Below, in pieces: positions 1 to 64,000 of a stretch of 64,000 nt of DNA (the first letter of the stretch is position 1; each line of letters begins with the position of its first letter). The notes under the pieces are model-generated. The model was not told where the DNA came from, did no database searches, and saw only the letters and a program-made list of their open reading frames with translations. Source of the stretch: Macrostomum lignano. Lineage: Eukaryota. The position numbers and the translations under genes were made by a program. The stretch spans positions 46,893 through 110,892 of the forward strand of contig NIVC01003213.1 of assembly GCA_002269645.1 (NCBI GenBank), in the 5' to 3' direction.

Positions 1-1223
1 TCCCTGGTCTCTTAATCCCCTATCCTGATCCCTGATATCTTAATCCCCTATCCTGATCCCTGATATCTTAATCCCCTATCCTGATCCCTGATCTCTTAAT
101 CCCATATCCTGATCCCTGATCTCTTAATCCCCTATCCTGATCCCTGGTCTCTTAATCCCCTATCCTGATCCATGATATCTTAATCCCCTATCCTGATCCC
201 TGATCTCCTCATCCCATATCCTGATCCCTGATCTCTTAATCCCCTATCCTGATCCCTGATCTCTTAATCCCATATCCTGATCCCTGATCTCTTAATCCCC
301 TATCCTGATCCCTGGTCTCTTAATCCCCTATCCTGATCCCTGATATCTTAATCCCCTATCCTGATCCCTGATCTCTTAATCCCATATCCTGATCCCTGAT
401 CTCTTAATCCCCTATCCTGATCCCTGGTCTCTTAATCCCCTATCCTGATCCCTGATATCTTAATCCCCTATCCTGATCCCTGATCTCCTCATCCCATATC
501 CTGATCCCTGATCTCTTAATCCCCTATCCTGATCCCTGGTCTCTTAATCCCCTATCCTGATCCCTGATATCTTAATCCCCTATCCTGATCCCTGATCTCC
601 TCATCCCATATCCTGATCCCTGATCTCTTAATCCCCTATCCTGATCCCTGATCTCTTAATCCCATATCCTGATCCCTGATCTCTTAATCCCCTATCCTGA
701 TCCCTGGTCTCTTAATCCCCTATCCTGATCCCTGATATCTTAATCCCCTATCCTGATCCCTGATCTCTTAATCCCATATCCTGATCCCTGATCTCTTAAT
801 CCCCTATCCTGATCCCTGGTCTCTTAATCCCCTATCCTGATCCCTGATATCTTAATCCCCTATCCTGATCCCTGATCTCCTCATCCCATATCCTGATCCC
901 TGATCTCTTAATCCCCTATCCTGATCCCTGGTCTCTTAATCCCCTATCCTGATCCCTGATATCTTAATCCCCTATCCTGATCCCTGATCTCCTCATCCCA
1001 TATCCTGATCCCTGATCTCTTAATCCCCTATCCTGATCCCTGGTCTCTTAATCCCCTATCCTGATCCCTGATATCTTAATCCCATATCCTGATCCCTGAT
1101 CTCTTAATCCCCTATCCTGATCCCTGATATCTTAATCCCCTATCCTGATCCCTGATCTCTTAATCCCCTATCCTGATCCCTGATTTCTTAATCCCCTATC
1201 CTGATCCTTGATCTCTTAATCCC
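1..1223. repeat. 28-bp minisatellite (consensus TCCCTGATCTCTTAATCCCCTATCCTGA), truncated by window start
   Basis: About 43 tandem copies read directly, with recurring variants (TGGTCT, TGATAT, CTCCTCATCCCA). Confidence 0.97.
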
Positions 1224-1273
1224 CTCATTGTAAATTAGGATTCCACTTCCTCTGCCTTCGCATTCCTGCGCCT

Positions 1274-4287
<3,014 letters not shown>

Positions 4288-4835
4288 AGAGGCTCGATAT
4301 AAACCGGCTCCACCAACTTTCAATTCTGATGGTACACCCGTAAAAGCTTAAAAGAATCTGTGAATCTGTGTGTACAGCTTGTCATTTGTTTAAATCGTCA
4401 ACTTGAACTCTTGCTTTTTCCTTATCTATAGATATTGTCTTCATATTTATTATAGTCAGTGTAGTTGTTTTTATTATTCCTCTTTATAGGATATAATTTT
4501 TTACTAGCACTGTGAAGGCTTTAAGCTAAAGTTGTAAAATACATCGACGCAAAGTTCAACGCAGTTCAGCTTTTTCTTATAATATTTTTCTTACTCTTAT
4601 TGTCTACCGAAAACATGCTCTTACTTTACTACTTACAAGTAGGACTGTTTGACTGAAGTCGCAATATTTGTGCACCGACTGCGGTTATTAATTCGTTTTA
4701 TTCTTTCAAGAAATAGATAGACTTTTGACACTGTAAGTAGTGCAATTCTGTGTCTTTTTTATGCTGATGTAACGAAAACGACAGTTTGATAATGACGAAT
4801 TTGTTTGTCTTTATTGATAACTTAGAGAAATTAGC

Positions 4836-4872
4836 AGACAGACAGACGGACAGACAGACAGATAGACAGACC

Positions 4873-4918
<46 letters not shown>

Positions 4919-4928
4919 TAGACAGACC

Positions 4929-5026
<98 letters not shown>

Positions 5027-5068
5027 TAGACAGACAGACCGCAGAAAGACAGACGGACAGGCAAACAT

Positions 5069-5110
<42 letters not shown>

Positions 5111-5139
5111 CGCAGAAAGACAGACGGACAGGCAAACAT

Positions 5140-5181
<42 letters not shown>

Positions 5182-5277
5182 CGCAGAAAGACAGACGGAC
5201 AGGCAAACATACAGACAGACAGACAGACAGACAGACAGATAGACAGACCGCAGAAAGACAGACGGACAGGCAAACAT

Positions 5278-5315
<38 letters not shown>

Positions 5316-5344
5316 CGCAGAAAGACAGACGGACAGGCAAACAT

Positions 5345-5382
<38 letters not shown>

Positions 5383-5411
5383 CGCAGAAAGACAGACGGA
5401 CAGGCAAACAT

Positions 5412-5461
<50 letters not shown>

Positions 5462-5490
5462 CGCAGAAAGACAGACGGACAGGCAAACAT

Positions 5491-5524
<34 letters not shown>

Positions 5525-5553
5525 CGCAGAAAGACAGACGGACAGGCAAACAT

Positions 5554-5603
<50 letters not shown>

Positions 5604-5625
5604 CGCAGAAAGACAGACGGACAGG

Positions 5626-5678
<53 letters not shown>

Positions 5679-5813
5679 CGCAGAAAGACAGACGGACAGG
5701 CAAACATACAGACAGACAGGCAAACATACAGACAGAACAGACAGACAGGCAGACAGACAGACAGACAGATAGACAGGCAGACAGACAGACAGACAGGCAG
5801 ACAGACAGACAGC
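4836..5813. repeat. (CAGA)n microsatellite punctuated by a recurring CCGCAGAAAGACAGACGGACAGGCAAACATA block
   Basis: Direct reading; source of the QTDR/CLSV ORFs. Confidence 0.97.
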
Positions 5814-6118
5814 CTGAACAAAAACGTGAGCCTATCTATTCTAATAAGTGCATGTAGAAAAAAGTTTTCAGCATGCTTTTAACGGTTTAACTGTCGATGC
5901 CTCTAAATCTAAGTGAGCAAATTGCACCCCTCATCTTATAAACATTGTATTTCTATGTTTAGAAGTTCATATACATATAGAAGAGCGCTCGACAAACTTT
6001 GCTTTCGCTCAGCTATCTAGTTGAGGCATTTATAAATATTTGATCAATAGGTCTTATAAAATAAATGGCGAGATTTACTAGGGCAGAAATATCCTGAGTC
6101 AACATTTTCTGGGTTCGG

Positions 6119-9100
6119 TCAGGCGCTAGTATTCAGCTCAACTAAGGTTGAGTCGATCAGAGGGACGCCTCCATCAACGGCTGCTGCGGCGGCGGCTGTG
6201 GCTTTAGCTGCTGTTGCTGCTTCCGCGGTGGCGCGTTGCTGTTTGACCAGCCATGGCAACGGCATGGCAATGAAACTGCCGATTAGCATGAAGGCGGCGG
6301 CCGTCAGGTAGGAGGCGTCGAACGAACGGGTGGCATCAAAAATGGCTCCTGTTGATACAGGTGTTAGCGGTGGGTATCTTATTGTTCGCTTCGCTTGCCA
6401 GGTACCTAAGGTAGCGACACTGGCCTGGCCTACTCAAAATATTACAGAACACAAGTTTTTAGTCTCATCCATATTTTTATTTCCACACAGCAGACGCGCT
6501 CATAGATGAGTTTCTGTGCAACACACCTTCCCACACAAGTTTGCATAAATTCTGTGAACCGATATTGGTACCCTAATCTAAATTGCCTGTAGGTCAGACA
6601 ATTAAATGTAGTTGCACCTGTTAATGGAGGTCCCAGCACAACGCCGACAGACTGACAGAGCAGAGTAACGCCGTATGAGTAGCTCAGATTCTCCGGTCCC
6701 AGCAGGTGAGCGCAAACGGCAGGTGTAACAGAAATGAATCCACCTGTACACGTAAGGTTAAGTAGAGAGATGAGCAGCATATGTACACAATGTATGCATT
6801 ATTACACAGGTACACATCAATTGGTTCTAGTGGCATCCAAGGACTTCTAGACTAGTAGACTACTAGACTAGACTAGTTAGTCTAGAAGTCCTTGGTGGCA
6901 TCACTTTCAGATCCCACTGACTGAAGAGTCAAACGACGGGAGAACTGTTGTTAATGTTAATTTTTTATTGGCTCAAGCCAGAATAGCTTGGGGTTGCCCC
7001 TCTGACCCTCAATCTAAAGTAAAACCCATTACTACTGTATTGACAGTGCTCAAAGCTGACCGCTAACTGACTAGCTAACAAGGAAGACGAATTTATTATT
7101 TTTCATTATTAGAGGCAGGGGGCTGTCTGCGCCCTGGCGCAATTCAAGCGACATTGTCACGTACACCACCTGCAAGAGGCATTACTGCCCATTCCGCCGA
7201 CTCCCATGAGCAGGTACATACGAGTAATTAAGCAGGCACACACTCGCACAAGAGTGTACAGCGGCCCCGACTTTATTTATCGTTAGGCATGTACACTTCA
7301 CTGTGCCTTTGGGGGGGGGTGGCCTTCAAAGCCGTTAACTGCACGAGCAGAGCCAAGCCCTCAGACCCTAAGCTCGATGAGAATTGCAAACTCACCAATA
7401 AACAGCCCATAGGCCACGCCGTGTGCCACCATAACTACGTAGGACTCGGACAGCACGGCTCCCAGTGCAGCTAGCCCAGCGCCAAGCATCGTGACGCCCT
7501 GCATCGCGGTCTTGTCAACGGCGCACTTGCACCTGGCCAGTCGGTCTAGCACAAATCCAAAGCCAAATCTACCAGCTACATTGGACGCGCCCATGATTGA
7601 GATGAGCAGAGCCGCCAACAGGCCCGAGTGTCCGGCTTTCCTAGCCCTGTCCGGGGCGTACAGAAATGGCGTATCGAAGCCGAAATCGAACACCAGTTGG
7701 GACAGTAGGAACAGTTGGAAATTCCTGTCGCTTAGCAGCGTCTTCAGCCTCGATAGATGGTCTGAAGAGGATTTATTTTCTGCTGATGCTGACGATGCTG
7801 CTTCTGTTGCTGCTCTTGGTCTTTTTGGCAGCGGTCTCATCAGACTAGCGAACACGACACCATTGAGCATGATGCCAGCTAGGACAAGCAGTGCTCCGCG
7901 CCATGAGTATACGTCCATTAGGTACTCCATGAGAGGGCCGAGTGCAAACATACCTTAAATATGTGTTGCGAGTCAGTTTGAGCAACCCGAATTCTCCACT
8001 AGATCCCTCCATCCCTTAACTCTCTCCGATCCTCTGAAAACACTATGCACTCTCGGGCCCTTTACCTCTGCTTGAGTTGCACGCTCAAGGGACAAGTGTC
8101 GCTTATCACATTGTTGACTAACCAGCAGAATATCTGACTACACATCAGTAGTTTACTACCAGCTACTCTAAAACCATCTTCGTACAGTGGACTGTCTGAT
8201 CCCACACCCTGGTGTGCATGCATAGCTTCTTTAGCTTACCAAGTCCAGAGCCACCAAACGCGATACCCATTGCTGTAGAGCGACGCTTGTCAAAGTATAA
8301 GCCAACAATGACCATTGATGGTAAGTACATCAGGCTAGTGCCGATGCCTGTTCATGTATGTTATAAGAAAATCTGTTATTGAATAAATGAATGTTAAAAG
8401 GGCTCGTAGTTACTCGTAATATTCATTTGTTAGCAGTTTTATTCTTTATGTGCGCATGCATGTACATGTACGTACGTACTGCTACTTAATTCACGCGTCC
8501 TACAGACGGCATTTTTCTAAAAGGTTTCTGCATTTAACCTAAGGGCCAGGTATAGAATCTAGCGAAAGACTGCAAGCCAAAGAGAGAAGAGGGGAGATTA
8601 GAGAGGAAGAGAGAAGCGAGATGAGAGAGGAGAGAGGGAGGGAAGAGGAGAGAGGGATTGAAAGGGGAGAGAGGATCGAGGAGAGGGGAGAGAGGGGTTG
8701 AAAGGCTAGAGAGGATCGAGGAGAGGGGAGAGGGGTTGAAAGGCTAGAGAGGATCGAGGAGAGGGGAGAGAGGGGTTGAAAGGGGAGAGAGGATCGAGGA
8801 GAGGGGAGAGAGGGGTTGAAAGGCTAGAGAGGATCGAGGAGAGGGGAGAGAGGGGTTGAAAGGCTAGAGAGGATCGAGGAGAGGGGAGAGAGGGAAGAGA
8901 GGAGAGGAGAGAGGGAGTGGAGAGGAGAGAGAAGAGAGAGAAGAGGCGAGAGGAAGAGAGGGAAGATGAGAGAGGATAATTAAAAAAATAGGAGAGCTGA
9001 AAGGAGACAAAAACCTTGAGCGTGCCGGATTGCTATTCTGATGTTTCAAAAGGCCCGAAGAACTGAGAGAGGCTTGGCGGGCCGTATGTGGCCTGACCTA

Positions 9101-9686
9101 CAAGGACCTCGTAAAAAGTCTCTTTGACTCCTAGCTACGTGCTAGCAGGTTTTGGGCCTTTGTAAGCCTTGCTACGTGCTAAGTTACTACCGAAGACGAA
9201 TTTAAGTGAACCCTTAGTTACTACCAGGCCCGTTAAATTTCTCACAGCCAACTTGCCCGTGATCACTCCGATGCTGATGAGAAGAACCCACGGTTTGAAA
9301 GCAAAATAAGACAGCGCCAGGCCTGCAGCAGCAACGCAGGCTCCGACCATTGTCACTGGCCGATCGCCGAACCGTCTACTAACTAAACTGACTAGAGGCG
9401 ACCCGCCGAGCTTGATGCCCGTCAGCACCGAGGATGTCCAACCATTTAACTGTCTGGAGACGCCCATCGCCTCGTCCAGGGCTAGCTCGGCCGCGATGAC
9501 GCCGTAAGAGAAAGTAAAGCCGTCCATGAGTACGTGGATGAAGAAGCTGCTGAACACTACAACCCAGCCCCAGCCGCCGTCAGGGGCTTTGTAGGCGACG
9601 CCGCATTCATTCGCAGAATTAATCTCGCTGTCTTGTTCACTTAACGGTGTCACTTCTTCCCGTTCCAGTGAAGTTTCTTCTGGCAT
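6119..9686 (-). CDS. Monocarboxylate transporter family (SLC16/MCT, MFS), 483 aa; exons 9686-9257, 8347-8240, 7953-7396, 6743-6618, 6348-6119
   Basis: N-terminal APDGGWGWVVV motif; reconstructed exon 2 GIGTSLMYLPSMVIVGLYFDKRRSTAMGIAFGGSGLG carries the MCT YF.KRR..A.G.A..GSG motif. All four introns are phase 1; total 1452 nt in frame to TGA at 6121-6119. Paralog identity not resolvable by eye. Confidence 0.95.
6838..6894. mobile_element. 57-bp hAT-type micro-MITE in SLC16 intron 3
   Basis: Perfect 17-bp TIRs (CAAGGACTTCTAGACTA 6838-6854; TAGTCTAGAAGTCCTTG 6878-6894) flanked by the 8-bp direct repeat GTGGCATC (6830-6837, 6895-6902). Confidence 0.7.
8580..8985. repeat. Purine-rich repeat with a ~40-bp unit (GAGGGGAGAGAGGGGTTGAAAGGCTAGAGAGGATCGAGGA), SLC16 intron 1
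   Basis: About 6 unit copies, with degenerate GA-rich flanks. Confidence 0.9.
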
Positions 9687-11278
9687 GATTTACTTTGATC
9701 TAAATAGATCTAGGGCGAAAATTTAAGCAATGGCGGTTCTCAGTCACACGCTATAATGAGCTGCACAGGCTGCACAGCTAGGGGTCTATTGTTTATAACT
9801 CCATCTACGAAGCTGTCTGTGTTCTGAAACTGCAGAGCTTTTATAAGGCCGGCCTTGCCTGCGTAGCGCTACTGTACAATGCGTTTTTTGCGCTCTGCGT
9901 ACGTACAATTGCTGTTCTTTTTCTCTTGCTTTTTCTCTGCCCTATGCAGTTTTATAGATGCACTTTGCTAAACGGCATTTGAACTGCCATTTTTATGTAT
10001 TCCATCAGCTGAGCTTACCAATCAAGTAATCTAAATCCGTAGCTTAGGAAGCTGTCACCTGACCTGAAACCTGATCGATGGGGCAGTCTTGTCATACTCA
10101 TGCCTCATTTATATAGCGATCCACACGAATTGGAACGAATGTTAAGCATTCACTAACACTGCTCATATGGGGTGCACAATATGTTAAATGTGCATGAACA
10201 AGTGGTCCAATTATTTTGCTATCAAGCTCACTTATTGTTACTTCTATAGGTGACGTGACTTTCATTTCATTAGGAATGAAAAGTGGGTAATGCGCACAGA
10301 CGCGTCTATTGGGAAGGATATGATATCTCGGGTCATCTGAAAACCGGTCAGGACTCTAGATCCTATAGCGAGTAAAAAAGTAAAAAGTACATTCTGTACT
10401 TTTGTGAAGGATTGTCTTGAACTGATACATACTTCTATACGAGTTACCTGCCTAATTCATTTGTGCATTATAGTTATCCAGCTAATTTTAAATCAACAGA
10501 CGTTGCTTCTACAGAGAGCAAGGACAACTTAATAACACTCGTAATAATAGTCATTAAGTTGTCCATACCGCTACTGAGTCCGTCCGTCCGCAATATATAG
10601 TAAAGCTGAACGGATACCATTAACTCAAAATTTGAAAACGATCTGATTAGTAAATTAGGAATTGAGGAGTTGGAAGAATGAATGCTATTGCCGTTAAACG
10701 GTCAATTAAAAGTTGTTCGGTTTCTGCTGCTCAGTGGATCGAAATCGTTAGTTTTTAATTGGCTTGACTTTAATCGGAATTTAAAGCTAGACACTTGATT
10801 GGAGGAAGTATTTGGATGAGTCATCGCTAGTGTACACTCCGATCTGAGGGGCAATAAAACGAGGAGGGTTAGGAAAATCCCTCTTGCCCTTACGGCCAGC
10901 CAGACAGGCCCGCCCCTCTGTCCTGGCCGCCCTAAAACCCTAGGCCTTAAAGTCTTAAACCCTACCCCACATTTTCCTATAGGTTAAAAATAAAACAACC
11001 ACCCCAATCTGTCCCTCTACGAAGCGCACACCGCCACAACCCCCAACCCCCAACCCAAAATCCAATCCTGGGGTTTTCCTTCCTTTTTACGCTCGTAGTT
11101 CCTTTCCTTCTCTTGGTCCGGACTTACTATGCACATCTAGCATGCCGAGGCCCTAATAGAGTTACAAAAGGACTCATAAGTTAAGATTATAGGGTAATCT
11201 GTACCAGCAATTAAAATTGGATATTATCTTAATTACTGATAACTAATTAATTAACAGGCATTGATATTTGATAAGCCT

Positions 11279-13023
11279 ATGAATAACGAAGGCCACTCGT
11301 CTGCAGAATCGATATTGATTCCCGTGTACAGCATAGTGCAATGCAGCAACTGTAACACGGCGCAATTGGTTCAAACAGTTTTGCGAAACGTTAACTGGAC
11401 ATGCTGCGCCTGCAATGCTACTTCGGTTCTGTGCAGCTCTACCTCTACTCCGCCCATCGCTAGACCCTGCCAGGTGCAGTCGCTTATTTCATACTTTCTT
11501 TTTCAAGTTTTTTTAAACTAACACAGGAAGACAAATGAATGTGACCATTAGAATCAGATAAATTAGCAAATTAGCTGATTTGTGCCCGAGATCCATAAGT
11601 CGTTGTAACACAAATACGGCAGATGATTTAGTGAGGCTCTAAAATGTAAACTTGCATGGCCATTTGGGTTGCCTTGACGTTTAATTCGTTTTTTTAAAAA
11701 TGTCATAAATCATGCGTGACTTGGGGTTGGCATGGCACAGTATTTACTGATTGCAGATTTACCCAGATAGGTTGTACGAGTATAAACAACGTATCTTCGT
11801 TTTTAGTAGTTAGTTTGTTTTAGTAGTGATTTGTTTTAGTAGTGATTTATATGCTAGCGCCCCAAACCCCCCTAAGTCAGTGGTCAGTGCCACCCTTATA
11901 AATCCTTTCCAGTGCAATGCTTCCCTTCGAAAACACCCTGCCACCTCAGTTTCACCCCCTGAAACCCCTACCACCGTAGTGCCACCCCCTGAAACCCCTA
12001 ACACCTTAGTGCCACCCCCTGAAACCCCTACCACATTAGTGCCACCCCCTGAAACCCCTACCACCTTAGTGCCACCCCCTGAAACCCCTACCACATTAGT
12101 GCCACCCCCTGAAACCCCTACCACCTTAGTGCCACCCCCTGAAACCCCTACCACCTTAGTGCCACCCCCTGAAACCCCTAACACCTTATTGCTACTTTCT
12201 GAAACCCCTATCACCTTAGTGCCACCCCCTGAAACCCTTACCACCTTAGTGCCACCCCCTGAAACCCCTAACACCTTAGTGCCACCCCCTGAAACCCCTA
12301 CCACCTTAGTGCCACCCCCTGAAACCCCTACCACCTTAGTGCCACCCCTGAAACCCCTATCACCTTAGTGCCACCCCTGAAACCCCTGCCACCTCAGTGC
12401 CACCCTGTGCGTGACTGTGCGCTATACTGTGCGTGATTGCAATGCCATTGCAGACCTTTTCCACCTCGCTGTCCGTAGCTTCAATCCTGTCCAACATCGA
12501 TTCCGTCAACGTTAGCAGCATCAGTGGTGCACTGGACAGCATCCATGAGGTCCTTCAGTCGGGCGTTGGCAAACTGTACAGCCTGATTGCTCAACTAGAG
12601 ACCGGAGCAGATCCTAAACTGGTCGTTGAAGCTTTTCGTAGTTACTATCGCGAGGGCCTGTTTGAAAGACTTGTTGGCCTTCTGGCTAACAACAACGATT
12701 GCTACGTAGTTGACTCGGAGAGCCATGAGGTCCCACTGAGTCTTTCGCTTTTCAATCAGCCTCAAGTTCCGGTAGCCACCACTCAGGATTTGCCTGTACC
12801 TCCGTTAGCGATTACGCAGACTTGGCGCCTGGCAACGCCAACGCCAATAGTTCAAGTTGACAAATCCGATATGACGACTACGTCCACAATCTCGATCACC
12901 AAACAGCGACCGAAGCGTCGAAACTTGCTACCGACTTCGAGGACAAATTCCACCGCCAGCGCCAACAAGAAGCCAATAATGTCGGTGGATCTTACTGAAG
13001 AAGATGATAGTGACTGTGAGTAA
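11279..13023 (+). CDS. C4 zinc-finger protein, MRNIP-like N-terminus, ~254 aa; exons 11279-11473 and 12454-13023
   Basis: Exon 1 encodes IVQCSNCNTAQLVQTVLRNVNWTCCACN (CxxC-x14-WTCxxC), resembling MRNIP VLRCCSCRLFQAHQVKKSVKWTCKACG. The phase-0 donor CAG|GTGCAG (11474) fits the acceptor TTGCAG|ACC (12453), giving a continuous frame. The C-terminal part is not recognised. Confidence 0.5.
11940..12405. repeat. 27-bp minisatellite (CCACCTTAGTGCCACCCCCTGAAACCCCTA-type), intronic
   Basis: About 16 copies; yields the PPETPTTLV and VVGVSGGGT ORFs. Confidence 0.95.
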
Positions 13024-13157
13024 AGCTTGTGACTTTCAGGTATTGCATTGAAAGTGAATGTTCCTAGCATTCTAATACGAATAATGATCATATTAAAGTT
13101 ATGCAGTTTTAAAGCCATGGTAAAGATTTTGACTAAAAATACTGTGCAAATGATTAA

Positions 13158-15778
13158 TAGTTACAGAATGTGTTACAGTGGATAGTTACAGAATGTGTTA
13201 TTACAGTGGATAGTTAGAGAGTGTGTTACAGTGGATAGTTACAGAATGTGTTATTACAGTTGATAGTTACAGAGTATGTTACAGTGGATAGTTACAGAAT
13301 GTGTTACAGTGGATAGTTACAGAGTATGTTACAGTGGATAGTTACAGAATGTGTTACAGTGAAAGTTACAGAATGTGTTACAGTGGATTAGTTACAGAGT
13401 GTGTTACAGTGGACAGTTACAGAATGTGTTACAGTGGATAGTTACAGAATGTGTTACAGTGGATAGTTACAGAATGTGTTGCAGTGGATTAGTTACAGAA
13501 TGTGTTACAGTGGATAGTTACAGAATGTGTTACAGTGGATTAGTTACAGAATGTGTTACAATGGATAGTTACAGAATGTGTTACAGTGGATTAGTTACAG
13601 AATGTGTTACAGTCGATATTTACAGAGTGTGTTACAGTGGATAGTTACAGAGTGTGTTACAGTGGATAGTTACAGAGTGTGTTACAGTGGATAGTTACAG
13701 AATGTGTTACAGTGGATTAGTTACAGAATGTGTTACAGTTGATAGTTACAGAGTGTGTTACAGTGGATAGTTACAGAATGTGTTACAGTGGATAGTTACA
13801 GAGTGTGTTACAGTGGATAGTTACAGAATGTGTTACAGTGGATTAGTTACAGAATGTGTTACAGTCGATATTTACAGAGTGTGTTACAGTGGATAGTTAC
13901 AGAGTGTGTTACAGTGGATAGTTACAGAGTGTGTTACAGTGGATAGTTACAGAATGTGTTACAGTGGATTAGTTACAGAATGTGTTACAGTTGATAGTTA
14001 CAGAGTGTGTTACAGTGGATAGTTACAGAATGTGTTACAGTGGATAGTTACAGAATGTGTTACAGTGGATAGTTACAGAATGTGTTACAGTGAAAGTTAC
14101 AGAATGTGTTACAGTGGATTAGTTACAGAGTGTGTTACAGTGGACAGTTACAGAATGTGTTACAGTGGATAGTTACAGAATGTGTTACAGTGGATAGTTA
14201 CAGAATGTGTTACAGTGGATAGTTACAGAGTGTGTTACAGTGAAAGTTACAGAATGTGTTACAGTGGATTAGTTACAGAATGTGTTACAGTGGATAGTTA
14301 CAGAATGTGTTACAGTGGATTAGTTACAGAATGTGTTACAGTGGATAGTTACAGAATGTGTTACAGTGGATTAGTTACAGAATGTGTTACAGTCGATATT
14401 TACAGAGTGTGTTACAGTGGATAGTTACAGAGTGTGTTACAGTGGATAGTTACAGAGTGTGTTACAGTGGATAGTTACAGAGTGTGTTACAGTGGATAGT
14501 TACAGAGTGTGTTACAGTGGATAGTTACAGAGTGTGTTACAGTCGATTTTTACAGAGTGTGTTACAGTGGATAGTTACAGAGTGTGTTACAGTGGATAGT
14601 TACAGAGTGTGTTACAGTGGATAGTTACAGAGTGTGTTACAGTGGATAGTTACAGAATGTGTTACAGTGGATTAGTTACAGAATGTGTTACAGTTGATAG
14701 TTACAGAGTGTGTTACAGTGGATAGTTACAGAGTGTGTTACAGTGGATAGTTACAGAATGTGTTACAGTGGATAGTTACAGAGTGTGTTACAGTGGATAG
14801 TTACAGAGTGTGTTACAGTGGATAGTTACAGAATGTGTTACAGTGGATTAGTTACAGAATGTGTTACAGTGGATAGTTACAGAGTGTGTTACAGTGGATA
14901 GTTACAGAGTGTGTTACAGTGGATAGTTACAGAGTGTGTTACAGTGGATAGTTACAGAGTGTGTTACAGTCGATATTTACAGAGTGTGTTACAGTGGATA
15001 GTTACAGAGTGTGTTACAGTGGATAGTTACAGAGTGTGTTACAGTGGATAGTTACAGAGTGTGTTACAGTGGATAGTTACAGAATGTGTTACAGTGGATT
15101 AGTTACAGAATGTGTTACAGTTGATAGTTACAGAGTGTGTTACAGTGGATAGTTACAGAGTGTGTTACAGTGGATAGTTACAGAATGTGTTACAGTGGAT
15201 TAGTTACAGAATGTGTTACAGTGGATAGTTACAGAATGTGTTACAGTGGATTAGTTACAGAATGTGTTACAGTGGATAGTTACAGAATGTGTTACAGTGG
15301 ATTAGTTACAGAATGTGTTACAGTCGATATTTACAGAGTGTGTTACAGTGGATAGTTACAGAGTGTGTTACAGTGGATAGTTACAGAGTGTGTTACAGTG
15401 GATAGTTACAGAGTGTGTTACAGTGGATAGTTACAGAATGTGTTACAGTGGATTAGTTACAGAATGTGTTACAGTTGATAGTTACAGAGTGTGTTACAGT
15501 GGATAGTTACAGAGTGTGTTACAGTGGATAGTTACAGAATGTGTTACAGTGGATAGTTACAGAGTGTGTTACAGTGGATAGTTACAGAGTGTGTTACAGT
15601 GGATAGTTACAGAATGTGTTATTACAGTTGATAGTTACAGAGTATGTTACAGTGGATAGTTACAGAATGTGTTACAGTGGATAGTTACAGAGTATGTTAC
15701 AGTGGATAGTTACAGAATGTGTTACAGTGAAAGTTACAGAATGTGTTACAGTGGATTAGTTACAGAGTGTGTTACAGT
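13158..15778. repeat. 25/26-bp minisatellite (GTTACAGTGGATA + GTTACAGARTGT)
   Basis: About 100 tandem copies, each built from two GTTACAG-headed half-units. Confidence 0.97.
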
Positions 15779-16267
15779 AGATTGCCGGTTACTGTACTAC
15801 AAAAATTAAAGCCGTAGCTTTAGTACAAATTCTGCTAAATTAAACCAGTGATTAAGAGTCACTTTTAGTATTTGCTTTAATACAAAGCATTTTAAAAAAC
15901 GCTGCTTAAAAAAAGTCTACTGTGAGATCCTGTCAGAACATTCATTACCTTCGCAAATTTTAAGAAGAATTTTTAACTAAGAATTTCTTAACTACGAGTA
16001 TTCCCTTGATTTTATGTCCATATACTAAAAATTATGAAACTATTTATCAATTTCAAAGTAGCATACAGTAGCATTGTATCGTTGTCTGAACGTTTGAATA
16101 AGTTTTTTTTCGCTTTAGTGCACTGCACTTTGTCAAATTTAATAAAAACACCTTGATTTTGTTTTAATAAGCTTCTCAACCAATAGTGCAACTTTTGATG
16201 ATTCTTTTAGTTAATCTTATTTGTTTTGTTTTACCTGCAGATGGCTAGTCACAGTTAATATCAACCT

Positions 16268-16606
16268 CTTATTCAATACTCTCCTCCTTCTATCCTATAA
16301 TCTCATCCTCTTATCCTATAATCTCATCCTCCTATTCTATAATCTCATTCTATTATCCTATAATCTCATCCTCTTATTCTATAATCTCATCCTCTTATCC
16401 TATAATCTCATCCTCCTATTCTATAATCTCATCCTCTTATTCTATAATCTCATCCTCCTATTCTATAATCTCATCCTCTTATTCTATAATCTCATCCTCC
16501 TATTCTATAATCTCATCCTCTTATCCTATAATCTCATCCTCCTATTCTATAATCTCATCCTCTTATTCTATAATCTCATCCTCCTATTCTATAATCTCAT
16601 CCTCTT
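16268..16606. repeat. 21-bp minisatellite (TATAATCTCATCCTCYTATYC)
   Basis: About 16 copies; source of the LLFYNLI ORF. Confidence 0.95.
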
Positions 16607-18039
16607 CTTCATACACCTGCAACTCTTTTCACTTACGCGTACTACTGAATAAAGCTATCTAAAACAAAAACTATTATGTATGTAATGGCACAAGAAATCA
16701 AACTACGTGATAAAGTGATTAATTCGGTGAAAAGACAAGACTAGATAGTAATTTTATTATCGTTTAAGCATGAATTTGGTTTATTTCTAAAAGGCAGGTA
16801 TTACATGTAGATTAGGTGGATTAAAAAAGTAAAAAAAATCTAATTGAATGGGTGGGTCTAAGGGGCAATCGATGAAGCTGTAAATTTTGTTTTTTATTAA
16901 ATTATCTGTTTGATGCTACATTAGATAACTATAAGTTAGTTATAAGCCCGTATATTACTATAATTGATACACCAGTACAATACTGTCTACGGGTGTAATA
17001 CAAAAGCAATTGACTATAGTGTCTTAGATGAGTGAATATTTTTCAGTAACTATGGTTACGGCAAGTTCAAAATTGACTAGCGGTAGGAAACTGTAGCAAT
17101 TAGCAAATTAAAAAATATAATAAGCTAAACTTTTTGCGTAGCCGTAGTTTGCAGTGAAAAGCAGATTGTAAGATGAGCATTTTGAAGAGCAGCAAACTGA
17201 TTAAAAAGTTTTTGGTCTCTCCTTGGTCAGCGATCAATACAAAGGCTTCAAAGGTAGGTCTCTCTGAACCGTTACGCTTCATTTTGATTGGCTGCGAAAT
17301 CCTAGTGTGCTATGACTTCAACTTCTTCCTTCTCCAGCCAATGAGAATTCAGCAATCTATCTCCGGCCCTTCAGTGGACATTCATTGGCTAGAGGGTGAG
17401 AAGGGTAAAAAGACGCAACGAAGAGCTCGCAGCCAATAGAAAAGAAGGAAGATAAAAACAGTTGTATTGAGAGACGACCAATATCAGATGAGCGAGAGAT
17501 CCTGAACTGCGAGCGCAAATATAAACGGTCAAAGTTAAACGGGCGCGTCGGGGGCATTAATTGGGCACAAACGTTGGTTAATTTGTCAGTTTTAATAAAA
17601 AGAATTGCTATATCGACGGTATTAAGAGGATCAGAATTACAAGGTAACGGACAAGCGAAAATTTTCGTTTTGAATAATTAGCTTAAAGGTGGATGATAGA
17701 ATTACAGCTATTTAGGAGCATAGATAAAATTAGAACAGTTCGACCTTCGAAAAGTACTGCAAAATATGTTCATTTGTATGAAAAATTTGCAAATTTTCAA
17801 ACGAAATTTTCAACTCTCGCTACTCGTTAGTAGCGCGGTTAAACGGATTAATATCCTAATAATAAATAATATTAGTTTTGACCAAAATCGGTTAAGAAAA
17901 ATGAAAAAGAGGATCGCGAAGCACGCGACAAAAATTAAAAGGATAATAAATAATTAATTAGTTGATTAAATTTTGAAAGGTACAGCAAAAGATCTGGGCC
18001 AAGTTCGAACCGTGATGTTTTTAGCTTTAACGAGCAAGC

Positions 18040-21000
18040 TCAAACAGCATTGGAAGCCCGGCTGCTCAGCTTGTGCCCGGACGAGCTGCTGCTGTTCATC
18101 TCGCGGGTGACGCTGATCGACCTGATGACGGTTCCGCCGCTGCCGCCGCTGCGCACCGACATTGTGCGCTCGGCCACTTCGGCTCGGTGCTCGGCTTCTT
18201 CGGCCACCTGCTGCGCTTTGCGGTACTTGCTGATGGCCGCGGCAGAGGCCTCCTCCTGGAAGTTCCAGGTGGATATTCCAGCGAGTTAGGATGGTTTTGC
18301 TATTGAATATTCTTTTACTGGAACATGCTTGAACTGCCTGACAACTGAAAGCAACGCTTCCTGTTGTCAGTTTCCTGCCTCTGACACGGAACTCCTGACA
18401 CTTATGTTGGCACTTTCCTGCCTCTGACACGGAACTCCTGGCACCTTATGTTGTCAGTTTCCTGCCTCTGACACGGAACTCCTGACACTTATGTTGGCAC
18501 TTTCCTGCCTCTGACACGGAACTCCTGGCACCTTATGTTGGCACTTTCCTGCCTCTGACACACGGAACTCCTGGCACCTTATGTTGGCACTTTCCTGCCT
18601 CTGACACACGGAACTCCTGGCACCTTATGTTGGCACTTTCCTGCCTCTGACACGGAACTCCTGGCACCTTATGTTGGCACTTTCCTGCCTCTGACACAAT
18701 TTTGCGCTTTCCTGACGTTTCATTTCGACGCTTAATGTTAGTTTTTACTGACGCTTCCGCGTCTGATGCTAACATTCCTGACATTGACACGCTATTCCCG
18801 CTTTTTACATCGTACAGGCGCTTTTCTGGCACGAATGCTGTTTATTTTCTTTAGTTCTAAAGGTACCCCCTTTTCTGGAGCCAATCAGTCGCCCAACCCA
18901 CACTTACCGACTCTTCCACCTGCCGTTTGTAAGCCTTGATCTTAAGCTGCGCCTTGCCCAATAGGTCGTGCAGCTCAATGTTAACCAGCCGCTCCTCCTC
19001 AGCTTGGGCGAGGGCCTCCTTAACCTGGCGTTCCAATTTCTTAACGACCGCCTGGAACTCGCGAGCCCGTCGCTGTTCAGCTTCGAGCTCAGCCTCGAGC
19101 TCCCGGACTCGCTCCTGCAGTCGCTGGGCGATGCGTTTGCTCTCGCGCGAGGCTAGCGACTCCGACTCTTCGAGTTTGACCGTCACTTCTCGAATTTCAA
19201 TCTTTTTGGTAGGGGAAGGGGGTTAGTTTTCGTGAGTATGACGCATTAACTCTTGGATTCTGAAGTTTTTCTGAATTACATTCCAGAAACGTCGTTAGAC
19301 GAAATCTAACATCCGCCTTTTACCCACTCGTCCATTTTTGGCCTCCGGCTTGCTTCTGGTTTTCAAATATGTCATTAAAAACGAATACACGGATGCCAGT
19401 TGGATATGCGTATGAGAATGCTTTATGCGGGATCGGATTGGGAGCTGATGACTCAACTATAGTATACTCGGCCTTTGAAAAAAAATCCTTTCCCCTTTCA
19501 GAAGAAGCAATACTTGATTTCTAGAAGAACCAGATCACTGCTTCCAAAAGAAACACATTGCTTTTTACGAGTAAAAGAATGAAGAGAGCTCCCTTCGTGA
19601 GCAACTCCGTGAGCGTTCTTCTAAGGGGGATTCATAGAAAGGATTCCATCAGAAGAGTATCCTTTGCCAATCTTATCGGAGTTGCTTCTGAAAGCAGTCT
19701 ATTTTTCTAGAAGCTGTGTTTCTTCTCGAAGCAAACGATTTTCCGCGCACCTCCAGCTGGCGCCGCAGCCCCTCGGCCACCCGGTAGTTCTCCTGCTCGG
19801 CCCGCAACTCGTCGGCCAGGCGTTGCACCTCTCCAGCGAGCCGGTTGGCCCGGTCCAGTTCGGCAGCCCGGCCGCTCTGAGCGTCCTCCAGCTCGGACCT
19901 GAGCGAGGCCAGCTCGCCTTCCAGCCGGCGCCTCTCGTTGCCAGACGTCTGCAGCTGCATGGTCAGCTCGCTGATGCGAACGCTGACGTCCTGCAGCTCG
20001 GATTCGGCCTTCTTCCGGCCGCGCTCGGCGGTCTCGCAGATTGTGCGAAGCTCATTGAGCTCCGACTGGAGCGCCGAACGACGCTTCTCGCTGGCCGAGA
20101 GCGCGCCCTGGGACACCTCGTTGGCTCGTCGCTCATCCTCTAGCAGAGCCTCCAGCTCCTGAATGCGCGTCAGCAGGGTCTTGTTCTCCTTGGCCAGGTT
20201 CTGCGATTATGTGTTGAGAATGGTAAAGTGCACCTGAGTAGTTTCTTGGTAACCACGCGTCCAGCACAGTTCCTGTAGAACTTAACATCCCCTCGCCGCA
20301 ACTAACAAATCAGAACAAAATCAGAACAAGAAGTATCACATAAGTAATAATGATAATTGATTACGTCTGCTTTAATGTTCAACCGACAGCTCAGCCGCAG
20401 CTATTGCGTGGCGCATCTAAAGGCTGCATACGGCTGTTCAGTCCAAGGACTGGTGGGTCTCCACACCCACCTTCAATTACCTCAGCTAATGCTGGCATTA
20501 AGTGTCTTGCTCAAGGACTTAAATTGTTCTAAGTGGGTCGAAAATCGAATTTCCAAGCTTTCAGTCGTGAGTCCGACGCTCTACCCACAAGACTAAAACC
20601 CCATCAACTCAATGTGTTGAAGAAATCATAGGTGCTTGATCGTATAAGATTTTGTTGCTAGTTACCAACCTGGTTGGCACGATTGGCCACGTCAATCTGG
20701 GACTCCAAGTCCAGCACGGTAGATTCCAGGTGCTTCTTCAGCCTGTTAACCTCCGATTTGTGCTTCGCATCCGAGTCGTTCAACGCCGCCTGCAGCTCCT
20801 CAACAGTGCGCTGGCTGCTCCGCCGGAGACTCTCCAGTTCGGACTCCTTCTCGGCCAGGCGAGTCTCCAGATCCGAGCGCAGGCGGGCGAGGGCATCGGC
20901 GGTGGCCGCCTGCTTCTGCGTCAGCTCGCGCACAGCATCCTCGGCGTCGCGCAGAGAGCTGGCGAACGAGTCTCGTGCCGCTTCGGCCTCGGCTCTGGCC

Positions 21001-24000
21001 GCGTCGGAGTCGGCCAGGCGTCTGGTCAGGTCGCGATTGGCCGAGTTGGCCTCCTTGAGGCTGCCGGCCAGCTGGGCATTGTCCCGCTCCAGCTGGGCGA
21101 TGCGGTCGTCTGCCGATTTCAACGATTTGCGCAGCTTGGCCAGCTCGGCTTGTTGAGACTGCAGAGTGGCTTGCAGCAAAGCGCTCTCGGAGGTGAGCTC
21201 CTCGATTCGCACCGTCAACTGGCTCACCGTGGCCTCCGACTGTTTCACCTGGGAGGCCAGCTCAGCGTTGGCGGCCTGCGTGTTTTTTGGAGAATCGACA
21301 AGTTTTAGTGACAGTTTAGAACATCAACGATTTCAATAATCCACGTAAGCTAACCTGTAGCGCGTCCGTGTCTCCCTGCAAGGCCTTGAGCTCGGCTAGC
21401 AGCTGCTGACGCGACCTGTCCATGTTGTTCGCCCGGCTGCGCTCGCGCTCGGCGACGTCTTCCAGCTCGGTGACTTTCACCGTCAGCTTGCGCCTGCGAG
21501 GTGCAGGGAAATTTCGTAGCACTCAAGTCAAAGTCAAGTTGAAGGGCTACTAGTCTAGGACAACTGGAAGCTGGACAAGTTGAAAACAAACTCACTTGAC
21601 TTCCTCGAACTCTTCCACTCGGCTAACAAAGTCCCTCTCGTACTTTGAACGTAGGGTGGTCAACTCGGAGTTGAGTTTGTTGATTTGCACCCTCAACGAA
21701 GCGGCCTCTTCACTTTCTTCGTCGTATTTGGACTGCAGATTGTAATACTCCTGCTGCAGCGTCATAAACTGCGTTTGCAGGTTGCTTCGCGACTGGAAAT
21801 CGAATTTTAGTAGGGCTCCGTTTACTACTAAAGTGGTAATCGTAACAAGCCGAAGAGATTCTTACTATGAGCTAAGTAGTTCTTCATTTTGTCTCTAGAA
21901 TTTTAATAAAATCACTATAAATAAGCTACTCGCTCAGGATGCCTTAAGCTTAAAGAATAATTGACGCAAGCAGCGTCTTTAGCGGCAGACTAACCGAAGT
22001 CAAATAGCTTAACCTTGCGGTGAATAATGTCGGAGTTCGTCTACTAATAAGTAGAAAGTATAGAGTATAGAAAACAAGTCAGTCGACCCGCAGTCAGATA
22101 GGAGTCATGTCAAGCAGTATAGGGATAGAGATGTACCTAGGGATGGTCGAATTCGTGTGGAAATCGAACCCAGGTAAACTCACTCGAGATTCCTCATCCA
22201 GCGTCTTCTTCATCTCTTCGAGCTGGGCCTGCAGCAACGACCTGGCCTTGGACAGTCCGGACACCTGCGACTCGGCGTCGTGAGCAGCTCGCAGCAGTTG
22301 GCTGTTCTCGGCCTGCAGCCGGCTCTGGGACTCTTGCATTGAGCGAAGCTGCCCAACCAGCTCGTCGTTTTGAGCACGAAGCCGAGACAGTTGAGCATCG
22401 TAGCCTTCCAGCTTGGATTCCACGGTGTTCTGGGTTGGGGGTGAAGGTAATTAGGCTGCCTGAATGAGGCATTCACCAATGTGCATTAACGTCCATCCGT
22501 GCATCTAATCTGAACCTTATCTTGGCATATATATTCCATCTTGTCTATTCAAGTCTTTGTCATGCCCATTTGTCTGCCAATCTTGTCCATCCTGTCCTCC
22601 CGTCACTCCATCCTGTCCACTCGTCACTCCATCCTGTCCACTCGTCACTCCATCCTGTCCACTCGTCACTCCATCCTGTCCACTCGTCACTCCATCCTGT
22701 CCACTCGTCACTCCATCCTGTCCAACTGTCACTCCATCCTGTCCACTCGTCACTCGATCCTGTCCATCCAGTCTCACCTTGGCCTTGATAGCCTGGTCCA
22801 GCTGTCCGCCCAGGTTGTCCAGCTCGCCCAGCAACGCCGTCTTCTCCTTCTCAAGACGAGTCTTCAATTTTCTCAGACTGTCAACCTCGTCATTGAGCTC
22901 GGCAATATTGACGGTGTACTTCTTCTTGATGCTGACCTCGAGAGACTCCAACTGGGCGTTCGCGGCTTCGAGTTCTTTGCGAACTTTTTGCAGATCAAGC
23001 TCGCGACGTCGCACAGCCTCCTGAGCTTGAGAGGCGATGTTGTCGGCCTCTTCGATTCGTTCGTTAGCAGATTCCAGCTGGAAGTTGTACTCGTTGATCA
23101 CTCGCTCGGACTGAAAGGTGAAAAAAATAATATTCATATTACGAGCTTTGAATGCTGCTCGCAGATCAGGTTCAAAAAACAAATACGGTTCTGAAGTTTC
23201 TTACCCGAACCCTCGCGTCGCGCTCAAATTGGAGCAAATCCTCCAGCTCCTTGATCCTCGTCTGCGGTGGCGGTGTTGGGCGTTCAATTTTGCAGAATAA
23301 GAAGTTAATCCTTTTGTCTTAAGGGTGTTGACACTTTGACCTACTGGTCACTCTTTTTGCACGCCACTAGCTCCACTACTATTCTTGTTGGTACCCTAAC
23401 GATCACAGAGTTCGTCACTGTAATAGTTCTATTTGTCACTCTACTAGTTGCTATATTCGTCACTCTACTAGTTACTATATTCGTCACTACTAGTTACTCT
23501 ACTCGTCACTCTACTAGTTACTCGATTCGTCACTCTACTAGTTACTCGATTCGTCACTCTACTAGTTACTCGATTCGTCACTCTACTAGTTGTTCTATTC
23601 GTCACTCTACTAGTTACTCGATTCGTTACTCTACTAGTTACTCGATTCGTCACTCTACTAGTTACTCTATCCGTCACTCTACTAGTTATTCTATTCGTCA
23701 ATCTATTAGTTACTCGATTCGTCACTCTACTAGTTGTTCTATTCGTCACTCTACTAGTTACTCGATTCGTCACTCTACTAGTTGTTCTATTCGTCACTCT
23801 ACTAGTTACTCGATTCGTCACTCTACTAGTTGTTCTATTCGTCACTCTACTAGTTACTCGATTCGTTACTCTACTAGTTACTCGATTCGTCACTCTACTA
23901 GTTACTCTATCCGTCACTCTACTAGTTATTCTATTCGTCAATCTATTAGTTACTCTATTCGTCAGTTTATTCGTCACCCACGCATTAAAACCAGTATTGC

Positions 24001-24145
24001 GAGTTTTACAGTTAGGAAATGTACCACCAAGAATTACCTCCAGTCTCGACTGGCTGTTGGGCGACAGTCCCCTGTACACCTGTCGAGACAGTGTTGTGGT
24101 GCTGGACTCCATCCTGGAGCTCCTACTGCCGCCTCCGGAACTCAT
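18040..24145 (-). CDS. Prm: Paramyosin, full length, 881 aa; exons 24145-24038, 23261-23205, 23110-22778, 22429-22184, 21792-21596, 21493-21355, 21275-20670, 20200-19751, 19201-18908, 18255-18040
   Basis: All nine introns GT-AG; spliced length 2646 nt in frame. N-terminus [36 protein letters not shown] and C-terminus KYRKAQQVAEEAEHRAEVAERT match flatworm paramyosin (e.g. schistosome Sm97). Coiled-coil rod throughout; no motor domain. Confidence 0.96.
18355..18697. repeat. 44-46-bp minisatellite in the last paramyosin intron
   Basis: About 7 copies of GGCACTTTCCTGCCTCTGACACGGAACTCCTGGCACCTTATGTT. Confidence 0.93.
22588..22770. repeat. 21-bp minisatellite (CACTCGTCACTCCATCCTGTC) next to the paramyosin exon-3 donor
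   Basis: About 8 copies. Confidence 0.93.
23400..23975. repeat. 24-bp minisatellite (ATTCGTCACTCTACTAGTTACTCG), paramyosin intron 1
   Basis: About 23 copies; yields the RVTS/HSTSYSIR ORFs. Confidence 0.95.
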
Positions 24146-26831
24146 CGTGATCTCAGTAGTTCTACGGTCGGGTAGAGCACAATTAATTTTTAAAAAAGAG
24201 TATCAGAAAAACGAAAAGGATCTGCAGAAAAGAGACGAAACAAAAAATGGTTGCGAAAAAACTGCTAGCCTTAAAAAAACCTGCGCTGGACGTTCTTCGT
24301 TTTTAGCCACCAGACCGTGTCCGCAGTTAACTAGCCACGCCATCTGGCCCCTCACTCTTCCCTCAGACTTAGGGGAGCTGAAGCCATCGGATTCCAACCC
24401 ATATTTCTTTCGTTCTATACTTTCTAACCTTCCGCGCGAGCCAACCGAGCCGTGCAGCAGAAGGCCAGGCGAAAAATTCAAATGTTCCAACAACCGAACC
24501 ACTGCTACATCGGTTCCGCCTGCCTTACCTGCGAGCTGTTCCATTCCATTAGCCAGTGTACTCGGTCTTACTGCCCAATTCTCCTCCTTCCCCTCACTCC
24601 CCCCCCTAACTTCCTTCACTTTCGGCCGAGTCGGAGCGGGTCGCGGTAGGCGTAGGGAAGGTTCGGCATTGATTTTTGCTGCCCTGTAGGCTTCCTCTGT
24701 ACAGCATAGTGCACTGCCCTGGCTTTGTCAATTGGTTTCACCTGCATATCTCATTATGAGCTTCCGCGCTAGTTATGACGGAAACTTGGTGGCGGATATA
24801 AAAGTACAAATACACGCAATTTAATGATAGGCCTTATAAAGCTAAGGAAACTTTTCTAGATTAACTGATTTAAAACCAAGAAACTTTAAAATACTTTTTT
24901 TCACGCATGCAGCACGATATCGACTCACTTTTCAACTTTTGACCGACTCATGACAGTCCTTTCCTATCGGATGCTCTCTTTTGTTCTCTTTGTGTCGAGA
25001 CGAAATTGGGGAAAACTAATTGAGGCTGAACTTTAATTGGCACGTCAGCTGTTTTCCGATAAAAATACGATTGCAATTCTTTCTTAGAAAGGAAGAAAAA
25101 GGTGATTCCACTTAAACTATTGAGTATCGTTAACTTTCTTTATGCTGTGGTTTATACCGGAAAAACTCAGACAAAAGCTCCAGAGATGGATCCAGTCAGC
25201 AATTGAACGCGGTTCAGAGGATCAGATGGAGCTGCAGGCTCTAAGGGCACCGAATCTATGCGTAGGGGAGTCGAGGGGGCCGCAGCTGCGATCAATCCAT
25301 TTATACACCTTTACCATTGTACACCGAATCACCAGCGGTGCTATGAGGGGCTGTGCAGGCACACATTTTGCCCGAAGGAGTTTTGCCGAATCATCCATTG
25401 ACGCAAAAGGTCAGTGCGTATGCCGCTCCCTTCCTCTCCGCTTCTGTGCCTCTCTGTCCGTCTACTTCACTTTCTACCGCTGCAAATCTCTCCCAAAAAA
25501 TTCGTTCCGTTCTTTTAGACGACGCGTTTCAGTGCTAGCATGATTTTCCAAGCCCCCGGTAAAGGGGTTGGTGGCAGCGTCGGCTGCAGCTTACATGATG
25601 GAGCGCAGAAATTTTAAAGCCGCCTGTACACGTCCCTGTCCTAGGGGTATTAAATCTTTCTATCGCCTCCAGATAGAATGTTGGGCTGTATATAATTTCA
25701 CTGCACCATTAAATTCCCTATTCAAACTGCCGTGATTCTGAATGACGCATGAAGAAGTTCAAATATCGAAAATATAATTTTCTATACTATATTTTATTTT
25801 AACACTTAGTGATCAACTTTGGTTCTGATTTTTGAGAACTACAACATTATAAGCAACAAGAAAAAGTTAAAATACTATAGCTAGGTTTGGCAAGTTCAAA
25901 GATTTTGTAGTTCTTAAGGTGCAGGATGTCGCAAATCACATTCTGTATTTCTATCAAAGCTCAAGGCTGCTACCCTATATTACACTAGGGTAAAACTGCA
26001 GGAATTCTGTGAATTCTTGGCCTTGTTTGCTTTGCCATATAGACACTTTATATATGTAGCTATTTTATGTTTTTATGGTTTAGGTAGGCTATAATACTAT
26101 CAATACGGTTTGTTAATATTGTATTAACATTTTTGCAATTTTTTTAGCTTAATACTAAGTTTACTTGCTTAAACTACAGTATATTCTAGACTTGAAAACA
26201 CTTAATGATGTGCTAACAACATAAAGCTAACACCTTCTGGACCACCGGATCTCCCTGCGCGACACCGCAGCACCAGCTGCGACGCCTCCCCGCTGTATTA
26301 GGATGCCTGGACCCCTGCAGTTAGGTCAAGTAAGTCAACATTAAGCTACATAATGTAGAGCTTATAAAGAGACCAAAATAGGACAGTTACATTTTCAGCC
26401 TATACTAGTTTATGCAGTACTTTCGCTCCTTCAAGTCTGATTCTATTTTTAGCGCCTGTGCCTCAGCCGTCTCATTTTTAACTCGGAGTTTCCAAGTAAA
26501 AGCGCAGCGTGCATAGCGGTCCGTTCTTGCAGAGCAGTGGAGTCAATAGTACGCTAGGTGGACAGTGGAACCAGAGCCAACTCCAGCAAACTCGTACCCC
26601 GTAGCCCATACCTGTTACTAAAAATAGCTCGTACACCATTAGTCATCCTATGGCCTGGAGTGCCTGGTATTAGCTCGTGCTGCGCCCAATGAATTGATAT
26701 TACCAAACTTTATCGTGCTGATGTGTGCTTCGTTTGAAAAGTAAAAACCAGCGCTGTAAAGCGGTGATTGGTCAATAGATTTCTACAAAGCGCCTCAACG
26801 CGATAAATTTAGTAACAAACTTAGGAAAGTC

Positions 26832-26863
<32 letters not shown>

Positions 26864-26904
26864 CATGATCTTACCCACCATTGACGGCTAAAGAGATTTC
26901 TGAG

Positions 26905-28732
26905 ATGCAGGCGTTCGGCCCCGTAATGGGATTTTTGGCCGATCTGGCCAGTCCACAGCGTCAGCACCTGCAAAAGGTCTGGCAGCAGCAGAAGAGCCTC
27001 GAGAAAGCTCCCTCTGGAAGAAGGCGAAGAGGCAAGCAGAATGCAGCCAGCGGCAGCAAACCAACTCAGCAAAGCGATGCCACTAACAAATTAAGCGGCG
27101 AAAGATCCCCGAAAGAACCGGAGTGCCTGAAAAATTGGGAATGCATGCCGGCAAATGGACGGGAGCTGTTTGTAGTGCACTTCACGCGAGCTGAAGCGAT
27201 GAACGATGCGGCTAAACAGTCAATCTACACAGTTAAGTCCAGAACGAATGCAAACGAGCTGAATCGACTCAGCAGACTCATCGAGGAGCGGGTTGACCAC
27301 GAGATGCTGGCTATTGAAGAGTGTCGCGAGATAATGCGGTCCAACCAGTTGCCCTCTGGCTATCGCTTTCAAGGCAGCGTCCGCGAGGTTTGGGGCTTCC
27401 AGGACACGTCCGACATCGACTTGGTGCTGACTAAGAAGCGTCCAGCCGGACTGGAAGTCATAAATATTGTGCCCGGTTTCTGTCAGCTGACGCGGCCATC
27501 CATGGTAGCCAAAATCTACAGGCGGAAAGGCAAGTCCGAACTGTTCCGTCGTGGACGTCGCTTCACCGACGCGAGCGCCACTTCTAAAGTACTCAGTCCG
27601 GGCAAGTTTCGCAAGAAATTTAGCGATTGGCGATTGGCGAATAGTAACGCGCTGTTGTCGCAGGGCAAGCTCGAGCCCGGGACCCGGTCGCGAATTCACG
27701 AGCACGGGCCGGCCGTGACGCATGACTACTGCTTCATCGTGGGTGGACGCGAGGAACACCGAGAGGTTGACTTTGTCTGCACCATAGCGCTGAAGTGAGT
27801 GATTTCTTGATTTGACCATATTCAAATATACATGTACGAGGATTGGAGCCTCTTGGTAATCTTGGTACCTCGCTTGTCAGCCATCAAACATAAAATATGA
27901 ATACGTTTGCAGGAACCGGCCGTGGCTGCTGAAAGAGTGGGTCATCCGACAGACCACCAGCCCTCTTGGCATCAGCAAGCGAGTGGGAAGCGCTCCGATC
28001 CACATAGTTCCCATTGGTGCGTACAAAGGCCGAAGCAAGCAGTACTCGCATACCTGGCGCTACTCATACAACGAAATCGAGTGCCGACTAATTGAAGAGC
28101 TCTCGCCAAAGCTCGGAGCCGGCTACGCTCTGCTGAAGAAGGTCTGCCATCGCTACCTAAAGCCGGCGGGTTTCAAGTCCTACCATGCCAAGACCTGCTA
28201 CCTGTGGCTTCTGTTGCAATCGGAACACGAGCAGCTGTCACTGCTGCAGCTTGTCGAATCAACCATCGAGCTGCTCATGACATGCGCAGCCAACGGCTTC
28301 ATTCCGAACTACTTCATGCCGAGCGAGAACATTCTTCGCGAGACAATCTCGTCCAAGCAGGTGAACAGAGCGGCCATATCGACCTACTTGGAAAACTTCG
28401 CCGAGTCGGGAGAACGAATCACCGACCTGACTGTAGCCAGGCTGAGCAGCTACTTTGAGCAGCTGTCGACTGATATCAAGCTGACGCCGCTGCCAAGTTT
28501 GCTGAACTGGAGCGACAGCTGCCTGTGCCGGTTCAGCGACGTTCCAGACCGGCAATACAGCTGCGACTCGGACGAGGAACTGGCGTTGGACAGCAGTTCG
28601 AATCAGCAGTGCCAGGAGAGGGCCAAGAAGCAGTGCGTGAACTGCGACAGTCTGATACAGTACGAGTTAAAGAAGTCTGCTCCGCTCCACTTGATTGTGC
28701 GGTTTATTCCTTTTTTCGTCGGGAAAAATTAA
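26905..28732 (+). CDS. Mab-21/cGAS-like nucleotidyltransferase (cGLR candidate), ~569 aa; exons 26905-27794 and 27913-28732
   Basis: NTase signature FQGSVREVWGFQDTSDIDLVL, then HGPAVT...EVDFVCTI. A phase-2 GT-AG intron (27795-27912) joins to RPWLLKEWVIR...IHIVPIG...WRYSYNEIECRL...YALLKKV...FKSYHAKTCYLW...FIPNYFMPSENIL, the Mab-21 helical lobe motifs. The start is uncertain; upstream exons are possible. Confidence 0.85.
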
Positions 28733-30566
28733 GTTCAGAGCCAGCGACTGTTGGTTATTGGATGACCACAGATTCTGCGCGGTTACTCAAAGCTCTGAGA
28801 CCGACTTACATGTAACTTGTAAATAATCGCTAATAACCGTATCTCATCGAGAATTTCACGCTTTATCTTTATCAAATCCTACAGATGCATATTTGTATAT
28901 TTTGATTTTTGCGGGAGACAGGGGGCATTCCCCTCCGCCAGTAAAAGCTGACGGGGTATGCCAAGCCCTGTCTTTTTGGATTAAGATACTGGTTCATTAA
29001 CCAGTTCACTCTGCGGTGAGCCAAATCATCACTCCCCATTTTTGTGAGCTCACACTTTTCAGTGTGAATTAAACATTAAAATCATGTTTTCTGCTGTAAT
29101 TTTATCTGCTTTTTAAAGTTATTTATTATTATACCTGTGGTTTATTTATTTTCTGCAAGCGACGGTGAAGTGCGTCTTCTGTCATATTTTAGAGAACACA
29201 TTTTTTGCGCTAATATTTATTGCTACACGCTTTTGGTAAAGATTACGTATTTTTATTACGGAAGCGAAATAGTACGCTAAAGTCAATTGAGATTGATGTA
29301 CATTTCATTTTTGTCTTAATGCATGTTGTAATTTAATTTAAAGATTTTAGAAATCACCTAAATTCCGAATGTAGCTACTTATTATCGTGGTAGTAGTAGC
29401 ATCGAAGTAAATATTCATCCTCGTCGTATTTATTATACTCGAATTCCAGCGAGCTTCAGATACTAGCAGCTGTTATTTTTGTTGAAATGCCGGCAATTTT
29501 ACTCTTTTTTTTGAAAGGATTTCTAGAATTTTAAGGGAAAATCATGTCTACTCATAGTACTATAGGAAGATAAAGCCTTAAGAGTAAGGTGAGTAAGGTG
29601 GCTTATTCAACGTATTTTTCATTTCAATATTCGCGTCGTACCTTAAATAAAACGTACTAAGAAACAAACTTGCGCACTGGAAGTGGTTTTGTTGTCAGAA
29701 AAACGAGACTCTTTTTTCATGCATATTTTACTTTGCCAGTCTAGCCGCTTGTATTGCCTGTGGTCTCTCTCTCTCTCTCTCTGCGCTCTCTTGCGCATAT
29801 ACCCCCTCTGCTGGTTAAATCTTTTGACAATAATTTCGCAGCATTGTTTCCTTGTGTTTTATTCTCTGGTTGCCCCCGGCAGGCTGGCAGTCAGTCAGCT
29901 CTTGCTTGCTTATACCATTTGATTTGAGCTGAACTGCTCTCTTATGCATGCTCAAACCGAACCTCTTTACCTAGCTCAAATGTTCACAATTGTATATACC
30001 CTGCCCTCTACCCCCCTCTCTCTCTGCCTTTAAAATGCATCGTCAATCTCGTCGTTGACTAAGTTTTTAGGCTGCTTGTGGCACGCATTGCGATGGCATT
30101 GCGCACACGAGTCTGGTGCGTGCCCGAGGGGGGGGGGTTGGTTCGCTGAGCCTGAGCATTAAGTATTGCTCAGTCATAGAAGGCGGCTGCAAAAGAAAGA
30201 AGCGAAAAAAATAGCATTTAAAACAAGCCTCAGGGCAGGGAGGGAGAGACTGCGTCGGAGAAGCATTGAGTTCCGAATGCTTAATTCTAAGGCTTGAAGG
30301 AAACTGCTTGAACTACCGGCAACATTGAAGCTTAATGTAAGTGGCTTATGTGCATGAACATAATCTTTGGATAAAGATGTCTATCACATAACAAATCGTA
30401 AGTTAGTTTAAGCCACTGCTATGAGCGGAAAATTATAGTTCAATACTTCAAAACAACCTTGCACAGATCGTTGGTAAGTCTTCAAAAACCAAAAGAAGAA
30501 TCATAACATAATGAGCAGTGTTCACGCATTTCAGCGCCTATCGCAGTCCAACAGCGCGCATCCGTC

Positions 30567-33500
30567 ATGGGACTTGGCGGCAGCAGAGAGCAGACGCCAG
30601 GCGAGAGCACATCCGACGTCCTCTATTGGGCGGCCTATTTCGGCCGGCTAGAAGAACTTCGACAGATGCTGGCGGCTGGCGCGGATGTCAACGAGCGCGA
30701 GAGCGAATTCCGTAGGACGCCGCTGATAGCCACGGCGTTCAAGGATCGCTGGGAGGCGGCGCTGCTGCTGCTGGAGAAGGGCGCTCAAGTTGAGGCGCGA
30801 GAAGATTCTCTCGGCTGTACGGCCCTGATGATTGCGGCGCAGTACAACTCGATTGGAGTGGCTCAGGTAAGAGGGGGACGGGAGCCGTAGCCTTGTGTGC
30901 TATAGCGCGGCGTTCTTACGTGCCAGCGGCCCAGGCTCGATTCCAAGCGCAGTCGCATTAACTTGGGGCTAAATTGGAATCTCGGCTTGGCTCTTCTCGT
31001 GCAATTAATGGCCTTGAGGACTAACGATAAATACAGTAAGGGCCGCTGTACACTCCTGCGTGGGTGTGTGCCTGTGCGCATGACTGCGTACGTATCCGCG
31101 GAATGAGTCGGTGGAATGGGCAGCAATGCCTCTTGCCGGTTGTGTAACAATGTCGCTTTAAGTGCGCCCAAGTGCACACAGACCCCTGCCTCCAATAAAA
31201 AGGAGACGAAGGCCGTATGAATTAATGGACGCAAAAATAATTGCTATAAAATATACGAAGAATCTTACACTCGTAGAAAAATCCAATAAGGTTTAAATAA
31301 CAATCTACAGGTGCTCCTTGAGGCCAGGGCAAACCCGGACGTCGGCAACGAGCAGCACGGCCAAACTGCCCTGATGTGGTGCTGCCAGTACGACCACGCC
31401 GAGATGGCCAGCCTCCTGCTGACGCGAGGGGCCAACGTGTCGATGCAACGCCGAGACACCGTCACGCCGCTGATGATCACTGCCAAGAACAACGCCTACT
31501 CCGTTGCCGCTCTGCTGCTAGACAACGGAGCCGACCCGAACGCCGCCGGCAATGGCCAGTTCACCGCCCTGATGATCTGCGGCATGGTTGACAGCCTCGA
31601 GGTGGCGCAGCTGCTTCTGCGTCACGGCGCGAACAAAGCGGCCACCAATAGGGACGGCAAGACGGCTTTAATATTGTGCATCGAGAATGCCAGCTACAGG
31701 GTGGCCCAGCTCCTACTCGAAGCCGGTGAGTTTTTAACGATAGCTACGAGCTACTGAGCTTGATGGCGAAAACATACGGGCGTACTCTCTTTAATAGTTG
31801 AATTTAGCTCTACGTTTTTAAATCCTACGCAAACCATCACACAGGAGCCGATCCGAACGCCGTCTGTCAGGACAATGGCCATTCAGCCGCAACTTTGGCC
31901 GCTCTGAAAGGCCACTTAGATCTACTCCGACTGCTGATTGAATTTTCGGCCAACCGACTTCACAGGTGCGCAGATGGGCGCGGCTTGGTGGAACTGGCTA
32001 GCGCAAGCGAAAGCCAGACTACCGTGCAGTACGTGCGGCATCTGCTGCTGCTCGAGCAGTCACAGCAGCAGCAAGAGATCGTGCAGCAAAACTGGCAGCA
32101 GTCACAGCAGCAGCAAGAGATCGTGCAGCAAAACTGGCAGCAGTCACAGCAGCAACAACAACAACAGCAGCAGCAGCAGCAGCAAGAGGGTGCGCAGCAA
32201 AGCTGGCAGCAAGAGGTTGTGCAGCAAAGCTGGCAGCAAGAGGTTGTGCAGCAAAGCTGGCAGCAAGAGTGGCAGCAGACACAGCAGCATGAAATAAATC
32301 AGACGCAGGAGCAGGAACTGCTGGAGCAACAGCGCATGGAGCAGGAACTGCTGGAGCAGCAGCGCAAGGAGCAGGAACTGCTGGAGCAGCAGCGCATGGA
32401 GCAGGAACTGCTGGAGCAGCAGCGCAATGAGCAGGAACTGCTGGAGCAGCAGCGCAAGGAGGAGGAACTGCTGGAGCAGCAGCGCAATGAGCAGGAACTG
32501 CTGGAGCAGCAGCGCAAGGAGGAGGAACTGCTGGAGCAGCAGCGCATGGAGCAGGAACTGCTGGAGCAGCAGCGCAAGGAGCAGGAACTGCTGGAGCAGC
32601 AGCGCAAGGAGGAGGAACTGCTGGAGCAGCAGCGCAAGGAGCAGGAACTGCTGGAGCAGCAGCGCAAGGAGCAGGAACTGCTGGAGCAGCAGCGCAATGA
32701 GCAGGAACTGCTGGAGCAGCAGCGCAAGGAGCAGGAACTGCTGGAGCAGCAGCGCAAGGAGCAGGAACTGCTGGAGCAACAGCGCAAGGAGCAGGAACTG
32801 CTGGAGCAGCAGCGCATGGAGCAGGAACTGCTGGTGCCACAGAACGATTTTGCACAACAGCAACAGCAAGATTGGAGCTGGGAGTCGCAGCAAGAGAGTT
32901 TGCCGCAGCAATTCGAGGTTGAAGAGGCTTCATTTACGTAAGCGTACACGCAGATAACGTGCTACTCAGTTAATCTAAATATACTAAATCTCTAAGGTTT
33001 GTATGCTTGAATTTCATTACTATTGAGGTAAAAAGTGTACCGACAATTTCAGTCAAAGCCACACACAAGCCGAGAAACAGGCAGTAGCATCATCGCGCAC
33101 GCTGGACTCCAAGACAGACAGAGCGGAAGGCGTTGAGACAGCCGGCGTAGCAAGGTTAGACCGTAAAAATTGCATTGAAAGTTGCTTAGATTAACCACTG
33201 AATCTTACAATGTTTTATTACTGATTTAGCATCGCCATTGATGAGAATTCTATGTCAGCCTGGGCGTCGCTGATGGACGAAGCCGAGCCAGCAGCTGGCC
33301 TAGAGCTTCCGATTGTGGCGCAGCACACGGATCCAGAGGGTCCCGGCACCGAGGTGTCGCTGGCGAAGCAACTGCAAGAACAGCCGAAAGGCACTGCCGA
33401 AGAACCGACAAGCGGTCAAGAAGCCACTTTTCTGGCCATGATGGAGGAAGATGCTAACCTGGCCGATTGGGAGAAGCTGGCACAGTCGGGAGCAGAACTG

Positions 33501-35005
33501 CCGGAGCAGCTCGGAGACGTTGAGGAGGAGGTGACGGCAGTCAACGTGCGGCCGCTAGGTCCTGACACTGGTGTGTCTTTCGAACAACAGCTGCTTGACG
33601 ATCAGAAACGAGAAGAGAAGGTGACCGCCAGGTAAAGCACTATTCTTCTGTGATATACATGCACAGATGTACATATTCTGCCCTTCAATAGAGTTCGATA
33701 GGAACAGCAGTAAAAATTCAGTGAAACCTACCATAAACAATGGAGTCAGGACCACACTTAGCTTACAAGGATCTCACCAATTGCAAAATTTCTACAGTTC
33801 AATGGAAGGAAAGACAGCAGAAGCCCCACAGACTCCTGTTGAACTGCCCGTTGAGGAAGTGGTGACAGCCACTTACGTGCGACCGTTAGGTCCCGACACG
33901 GGCGTCTCATTCGAACAGCAAATGCTAGACGATCAGAAACGAGAGGAGGAAAAGGCTGACAAAAGGTTTGAATTTTTATTGATTTCGCTTCGACTACTTG
34001 ATTTTTCCTGGGATAGAACTCAAGATCCAATCCGATAAAGTCAATGGGCCAACCCATACCAAGTGGCTAGTCACTCTTTGAAAAATTTTCAAGTTTTTGC
34101 GATATGTATAATAAGCGAAAAAACGCCACTTGGACCCATGAGCAAAGTGACTTAAAGTCAACCTCTCCCCACGCTCCAAACAGTGTAATCACGCTACAAA
34201 CATGCATTGATTCATCGTCAGCAATAAATGACACCATAATTTCAGTTTGATGGAGGGAGCGGCAGCCACTGCAGAGCAACAGCCAATCGAGGAGGAGGTG
34301 ACAGCCGTTCACGTAGAGCCGCTTGGCCCCGACACAGGTGTTCCGTTTGAGCAGCAACTGGCGGACGATCAGAAGCAAGAAGCGTCCGTTGAGCAGTCAA
34401 CGGTAGAAGCATCTTCGGTTGAGCAGTCAACGGTAGAAGCATCTTCGGTTGAGCAGTCAACGGTAGTAGCATCTTCGGTTGAGCAGTCGGTTGAGTCAAC
34501 GGTGGAAGCATCTGCTGAAATGTCCTCTGAGCAAGCTGTTCAGGAGGCTAACAATGCTAACGAGGAGGACTCGGAGGCGGAGGTGGAGGAGACAATATCG
34601 GCGACCACCGCTAGTGAGAGCACTACAAGCGCTGCTGCAGGCTCTTTAACATCCAGCAAAAGCGCTCGGCGGCGTCAAAAGAAGCAACAGAAAATGCAGC
34701 AACAGCTGCAGGTGCAACAGCAAGCTGAGCAGCAGGTTCAAAGGCAGGATTCATCCAACCAGTCAAGCACCAGCCAGACAACGTCTAGCACGAAGAAGTT
34801 CGTGAACAAGAAGCGAATTGTAACAAGAAAGCTGATCACAACTGAGAAAACCGGCGAACAGGTGAACAAGCGCGAGGTGATAGTGAAAATCTGCATCGCA
34901 AGCGGAGACTTCAGCGAGTCTGTGGGCCAAACCGAAGGCCCCGAGCAGACAATTAAATGGAAAAGCCAACGAGAGACCGAATCTCAGTTTCAGAAAAACT
35001 TTTAA
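30567..35005 (+). CDS. Ankyrin-repeat protein with Q-rich, decad-repeat and acidic repeat regions, ~1079 aa; exons 30567-30866, 31311-31725, 31845-32937, 33053-33154, 33230-33631, 33798-33965, 34246-35005
   Basis: 8-9 ANK repeats (TPLIATA, TALMIAA, TALMWCC, TPLMITA, TALMICG, TALILCI...GADPN). Six GT-AG introns give 3240 nt in frame. The 3' end is less certain. Confidence 0.8.
32309..32835 (+). repeat. Coding 30-bp tandem repeat: 17 copies of E[Q/E]ELLEQQR[K/M/N]
   Basis: Counted from the translation of exon 3 of the ankyrin gene. Confidence 0.95.
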
Positions 35006-35598
35006 CTATAGGCTCTGAGCTACGAGCCAGTAGATTATTTCAACGGGAAAGGCGTTTTTGTGTGTTGAATTTACTGTCAAAAATGGTACTTAAGGTACGT
35101 TTTGATTCGTATGTTTTTTCCGCTAAAAATGATTACAAATTGTTACTACAGTTGATTTTGCGGTTTCAGTGTGACTATTTTTTACCTGCTAGCCATCAAA
35201 ACAGCTTGATCTTGTTTGTTTTTGTTACCCTAAAAGTTTCATTAAAAGTACTTAGTAAGATCAATCATCCACCCTTTTTTAAACTCAAAATGTGTTAGTA
35301 CAATGGAATGAAATCCAGCTCAGTTAGTAACTAACTATATAAAAATAAATGTTCAAATAGTTTTCAATGTTCACAGTTTAACAAGCACCACAAAAGCCAT
35401 GAACAACTACACGATGTGCGCTCATTTTTGTAATTCATTTAATGAAATAATGAGTTAATATATAAATTGCTCTACCAGTAAAGTAGATCCGTGCATCCGT
35501 GCAAAATAGCAACGCCAACACACATAATACATCGAATTGGGAAACAATAAATTGCAACAAAAATCACCAGTGGAAAAAGTGTATATTAACAACAGCCT

Positions 35599-37679
35599 CT
35601 ATAATTTGGTTTGATTAGTTTTAGCAACTTTGGTAGCAGTTCCATTCAGTACTGTTTTAGTAGTAGTACTACTATTAGTAGTAGTCGTGGAATTAACCAC
35701 AGCATCGAGTCGTCTTGCTTGAGTATCGTTGCCAGCGGCGGTTTTGTCGGAGTTCCGACGCTCCCGATGTCGGTCAACAGCATTGGCGGCTTCCAACCGT
35801 TTGAGCTGCTCTTCGATTCGACGACCCTGCTCACGCTGCTCGCGAAGCAGACTTGCCAGCACTTCCAGGTCGCTCTTATTCGAACTTTTTCTGGCCTGAT
35901 GTTTCATGGAACCTGTCGAGTTCGTAGCCGTCTTAAATTCCAATTTTGCAGTCGGTTTTACTGTCGAAGATTTGTGCGTCGGTGCCAATTTTGACGGTGC
36001 TATTTCTGTCGTTTTCAAAGTCACACTAGGAGTTGTTGGTTCAAGTGTAGTAGTTTTAGTGAATAGCAGTTTCTTTTGCAGTTTTTCCTTCATTGGATTT
36101 CGTCCCTTGATTCCAACAACTTCCCGAGCCAAAACAGGCAGCGGAGGCTCCTGACGACTTTCGGAGTCTGCCGGATTGCGATACAACGAATAACGATAGA
36201 AAATATTGATAAAATGCTTAACTAGCCTACTGAATAGAATAGTGTAAGTAGTGTAATCCGCTTCAGTGTAAAATGTTTATTTACCGTCAAGTTTACGATC
36301 CTGTTTGATTAGTACAGTCGGAGAAGCGGGAGTGTAGTCGGGGTGAGACAGGCGGGCAACAGTCGATCCGATGGAAGCTGGATAGCTGTCGCGATGGGGC
36401 AGCTGCGGGGGCGGCTGGTTTTGAACTGGCGCGTGGCTCTCGCCGCCTCCGCCAGGTCCAAACAGAGTAGCAACTGTGCCAATGCACAGCGTGGCCACAC
36501 CAAGCCATTTAATCACGCAGCCAATTGAGCAGCAACGCGCCCTGACTCCGCTGAATGTGTTCAAGTAGATGCCGGCTGGCAGGATATAGCAGATCACCGA
36601 GCCTGTCACTGAGCCAGTCAGGCTTAAAATAAACTCAACTGGAGTAGGCGGGTCAAGGATTGACCAATCAGAGTTGCAGAGCTTGTCCTGGCCAACCAGG
36701 AGTCACAGACACCGTCTACCCCTCCCAGACCCTGTTTACCCCCACCAAGACCCTGTCTACCCCCACCAAGACCCTGTCTACCCCCACCAAGACCCTGTCT
36801 ACCCCCACCAAGACCCTGTCTACCCCCACCAAGACCCTGTCTACCCCCCACCAAGACCCTGTCTACCCCCACCCAGACCCTGTCTACCCCACCCAGATCC
36901 TGTCTACCCCTCCCAGACCGTGTCTACCCCTCCCAGACACTATCTAACCCCTCCCAGACCCTACCTAACCCCTCCCAGACCCCATCTAACCCCTCTTAGA
37001 CACTATCTAACTCCTCCCAGACCCTATCTAACCCCTCTTAGACACTATCTAACTCCTCCCAGACCCTATCTAACCCTTCTAAGACACCTCCCAGACCCTG
37101 TCCACTCCTCCCAGATCCTGTCTAACCCCTTCCAGACACTATCTAACCCCTCCCAGACCCTATCTAACCCCTCTTAGACCCTACCTAACTCCTCCCAGAC
37201 CCTATCTAACCCCTCTTAGACCCTACCTAACTCCTCCCAGACCCTATCTAACCCCTCTTAGACACTATCTAACTCCTCCCAGACCCTATCTAACCCCTCT
37301 TAGACACTATCTAACTCCTCCCAGACCCTATCTAACCCTTCCAAGACACCTCCCAGACCCTGTCCACTCCTCCCAGATCCTGTCTAACCCCTTCCAGACC
37401 CTGTCTACCCCTCCCAGACACTGTCTACCCCTCCCAGACACTGTCTACCCCTCCCAGACACTGTCTACCCCTCCTAGACCAAATTTGGCACTACCGCAGA
37501 CCCTTAAGAACTGTCAGTGCACAGCACAAAACAAAAAACACACCATTTGGAATTAGCAGACCTCCAACAAGCGTGCCCAGCACAATGGCCAAAGTTATGC
37601 CGCGAAATTTCCCATCAGGAATGAACACCCGGCCTGTGGTGAGGTCGCCGCCTCCGCCGCTACCGCCAGTCCGATGTTG
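35599..37679 (-). CDS. SLC38A10: SLC38A10-like amino-acid transporter, 3' three exons only (37679-37544, 36638-36285, 36167-35599)
   Basis: Spliced translation GRVFIPDGKFRGITLAIVLGTLVGGLLIPN|VEFILSLTGSVTGSVICYILPAGIY resembles SLC38A10 ([47 protein letters not shown]). A long low-complexity C-terminal tail follows, typical of A10. Both introns are phase 1. Upstream exons not found. Confidence 0.85.
36715..37460. repeat. 21-bp C-rich minisatellite family in an SLC38A10 intron
   Basis: Units ACCCTGTCTACCCCCACCAAG grading into CCCTATCTAACCCCTCTTAGA / CACTATCTAACTCCTCCCAGA. Confidence 0.93.
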
Positions 37680-37784
37680 CTATGGAAACGGATATTAATG
37701 AAGCAACTCAGTAGTACGTGAAGTGCGCGTTAAACTCAAATTTTTAAAAAGGTCAACAGTCAATCTAAGATAAATCAGTCTATA

Positions 37785-38045
37785 AATCACCTGAGATGTC
37801 AATCAAGGTCAATCAGTCTAAAATACATGAGATGTCAATCTAAGTCAATCAAACTACAAAACACCTGAGATGTCGATCAAGTCAATCAAACTACAAAACA
37901 CCTGAGATGTCGATTAAGTCAATCAAACTACAAAACACCTGAGATGTCGATTAAGTCAATCAAACTACAAAACACCTGAGATGTCGATCAAGTCAATCAA
38001 ACTACAAAACACCTGAGATGTCAATCAAGGTCAATCAAACTAAAG
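37785..38045. repeat. ~38-bp minisatellite (ACACCTGAGATGTCGATYAAGTCAATCAAACTACAAA)
   Basis: About 6 copies. Confidence 0.9.
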
Positions 38046-38619
38046 AACATGCAATGTCAATCACCTCTGCAAAGACAAAAATGAAGACAAAAGTACACAA
38101 AAGTAATTTTTAGAATACGAAAAATTGCAAGAAAGCCAATTCAGCAAAACGTTGCTTGTCAGCAGACCAACATTAGCAAGAACGAACATTGTTAATGATT
38201 GGAGCATCAGACACACGCAAACGGGATGAAAAGCGCTGAGGCTGGCACTAAGCAACTCTTTGATGTCGAACCGAAGCAAAAGAAGAATAAAAGACGGTAA
38301 AGGCGGGATTAATCCCAGACTGAAGCAATTTGAAGGTGCTCAGAACACCTGAGCACAGGTGATCGTCAGCCGCTTTTTATGTCAGAGTGTTTCTTCGCCT
38401 AAAATTTTCTTTCGCGGAAAAAAAGATTTGAGGCCAAGACAGACAGGGGTAAACTGCTAGTGAGTTTTTCTGCTCGAACCAGATGAGGGAAGGGTGCGAG
38501 CAGGCGTGATGCTGAATCACATCTGTATTTAATAAACCTTGCTGCTCAAATTTGTTGCACAAATGAGAGCTGGATGTTAACAGTGAGTTTTGAAACTGAT
38601 GCAGGAATGGTGAGTAGAG

Positions 38620-39262
38620 TAGACAGTAGATAAAGAAAAGTAGAGCAGATAGTAGAATAGGGAGAGTAGATTAGACAGTAGATAAAGGGGAGTAGAGAAG
38701 ACAGTAGATAATGAAGGGTAGAGTAGAAGTAGATAAAGAAGAATAGATTAGACAGTAGATAAAGGAGGGTACAGTAGATAACGAAGAGTACAATAGATAA
38801 CAGATAAAGGAGAGTAGAGTAAGATAGTAGATAAAGTAGAGTAGATTAGACAGTAGATAAGGAAGAGTAGAGTAGACAGTAGATGAAGAAGAGTAGAGTA
38901 GACAGTAGATAAGGAAGAGTAGAGTAGACAGTAGATAAGGAAGAGTAGAGTAGACAGTAGATAAAGGAGATTAGAGTAGACAGTAGATAAATGAGATTAG
39001 AGTAGACAGTAGATAAATGAGATTAGAGTAGACAGTAGATAAATGAGATTAGAGTAGACAGTAGATAAAGGAGATTAGAGTAGACAGTAGATAAAGGAGA
39101 TTAGAGTAGACAGTAGATAAATGAGATTAGAGTAGACAGTAGATAAATGAGATTAGAGTAGACAGTAGATAAAGAAGAGTAGAGTAGACAGTAGATAAAG
39201 GAGATTAGAGTAGACAGCAGATAAAGGAGAGTAGAGTAGACAGTAGATAAAGGAGAGTAGAT
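38620..39262. repeat. ~25/26-bp purine-rich minisatellite (AGAGTAGACAGTAGATAAAGGAGATT)
   Basis: Direct reading, ~25 imperfect copies. Confidence 0.92.
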
Positions 39263-39782
39263 TTTAACAGTGTATAGAATAGTTGAAAAGCTATTCATTA
39301 CGTAAGTCGTAAATGCATCGCATTGTCTACAGTTTCCGCACACTTTTGACACAGCGGCCTCAACAGAGAGGTCACCCCAGTGCAATACAAGAAGCAGTTC
39401 TAAACAATGCATTCACAACCCAGAGATTGGTTTTACAGGTAGCTAGCATTGTGGGCTTTAAAGAGAGCTTAATGACTGAGGACACGACCTCAGTATTTTG
39501 TGGTCGGGCTTACGCGGACCAACATGCCGGAAGTGGAAACAGAAAGCAGAAATGGATCGCACACGGTAGAGTACATGTAGCTGAGATGAGAAACAACTGG
39601 ATGAAAAAATGTTTAGAACTGGAGTAAACAGATAGGAAAGAGAAGGTAAATAGTAGAGAGGTAGATGCGAGAAGGGTAGAGAGAGAGGCAGAAGAAATGT
39701 AGATAGAACAAGGGCAAATAAGATAAGGGTGAATGAATAAGAAGTAGGCAGGAGAGGGGTAGATAGAAAAAGCAGACAGGAC

Positions 39783-40372
39783 GTAGATAGGAGAGGTAGA
39801 TAGGCGGGTAGGATGAGAGGGCAGGGTAGATAGGAGAGGTAGATAGGCGGGTAGGATGAGAGGGCAGGGTAGACAGGAGAGGTAGATAGGCGGGTAGGAT
39901 GAGAGGGCAGGGTAGATAGGAGAGGTAGATAGGCGGGTAGGATGAGAGGGCAGAGTAGATAGGAGAGGTAGATAGGCGGGCAGGATGAGAGGGCAGGGTA
40001 GACAGGAGAGGTAGATAGGCGGGTAGGATGAGAGGGCAGGGTAGACAGGAGAGGTAGATAGGCGGGTAGGATGAGAGGGCAGGGTAGATAGGAGAGGTAG
40101 ATAGGCGGGTAGGATGAGAGGGCAGGGTAGACAGGAGAGGTAGATAGGCGGGTAGGATGAGAGGGCAGGGTAGATAGGAGAGGTAGATAGGCGGGTAGGA
40201 TGAGAGGGCAGAGTAGATAGGAGAGGTAGATAGGCGGGCAGGATGAGAGGGCAGAGTAGATAGGAGAGGTAGATAGGCGGGTAGGATGAGAGGGCAGGGT
40301 AGATAGGAGAGGTAGATAGGCGGGTAGGATGAGAGGGCAGAGTAGATAAGAGAGGTAGATAGGCGGGTAGAG
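39783..40372. repeat. 43-bp purine-rich minisatellite (GTAGATAGGAGAGGTAGATAGGCGGGTAGGATGAGAGGGCAGG)
   Basis: About 13-14 copies at 43-bp spacing (39783, 39826...). Confidence 0.95.
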
Positions 40373-40947
40373 GTAGTGGCCAGAGACAAATAGAGGTCAA
40401 AAGTAGGCCAACAGGGAGCAGACAAACAGGTTAATCAGGTGCAGATTAACTGGAACCACTCTGAGTGGAAGTCACCGAAAGCAGACACTACTTGAGGATA
40501 ACAGAGGGGGGTTAACAGAAGTAAACACTTAAATTTTATAGCGCAGAAATTTCTTAGCATTGCAGTTCACAGTCTGCAGCGGCTCCGATCTAAAGATAAA
40601 CGAACGTACAATATAATCAACCATAATATTAATTAACGAATATAGATAAAAAGTGCAGTATCCAGGGTCGCAAAGATATTCCAGAGAAGAAAGGACAACA
40701 GATAAAAAAGTTCCGATATTTTTTTTACTTTTTTTAAAAAGCCTGAAGCAGAAGATCTATTAATTTAAATGCAAAAATACAAGTCTGCCGTAAAGGCGGG
40801 TACAGTGCAATAACAGGCCAGCGGCGGAGATACCAGCTTTAGCGGGTGGGACCAGTTGCTATAAATAGCATCAAAGAAAAGAAAACAGAAAACAGAAAAC
40901 AAAAAAGAAAAATGTACGAGTAACTCGCTACAATACTTAACTCCAAC

Positions 40948-43900
40948 ATCGCCTCCAAACCTCAATAAGAATCGGCCCCCAAACCTCAGTAAGAATCGCC
41001 CCCAAACCTCAGTAAGAATCGCCCCTAATCCTCAGTAAGAATCGCCCCCAAACCTCAGTAAGAATCGCCCCCAAACCTCAGTAAGAATCGCCCCCAAACC
41101 TCAGTAAGAATCGCCCCCAAACCTCAGTAAGAATCGCCTCCAAACCTCAGTAAGAATCGCCCCCAAACCTCAATAAGAATCGGCCCCCAAACCTCAGTAA
41201 GAATCGCCCCCAAACCTCAGTAAGAATCGCCCCAAAACCTCAGTAAGAATCGCCCCTAAACCTCAGTAAGAATCGCCCCTAAACCTCAATAAGAATCGCC
41301 CCCAAACCTCAGTAAAATCGCCCCCAAACCTCAGTAAGAATCGCCCCCAAACCTCAGTAAGAATCGCCCCCAAACCTCAATAAGAATCGGCCCCCAAACC
41401 TCAGTAAGAATCGCCCCCAAACCTCAGTAAGAATCGCCCCAAAACCTCAGTAAGAATCGCCCCAAAACCTCAGTAAGAATCGCCCCCAAACCTCAGTAAG
41501 AATCGCCCCCAAACCTCAATAAGAATCGCCCCCAAACCTCAGTAAGAATCGCCTCCAAACCTCAGTAAGAATCGCCCCCAAACCTCAATAAGAATCGGCC
41601 CCCAAACCTCAGTAAGAATCGCCCCCAAACCTCAGTAAGAATCGCCCCAAAACCTCAGTAAGAATCGCCCCCAAACCTCAGTAAGAATCGCCCCCAAACC
41701 TCAGTAAGAATCGCTCCCAATCCTCAGCAAGAATCGCCCTAATCCTCAGTAAGAATCGCCCCCAAACCTCAGTAAGAATCGCCCCTAAACCTCAGTAAGA
41801 ATCGCCCCCAAACCTCAATAAGAATCGCCCCCAAACCTCAGTAAGAATCGCCCCCAAACCTCAGTAATAATCGCCCCAAAACCTCAGTAAGAATCGCCCC
41901 TAAACCTCAATAAGAATCGCCCCCAAACCTCAGTAAGAATCGCCCCCAAACCTCAGTAAGAATCGCCCCCAAACCTCAGTAAGAATCGCCCCTAAACCTC
42001 AGTAAGAATCGCCCCCAAACCTCAGTAAGAATCGCCCCAAACCTCAGTAAGAATCGCCCCAAAACCTCAGTAAGAATCGCCCCCAAACCTCAGTAAGAAT
42101 CGCCCCAAAACCTCAGTAAGAATCGCCCCAAACCTCAGTAAGAATCGCCCCCAAACCTCAATAAGAATCGCCCCCAAACCTCAGTAAGAATCGCCCCCAA
42201 ACCTCAGTAAGAATCGCCCCAAAACCTCAGTAAGAATCGCCCCCAAACCTCAGTAAGAATCGCCCCCAAACCTCAGTAAGAATCGCCCCAAACCTCAGTA
42301 AGAATCGCCCCAAACCTCAGTAAGAATCGCCCCCAAACCTCAGTAAGAATCGCCCCTAAACCTCAGTAAGAATCGCCCCCAAACCTCAATAAGAATCGCC
42401 CCCAAACCTCAGTAAGAATCGCCCCCAAACCTCAGTAAGAATCGCCCCAAAACCTCAGTAAGAATCGCCCCTAAACCTCAATAAGAATCGCCCCCCCAAA
42501 CCTCAGTAAGAATCGCCCCCAAACCTCAGTAAGAATCGCCCCCAAACCTCAGTAAGAATCGCCCCTAAACCTCAGTAAGAATCGCCCCCAAACCTCAGTA
42601 AGAATCGCCCCTAAACCTCAATAAGAATCGCCCCCAAACCTCAGTAAGAATCGCCCCCAAACCTCAGTAAGAATCGCCCCAAACCTCAGTAAGAATCGCC
42701 CCCAAACCTCAGTAAGAATCGCCCCCAAACCTCAGTAAGAATCGCCCCAAAACCTCAGTAAGAATCGCCCCCAAACCTCAGTAAGAATCGCCCCCAAACC
42801 TCAGTAAGAATCGCCCATAACCTCAGTAAGAATCGCCCCCAAACCTCAGTAAGAATCGCCCCCAAACCTCAGTAAGAATCGCCCATAACCTCAGTAAGAA
42901 TCGCCCCTAACCTCAGTAAGAATCGGCCCCCAAACCTCAGTAAGAATCGCCCAAACCTCAGTAAGAATCGCCCCAAACCTCAGTAAGAATCGCCCCCAAA
43001 CCTCAGTAAGAATCGCCCCCAAACCTCAGTAAGAATCGCCCCCAAACCTCAGTAAGAATCGCCCCCAAACCTCAGTAAGAATCGCCCCCAAACCTCAGTA
43101 AGAATCGCCCCAAACCTCAGTAAGAATCGCCCCCAAACCTCAGTAAGAATCGCCCCCAAACCTCAGTAAGAATCGCCCCAAACCTCAGTAAGAATCGCCC
43201 CCAAACCTCAATAAGAATCGCCCCCAAACCTCAGTAAGAATCGCCCCCAAACCTCAGTAAGAATCGCCCCAAACCTCAGTAAGAATCGCCCCAAACCTCA
43301 GTAAGAATCGCCCCCAAACCTCAGTAAGAATCGCCCATAACCTCAGTAAGAATCGCCCCCAAACCTCAGTAAGAATCGCCCCAAAACCTCAGTAAGAATC
43401 GCCCCCAAACCTCAATAAGAATCGCCCCCAAACCTCAGTAAGAATCGCCCCCAAACCTCAGTAAGAATCGCCCCCAAACCTCAGTAAGAATCGCCCCCAA
43501 ACCTCAGTAAGAATCGCCCCCAAACCTCAGTAAGAATCGCCCCAAACCTCAGTAAGAATCGCCCCCAAACCTCAGTAAGAATCGCCCCCAAACCTCAGTA
43601 AGAATCGCCCCAAACCTCAGTAAGAATCGCCCCAAACCTCAGTAAGAATCGCCCCCAAACCTCAGTAAGAATCGCCCCAAACCTCAGTAAGAATCGCCCC
43701 CAAACCTCAGTAAGAATCGCCCCCAAACCTCAGTAAGAATCGCCCCAAACCTCAGTAAGAATCGCCCCAAACCTCAGTAAGAATCGCCCCCAAACCTCAG
43801 TAAGAATCGCCCCCAAACCTCAGTAAGAATCGCCCCCAAACCTCAGTAAGAATCGCCCCCAAACCTCAGTAAGAATCGCCCCAAACCTCAGTAAGAATCG

Positions 43901-46900
43901 CCCCCAAACCTCAGTAAGAATCGCCCCCAAACCTCAGTAAGAATCGCCCCCAAACCTCAGTAAGAATCGCCCCCAAACCTCAGTAAGAATCGCCCCAAAC
44001 CTCAGTAAGAATCGCCCCCAAACCTCAGTAAGAATCGCCCCCAAACCTCAGTAAGAATCGCCCCAAACCTCAGTAAGAATCGCCCCAAACCTCAGTAAGA
44101 ATCGCCCCAAACCTCAGTAAGAATCGCCCCAAACCTCAGTAAGAATCGCCCCCAAACCTCAGTAAGAATCGCCCCCAAACCTCAGTAAGAATCGCCCCAA
44201 ACCTCAGTAAGAATCGCCCCAAACCTCAGTAAGAATCGCCCCAAACCTCAGTAAGAATCGCCCCCAAACCTCAGTAAGAATCGCCCCAAACCTCAGTAAG
44301 AATCGCCCCCAAACCTCAGTAAGAATCGCCCCCAAACCTCAGTAAGAATCGCCCCAAACCTCAGTAAGAATCGCCCCAAACCTCAGTAAGAATCGCCCCC
44401 AAACCTCAGTAAGAATCGCCCCAAACCTCAGTAAGAATCGCCCCCAAACCTCAGTAAGAATCGCCCCCAAACCTCAGTAAGAATCGCCCCCAAACCTCAG
44501 TAAGAATCGCCCCCAAACCTCAGTAAGAATCGCCCCAAACCTCAGTAAGAATCGCCCCCAAACCTCAGTAAGAATCGCCCCCAAACCTCAGTAAGAATCG
44601 CCCCCAAACCTCAGTAAGAATCGCCCCAAACCTCAGTAAGAATCGCCCCCAAACCTCAGTAAGAATCGCCCCAAACCTCAGTAAGAATCGCCCCCAAACC
44701 TCAGTAAGAATCGCCCCCAAACCTCAGTAAGAATCGCCCCAAACCTCAGTAAGAATCGCCCCAAACCTCAGTAAGAATCGCCCCCAAACCTCAGTAAGAA
44801 TCGCCCCCAAACCTCAGTAAGAATCGCCCCCAAACCTCAGTAAGAATCGCCCCAAACCTCAGTAAGAATCGCCCCCAAACCTCAGTAAGAATCGCCCCCA
44901 AACCTCAGTAAGAATCGCCCCAAACCTCAGTAAGAATCGCCCCAAACCTCAGTAAGAATCGCCCCCAAACCTCAGTAAGAATCGCCCCAAACCTCAGTAA
45001 GAATCGCCCCAAACCTCAGTAAGAATCGCCCCCAAACCTCAGTAAGAATCGCCCCCAAACCTCAGTAAGAATCGCCCCAAACCTCAGTAAGAATCGCCCC
45101 AAACCTCAGTAAGAATCGCCCCCAAACCTCAGTAAGAATCGCCCCAAACCTCAGTAAGAATCGCCCCAAACCTCAGTAAGAATCGCCCCAAACCTCAGTA
45201 AGAATCGCCCCCAAACCTCAGTAAGAATCGCCCCAAACCTCAGTAAGAATCGCCCCCAAACCTCAGTAAGAATCGCCCCAAACCTCAGTAAGAATCGCCC
45301 CAAACCTCAGTAAGAATCGCCCCAAACCTCAGTAAGAATCGCCCCCAAACCTCAGTAAGAATCGCCCCAAACCTCAGTAAGAATCGCCCCAAACCTCAGT
45401 AAGAATCGCCCCCAAACCTCAGTAAGAATCGCCCCAAACCTCAGTAAGAATCGCCCCAAACCTCAGTAAGAATCGCCCCCAAACCTCAGTAAGAATCGCC
45501 CCAAACCTCAGTTAGAATCGCCCCAAACCTCAGTAAGAATCTCCCCCAAACCTCAGTTAGAATCGCCCAAACCTCAGTAAGAATCGCCCCCAAACCTCAG
45601 TAAGAATCGCCCCGAAACCTCAGTAAGAATCTCCCCCAAACCTCAGTAAGAATCGCCCCCAAACCTCAGTAAGAATCGCCCCCAAACCTCAGTAAGAATC
45701 GCCCCAAACCTCAGTAAGAATCGCCCCAAACCTCAGTAAGAATCGCCCCCAAACCTCAGTAAGAATCGCCCCCAAACCTCAGTAAGAATCGCCCCAAACC
45801 TCAGTAAGAATCGCCCCAAACCTCAGTAAGAATCGCCCCAAACCTCAGTAAGAATCGCCCCAAACCTCAGTAAGAATCGCCCCCAAACCTCAGTAAGAAT
45901 CGCCCCCAAACCTCAGTAAGAATCGCCCCAAACCTCAGTAAGAATCGCCCCCAAACCTCAGTAAGAATCGCCCCCAAACCTCAGTAAGAATCGCCCCCAA
46001 ACCTCAGTAAGAATCGCCCCAAACCTCAGTAAGAATCGCCCCAAACCTCAGTAAGAATCGCCCCCAAACCTCAGTAAGAATCGCCCCAAACCTCAGTAAG
46101 AATCGCCCCCAAACCTCAGTAAGAATCGCCCCAAACCTCAGTAAGAATCGCCCCAAACCTCAGTAAGAATCGCCCCAAACCTCAGTAAGAATCGCCCCCA
46201 AACCTCAGTAAGAATCGCCCCAAACCTCAGTAAGAATCGCCCCAAACCTCAGTAAGAATCGCCCCAAACCTCAGTAAGAATCGCCCCAAACCTCAGTAAG
46301 AATCGCCCCAAACCTCAGTAAGAATCGCCCCAAACCTCAGTAAGAATCGCCCCAAACCTCAGTAAGAATCGCCCCCAAACCTCAGTAAGAATCGCCCCAA
46401 ACCTCAGTAAGAATCGCCCCCAAACCTCAGTAAGAATCGCCCCAAACCTCAGTAAGAATCGCCCCAAACCTCAGTAAGAATCGCCCCAAACCTCAGTAAG
46501 AATCGCCCCAAACCTCAGTAAGAATCGCCCCCAAACCTCAGTAAGAATCGCCCCCAAACCTCAGTAAGAATCGCCCCAAACCTCAGTAAGAATCGCCCCA
46601 AACCTCAGTAAGAATCGCCCCAAACCTCAGTAAGAATCGCCCCCAAACCTCAGTAAGAATCGCCCCCAAACCTCAGTAAGAATCGCCCCCAAACCTCAGT
46701 AAGAATCGCCCCCAAACCTCAGTAAGAATCGCCCCAAACCTCAGTAAGAATCGCCCCCAAACCTCAGTAAGAATCGCCCCAAACCTCAGTAAGAATCGCC
46801 CCCAAACCTCAGTAAGAATCGCCCCAAACCTCAGTAAGAATCGCCCCCAAACCTCAGTAAGAATCGCCCCCAAACCTCAGTAAGAATCGCCCCCAAACCT

Positions 46901-49900
46901 CAGTAAGAATCGCCCCAAACCTCAGTAAGAATCGCCCCCAAACCTCAGTAAGAATCGCCCCAAACCTCAGTAAGAATCGCCCCAAACCTCAGTAAGAATC
47001 GCCCCCAAACCTCAGTAAGAATCGCCCCAAACCTCAGTAAGAATCGCCCCAAACCTCAGTAAGAATCGCCCCAAACCTCAGTAAGAATCGCCCCAAACCT
47101 CAGTAAGAATCGCCCCCAAACCTCAGTAAGAATCGCCCCCAAACCTCAGTAAGAATCGCCCCCAAACCTCAGTAAGAATCGCCCCCAAACCTCAGTAAGA
47201 ATCGCCCCCAAACCTCAGTAAGAATCGCCCCCAAACCTCAGTAAGAATCGCCCCCAAACCTCAGTAAGAATCGCCCCAAACCTCAGTAAGAATCGCCCCC
47301 AAACCTCAGTAAGAATCGCCCCCAAACCTCAGTAAGAATCGCCCCAAACCTCAGTAAGAATCGCCCCAAACCTCAGTAAGAATCGCCCCAAACCTCAGTA
47401 AGAATCGCCCCCAAACCTCAGTAAGAATCGCCCCAAACCTCAGTAAGAATCGCCCCCAAACCTCAGTAAGAATCGCCCCCAAACCTCAGTAAGAATCGCC
47501 CCAAACCTCAGTAAGAATCGCCCCCAAACCTCAGTAAGAATCGCCCCAAACCTCAGTAAGAATCGCCCCAAACCTCAGTAAGAATCGCCCCCAAACCTCA
47601 GTAAGAATCGCCCCCAAACCTCAGTAAGAATCGCCCCAAACCTCAGTAAGAATCGCCCCCAAACCTCAGTAAGAATCGCCCCCAAACCTCAGTAAGAATC
47701 GCCCCAAACCTCAGTAAGAATCGCCCCAAACCTCAGTAAGAATCGCCCCCAAACCTCAGTAAGAATCGCCCCCAAACCTCAGTAAGAATCGCCCCCAAAC
47801 CTCAGTAAGAATCGCCCCCAAACCTCAGTAAGAATCGCCCCAAACCTCAGTAAGAATCGCCCCAAACCTCAGTAAGAATCGCCCCAAACCTCAGTAAGAA
47901 TCGCCCCAAACCTCAGTAAGAATCGCCCCAAACCTCAGTAAGAATCGCCCCCAAACCTCAGTAAGAATCGCCCCAAACCTCAGTAAGAATCGCCCCAAAC
48001 CTCAGTAAGAATCGCCCCCAAACCTCAGTAAGAATCGCCCCCAAACCTCAGTAAGAATCGCCCCAAACCTCAGTAAGAATCGCCCCCAAACCTCAGTAAG
48101 AATCGCCCCAAACCTCAGTAAGAATCGCCCCCAAACCTCAGTAAGAATCGCCCCCAAACCTCAGTAAGAATCGCCCCAAACCTCAGTAAGAATCGCCCCC
48201 AAACCTCAGTAAGAATCGCCCCAAACCTCAGTAAGAATCGCCCCAAACCTCAGTAAGAATCGCCCCCAAACCTCAGTAAGAATCGCCCCAAACCTCAGTA
48301 AGAATCGCCCCCAAACCTCAGTAAGAATCGCCCCCAAACCTCAGTAAGAATCGCCCCCAAACCTCAGTAAGAATCGCCCCCAAACCTCAGTAAGAATCGC
48401 CCCAAACCTCAGTAAGAATCGCCCCCAAACCTCAGTAAGAATCGCCCCCAAACCTCAGTAAGAATCGCCCCAAACCTCAGTAAGAATCGCCCCCAAACCT
48501 CAGTAAGAATCGCCCCCAAACCTCAGTAAGAATCGCCCCAAACCTCAGTAAGAATCGCCCCAAACCTCAGTAAGAATCGCCCCAAACCTCAGTAAGAATC
48601 GCCCCAAACCTCAGTAAGAATCGCCCCCAAACCTCAGTAAGAATCGCCCCCAAACCTCAGTAAGAATCGCCCCCAAACCTCAGTAAGAATCGCCCCAAAC
48701 CTCAGTAAGAATCGCCCCAAACCTCAGTAAGAATCGCCCCAAACCTCAGTAAGAATCGCCCCCAAACCTCAGTAAGAATCGCCCCCAAACCTCAGTAAGA
48801 ATCGCCCCAAACCTCAGTAAGAATCGCCCCAAACCTCAGTAAGAATCGCCCCCAAACCTCAGTAAGAATCGCCCCCAAACCTCAGTAAGAATCGCCCCCA
48901 AACCTCAGTAAGAATCGCCCCAAACCTCAGTAAGAATCGCCCCCAAACCTCAGTAAGAATCGCCCCCAAACCTCAGTAAGAATCGCCCCAAACCTCAGTA
49001 AGAATCGCCCCCAAACCTCAGTAAGAATCGCCCCCAAACCTCAGTAAGAATCGCCCCAAACCTCAGTAAGAATCGCCCCCAAACCTCAGTAAGAATCGCC
49101 CCCAAACCTCAGTAAGAATCGCCCCAAACCTCAGTAAGAATCGCCCCCAAACCTCAGTAAGAATCGCCCCCAAACCTCAGTAAGAATCGCCCCAAACCTC
49201 AGTAAGAATCGCCCCAAACCTCAGTAAGAATCGCCCCCAAACCTCAGTAAGAATCGCCCCAAACCTCAGTAAGAATCGCCCCAAACCTCAGTAAGAATCG
49301 CCCCCAAACCTCAGTAAGAATCGCCCCAAACCTCAGTAAGAATCGCCCCAAACCTCAGTAAGAATCGCCCCAAACCTCAGTAAGAATCGCCCCCAAACCT
49401 CAGTAAGAATCGCCCCAAACCTCAGTAAGAATCGCCCCCAAACCTCAGTAAGAATCGCCCCCAAACCTCAGTAAGAATCGCCCCAAACCTCAGTAAGAAT
49501 CGCCCCAAACCTCAGTAAGAATCGCCCCAAACCTCAGTAAGAATCGCCCCAAACCTCAGTAAGAATCGCCCCCAAACCTCAGTAAGAATCGCCCCCAAAC
49601 CTCAGTAAGAATCGCCCCAAACCTCAGTAAGAATCGCCCCAAACCTCAGTAAGAATCGCCCCCAAACCTCAGTAAGAATCGCCCCCAAACCTCAGTAAGA
49701 ATCGCCCCCAAACCTCAGTAAGAATCGCCCCAAACCTCAGTAAGAATCGCCCCCAAACCTCAGTAAGAATCGCCCCAAACCTCAGTAAGAATCGCCCCCA
49801 AACCTCAGTAAGAATCGCCCCAAACCTCAGTAAGAATCGCCCCAAACCTCAGTAAGAATCGCCCCAAACCTCAGTAAGAATCGCCCCAAACCTCAGTAAG

Positions 49901-52900
49901 AATCGCCCCAAACCTCAGTAAGAATCGCCCCCAAACCTCAGTAAGAATCGCCCCCAAACCTCAGTAAGAATCGCCCCAAACCTCAGTAAGAATCGCCCCC
50001 AAACCTCAGTAAGAATCGCCCCCAAACCTCAGTAAGAATCGCCCCAAACCTCAGTAAGAATCGCCCCAAACCTCAGTAAGAATCGCCCCCAAACCTCAGT
50101 AAGAATCGCCCCCAAACCTCAGTAAGAATCGCCCCAAACCTCAGTAAGAATCGCCCCAAACCTCAGTAAGAATCGCCCCCAAACCTCAGTAAGAATCGCC
50201 CCCAAACCTCAGTAAGAATCGCCCCCAAACCTCAGTAAGAATCGCCCCCAAACCTCAGTAAGAATCGCCCCCAAACCTCAGTAAGAATCGCCCCAAACCT
50301 CAGTAAGAATCGCCCCCAAACCTCAGTAAGAATCGCCCCAAACCTCAGTAAGAATCGCCCCCAAACCTCAGTAAGAATCGCCCCAAACCTCAGTAAGAAT
50401 CGCCCCAAACCTCAGTAAGAATCGCCCCAAACCTCAGTAAGAATCGCCCCCAAACCTCAGTAAGAATCGCCCCAAACCTCAGTAAGAATCGCCCCCAAAC
50501 CTCAGTAAGAATCGCCCCCAAACCTCAGTAAGAATCGCCCCCAAACCTCAGTAAGAATCGCCCCAAACCTCAGTAAGAATCGCCCCCAAACCTCAGTAAG
50601 AATCGCCCCCAAACCTCAGTAAGAATCGCCCCAAACCTCAGTAAGAATCGCCCCCAAACCTCAGTAAGAATCGCCCCAAACCTCAGTAAGAATCGCCCCA
50701 AACCTCAGTAAGAATCGCCCCAAACCTCAGTAAGAATCGCCCCCAAACCTCAGTAAGAATCGCCCCCAAACCTCAGTAAGAATCGCCCCCAAACCTCAGT
50801 AAGAATCGCCCCCAAACCTCAGTAAGAATCGCCCCCAAACCTCAGTAAGAATCGCCCCCAAACCTCAGTAAGAATCGCCCCAAACCTCAGTAAGAATCGC
50901 CCCCAAACCTCAGTAAGAATCGCCCCAAACCTCAGTAAGAATCGCCCCCAAACCTCAGTAAGAATCGCCCCAAACCTCAGTAAGAATCGCCCCCAAACCT
51001 CAGTAAGAATCGCCCCCAAACCTCAGTAAGAATCGCCCCCAAACCTCAGTAAGAATCGCCCCCAAACCTCAGTAAGAATCGCCCCAAACCTCAGTAAGAA
51101 TCGCCCCAAACCTCAGTAAGAATCGCCCCAAACCTCAGTAAGAATCGCCCCCAAACCTCAGTAAGAATCGCCCCAAACCTCAGTAAGAATCGCCCCAAAC
51201 CTCAGTAAGAATCGCCCCCAAACCTCAGTAAGAATCGCCCCAAACCTCAGTAAGAATCGCCCCCAAACCTCAGTAAGAATCGCCCCCAAACCTCAGTAAG
51301 AATCGCCCCAAACCTCAGTAAGAATCGCCCCAAACCTCAGTAAGAATCGCCCCAAACCTCAGTAAGAATCGCCCCCAAACCTCAGTAAGAATCGCCCCCA
51401 AACCTCAGTAAGAATCGCCCCCAAACCTCAGTAAGAATCGCCCCAAACCTCAGTAAGAATCGCCCCAAACCTCAGTAAGAATCGCCCCCAAACCTCAGTA
51501 AGAATCGCCCCCAAACCTCAGTAAGAATCGCCCCCAAACCTCAGTAAGAATCGCCCCAAACCTCAGTAAGAATCGCCCCCAAACCTCAGTAAGAATCGCC
51601 CCCAAACCTCAGTAAGAATCGCCCCCAAACCTCAGTAAGAATCGCCCCCAAACCTCAGTAAGAATCGCCCCAAACCTCAGTAAGAATCGCCCCCAAACCT
51701 CAGTAAGAATCGCCCCCAAACCTCAGTAAGAATCGCCCCCAAACCTCAGTAAGAATCGCCCCCAAACCTCAGTAAGAATCGCCCCAAACCTCAGTAAGAA
51801 TCGCCCCCAAACCTCAGTAAGAATCGCCCCCAAACCTCAGTAAGAATCGCCCCCAAACCTCAGTAAGAATCGCCCCAAACCTCAGTAAGAATCGCCCCCA
51901 AACCTCAGTAAGAATCGCCCCCAAACCTCAGTAAGAATCGCCCCCAAACCTCAGTAAGAATCGCCCCAAACCTCAGTAAGAATCGCCCCAAACCTCAGTA
52001 AGAATCGCCCCCAAACCTCAGTAAGAATCGCCCCCAAACCTCAGTAAGAATCGCCCCAAACCTCAGTAAGAATCGCCCCAAACCTCAGTAAGAATCGCCC
52101 CCAAACCTCAGTAAGAATCGCCCCAAACCTCAGTAAGAATCGCCCCCAAACCTCAGTAAGAATCGCCCCAAACCTCAGTAAGAATCGCCCCCAAACCTCA
52201 GTAAGAATCGCCCCCAAACCTCAGTAAGAATCGCCCCAAACCTCAGTAAGAATCGCCCCCAAACCTCAGTAAGAATCGCCCCAAACCTCAGTAAGAATCG
52301 CCCCCAAACCTCAGTAAGAATCGCCCCCAAACCTCAGTAAGAATCGCCCCCAAACCTCAGTAAGAATCGCCCCAAACCTCAGTAAGAATCGCCCCAAACC
52401 TCAGTAAGAATCGCCCCAAACCTCAGTAAGAATCGCCCCAAACCTCAGTAAGAATCGCCCCCAAACCTCAGTAAGAATCGCCCCCAAACCTCAGTAAGAA
52501 TCGCCCCCAAACCTCAGTAAGAATCGCCCCAAACCTCAGTAAGAATCGCCCCAAACCTCAGTAAGAATCGCCCCAAACCTCAGTAAGAATCGCCCCCAAA
52601 CCTCAGTAAGAATCGCCCCCAAACCTCAGTAAGAATCGCCCCAAACCTCAGTAAGAATCGCCCCCAAACCTCAGTAAGAATCGCCCCCAAACCTCAGTAA
52701 GAATCGCCCCAAACCTCAGTAAGAATCGCCCCAAACCTCAGTAAGAATCGCCCCCAAACCTCAGTAAGAATCGCCCCCAAACCTCAGTAAGAATCGCCCC
52801 AAACCTCAGTAAGAATCGCCCCCAAACCTCAGTAAGAATCGCCCCCAAACCTCAGTAAGAATCGCCCCAAACCTCAGTAAGAATCGCCCCAAACCTCAGT

Positions 52901-55900
52901 AAGAATCGCCCCCAAACCTCAGTAAGAATCGCCCCAAACCTCAGTAAGAATCGCCCCCAAACCTCAGTAAGAATCGCCCCAAACCTCAGTAAGAATCGCC
53001 CCCAAACCTCAGTAAGAATCGCCCCAAACCTCAGTAAGAATCGCCCCCAAACCTCAGTAAGAATCGCCCCAAACCTCAGTAAGAATCGCCCCAAACCTCA
53101 GTAAGAATCGCCCCCAAACCTCAGTAAGAATCGCCCCAAACCTCAGTAAGAATCGCCCCAAACCTCAGTAAGAATCGCCCCCAAACCTCAGTAAGAATCG
53201 CCCCCAAACCTCAGTAAGAATCGCCCCCAAACCTCAGTAAGAATCGCCCCCAAACCTCAGTAAGAATCGCCCCCAAACCTCAGTAAGAATCGCCCCAAAC
53301 CTCAGTAAGAATCGCCCCAAACCTCAGTAAGAATCGCCCCCAAACCTCAGTAAGAATCGCCCCAAACCTCAGTAAGAATCGCCCCCAAACCTCAGTAAGA
53401 ATCGCCCCCAAACCTCAGTAAGAATCGCCCCAAACCTCAGTAAGAATCGCCCCAAACCTCAGTAAGAATCGCCCCAAACCTCAGTAAGAATCGCCCCCAA
53501 ACCTCAGTAAGAATCGCCCCAAACCTCAGTAAGAATCGCCCCAAACCTCAGTAAGAATCGCCCCCAAACCTCAGTAAGAATCGCCCCCAAACCTCAGTAA
53601 GAATCGCCCCCAAACCTCAGTAAGAATCGCCCCAAACCTCAGTAAGAATCGCCCCCAAACCTCAGTAAGAATCGCCCCAAACCTCAGTAAGAATCGCCCC
53701 CAAACCTCAGTAAGAATCGCCCCCAAACCTCAGTAAGAATCGCCCCCAAACCTCAGTAAGAATCGCCCCCAAACCTCAGTAAGAATCGCCCCCAAACCTC
53801 AGTAAGAATCGCCCCCAAACCTCAGTAAGAATCGCCCCCAAACCTCAGTAAGAATCGCCCCCAAACCTCAGTAAGAATCGCCCCAAACCTCAGTAAGAAT
53901 CGCCCCAAACCTCAGTAAGAATCGCCCCAAACCTCAGTAAGAATCGCCCCCAAACCTCAGTAAGAATCGCCCCAAACCTCAGTAAGAATCGCCCCAAACC
54001 TCAGTAAGAATCGCCCCCAAACCTCAGTAAGAATCGCCCCCAAACCTCAGTAAGAATCGCCCCCAAACCTCAGTAAGAATCGCCCCCAAACCTCAGTAAG
54101 AATCGCCCCAAACCTCAGTAAGAATCGCCCCCAAACCTCAGTAAGAATCGCCCCCAAACCTCAGTAAGAATCGCCCCCAAACCTCAGTAAGAATCGCCCC
54201 CAAACCTCAGTAAGAATCGCCCCCAAACCTCAGTAAGAATCGCCCCAAACCTCAGTAAGAATCGCCCCCAAACCTCAGTAAGAATCGCCCCCAAACCTCA
54301 GTAAGAATCGCCCCCAAACCTCAGTAAGAATCGCCCCAAACCTCAGTAAGAATCGCCCCCAAACCTCAGTAAGAATCGCCCCAAACCTCAGTAAGAATCG
54401 CCCCCAAACCTCAGTAAGAATCGCCCCAAACCTCAGTAAGAATCGCCCCAAACCTCAGTAAGAATCGCCCCCAAACCTCAGTAAGAATCGCCCCAAACCT
54501 CAGTAAGAATCGCCCCCAAACCTCAGTAAGAATCGCCCCAAACCTCAGTAAGAATCGCCCCCAAACCTCAGTAAGAATCGCCCCAAACCTCAGTAAGAAT
54601 CGCCCCAAACCTCAGTAAGAATCGCCCCCAAACCTCAGTAAGAATCGCCCCAAACCTCAGTAAGAATCGCCCCCAAACCTCAGTAAGAATCGCCCCAAAC
54701 CTCAGTAAGAATCGCCCCCAAACCTCAGTAAGAATCGCCCCAAACCTCAGTAAGAATCGCCCCCAAACCTCAGTAAGAATCGCCCCCAAACCTCAGTAAG
54801 AATCGCCCCAAACCTCAGTAAGAATCGCCCCCAAACCTCAGTAAGAATCGCCCCCAAACCTCAGTAAGAATCGCCCCAAACCTCAGTAAGAATCGCCCCC
54901 AAACCTCAGTAAGAATCGCCCCAAACCTCAGTAAGAATCGCCCCCAAACCTCAGTAAGAATCGCCCCCAAACCTCAGTAAGAATCGCCCCCAAACCTCAG
55001 TAAGAATCGCCCCAAACCTCAGTAAGAATCGCCCCAAACCTCAGTAAGAATCGCCCCCAAACCTCAGTAAGAATCGCCCCAAACCTCAGTAAGAATCGCC
55101 CCCAAACCTCAGTAAGAATCGCCCCCAAACCTCAGTAAGAATCGCCCCAAACCTCAGTAAGAATCGCCCCAAACCTCAGTAAGAATCGCCCCAAACCTCA
55201 GTAAGAATCGCCCCCAAACCTCAGTAAGAATCGCCCCAAACCTCAGTAAGAATCGCCCCAAACCTCAGTAAGAATCGCCCCCAAACCTCAGTAAGAATCG
55301 CCCCAAACCTCAGTAAGAATCGCCCCCAAACCTCAGTAAGAATCGCCCCAAACCTCAGTAAGAATCGCCCCAAACCTCAGTAAGAATCGCCCCCAAACCT
55401 CAGTAAGAATCGCCCCAAACCTCAGTAAGAATCGCCCCCAAACCTCAGTAAGAATCGCCCCAAACCTCAGTAAGAATCGCCCCCAAACCTCAGTAAGAAT
55501 CGCCCCCAAACCTCAGTAAGAATCGCCCCCAAACCTCAGTAAGAATCGCCCCCAAACCTCAGTAAGAATCGCCCCAAACCTCAGTAAGAATCGCCCCAAA
55601 CCTCAGTAAGAATCGCCCCCAAACCTCAGTAAGAATCGCCCCAAACCTCAGTAAGAATCGCCCCCAAACCTCAGTAAGAATCGCCCCAAACCTCAGTAAG
55701 AATCGCCCCAAACCTCAGTAAGAATCGCCCCCAAACCTCAGTAAGAATCGCCCCCAAACCTCAGTAAGAATCGCCCCCAAACCTCAGTAAGAATCGCCCC
55801 AAACCTCAGTAAGAATCGCCCCAAACCTCAGTAAGAATCGCCCCAAACCTCAGTAAGAATCGCCCCCAAACCTCAGTAAGAATCGCCCCAAACCTCAGTA

Positions 55901-58900
55901 AGAATCGCCCCAAACCTCAGTAAGAATCGCCCCCAAACCTCAGTAAGAATCGCCCCAAACCTCAGTAAGAATCGCCCCCAAACCTCAGTAAGAATCGCCC
56001 CCAAACCTCAGTAAGAATCGCCCCAAACCTCAGTAAGAATCGCCCCCAAACCTCAGTAAGAATCGCCCCCAAACCTCAGTAAGAATCGCCCCAAACCTCA
56101 GTAAGAATCGCCCCAAACCTCAGTAAGAATCGCCCCCAAACCTCAGTAAGAATCGCCCCAAACCTCAGTAAGAATCGCCCCCAAACCTCAGTAAGAATCG
56201 CCCCCAAACCTCAGTAAGAATCGCCCCCAAACCTCAGTAAGAATCGCCCCAAACCTCAGTAAGAATCGCCCCAAACCTCAGTAAGAATCGCCCCAAACCT
56301 CAGTAAGAATCGCCCCAAACCTCAGTAAGAATCGCCCCAAACCTCAGTAAGAATCGCCCCCAAACCTCAGTAAGAATCGCCCCAAACCTCAGTAAGAATC
56401 GCCCCCAAACCTCAGTAAGAATCGCCCCCAAACCTCAGTAAGAATCGCCCCAAACCTCAGTAAGAATCGCCCCCAAACCTCAGTAAGAATCGCCCCAAAC
56501 CTCAGTAAGAATCGCCCCCAAACCTCAGTAAGAATCGCCCCCAAACCTCAGTAAGAATCGCCCCAAACCTCAGTAAGAATCGCCCCCAAACCTCAGTAAG
56601 AATCGCCCCCAAACCTCAGTAAGAATCGCCCCAAACCTCAGTAAGAATCGCCCCAAACCTCAGTAAGAATCGCCCCAAACCTCAGTAAGAATCGCCCCCA
56701 AACCTCAGTAAGAATCGCCCCCAAACCTCAGTAAGAATCGCCCCCAAACCTCAGTAAGAATCGCCCCCAAACCTCAGTAAGAATCGCCCCCAAACCTCAG
56801 TAAGAATCGCCCCCAAACCTCAGTAAGAATCGCCCCAAACCTCAGTAAGAATCGCCCCAAACCTCAGTAAGAATCGCCCCAAACCTCAGTAAGAATCGCC
56901 CCCAAACCTCAGTAAGAATCGCCCCCAAACCTCAGTAAGAATCGCCCCCAAACCTCAGTAAGAATCGCCCCCAAACCTCAGTAAGAATCGCCCCCAAACC
57001 TCAGTAAGAATCGCCCCCAAACCTCAGTAAGAATCGCCCCAAACCTCAGTAAGAATCGCCCCCAAACCTCAGTAAGAATCGCCCCCAAACCTCAGTAAGA
57101 ATCGCCCCCAAACCTCAGTAAGAATCGCCCCAAACCTCAGTAAGAATCGCCCCCAAACCTCAGTAAGAATCGCCCCAAACCTCAGTAAGAATCGCCCCAA
57201 ACCTCAGTAAGAATCGCCCCCAAACCTCAGTAAGAATCGCCCCAAACCTCAGTAAGAATCGCCCCCAAACCTCAGTAAGAATCGCCCCAAACCTCAGTAA
57301 GAATCGCCCCAAACCTCAGTAAGAATCGCCCCAAACCTCAGTAAGAATCGCCCCCAAACCTCAGTAAGAATCGCCCCAAACCTCAGTAAGAATCGCCCCC
57401 AAACCTCAGTAAGAATCGCCCCCAAACCTCAGTAAGAATCGCCCCAAACCTCAGTAAGAATCGCCCCCAAACCTCAGTAAGAATCGCCCCCAAACCTCAG
57501 TAAGAATCGCCCCAAACCTCAGTAAGAATCGCCCCCAAACCTCAGTAAGAATCGCCCCAAACCTCAGTAAGAATCGCCCCCAAACCTCAGTAAGAATCGC
57601 CCCAAACCTCAGTAAGAATCGCCCCAAACCTCAGTAAGAATCGCCCCAAACCTCAGTAAGAATCGCCCCAAACCTCAGTAAGAATCGCCCCCAAACCTCA
57701 GTAAGAATCGCCCCAAACCTCAGTAAGAATCGCCCCAAACCTCAGTAAGAATCGCCCCAAACCTCAGTAAGAATCGCCCCAAACCTCAGTAAGAATCGCC
57801 CCCAAACCTCAGTAAGAATCGCCCCAAACCTCAGTAAGAATCGCCCCAAACCTCAGTAAGAATCGCCCCAAACCTCAGTAAGAATCGCCCCAAACCTCAG
57901 TAAGAATCGCCCCAAACCTCAGTAAGAATCGCCCCCAAACCTCAGTAAGAATCGCCCCAAACCTCAGTAAGAATCGCCCCCAAACCTCAGTAAGAATCGC
58001 CCCCAAACCTCAGTAAGAATCGCCCCAAACCTCAGTAAGAATCGCCCCAAACCTCAGTAAGAATCGCCCCAAACCTCAGTAAGAATCGCCCCCAAACCTC
58101 AGTAAGAATCGCCCCAAACCTCAGTAAGAATCGCCCCAAACCTCAGTAAGAATCGCCCCAAACCTCAGTAAGAATCGCCCCCAAACCTCAGTAAGAATCG
58201 CCCCCAAACCTCAGTAAGAATCGCCCCAAACCTCAGTAAGAATCGCCCCAAACCTCAGTAAGAATCGCCCCCAAACCTCAGTAAGAATCGCCCCCAAACC
58301 TCAGTAAGAATCGCCCCCAAACCTCAGTAAGAATCGCCCCAAACCTCAGTAAGAATCGCCCCCAAACCTCAGTAAGAATCGCCCCAAACCTCAGTAAGAA
58401 TCGCCCCCAAACCTCAGTAAGAATCGCCCCCAAACCTCAGTAAGAATCGCCCCAAACCTCAGTAAGAATCGCCCCCAAACCTCAGTAAGAATCGCCCCAA
58501 ACCTCAGTAAGAATCGCCCCAAACCTCAGTAAGAATCGCCCCAAACCTCAGTAAGAATCGCCCCCAAACCTCAGTAAGAATCGCCCCCAAACCTCAGTAA
58601 GAATCGCCCCAAACCTCAGTAAGAATCGCCCCAAACCTCAGTAAGAATCGCCCCCAAACCTCAGTAAGAATCGCCCCAAACCTCAGTAAGAATCGCCCCA
58701 AACCTCAGTAAGAATCGCCCCAAACCTCAGTAAGAATCGCCCCCAAACCTCAGTAAGAATCGCCCCAAACCTCAGTAAGAATCGCCCCCAAACCTCAGTA
58801 AGAATCGCCCCAAACCTCAGTAAGAATCGCCCCAAACCTCAGTAAGAATCGCCCCAAACCTCAGTAAGAATCGCCCCAAACCTCAGTAAGAATCGCCCCA

Positions 58901-61900
58901 AACCTCAGTAAGAATCGCCCCAAACCTCAGTAAGAATCGCCCCAAACCTCAGTAAGAATCGCCCCCAAACCTCAGTAAGAATCGCCCCCAAACCTCAGTA
59001 AGAATCGCCCCCAAACCTCAGTAAGAATCGCCCCCAAACCTCAGTAAGAATCGCCCCCAAACCTCAGTAAGAATCGCCCCAAACCTCAGTAAGAATCGCC
59101 CCCAAACCTCAGTAAGAATCGCCCCCAAACCTCAGTAAGAATCGCCCCAAACCTCAGTAAGAATCGCCCCAAACCTCAGTAAGAATCGCCCCAAACCTCA
59201 GTAAGAATCGCCCCAAACCTCAGTAAGAATCGCCCCCAAACCTCAGTAAGAATCGCCCCAAACCTCAGTAAGAATCGCCCCAAACCTCAGTAAGAATCGC
59301 CCCAAACCTCAGTAAGAATCGCCCCAAACCTCAGTAAGAATCGCCCCAAACCTCAGTAAGAATCGCCCCCAAACCTCAGTAAGAATCGCCCCAAACCTCA
59401 GTAAGAATCGCCCCAAACCTCAGTAAGAATCGCCCCAAACCTCAGTAAGAATCGCCCCAAACCTCAGTAAGAATCGCCCCCAAACCTCAGTAAGAATCGC
59501 CCCCAAACCTCAGTAAGAATCGCCCCAAACCTCAGTAAGAATCGCCCCAAACCTCAGTAAGAATCGCCCCAAACCTCAGTAAGAATCGCCCCAAACCTCA
59601 GTAAGAATCGCCCCAAACCTCAGTAAGAATCGCCCCAAACCTCAGTAAGAATCGCCCCCAAACCTCAGTAAGAATCGCCCCAAACCTCAGTAAGAATCGC
59701 CCCAAACCTCAGTAAGAATCGCCCCCAAACCTCAGTAAGAATCGCCCCAAACCTCAGTAAGAATCGCCCCCAAACCTCAGTAAGAATCGCCCCAAACCTC
59801 AGTAAGAATCGCCCCCAAACCTCAGTAAGAATCGCCCCAAACCTCAGTAAGAATCGCCCCAAACCTCAGTAAGAATCGCCCCCAAACCTCAGTAAGAATC
59901 GCCCCAAACCTCAGTAAGAATCGCCCCAAACCTCAGTAAGAATCGCCCCAAACCTCAGTAAGAATCGCCCCAAACCTCAGTAAGAATCGCCCCAAACCTC
60001 AGTAAGAATCGCCCCCAAACCTCAGTAAGAATCGCCCCCAAACCTCAGTAAGAATCGCCCCAAACCTCAGTAAGAATCGCCCCCAAACCTCAGTAAGAAT
60101 CGCCCCAAACCTCAGTAAGAATCGCCCCAAACCTCAGTAAGAATCGCCCCAAACCTCAGTAAGAATCGCCCCCAAACCTCAGTAAGAATCGCCCCAAACC
60201 TCAGTAAGAATCGCCCCAAACCTCAGTAAGAATCGCCCCCAAACCTCAGTAAGAATCGCCCCAAACCTCAGTAAGAATCGCCCCCAAACCTCAGTAAGAA
60301 TCGCCCCCAAACCTCAGTAAGAATCGCCCCAAACCTCAGTAAGAATCGCCCCCAAACCTCAGTAAGAATCGCCCCCAAACCTCAGTAAGAATCGCCCCAA
60401 ACCTCAGTAAGAATCGCCCCCAAACCTCAGTAAGAATCGCCCCCAAACCTCAGTAAGAATCGCCCCAAACCTCAGTAAGAATCGCCCCAAACCTCAGTAA
60501 GAATCGCCCCAAACCTCAGTAAGAATCGCCCCAAACCTCAGTAAGAATCGCCCCAAACCTCAGTAAGAATCGCCCCAAACCTCAGTAAGAATCGCCCCAA
60601 ACCTCAGTAAGAATCGCCCCAAACCTCAGTAAGAATCGCCCCAAACCTCAGTAAGAATCGCCCCAAACCTCAGTAAGAATCGCCCCAAACCTCAGTAAGA
60701 ATCGCCCCAAACCTCAGTAAGAATCGCCCCAAACCTCAGTAAGAATCGCCCCCAAACCTCAGTAAGAATCGCCCCCAAACCTCAGTAAGAATCGCCCCAA
60801 ACCTCAGTAAGAATCGCCCCCAAACCTCAGTAAGAATCGCCCCAAACCTCAGTAAGAATCGCCCCAAACCTCAGTAAGAATCGCCCCCAAACCTCAGTAA
60901 GAATCGCCCCCAAACCTCAGTAAGAATCGCCCCAAACCTCAGTAAGAATCGCCCCAAACCTCAGTAAGAATCGCCCCAAACCTCAGTAAGAATCGCCCCA
61001 AACCTCAGTAAGAATCGCCCCAAACCTCAGTAAGAATCGCCCCAAACCTCAGTAAGAATCGCCCCCAAACCTCAGTAAGAATCGCCCCCAAACCTCAGTA
61101 AGAATCGCCCCAAACCTCAGTAAGAATCGCCCCAAACCTCAGTAAGAATCGCCCCAAACCTCAGTAAGAATCGCCCCAAACCTCAGTAAGAATCGCCCCC
61201 AAACCTCAGTAAGAATCGCCCCAAACCTCAGTAAGAATCGCCCCAAACCTCAGTAAGAATCGCCCCCAAACCTCAGTAAGAATCGCCCCAAACCTCAGTA
61301 AGAATCGCCCCAAACCTCAGTAAGAATCGCCCCAAACCTCAGTAAGAATCGCCCCAAACCTCAGTAAGAATCGCCCCCAAACCTCAGTAAGAATCGCCCC
61401 AAACCTCAGTAAGAATCGCCCCCAAACCTCAGTAAGAATCGCCCCCAAACCTCAGTAAGAATCGCCCCAAACCTCAGTAAGAATCGCCCCAAACCTCAGT
61501 AAGAATCGCCCCAAACCTCAGTAAGAATCGCCCCCAAACCTCAGTAAGAATCGCCCCAAACCTCAGTAAGAATCGCCCCAAACCTCAGTAAGAATCGCCC
61601 CAAACCTCAGTAAGAATCGCCCCAAACCTCAGTAAGAATCGCCCCAAACCTCAGTTAGAATCGCCCCAAACCTCAGTAAGAATCGCCCCCAAACCTCAGT
61701 AAGAATCGCCCAAACCTCAGTAAGAATCGCCCCCAAACCTCAGTAAGAATCGCCCCGAAACCTCAGTAAGAATCTTCCCCAAACCTCAGTTAGAATCGCC
61801 CCAAACCTCAGTAAGAATCGCCCCAAACCTCAGTAAGAATCGCCCCAAACCTCAGTAAGAATCGCCCCCAAACCTCAGTAAGAATCGCCCCAAACCTCAG

Positions 61901-64000
61901 TAAGAATCGCCCCCAAACCTCAGTAAGAATCGCCCCAAACCTCAGTAAGAATCGCCCCCAAACCTCAGTAAGAATCGCCCCAAACCTCAGTAAGAATCGC
62001 CCCAAACCTCAGTAAGAATCGCCCCAAACCTCAGTAAGAATCGCCCCAAACCTCAGTAAGAATCGCCCCCAAACCTCAGTAAGAATCGCCCCCAAACCTC
62101 AGTAAGAATCGCCCAAACCTCAGTAAGAATCGCCCCCAAACCTCAGTAAGAATCGCCCCGAAACCTCAGTAAGAATCGCCCCCAAACCTCAGTAAGAATC
62201 GCCCCCAAACCTCAGTAAGAATCGCCCCCAAACCTCAGTAAGAATCGCCCCCAAACCTCAGTAAGAATCGCCCCAAACCTCAGTAAGAATCGCCCCCAAA
62301 CCTCAGTAAGAATCGCCCCAAACCTCAGTAAGAATCGCCCCCAAACCTCAGTAAGAATCGCCCCAAACCTCAGTAAGAATCGCCCCAAACCTCAGTAAGA
62401 ATCGCCCCAAACCTCAGTAAGAATCGCCCCAAACCTCAGTAAGAATCGCCCCCAAACCTCAGTAAGAATCGCCCCCAAACCTCAGTAAGAATCGCCCCCA
62501 AACCTCAGTAAGAATCGCCCCCAAACCTCAGTAAGAATCGCCCCAAACCTCAGTAAGAATCGCCCCCAAACCTCAGTAAGAATCGCCCCAAACCTCAGTA
62601 AGAATCGCCCCAAACCTCAGTAAGAATCGCCCCAAACCTCAGTAAGAATCGCCCCAAACCTCAGTAAGAATCGCCCCCAAACCTCAGTAAGAATCGCCCC
62701 AAACCTCAGTAAGAATCGCCCCCAAACCTCAGTAAGAATCGCCCCCAAACCTCAGTAAGAATCGCGCCCCAAACCTCAGTAAGAATCCCCAAACCTCAGT
62801 AAGAATCGCCCCAAACCTCAGTAAGAATCGCCCAAACCTCAGTAAGAATCGCCCCAAACCTCAGTAAGAATCGCCCCAAACCTCAGTAAGAATCGCCCAA
62901 ACCTCAGTAGAATCGCCCCCAAACCTCAGTAAGAATCGCCCCAAACCTCAGTAAGAATCGCCCCCAAACCTCAGTAAGAATCGCCCCCAAACCTCAGTAA
63001 GAATCGCCCCCAAACCTCAGTAAGAATCGCCCCCAAACCTCAGCAAGAATCGCCCCCAAACATCAGTAAGAATCGCCCCAAACCTCAGTAAGAATCGCCC
63101 CAAACCTCAGTAAGAATCGCCCCCAAACCTCAGTAAGAATCGCCCCCAAACCTCAGCAAGAATCGCCCCCAAACCTCAGTAAGAATCGCCCCAAACCTCA
63201 GTAAGAATCGCCCCTAACCTCAGTAAGAATCGGCCCCCAAACCTCAGTAAGAATCGCCCCAAACCTCAGTAAGAATCGCCCCCAAACCTCAGTAAGAATC
63301 GCCCCAAACCTCAGTAAGAATCGCCCCAAACCTCAGTAAGAATCGCCCCAAACCTCATAAGAATCGCCCCAAACCTCAGTAAGAATCGCCCCAAACCTCA
63401 GTAAGAATCGCCCCCAAACCTCAGTAAGAATCGCCCCCAAACCTCAGTAAGAATCGCCCCAAACCTCAGTAAGAACCCCAAACCTCAGTAAGAATCGCCC
63501 CCAAACCTCAGTAAGAATCGCCCCAAACCTCAGTAAGAATCGCCCCAAACCTCAGTAAGAATCGCCCCAAACCTCAGTAAGAATCCCCCAAACCTCATAA
63601 GAATCGCCCCCAAACCTCAGTAAGAATCGCCCCAAACCTCAGTAAGAATCGCCCCAAACCTCAGTAAGAATCGCCCCAAACCTCAGTAAGAATCCCCCAA
63701 ACCTCAGTAAGAATCGCCCCAAACCTCATAAGAATCGCCCCCAAACCTCAGTAAGAATCGCCCCCAAACCTCAGTAAGAATCGCCCCAAACCTCAGTAAG
63801 AATCGCCCCCAAACCTCAGTAAGAATCGCCCCAAACCTCAGTAAGAATCGCCCCAAACCTCAGTAAGAATCGCCCCCAAACCTCAGTAAGAATCGCCCCA
63901 AACCTCAGTAAGAATCGCCCCCAAACCTCAGTAAGAATCGCCCCCAAACCTCAGTAAGAATCGCCCCCAAACCTCAGTAAGAATCCCCTAACCTCAGTAA
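40948..64000. repeat. Large satellite array, unit AAACCTCAGTAAGAATCG-C4/C5 (22/23 bp), roughly 1,000 copies, continuing past window end
   Basis: Continuous head-to-tail tandem over ~23 kb with no unique insert seen. Copy number estimated as length/22.5. Confidence 0.99.

What the first reader, a model, noticed from the sequence alone, without database searches (positions are those of the whole stretch)
26905..28732. cGAS-like receptor (cGLR) candidate with an intact catalytic triad
Seen: GS-x11-D-I-D (GAC codons at 27412 and 27418), a third acidic residue in EVDFV (27769), and after splicing the full set of Mab-21 motifs (EW.R, H.VP.G, WR.S, SYH.KT, FIPNYF.P..N.L). Established: this fold and triad define cGAS/cGLR cyclic-dinucleotide synthases, whereas the developmental MAB21L proteins have degenerate active sites. 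Inference: an active nucleotide second-messenger synthase in a probable flatworm, whose ligand and product are unknown. The gene is split across two ORFs in the track and is easily missed.
Basis: partly seen in the sequence, partly recalled or inferred. Interest (0 to 1): 0.72.

Follow-up and report, generated by a model that had tools for sequence, protein, structure and literature searches.

The report
Orphan cGAS-like enzyme gene in Macrostomum
This is a real, already annotated two-exon gene of the flatworm Macrostomum lignano that encodes a very divergent cGAS-like receptor (an enzyme type that makes nucleotide alarm signals) with all known catalytic residues in place; its activity, trigger, product and receptor are untested.

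Summary
Exon 1 (26905-27794), a 118-nt GT-AG intron and exon 2 (27913-28732) give a 569-aa protein. It is 100% identical to GenBank BOX15_Mlig007181g1 of Macrostomum lignano, whose annotation was built from transcripts.

Both Mab-21 Pfam domains pass their cut-offs. The AlphaFold2 core model (pLDDT 80, pTM 0.82) matches cGAS and human MB21D2 in Foldseek (E about 1e-13).

The active-site residues are all present:
- FQGS(155-158), then 11 residues, then D170-I-D172, the same spacing as human cGAS.
- V-D289-F lines up with cGAS D319.
- The donor-site residues E353, K372/373, Y387 and K390 are conserved.

The protein is an orphan. Apart from one faulty model of a second M. lignano copy, its best relatives among 1.84 billion representative proteins are at most about 30% identical. 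They are invertebrate cGLRs and include the proven 2'3'-cGAMP synthase Sp-cGLR2. It does not group with MAB21L, MB21D2, cGAS or the five M. lignano cGLRs already screened by Li et al. 2023.

So it is a new, unscreened member of a known family, not a new kind of system. Whether M. lignano has STING could not be settled here.

The parts
26905..27794 (+). Exon 1 coding part (aa 1-296 plus two bases of codon 297). It holds a disordered basic N-terminus (aa 1-95), the spine helix (aa ~96-136), the GS loop, the D-I-D dyad, a basic N-lobe segment, GPAVT and the third Asp.
   Evidence: ORF and translation; identical to GenBank model BOX15_Mlig007181g1; secondary structure from AF2
27795..27912 (+). 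Intron, 118 nt, GTGAGT...TTTGCAG. An in-frame TGA at 27796-27798 ends the unspliced ORF.
   Evidence: Sequence. The same intron is in the transcript-derived GenBank annotation.
27913..28732 (+). Exon 2 coding part (last base of codon 297 to the TAA stop). It holds the rest of the NTase core, the Mab-21_C helix bundle, and an acidic Cys-containing C-terminal tail (aa 451-569).
27367..27378 (+). F155-Q156-G157-S158, the h[QT]GS activation-loop motif.
   Evidence: Sequence. It aligns without gaps to human cGAS TGSYYE...NEFDVMF, and the family consensus is GSxxEG. The loop has low confidence in both models.
27412..27420 (+). D170-I171-D172, the metal-binding dyad (cGAS E225/D227 equivalent).
   Evidence: Invariant in A1 and >=90% conserved in A3. 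hhalign places SDIDLVL on NEFDVMF. It sits at the start of strand 171-177.
27706..27720 (+). G268-P-A-V-T272, the conserved GPAxT strand before the third acidic residue.
   Evidence: G268/P269 nearly invariant; aligns to cGAS SPAVT
27766..27774 (+). V288-D289-F290, the third catalytic carboxylate (cGAS D319 equivalent).
   Evidence: Invariant in 39/39 and 121/121 aligned relatives. hhalign probability 99.4% puts EVDFV on SVDIT.
28055..28081 (+). W345-R346-Y-S348 ... E353, matching cGAS W375-R376-x-S378 and E383. E383 is a donor-nucleotide-binding residue.
   Evidence: Nearly invariant or invariant columns; alignment to cGAS; role of E383 in PMC4897736
28178..28195 (+). S386-Y387-H388-A-K390-T391, matching cGAS SYHVKT. 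Y436 stacks on the donor base and K439 positions ATP.
28298..28330 (+). F426-I-P-N-Y430-F-M-P-S-E-N436, the C-lobe signature LPNYFIPxxNL of Mab-21 proteins.

Best explanation
The gene encodes a divergent member of the animal cGAS-like receptor (cGLR / Mab-21) family of nucleotidyltransferases, restricted to its lineage and with a complete active site.

Shown here:
- A transcribed two-exon gene.
- A bilobed cGAS-like fold: spine helix, N-lobe beta-sheet and C-lobe helix bundle.
- The h[QT]GS loop, the D170-x-D172 dyad and D289 in the positions of cGAS G212/S213, E225/D227 and D319.
- Conserved donor-nucleotide residues E353, K372/373, Y387 and K390.
- A basic core (pI 9.65) with a very basic N-lobe segment (aa 174-262, pI 11.6).
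- No zinc thumb.

Inferred, by analogy with cGAS, Drosophila cGLR1 and the cGLRs characterised by Li et al. 2023:
- In the resting state the GS loop is not set for catalysis.
- A ligand, most likely a long double-stranded nucleic acid or another still unknown PAMP, binds the basic face opposite the active site and reorders the loop.
- The enzyme then joins two NTPs into a cyclic dinucleotide. 2'3'-cGAMP is the commonest cGLR product.
- The product activates a downstream receptor, which would be STING if M. lignano has one.

Ligand, product and receptor are unknown. The confidence figure is for the whole statement, including the inferred activity. Family membership alone I put at about 0.9.
For: Gene and transcript:
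- Identical to GenBank BOX15_Mlig007181g1, an annotation built from RNA-seq assemblies.

Family:
- Pfam Mab-21 and Mab-21_C are both above their cut-offs.
- No hit to bacterial CD-NTase or defence models.

Fold:
- The AF2 core model has pLDDT 80.1 and pTM 0.82.
- Foldseek top hits are all cGAS (E 2e-13 to 2e-14, TM up to 0.71 on the target), plus MB21D2 7LT1.

Active site:
- D170, D172, D289 and E353 are invariant or nearly invariant among 39 and 121 aligned relatives.
- D289 aligns to cGAS D319 at 99.4% probability.
- D-I-D aligns to E-F-D of cGAS.
- GS-x11-D is the same spacing as in cGAS (sequence).
- The donor-site residues listed in PMC4897736 are conserved.

Relatives and charge:
- Relatives include a biochemically proven 2'3'-cGAMP synthase, Sp-cGLR2 (= P0038; 28% identity over 160 aa, pairwise E 7e-15).
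- The core is basic.

The organism keeps cGLRs and other antiviral genes:
- Five M. lignano cGLRs were in the Li et al. screen.
- It has at least six Mx genes.
Against: - No biochemical data exist.
- The N-lobe is so divergent that phmmer and Pfam align only aa ~226-451. The separate N-lobe profile alignment is weak on its own (E 0.019).
- MAFFT placed the family GS on G152/Y153 rather than G157/S158.
- The GS loop has pLDDT <50 in both models.
- An intact triad does not prove activity.
  - Human MB21D2 has it, yet no ligand or product is defined for it and it did not respond to a wide panel of known PAMPs.
  - None of the five screened M. lignano cGLRs is marked active.
- cGAS and STING are reported lost in other flatworms. 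STING in M. lignano could not be found or excluded here.
- The protein is a long orphan branch.
Confidence: 0.55

Rival explanations
1. It is an orphan Mab-21 protein that keeps a catalytic-looking site but is not a ligand-activated cyclic-dinucleotide synthase in immunity. It would resemble human MB21D2 or the MAB21L proteins, acting through protein or nucleotide binding or some unrelated role.
For: - The best solved-structure sequence match is MB21D2 (E 1.3e-8).
- It shares the G[GS]VRE loop start with MB21D2 and exactly the same 114-residue spacing between the dyad and the third Asp.
- MB21D2 has the full triad, but no ligand or product is defined for it.
- The screened M. lignano cGLRs are not marked active.
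- STING is absent from other flatworms.
Against: - There is no supported grouping with MB21D2 or MAB21L. NJ distances are 2.22 and 3.0, against 1.56-1.68 to invertebrate cGLRs, and bootstraps are <=3%.
- About 150 representatives score better than MB21D2 does, among them the active Sp-cGLR2.
- Unlike MAB21L1 (Q169), the third carboxylate is present.
- All donor-site residues are kept.
Confidence: 0.27
2. It is an active nucleotidyltransferase with different chemistry: linear 2'-5' or 3'-5' oligonucleotides as made by OAS, a cyclic tri- or oligonucleotide, or nucleotidylation of another acceptor. Its signal would go to a receptor other than STING.
For: - The Pol-beta-type triad and donor site are generic to cGAS, OAS and CD-NTases.
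- Acceptor-site residues could not be assigned.
- cGLRs are known to make varied products, including pyrimidine-containing ones.
- STING was not found.
Against: - Every characterised member of the Mab-21/cGLR branch with activity makes a cyclic dinucleotide.
- The fold matches are to cGAS and MB21D2, not OAS.
- There is no hit to bacterial CD-NTase models.
Confidence: 0.1
3. It is a decaying, lineage-specific duplicate whose conserved motifs are only residual. M. lignano is a recent polyploid with much redundancy.
For: - It has a very long branch and no orthologue outside M. lignano.
- The only close copy (P0002) differs by two stretches that read as frameshifts, and it lacks the third Asp region (note).
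- The assembly is highly redundant.
Against: - This copy has an intact 569-codon frame, a canonical intron and a transcript-derived annotation.
- All ~15 family-invariant residues are retained, which is unlikely under neutral drift at this divergence.
- The P0002 defects may be indel errors of an older long-read assembly.
Confidence: 0.05

Closest known systems
Animal cGAS-like receptors as defined by Li et al. 2023 (PMC9980059); closest characterised relative is Stylophora pistillata Sp-cGLR2 (XP_022802921.1 = P0038), a 2'3'-cGAMP synthase with unknown ligand
   Same: - Mab-21 NTase core plus helix bundle.
- GS loop, D-h-D dyad, third Asp, WRxS, SYHxKT and PNYF motifs.
- A long (~110-residue) spacer in the N-lobe.
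- No zinc thumb.
- 28% identity over 160 aa.
   Different: - Only the region from the third Asp to the C-lobe is recognisably alike.
- The N-lobe is highly divergent.
- Sp-cGLR2 and its kin carry long C-terminal helical/TPR-like extensions, while this protein has a short acidic Cys-containing tail.
- No activity data exist for this protein.
Human MB21D2 (C3orf59; PDB 7LT1), an orphan cGLR
   Same: - Best sequence match among solved structures (E 1.3e-8).
- Intact G[GS] / D-h-D / D triad.
- Identical 114-residue spacing between the dyad and the third Asp.
- Similar 'G[GS]VRE' loop start.
- Foldseek E 6e-12.
   Different: - Not an orthologue. About 150 other representatives score higher.
- NJ distance is 2.22 with no bootstrap support.
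- GS-to-dyad spacing is 11 residues here against about 21 in MB21D2.
cGAS (human, mouse, pig)
   Same: - Top structural matches (E ~1e-13 to 1e-14).
- Gapless match of GS-x11-[DE]h[DE].
- D289 corresponds to D319.
- Donor-site residues E383, K414, Y436 and K439 are conserved.
   Different: - About 15-19% identity.
- No zinc-thumb insertion (H390-C405 region).
- A different N-terminal extension.
- A longer N-lobe spacer (114 against 89).
MAB21L1/MAB21L2 (developmental Mab-21 proteins; PDB 5EOG)
   Same: The same Pfam domains and fold family.
   Different: - MAB21L1 lacks the GS motif and has Q169 in place of the third Asp.
- No phmmer match to 5EOG at E<=1.
- It has the largest distance in the tree, 3.0.
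The five M. lignano cGLRs screened by Li et al. 2023 (PAA86972, PAA45980, PAA57558, PAA93208, PAA68676)
   Same: - The same species and the same family.
- A shared 'GSxxExWG' form of the activation loop.
   Different: - Only 22-28% identity, confined to the C-lobe.
- NJ distances of 2.3-2.9 for the three that entered the tree.
- This is a separate lineage that was not in the screen.

Membership tests
Animal cGLR (criteria of Li et al. 2023, PMC9980059) | h[QT]GS activation-loop motif | tested here: met
   F155-Q156-G157-S158. It matches the family consensus GSxxEG and cGAS TGSYYE. Caveat: MAFFT put the family GS on G152/Y153, and the loop has low model confidence.
Animal cGLR (criteria of Li et al. 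2023, PMC9980059) | [DE]h[DE]h dyad 8-20 residues after GS | tested here: met
   D170-I-D172-L lies 11 residues after S158, as in human cGAS. The columns are invariant or >=90% conserved.
Animal cGLR (criteria of Li et al. 2023, PMC9980059) | Third acidic residue in h[DE]h, aligned with cGAS D319 | tested here: met
   V288-D289-F290. It is invariant in 121/121 relatives, and hhalign gives 99.4% to cGAS SVDIT.
Animal cGLR (criteria of Li et al. 2023, PMC9980059) | Spacing of 50-90 residues between the dyad and the third acidic residue | tested here: inconclusive
   The spacing here is 114, outside the printed window. Human MB21D2, which the same authors count as a cGLR, also has 114. The median in 111 relatives is 110, and human cGAS has 89. 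The window therefore does not discriminate membership.
Animal cGLR (criteria of Li et al. 2023, PMC9980059) | [quoted passage not shown] | tested here: met
   Pfam Mab-21 (aa 226-358) and Mab-21_C (aa 380-451) are both above their cut-offs. N-lobe homology rests on motifs, a weak profile match and the fold.
Animal cGLR (criteria of Li et al. 2023, PMC9980059) | AlphaFold2-predicted structural homology to cGAS/cGLR enzymes | tested here: met
   The core model has pLDDT 80.1 and pTM 0.82. The top 50 Foldseek hits are cGAS and MB21D2, covering ~380-400 columns.
Animal cGLR (functional definition) | Ligand-activated synthesis of a nucleotide second messenger | not testable with these tools
   This needs recombinant enzyme assays. 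No published data were found for Mlig007181.
Animal cGLR (functional definition) | A cognate receptor (STING) in the same genome | tested here: inconclusive
   Two word-indexed protein searches, with human and hemichordate STING, returned only deuterostome proteins. M. lignano is absent from Li et al. Table S5. STING is reported lost in Schistosoma and Schmidtea.
MB21D2 orthologue group | Specific (reciprocal or phylogenetic) grouping with MB21D2 | tested here: not met
   MB21D2 scores 37 bits, while ~150 representatives score higher, up to 67 bits. NJ distance is 2.22 with no supported clade.
MAB21L1/2 developmental proteins | MAB21L-type sequence: no GS, and Q at the third triad position | tested here: not met
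   GS and D289 are present. There is no phmmer hit to 5EOG, and the distance of 3.0 is the largest in the tree.
Bacterial-type CD-NTase (CBASS) acquired by transfer | Match to CD-NTase/defence HMMs | tested here: not met
   No PADLOC or NCBIfam hit at E<=1.

The most novel reading that the evidence does not exclude
This orphan cGLR sits in a phylum widely described as having lost cGAS-STING. It could sense a ligand other than dsDNA or dsRNA through its unusually basic N-lobe segment or its Cys-containing acidic tail. It could also make a non-standard nucleotide signal read by a receptor other than STING. Either would reveal a flatworm-specific branch of nucleotide second-messenger immunity.
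Probability: 0.12. Interest if true: 0.65.

Novelty: new member of a known kind. Interest (0 to 1): 0.33.

Why it matters
Flatworms are usually cited as a phylum that lost cGAS and STING. That view rests on Schistosoma and Schmidtea, and on the statement that 'most platyhelminthes' lack cGLRs.

Macrostomum lignano branches early, is a transgenic and RNAi-tractable model, and is the known exception. This gene adds a further, very divergent cGLR lineage that was not among the five enzymes screened so far.

If active, it would offer a tractable system for asking what cGLRs sense and signal to in a lophotrochozoan. It would also test whether a STING-independent read-out exists.

As it stands, this is an incremental addition to a family of more than 3,000 catalogued members.

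Tried and rejected
- **STING in M. lignano.** Both returned only deuterostome proteins, because the word index limits sensitivity. The question stays open.
- **Membership in Li et al.'s Table S1.** Three peptides of this protein were not found in the held supplements. Table S1 is truncated in the held copy, so this proves nothing.
- **Phylogeny.** An NJ tree of 156 sequences over 184 columns with 200 bootstraps gave no supported placement (<=3%). I use only the distances and the negative result.
- **N-lobe profile alignment to cGAS.** It is weak on its own (E 0.019), so it is used only together with the motif spacing and the fold.
- **Second-copy comparison and dN/dS.** No contig encoding P0002 is on record.
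- **Literature on Mlig007181.** Nothing in the main texts, and nothing in the three held supplementary files of the genome paper.
- **Spacing of 114 residues.** I first took it as a reason why the published motif screen might have missed the gene. I rejected that after finding MB21D2 has the same 114 and the relatives' median is 110.
- **Antisense ORFs.** 27220-27825 (-) and 28259-28555 (-) have no Pfam match and no ATG start, so I treat them as chance.
- **Weak TCAD2 hit.** E 0.057, below its cut-off, so dismissed.
- **Direct superposition of the three carboxylates on the cGAS metal site.** Not possible, because model coordinates are not exposed.
Full report
**1. Observation**

- An ATG at 26905 opens a frame that runs to 27794.
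- The next bases are GTGAGT, and an in-frame TGA at 27796-27798 ends the unspliced ORF.
- TTTGCAG ends at 27912, and from 27913 the frame continues to TAA at 28730-28732.
- Removing the 118-nt intron gives a 1710-nt CDS of 569 codons.
- The GAC codons at 27412, 27418 and 27769 encode D170, D172 and D289.
- G157-S158 lie 11 residues upstream of D170.

**2. Identity of the locus**

- The spliced product is 100% identical over its full length to GenBank 'hypothetical protein BOX15_Mlig007181g1 [Macrostomum lignano]'. UniRef calls it 'Mab-21 domain-containing protein'.
- The DNA is 100% identical to contig NIVC01002973.1 of assembly GCA_002269645.1, where the same two-exon gene is called.
- That annotation was derived entirely from RNA-seq transcript assemblies: StringTie/TACO plus a de novo assembly, with ORFs by TransDecoder (PMC5730564).
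- So a spliced transcript with this intron exists. The 'flatworm' guess is right, and the gene has not been overlooked by annotators.

**3. Family**

- Pfam Mab-21 (PF03281, aa 226-358, E 1.5e-7) and Mab-21_C (PF20266, aa 380-451, E 2.3e-6) both exceed their gathering scores.
- No bacterial CD-NTase or defence model matches.
- Against PDB sequences the best match is human MB21D2 (7LT1, E 1.3e-8). Next come cGAS (5.6e-3) and a cGLR1 (0.011). MAB21L1 and MiD51 do not match.

**4. Relatives**

- An exhaustive HMMER scan of 1.84 billion representative proteins found 263 matches at E<=1e-3. Only one is close: P0002, another M. lignano model.
- P0002 differs from this protein by two stretches that equal the +1 frame of this DNA, and it lacks the GPAVT...EVDFV region. 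It is either an indel-ridden older assembly or a decaying copy (note).
- All other matches are at most about 30% identical and align only from aa ~260 to 450.
- The named ones come from the mussel Sinanodonta woodiana ('Cyclic GMP-AMP synthase', 'Mab-21-like HhH/H2TH-like domain-containing protein').
- One hit, P0038 (28% identity over 160 aa, pairwise E 7e-15), is Stylophora pistillata XP_022802921.1, which is Sp-cGLR2. It is active enzyme '04' of Li et al. 2023, a 2'3'-cGAMP synthase with an unknown ligand.

**5. Active site**

- In alignments with 38 and with 120 relatives, D170, D172, D289 and E353 are invariant or >=90% conserved. So are G268-P269, W345-R346, K372, Y387, K390, Y430 and N436.
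- Profile-profile alignment to human cGAS (probability 99.4%) puts EVD289FV on SVD319IT, WRYS on WRLS, E353 on E383 and SYHAKT on SYHVKT.
- A separate N-lobe alignment puts SD170ID172LVL on NE225FD227VMF. That alignment is weak on its own.
- Ours (QGSVREVWGFQDTSDIDLVL) and cGAS (TGSYYEHVKISAPNEFDVMF) align without a gap.
- MAFFT placed the family GS on G152/Y153, but 'GSVRE' fits the family 'GSxxE', so I read G157/S158 as the motif.
- The donor-nucleotide residues that PMC4897736 lists for cGAS (E383, K414, Y436, K439) are all conserved.
- The cGAS zinc thumb is absent.

**6. Structure**

- The full-length AF2 model was mediocre (pLDDT 62), with a good core.
- A second model of aa 90-470, built with 121 sequences, reached pLDDT 80.1 and pTM 0.82.
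- It shows a long spine helix, an N-lobe sheet carrying D170/D172 and D289 on adjacent predicted strands, and a C-lobe helix bundle.
- The GS loop has low confidence in both models.
For the second model it returned cGAS plus MB21D2.
- Coordinates are not exposed, so I could not measure the carboxylate geometry.

**7. Placement within the family**

- In an NJ analysis of 156 sequences over 184 reliably aligned columns, the protein is a long branch with no supported partner (bootstrap <=3%).
- Its corrected distances are:
  - 1.56-1.68 to the nearest invertebrate cGLRs
  - 2.19 to human cGAS
  - 2.22 to MB21D2
  - 3.0 to MAB21L1
  - 2.3-2.9 to three of the other M. lignano cGLRs
- It does share two details with MB21D2: a 'G[GS]VRE' loop start and exactly 114 residues between the dyad and the third Asp.
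- The 114-residue spacing lies outside the 'X50-90' printed in Li et al.'s motif. MB21D2 has the same value and the relatives' median is 110, so that window is not discriminating.

**8. What is already known**

- Li et al. 2023 (PMC9980059) catalogued 3,020 cGLRs. They stated that nematodes and 'most platyhelminthes' have none apart from Mab21-like proteins.
- Their 140-enzyme screen included five M. lignano proteins. None of them is this one. All five are only 22-28% identical to it over the C-lobe, and none carries an 'active' label.
- I could not determine whether this protein is in their Table S1, because the held copy is truncated.
- cGAS and STING are reported lost in Schistosoma (PMC4117786) and Schmidtea (PMC13563047).
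- M. lignano retains other antiviral genes, such as at least six Mx genes (PMC11789081).
- An intact triad is still not proof of activity. MB21D2 has it, yet its ligand and product remain undefined.

**9. Mechanism**

- Shown: a transcribed gene for a cGAS-fold nucleotidyltransferase with a complete set of catalytic and donor-site residues. The core is basic (pI 9.65). The N-lobe segment aa 174-262 is very basic (pI 11.6). The N-terminus is disordered and basic. The C-terminal tail is acidic (pI 4.8) and holds six cysteines.
- Inferred, by analogy with characterised cGLRs: ligand binding on the basic face reorders the GS loop, two NTPs are cyclised, and the product activates a receptor.
- Ligand, product and receptor are unknown.
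- Two STING searches returned only deuterostome proteins and settle nothing.

**10. Surroundings**

- No immune-type neighbour was seen.
- The flanks hold MFS-transporter exons, coiled-coil exons, a 1060-aa Q/E-rich gene, an amino-acid transporter gene, many micro- and minisatellites, and a 23-bp satellite of at least 23 kb.
- The antisense ORFs over the gene have no family match.

**11. Verdict**

- The interpretation 'cGLR candidate with intact triad' is supported. 'Active' is unproven, and 'easily missed' is wrong.
- This is a new, unscreened and very divergent member of a known family, in the one flatworm already known to keep cGLRs.
- Interest is modest.

Noticed in passing
window 40948-64000: A 23-bp satellite (ATCGCCCCCAAACCTCAGTAAGA) of about 1,024 copies at 97% matches. 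It runs off the end of the window and has extreme, constant GC and AT skew.
   Followed up: partly
window 1500-2800, 4700-5800, 11810-12368, 22541-23024, 23336-24175, 36706-37480, 38612-39261, 39783-40370: Many micro- and minisatellite arrays (CTGT-type, and 26-, 43- and 63/262-bp units). They create long spurious ORFs in several frames, such as 'CLSVCLSV...'.
   Followed up: partly
P0002 (UniRef A0A1I8F3Z9) compared with window 27440-27720: The only close relative is a second M. lignano gene model. Its two deviating stretches (WTGSHKYCAR and PGPGREFTSTGRP) equal the +1 reading frame of this window's DNA, and it lacks the third catalytic Asp region. It is either indel errors of an older assembly or a frameshifted paralogue.
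   Followed up: partly
window ~30558-35281 (+) (from L001 6635-11358): The downstream neighbour is an annotated 1060-aa gene with no Pfam family. It has a long Q/E-rich 'EQELLEQQRK' repeat (ORF 31895-32941) and an N-terminal stretch that looks ankyrin-like by eye.
   Followed up: partly
window 7361-7951 (-), 9135-9686 (-); 20658-21248 (-), 22517-23182 (-); ~35875-38732 (-): Other neighbours are exons of an MFS transporter (PF07690), exons of a coiled-coil or myosin-tail-like protein, and an Aa_trans amino-acid transporter gene. None is immune-related.
   Followed up: partly
window 26833-26865: A (GA)n/GATA microsatellite lies directly upstream of the start codon of the cGLR gene.
   Followed up: no
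aa 500-541 of the protein (window ~28520-28645): Six cysteines (C500, C502, C514, C530, C538, C541) sit in the acidic, low-confidence C-terminal tail. This might be a small metal-binding module. No family match was found.
   Followed up: no
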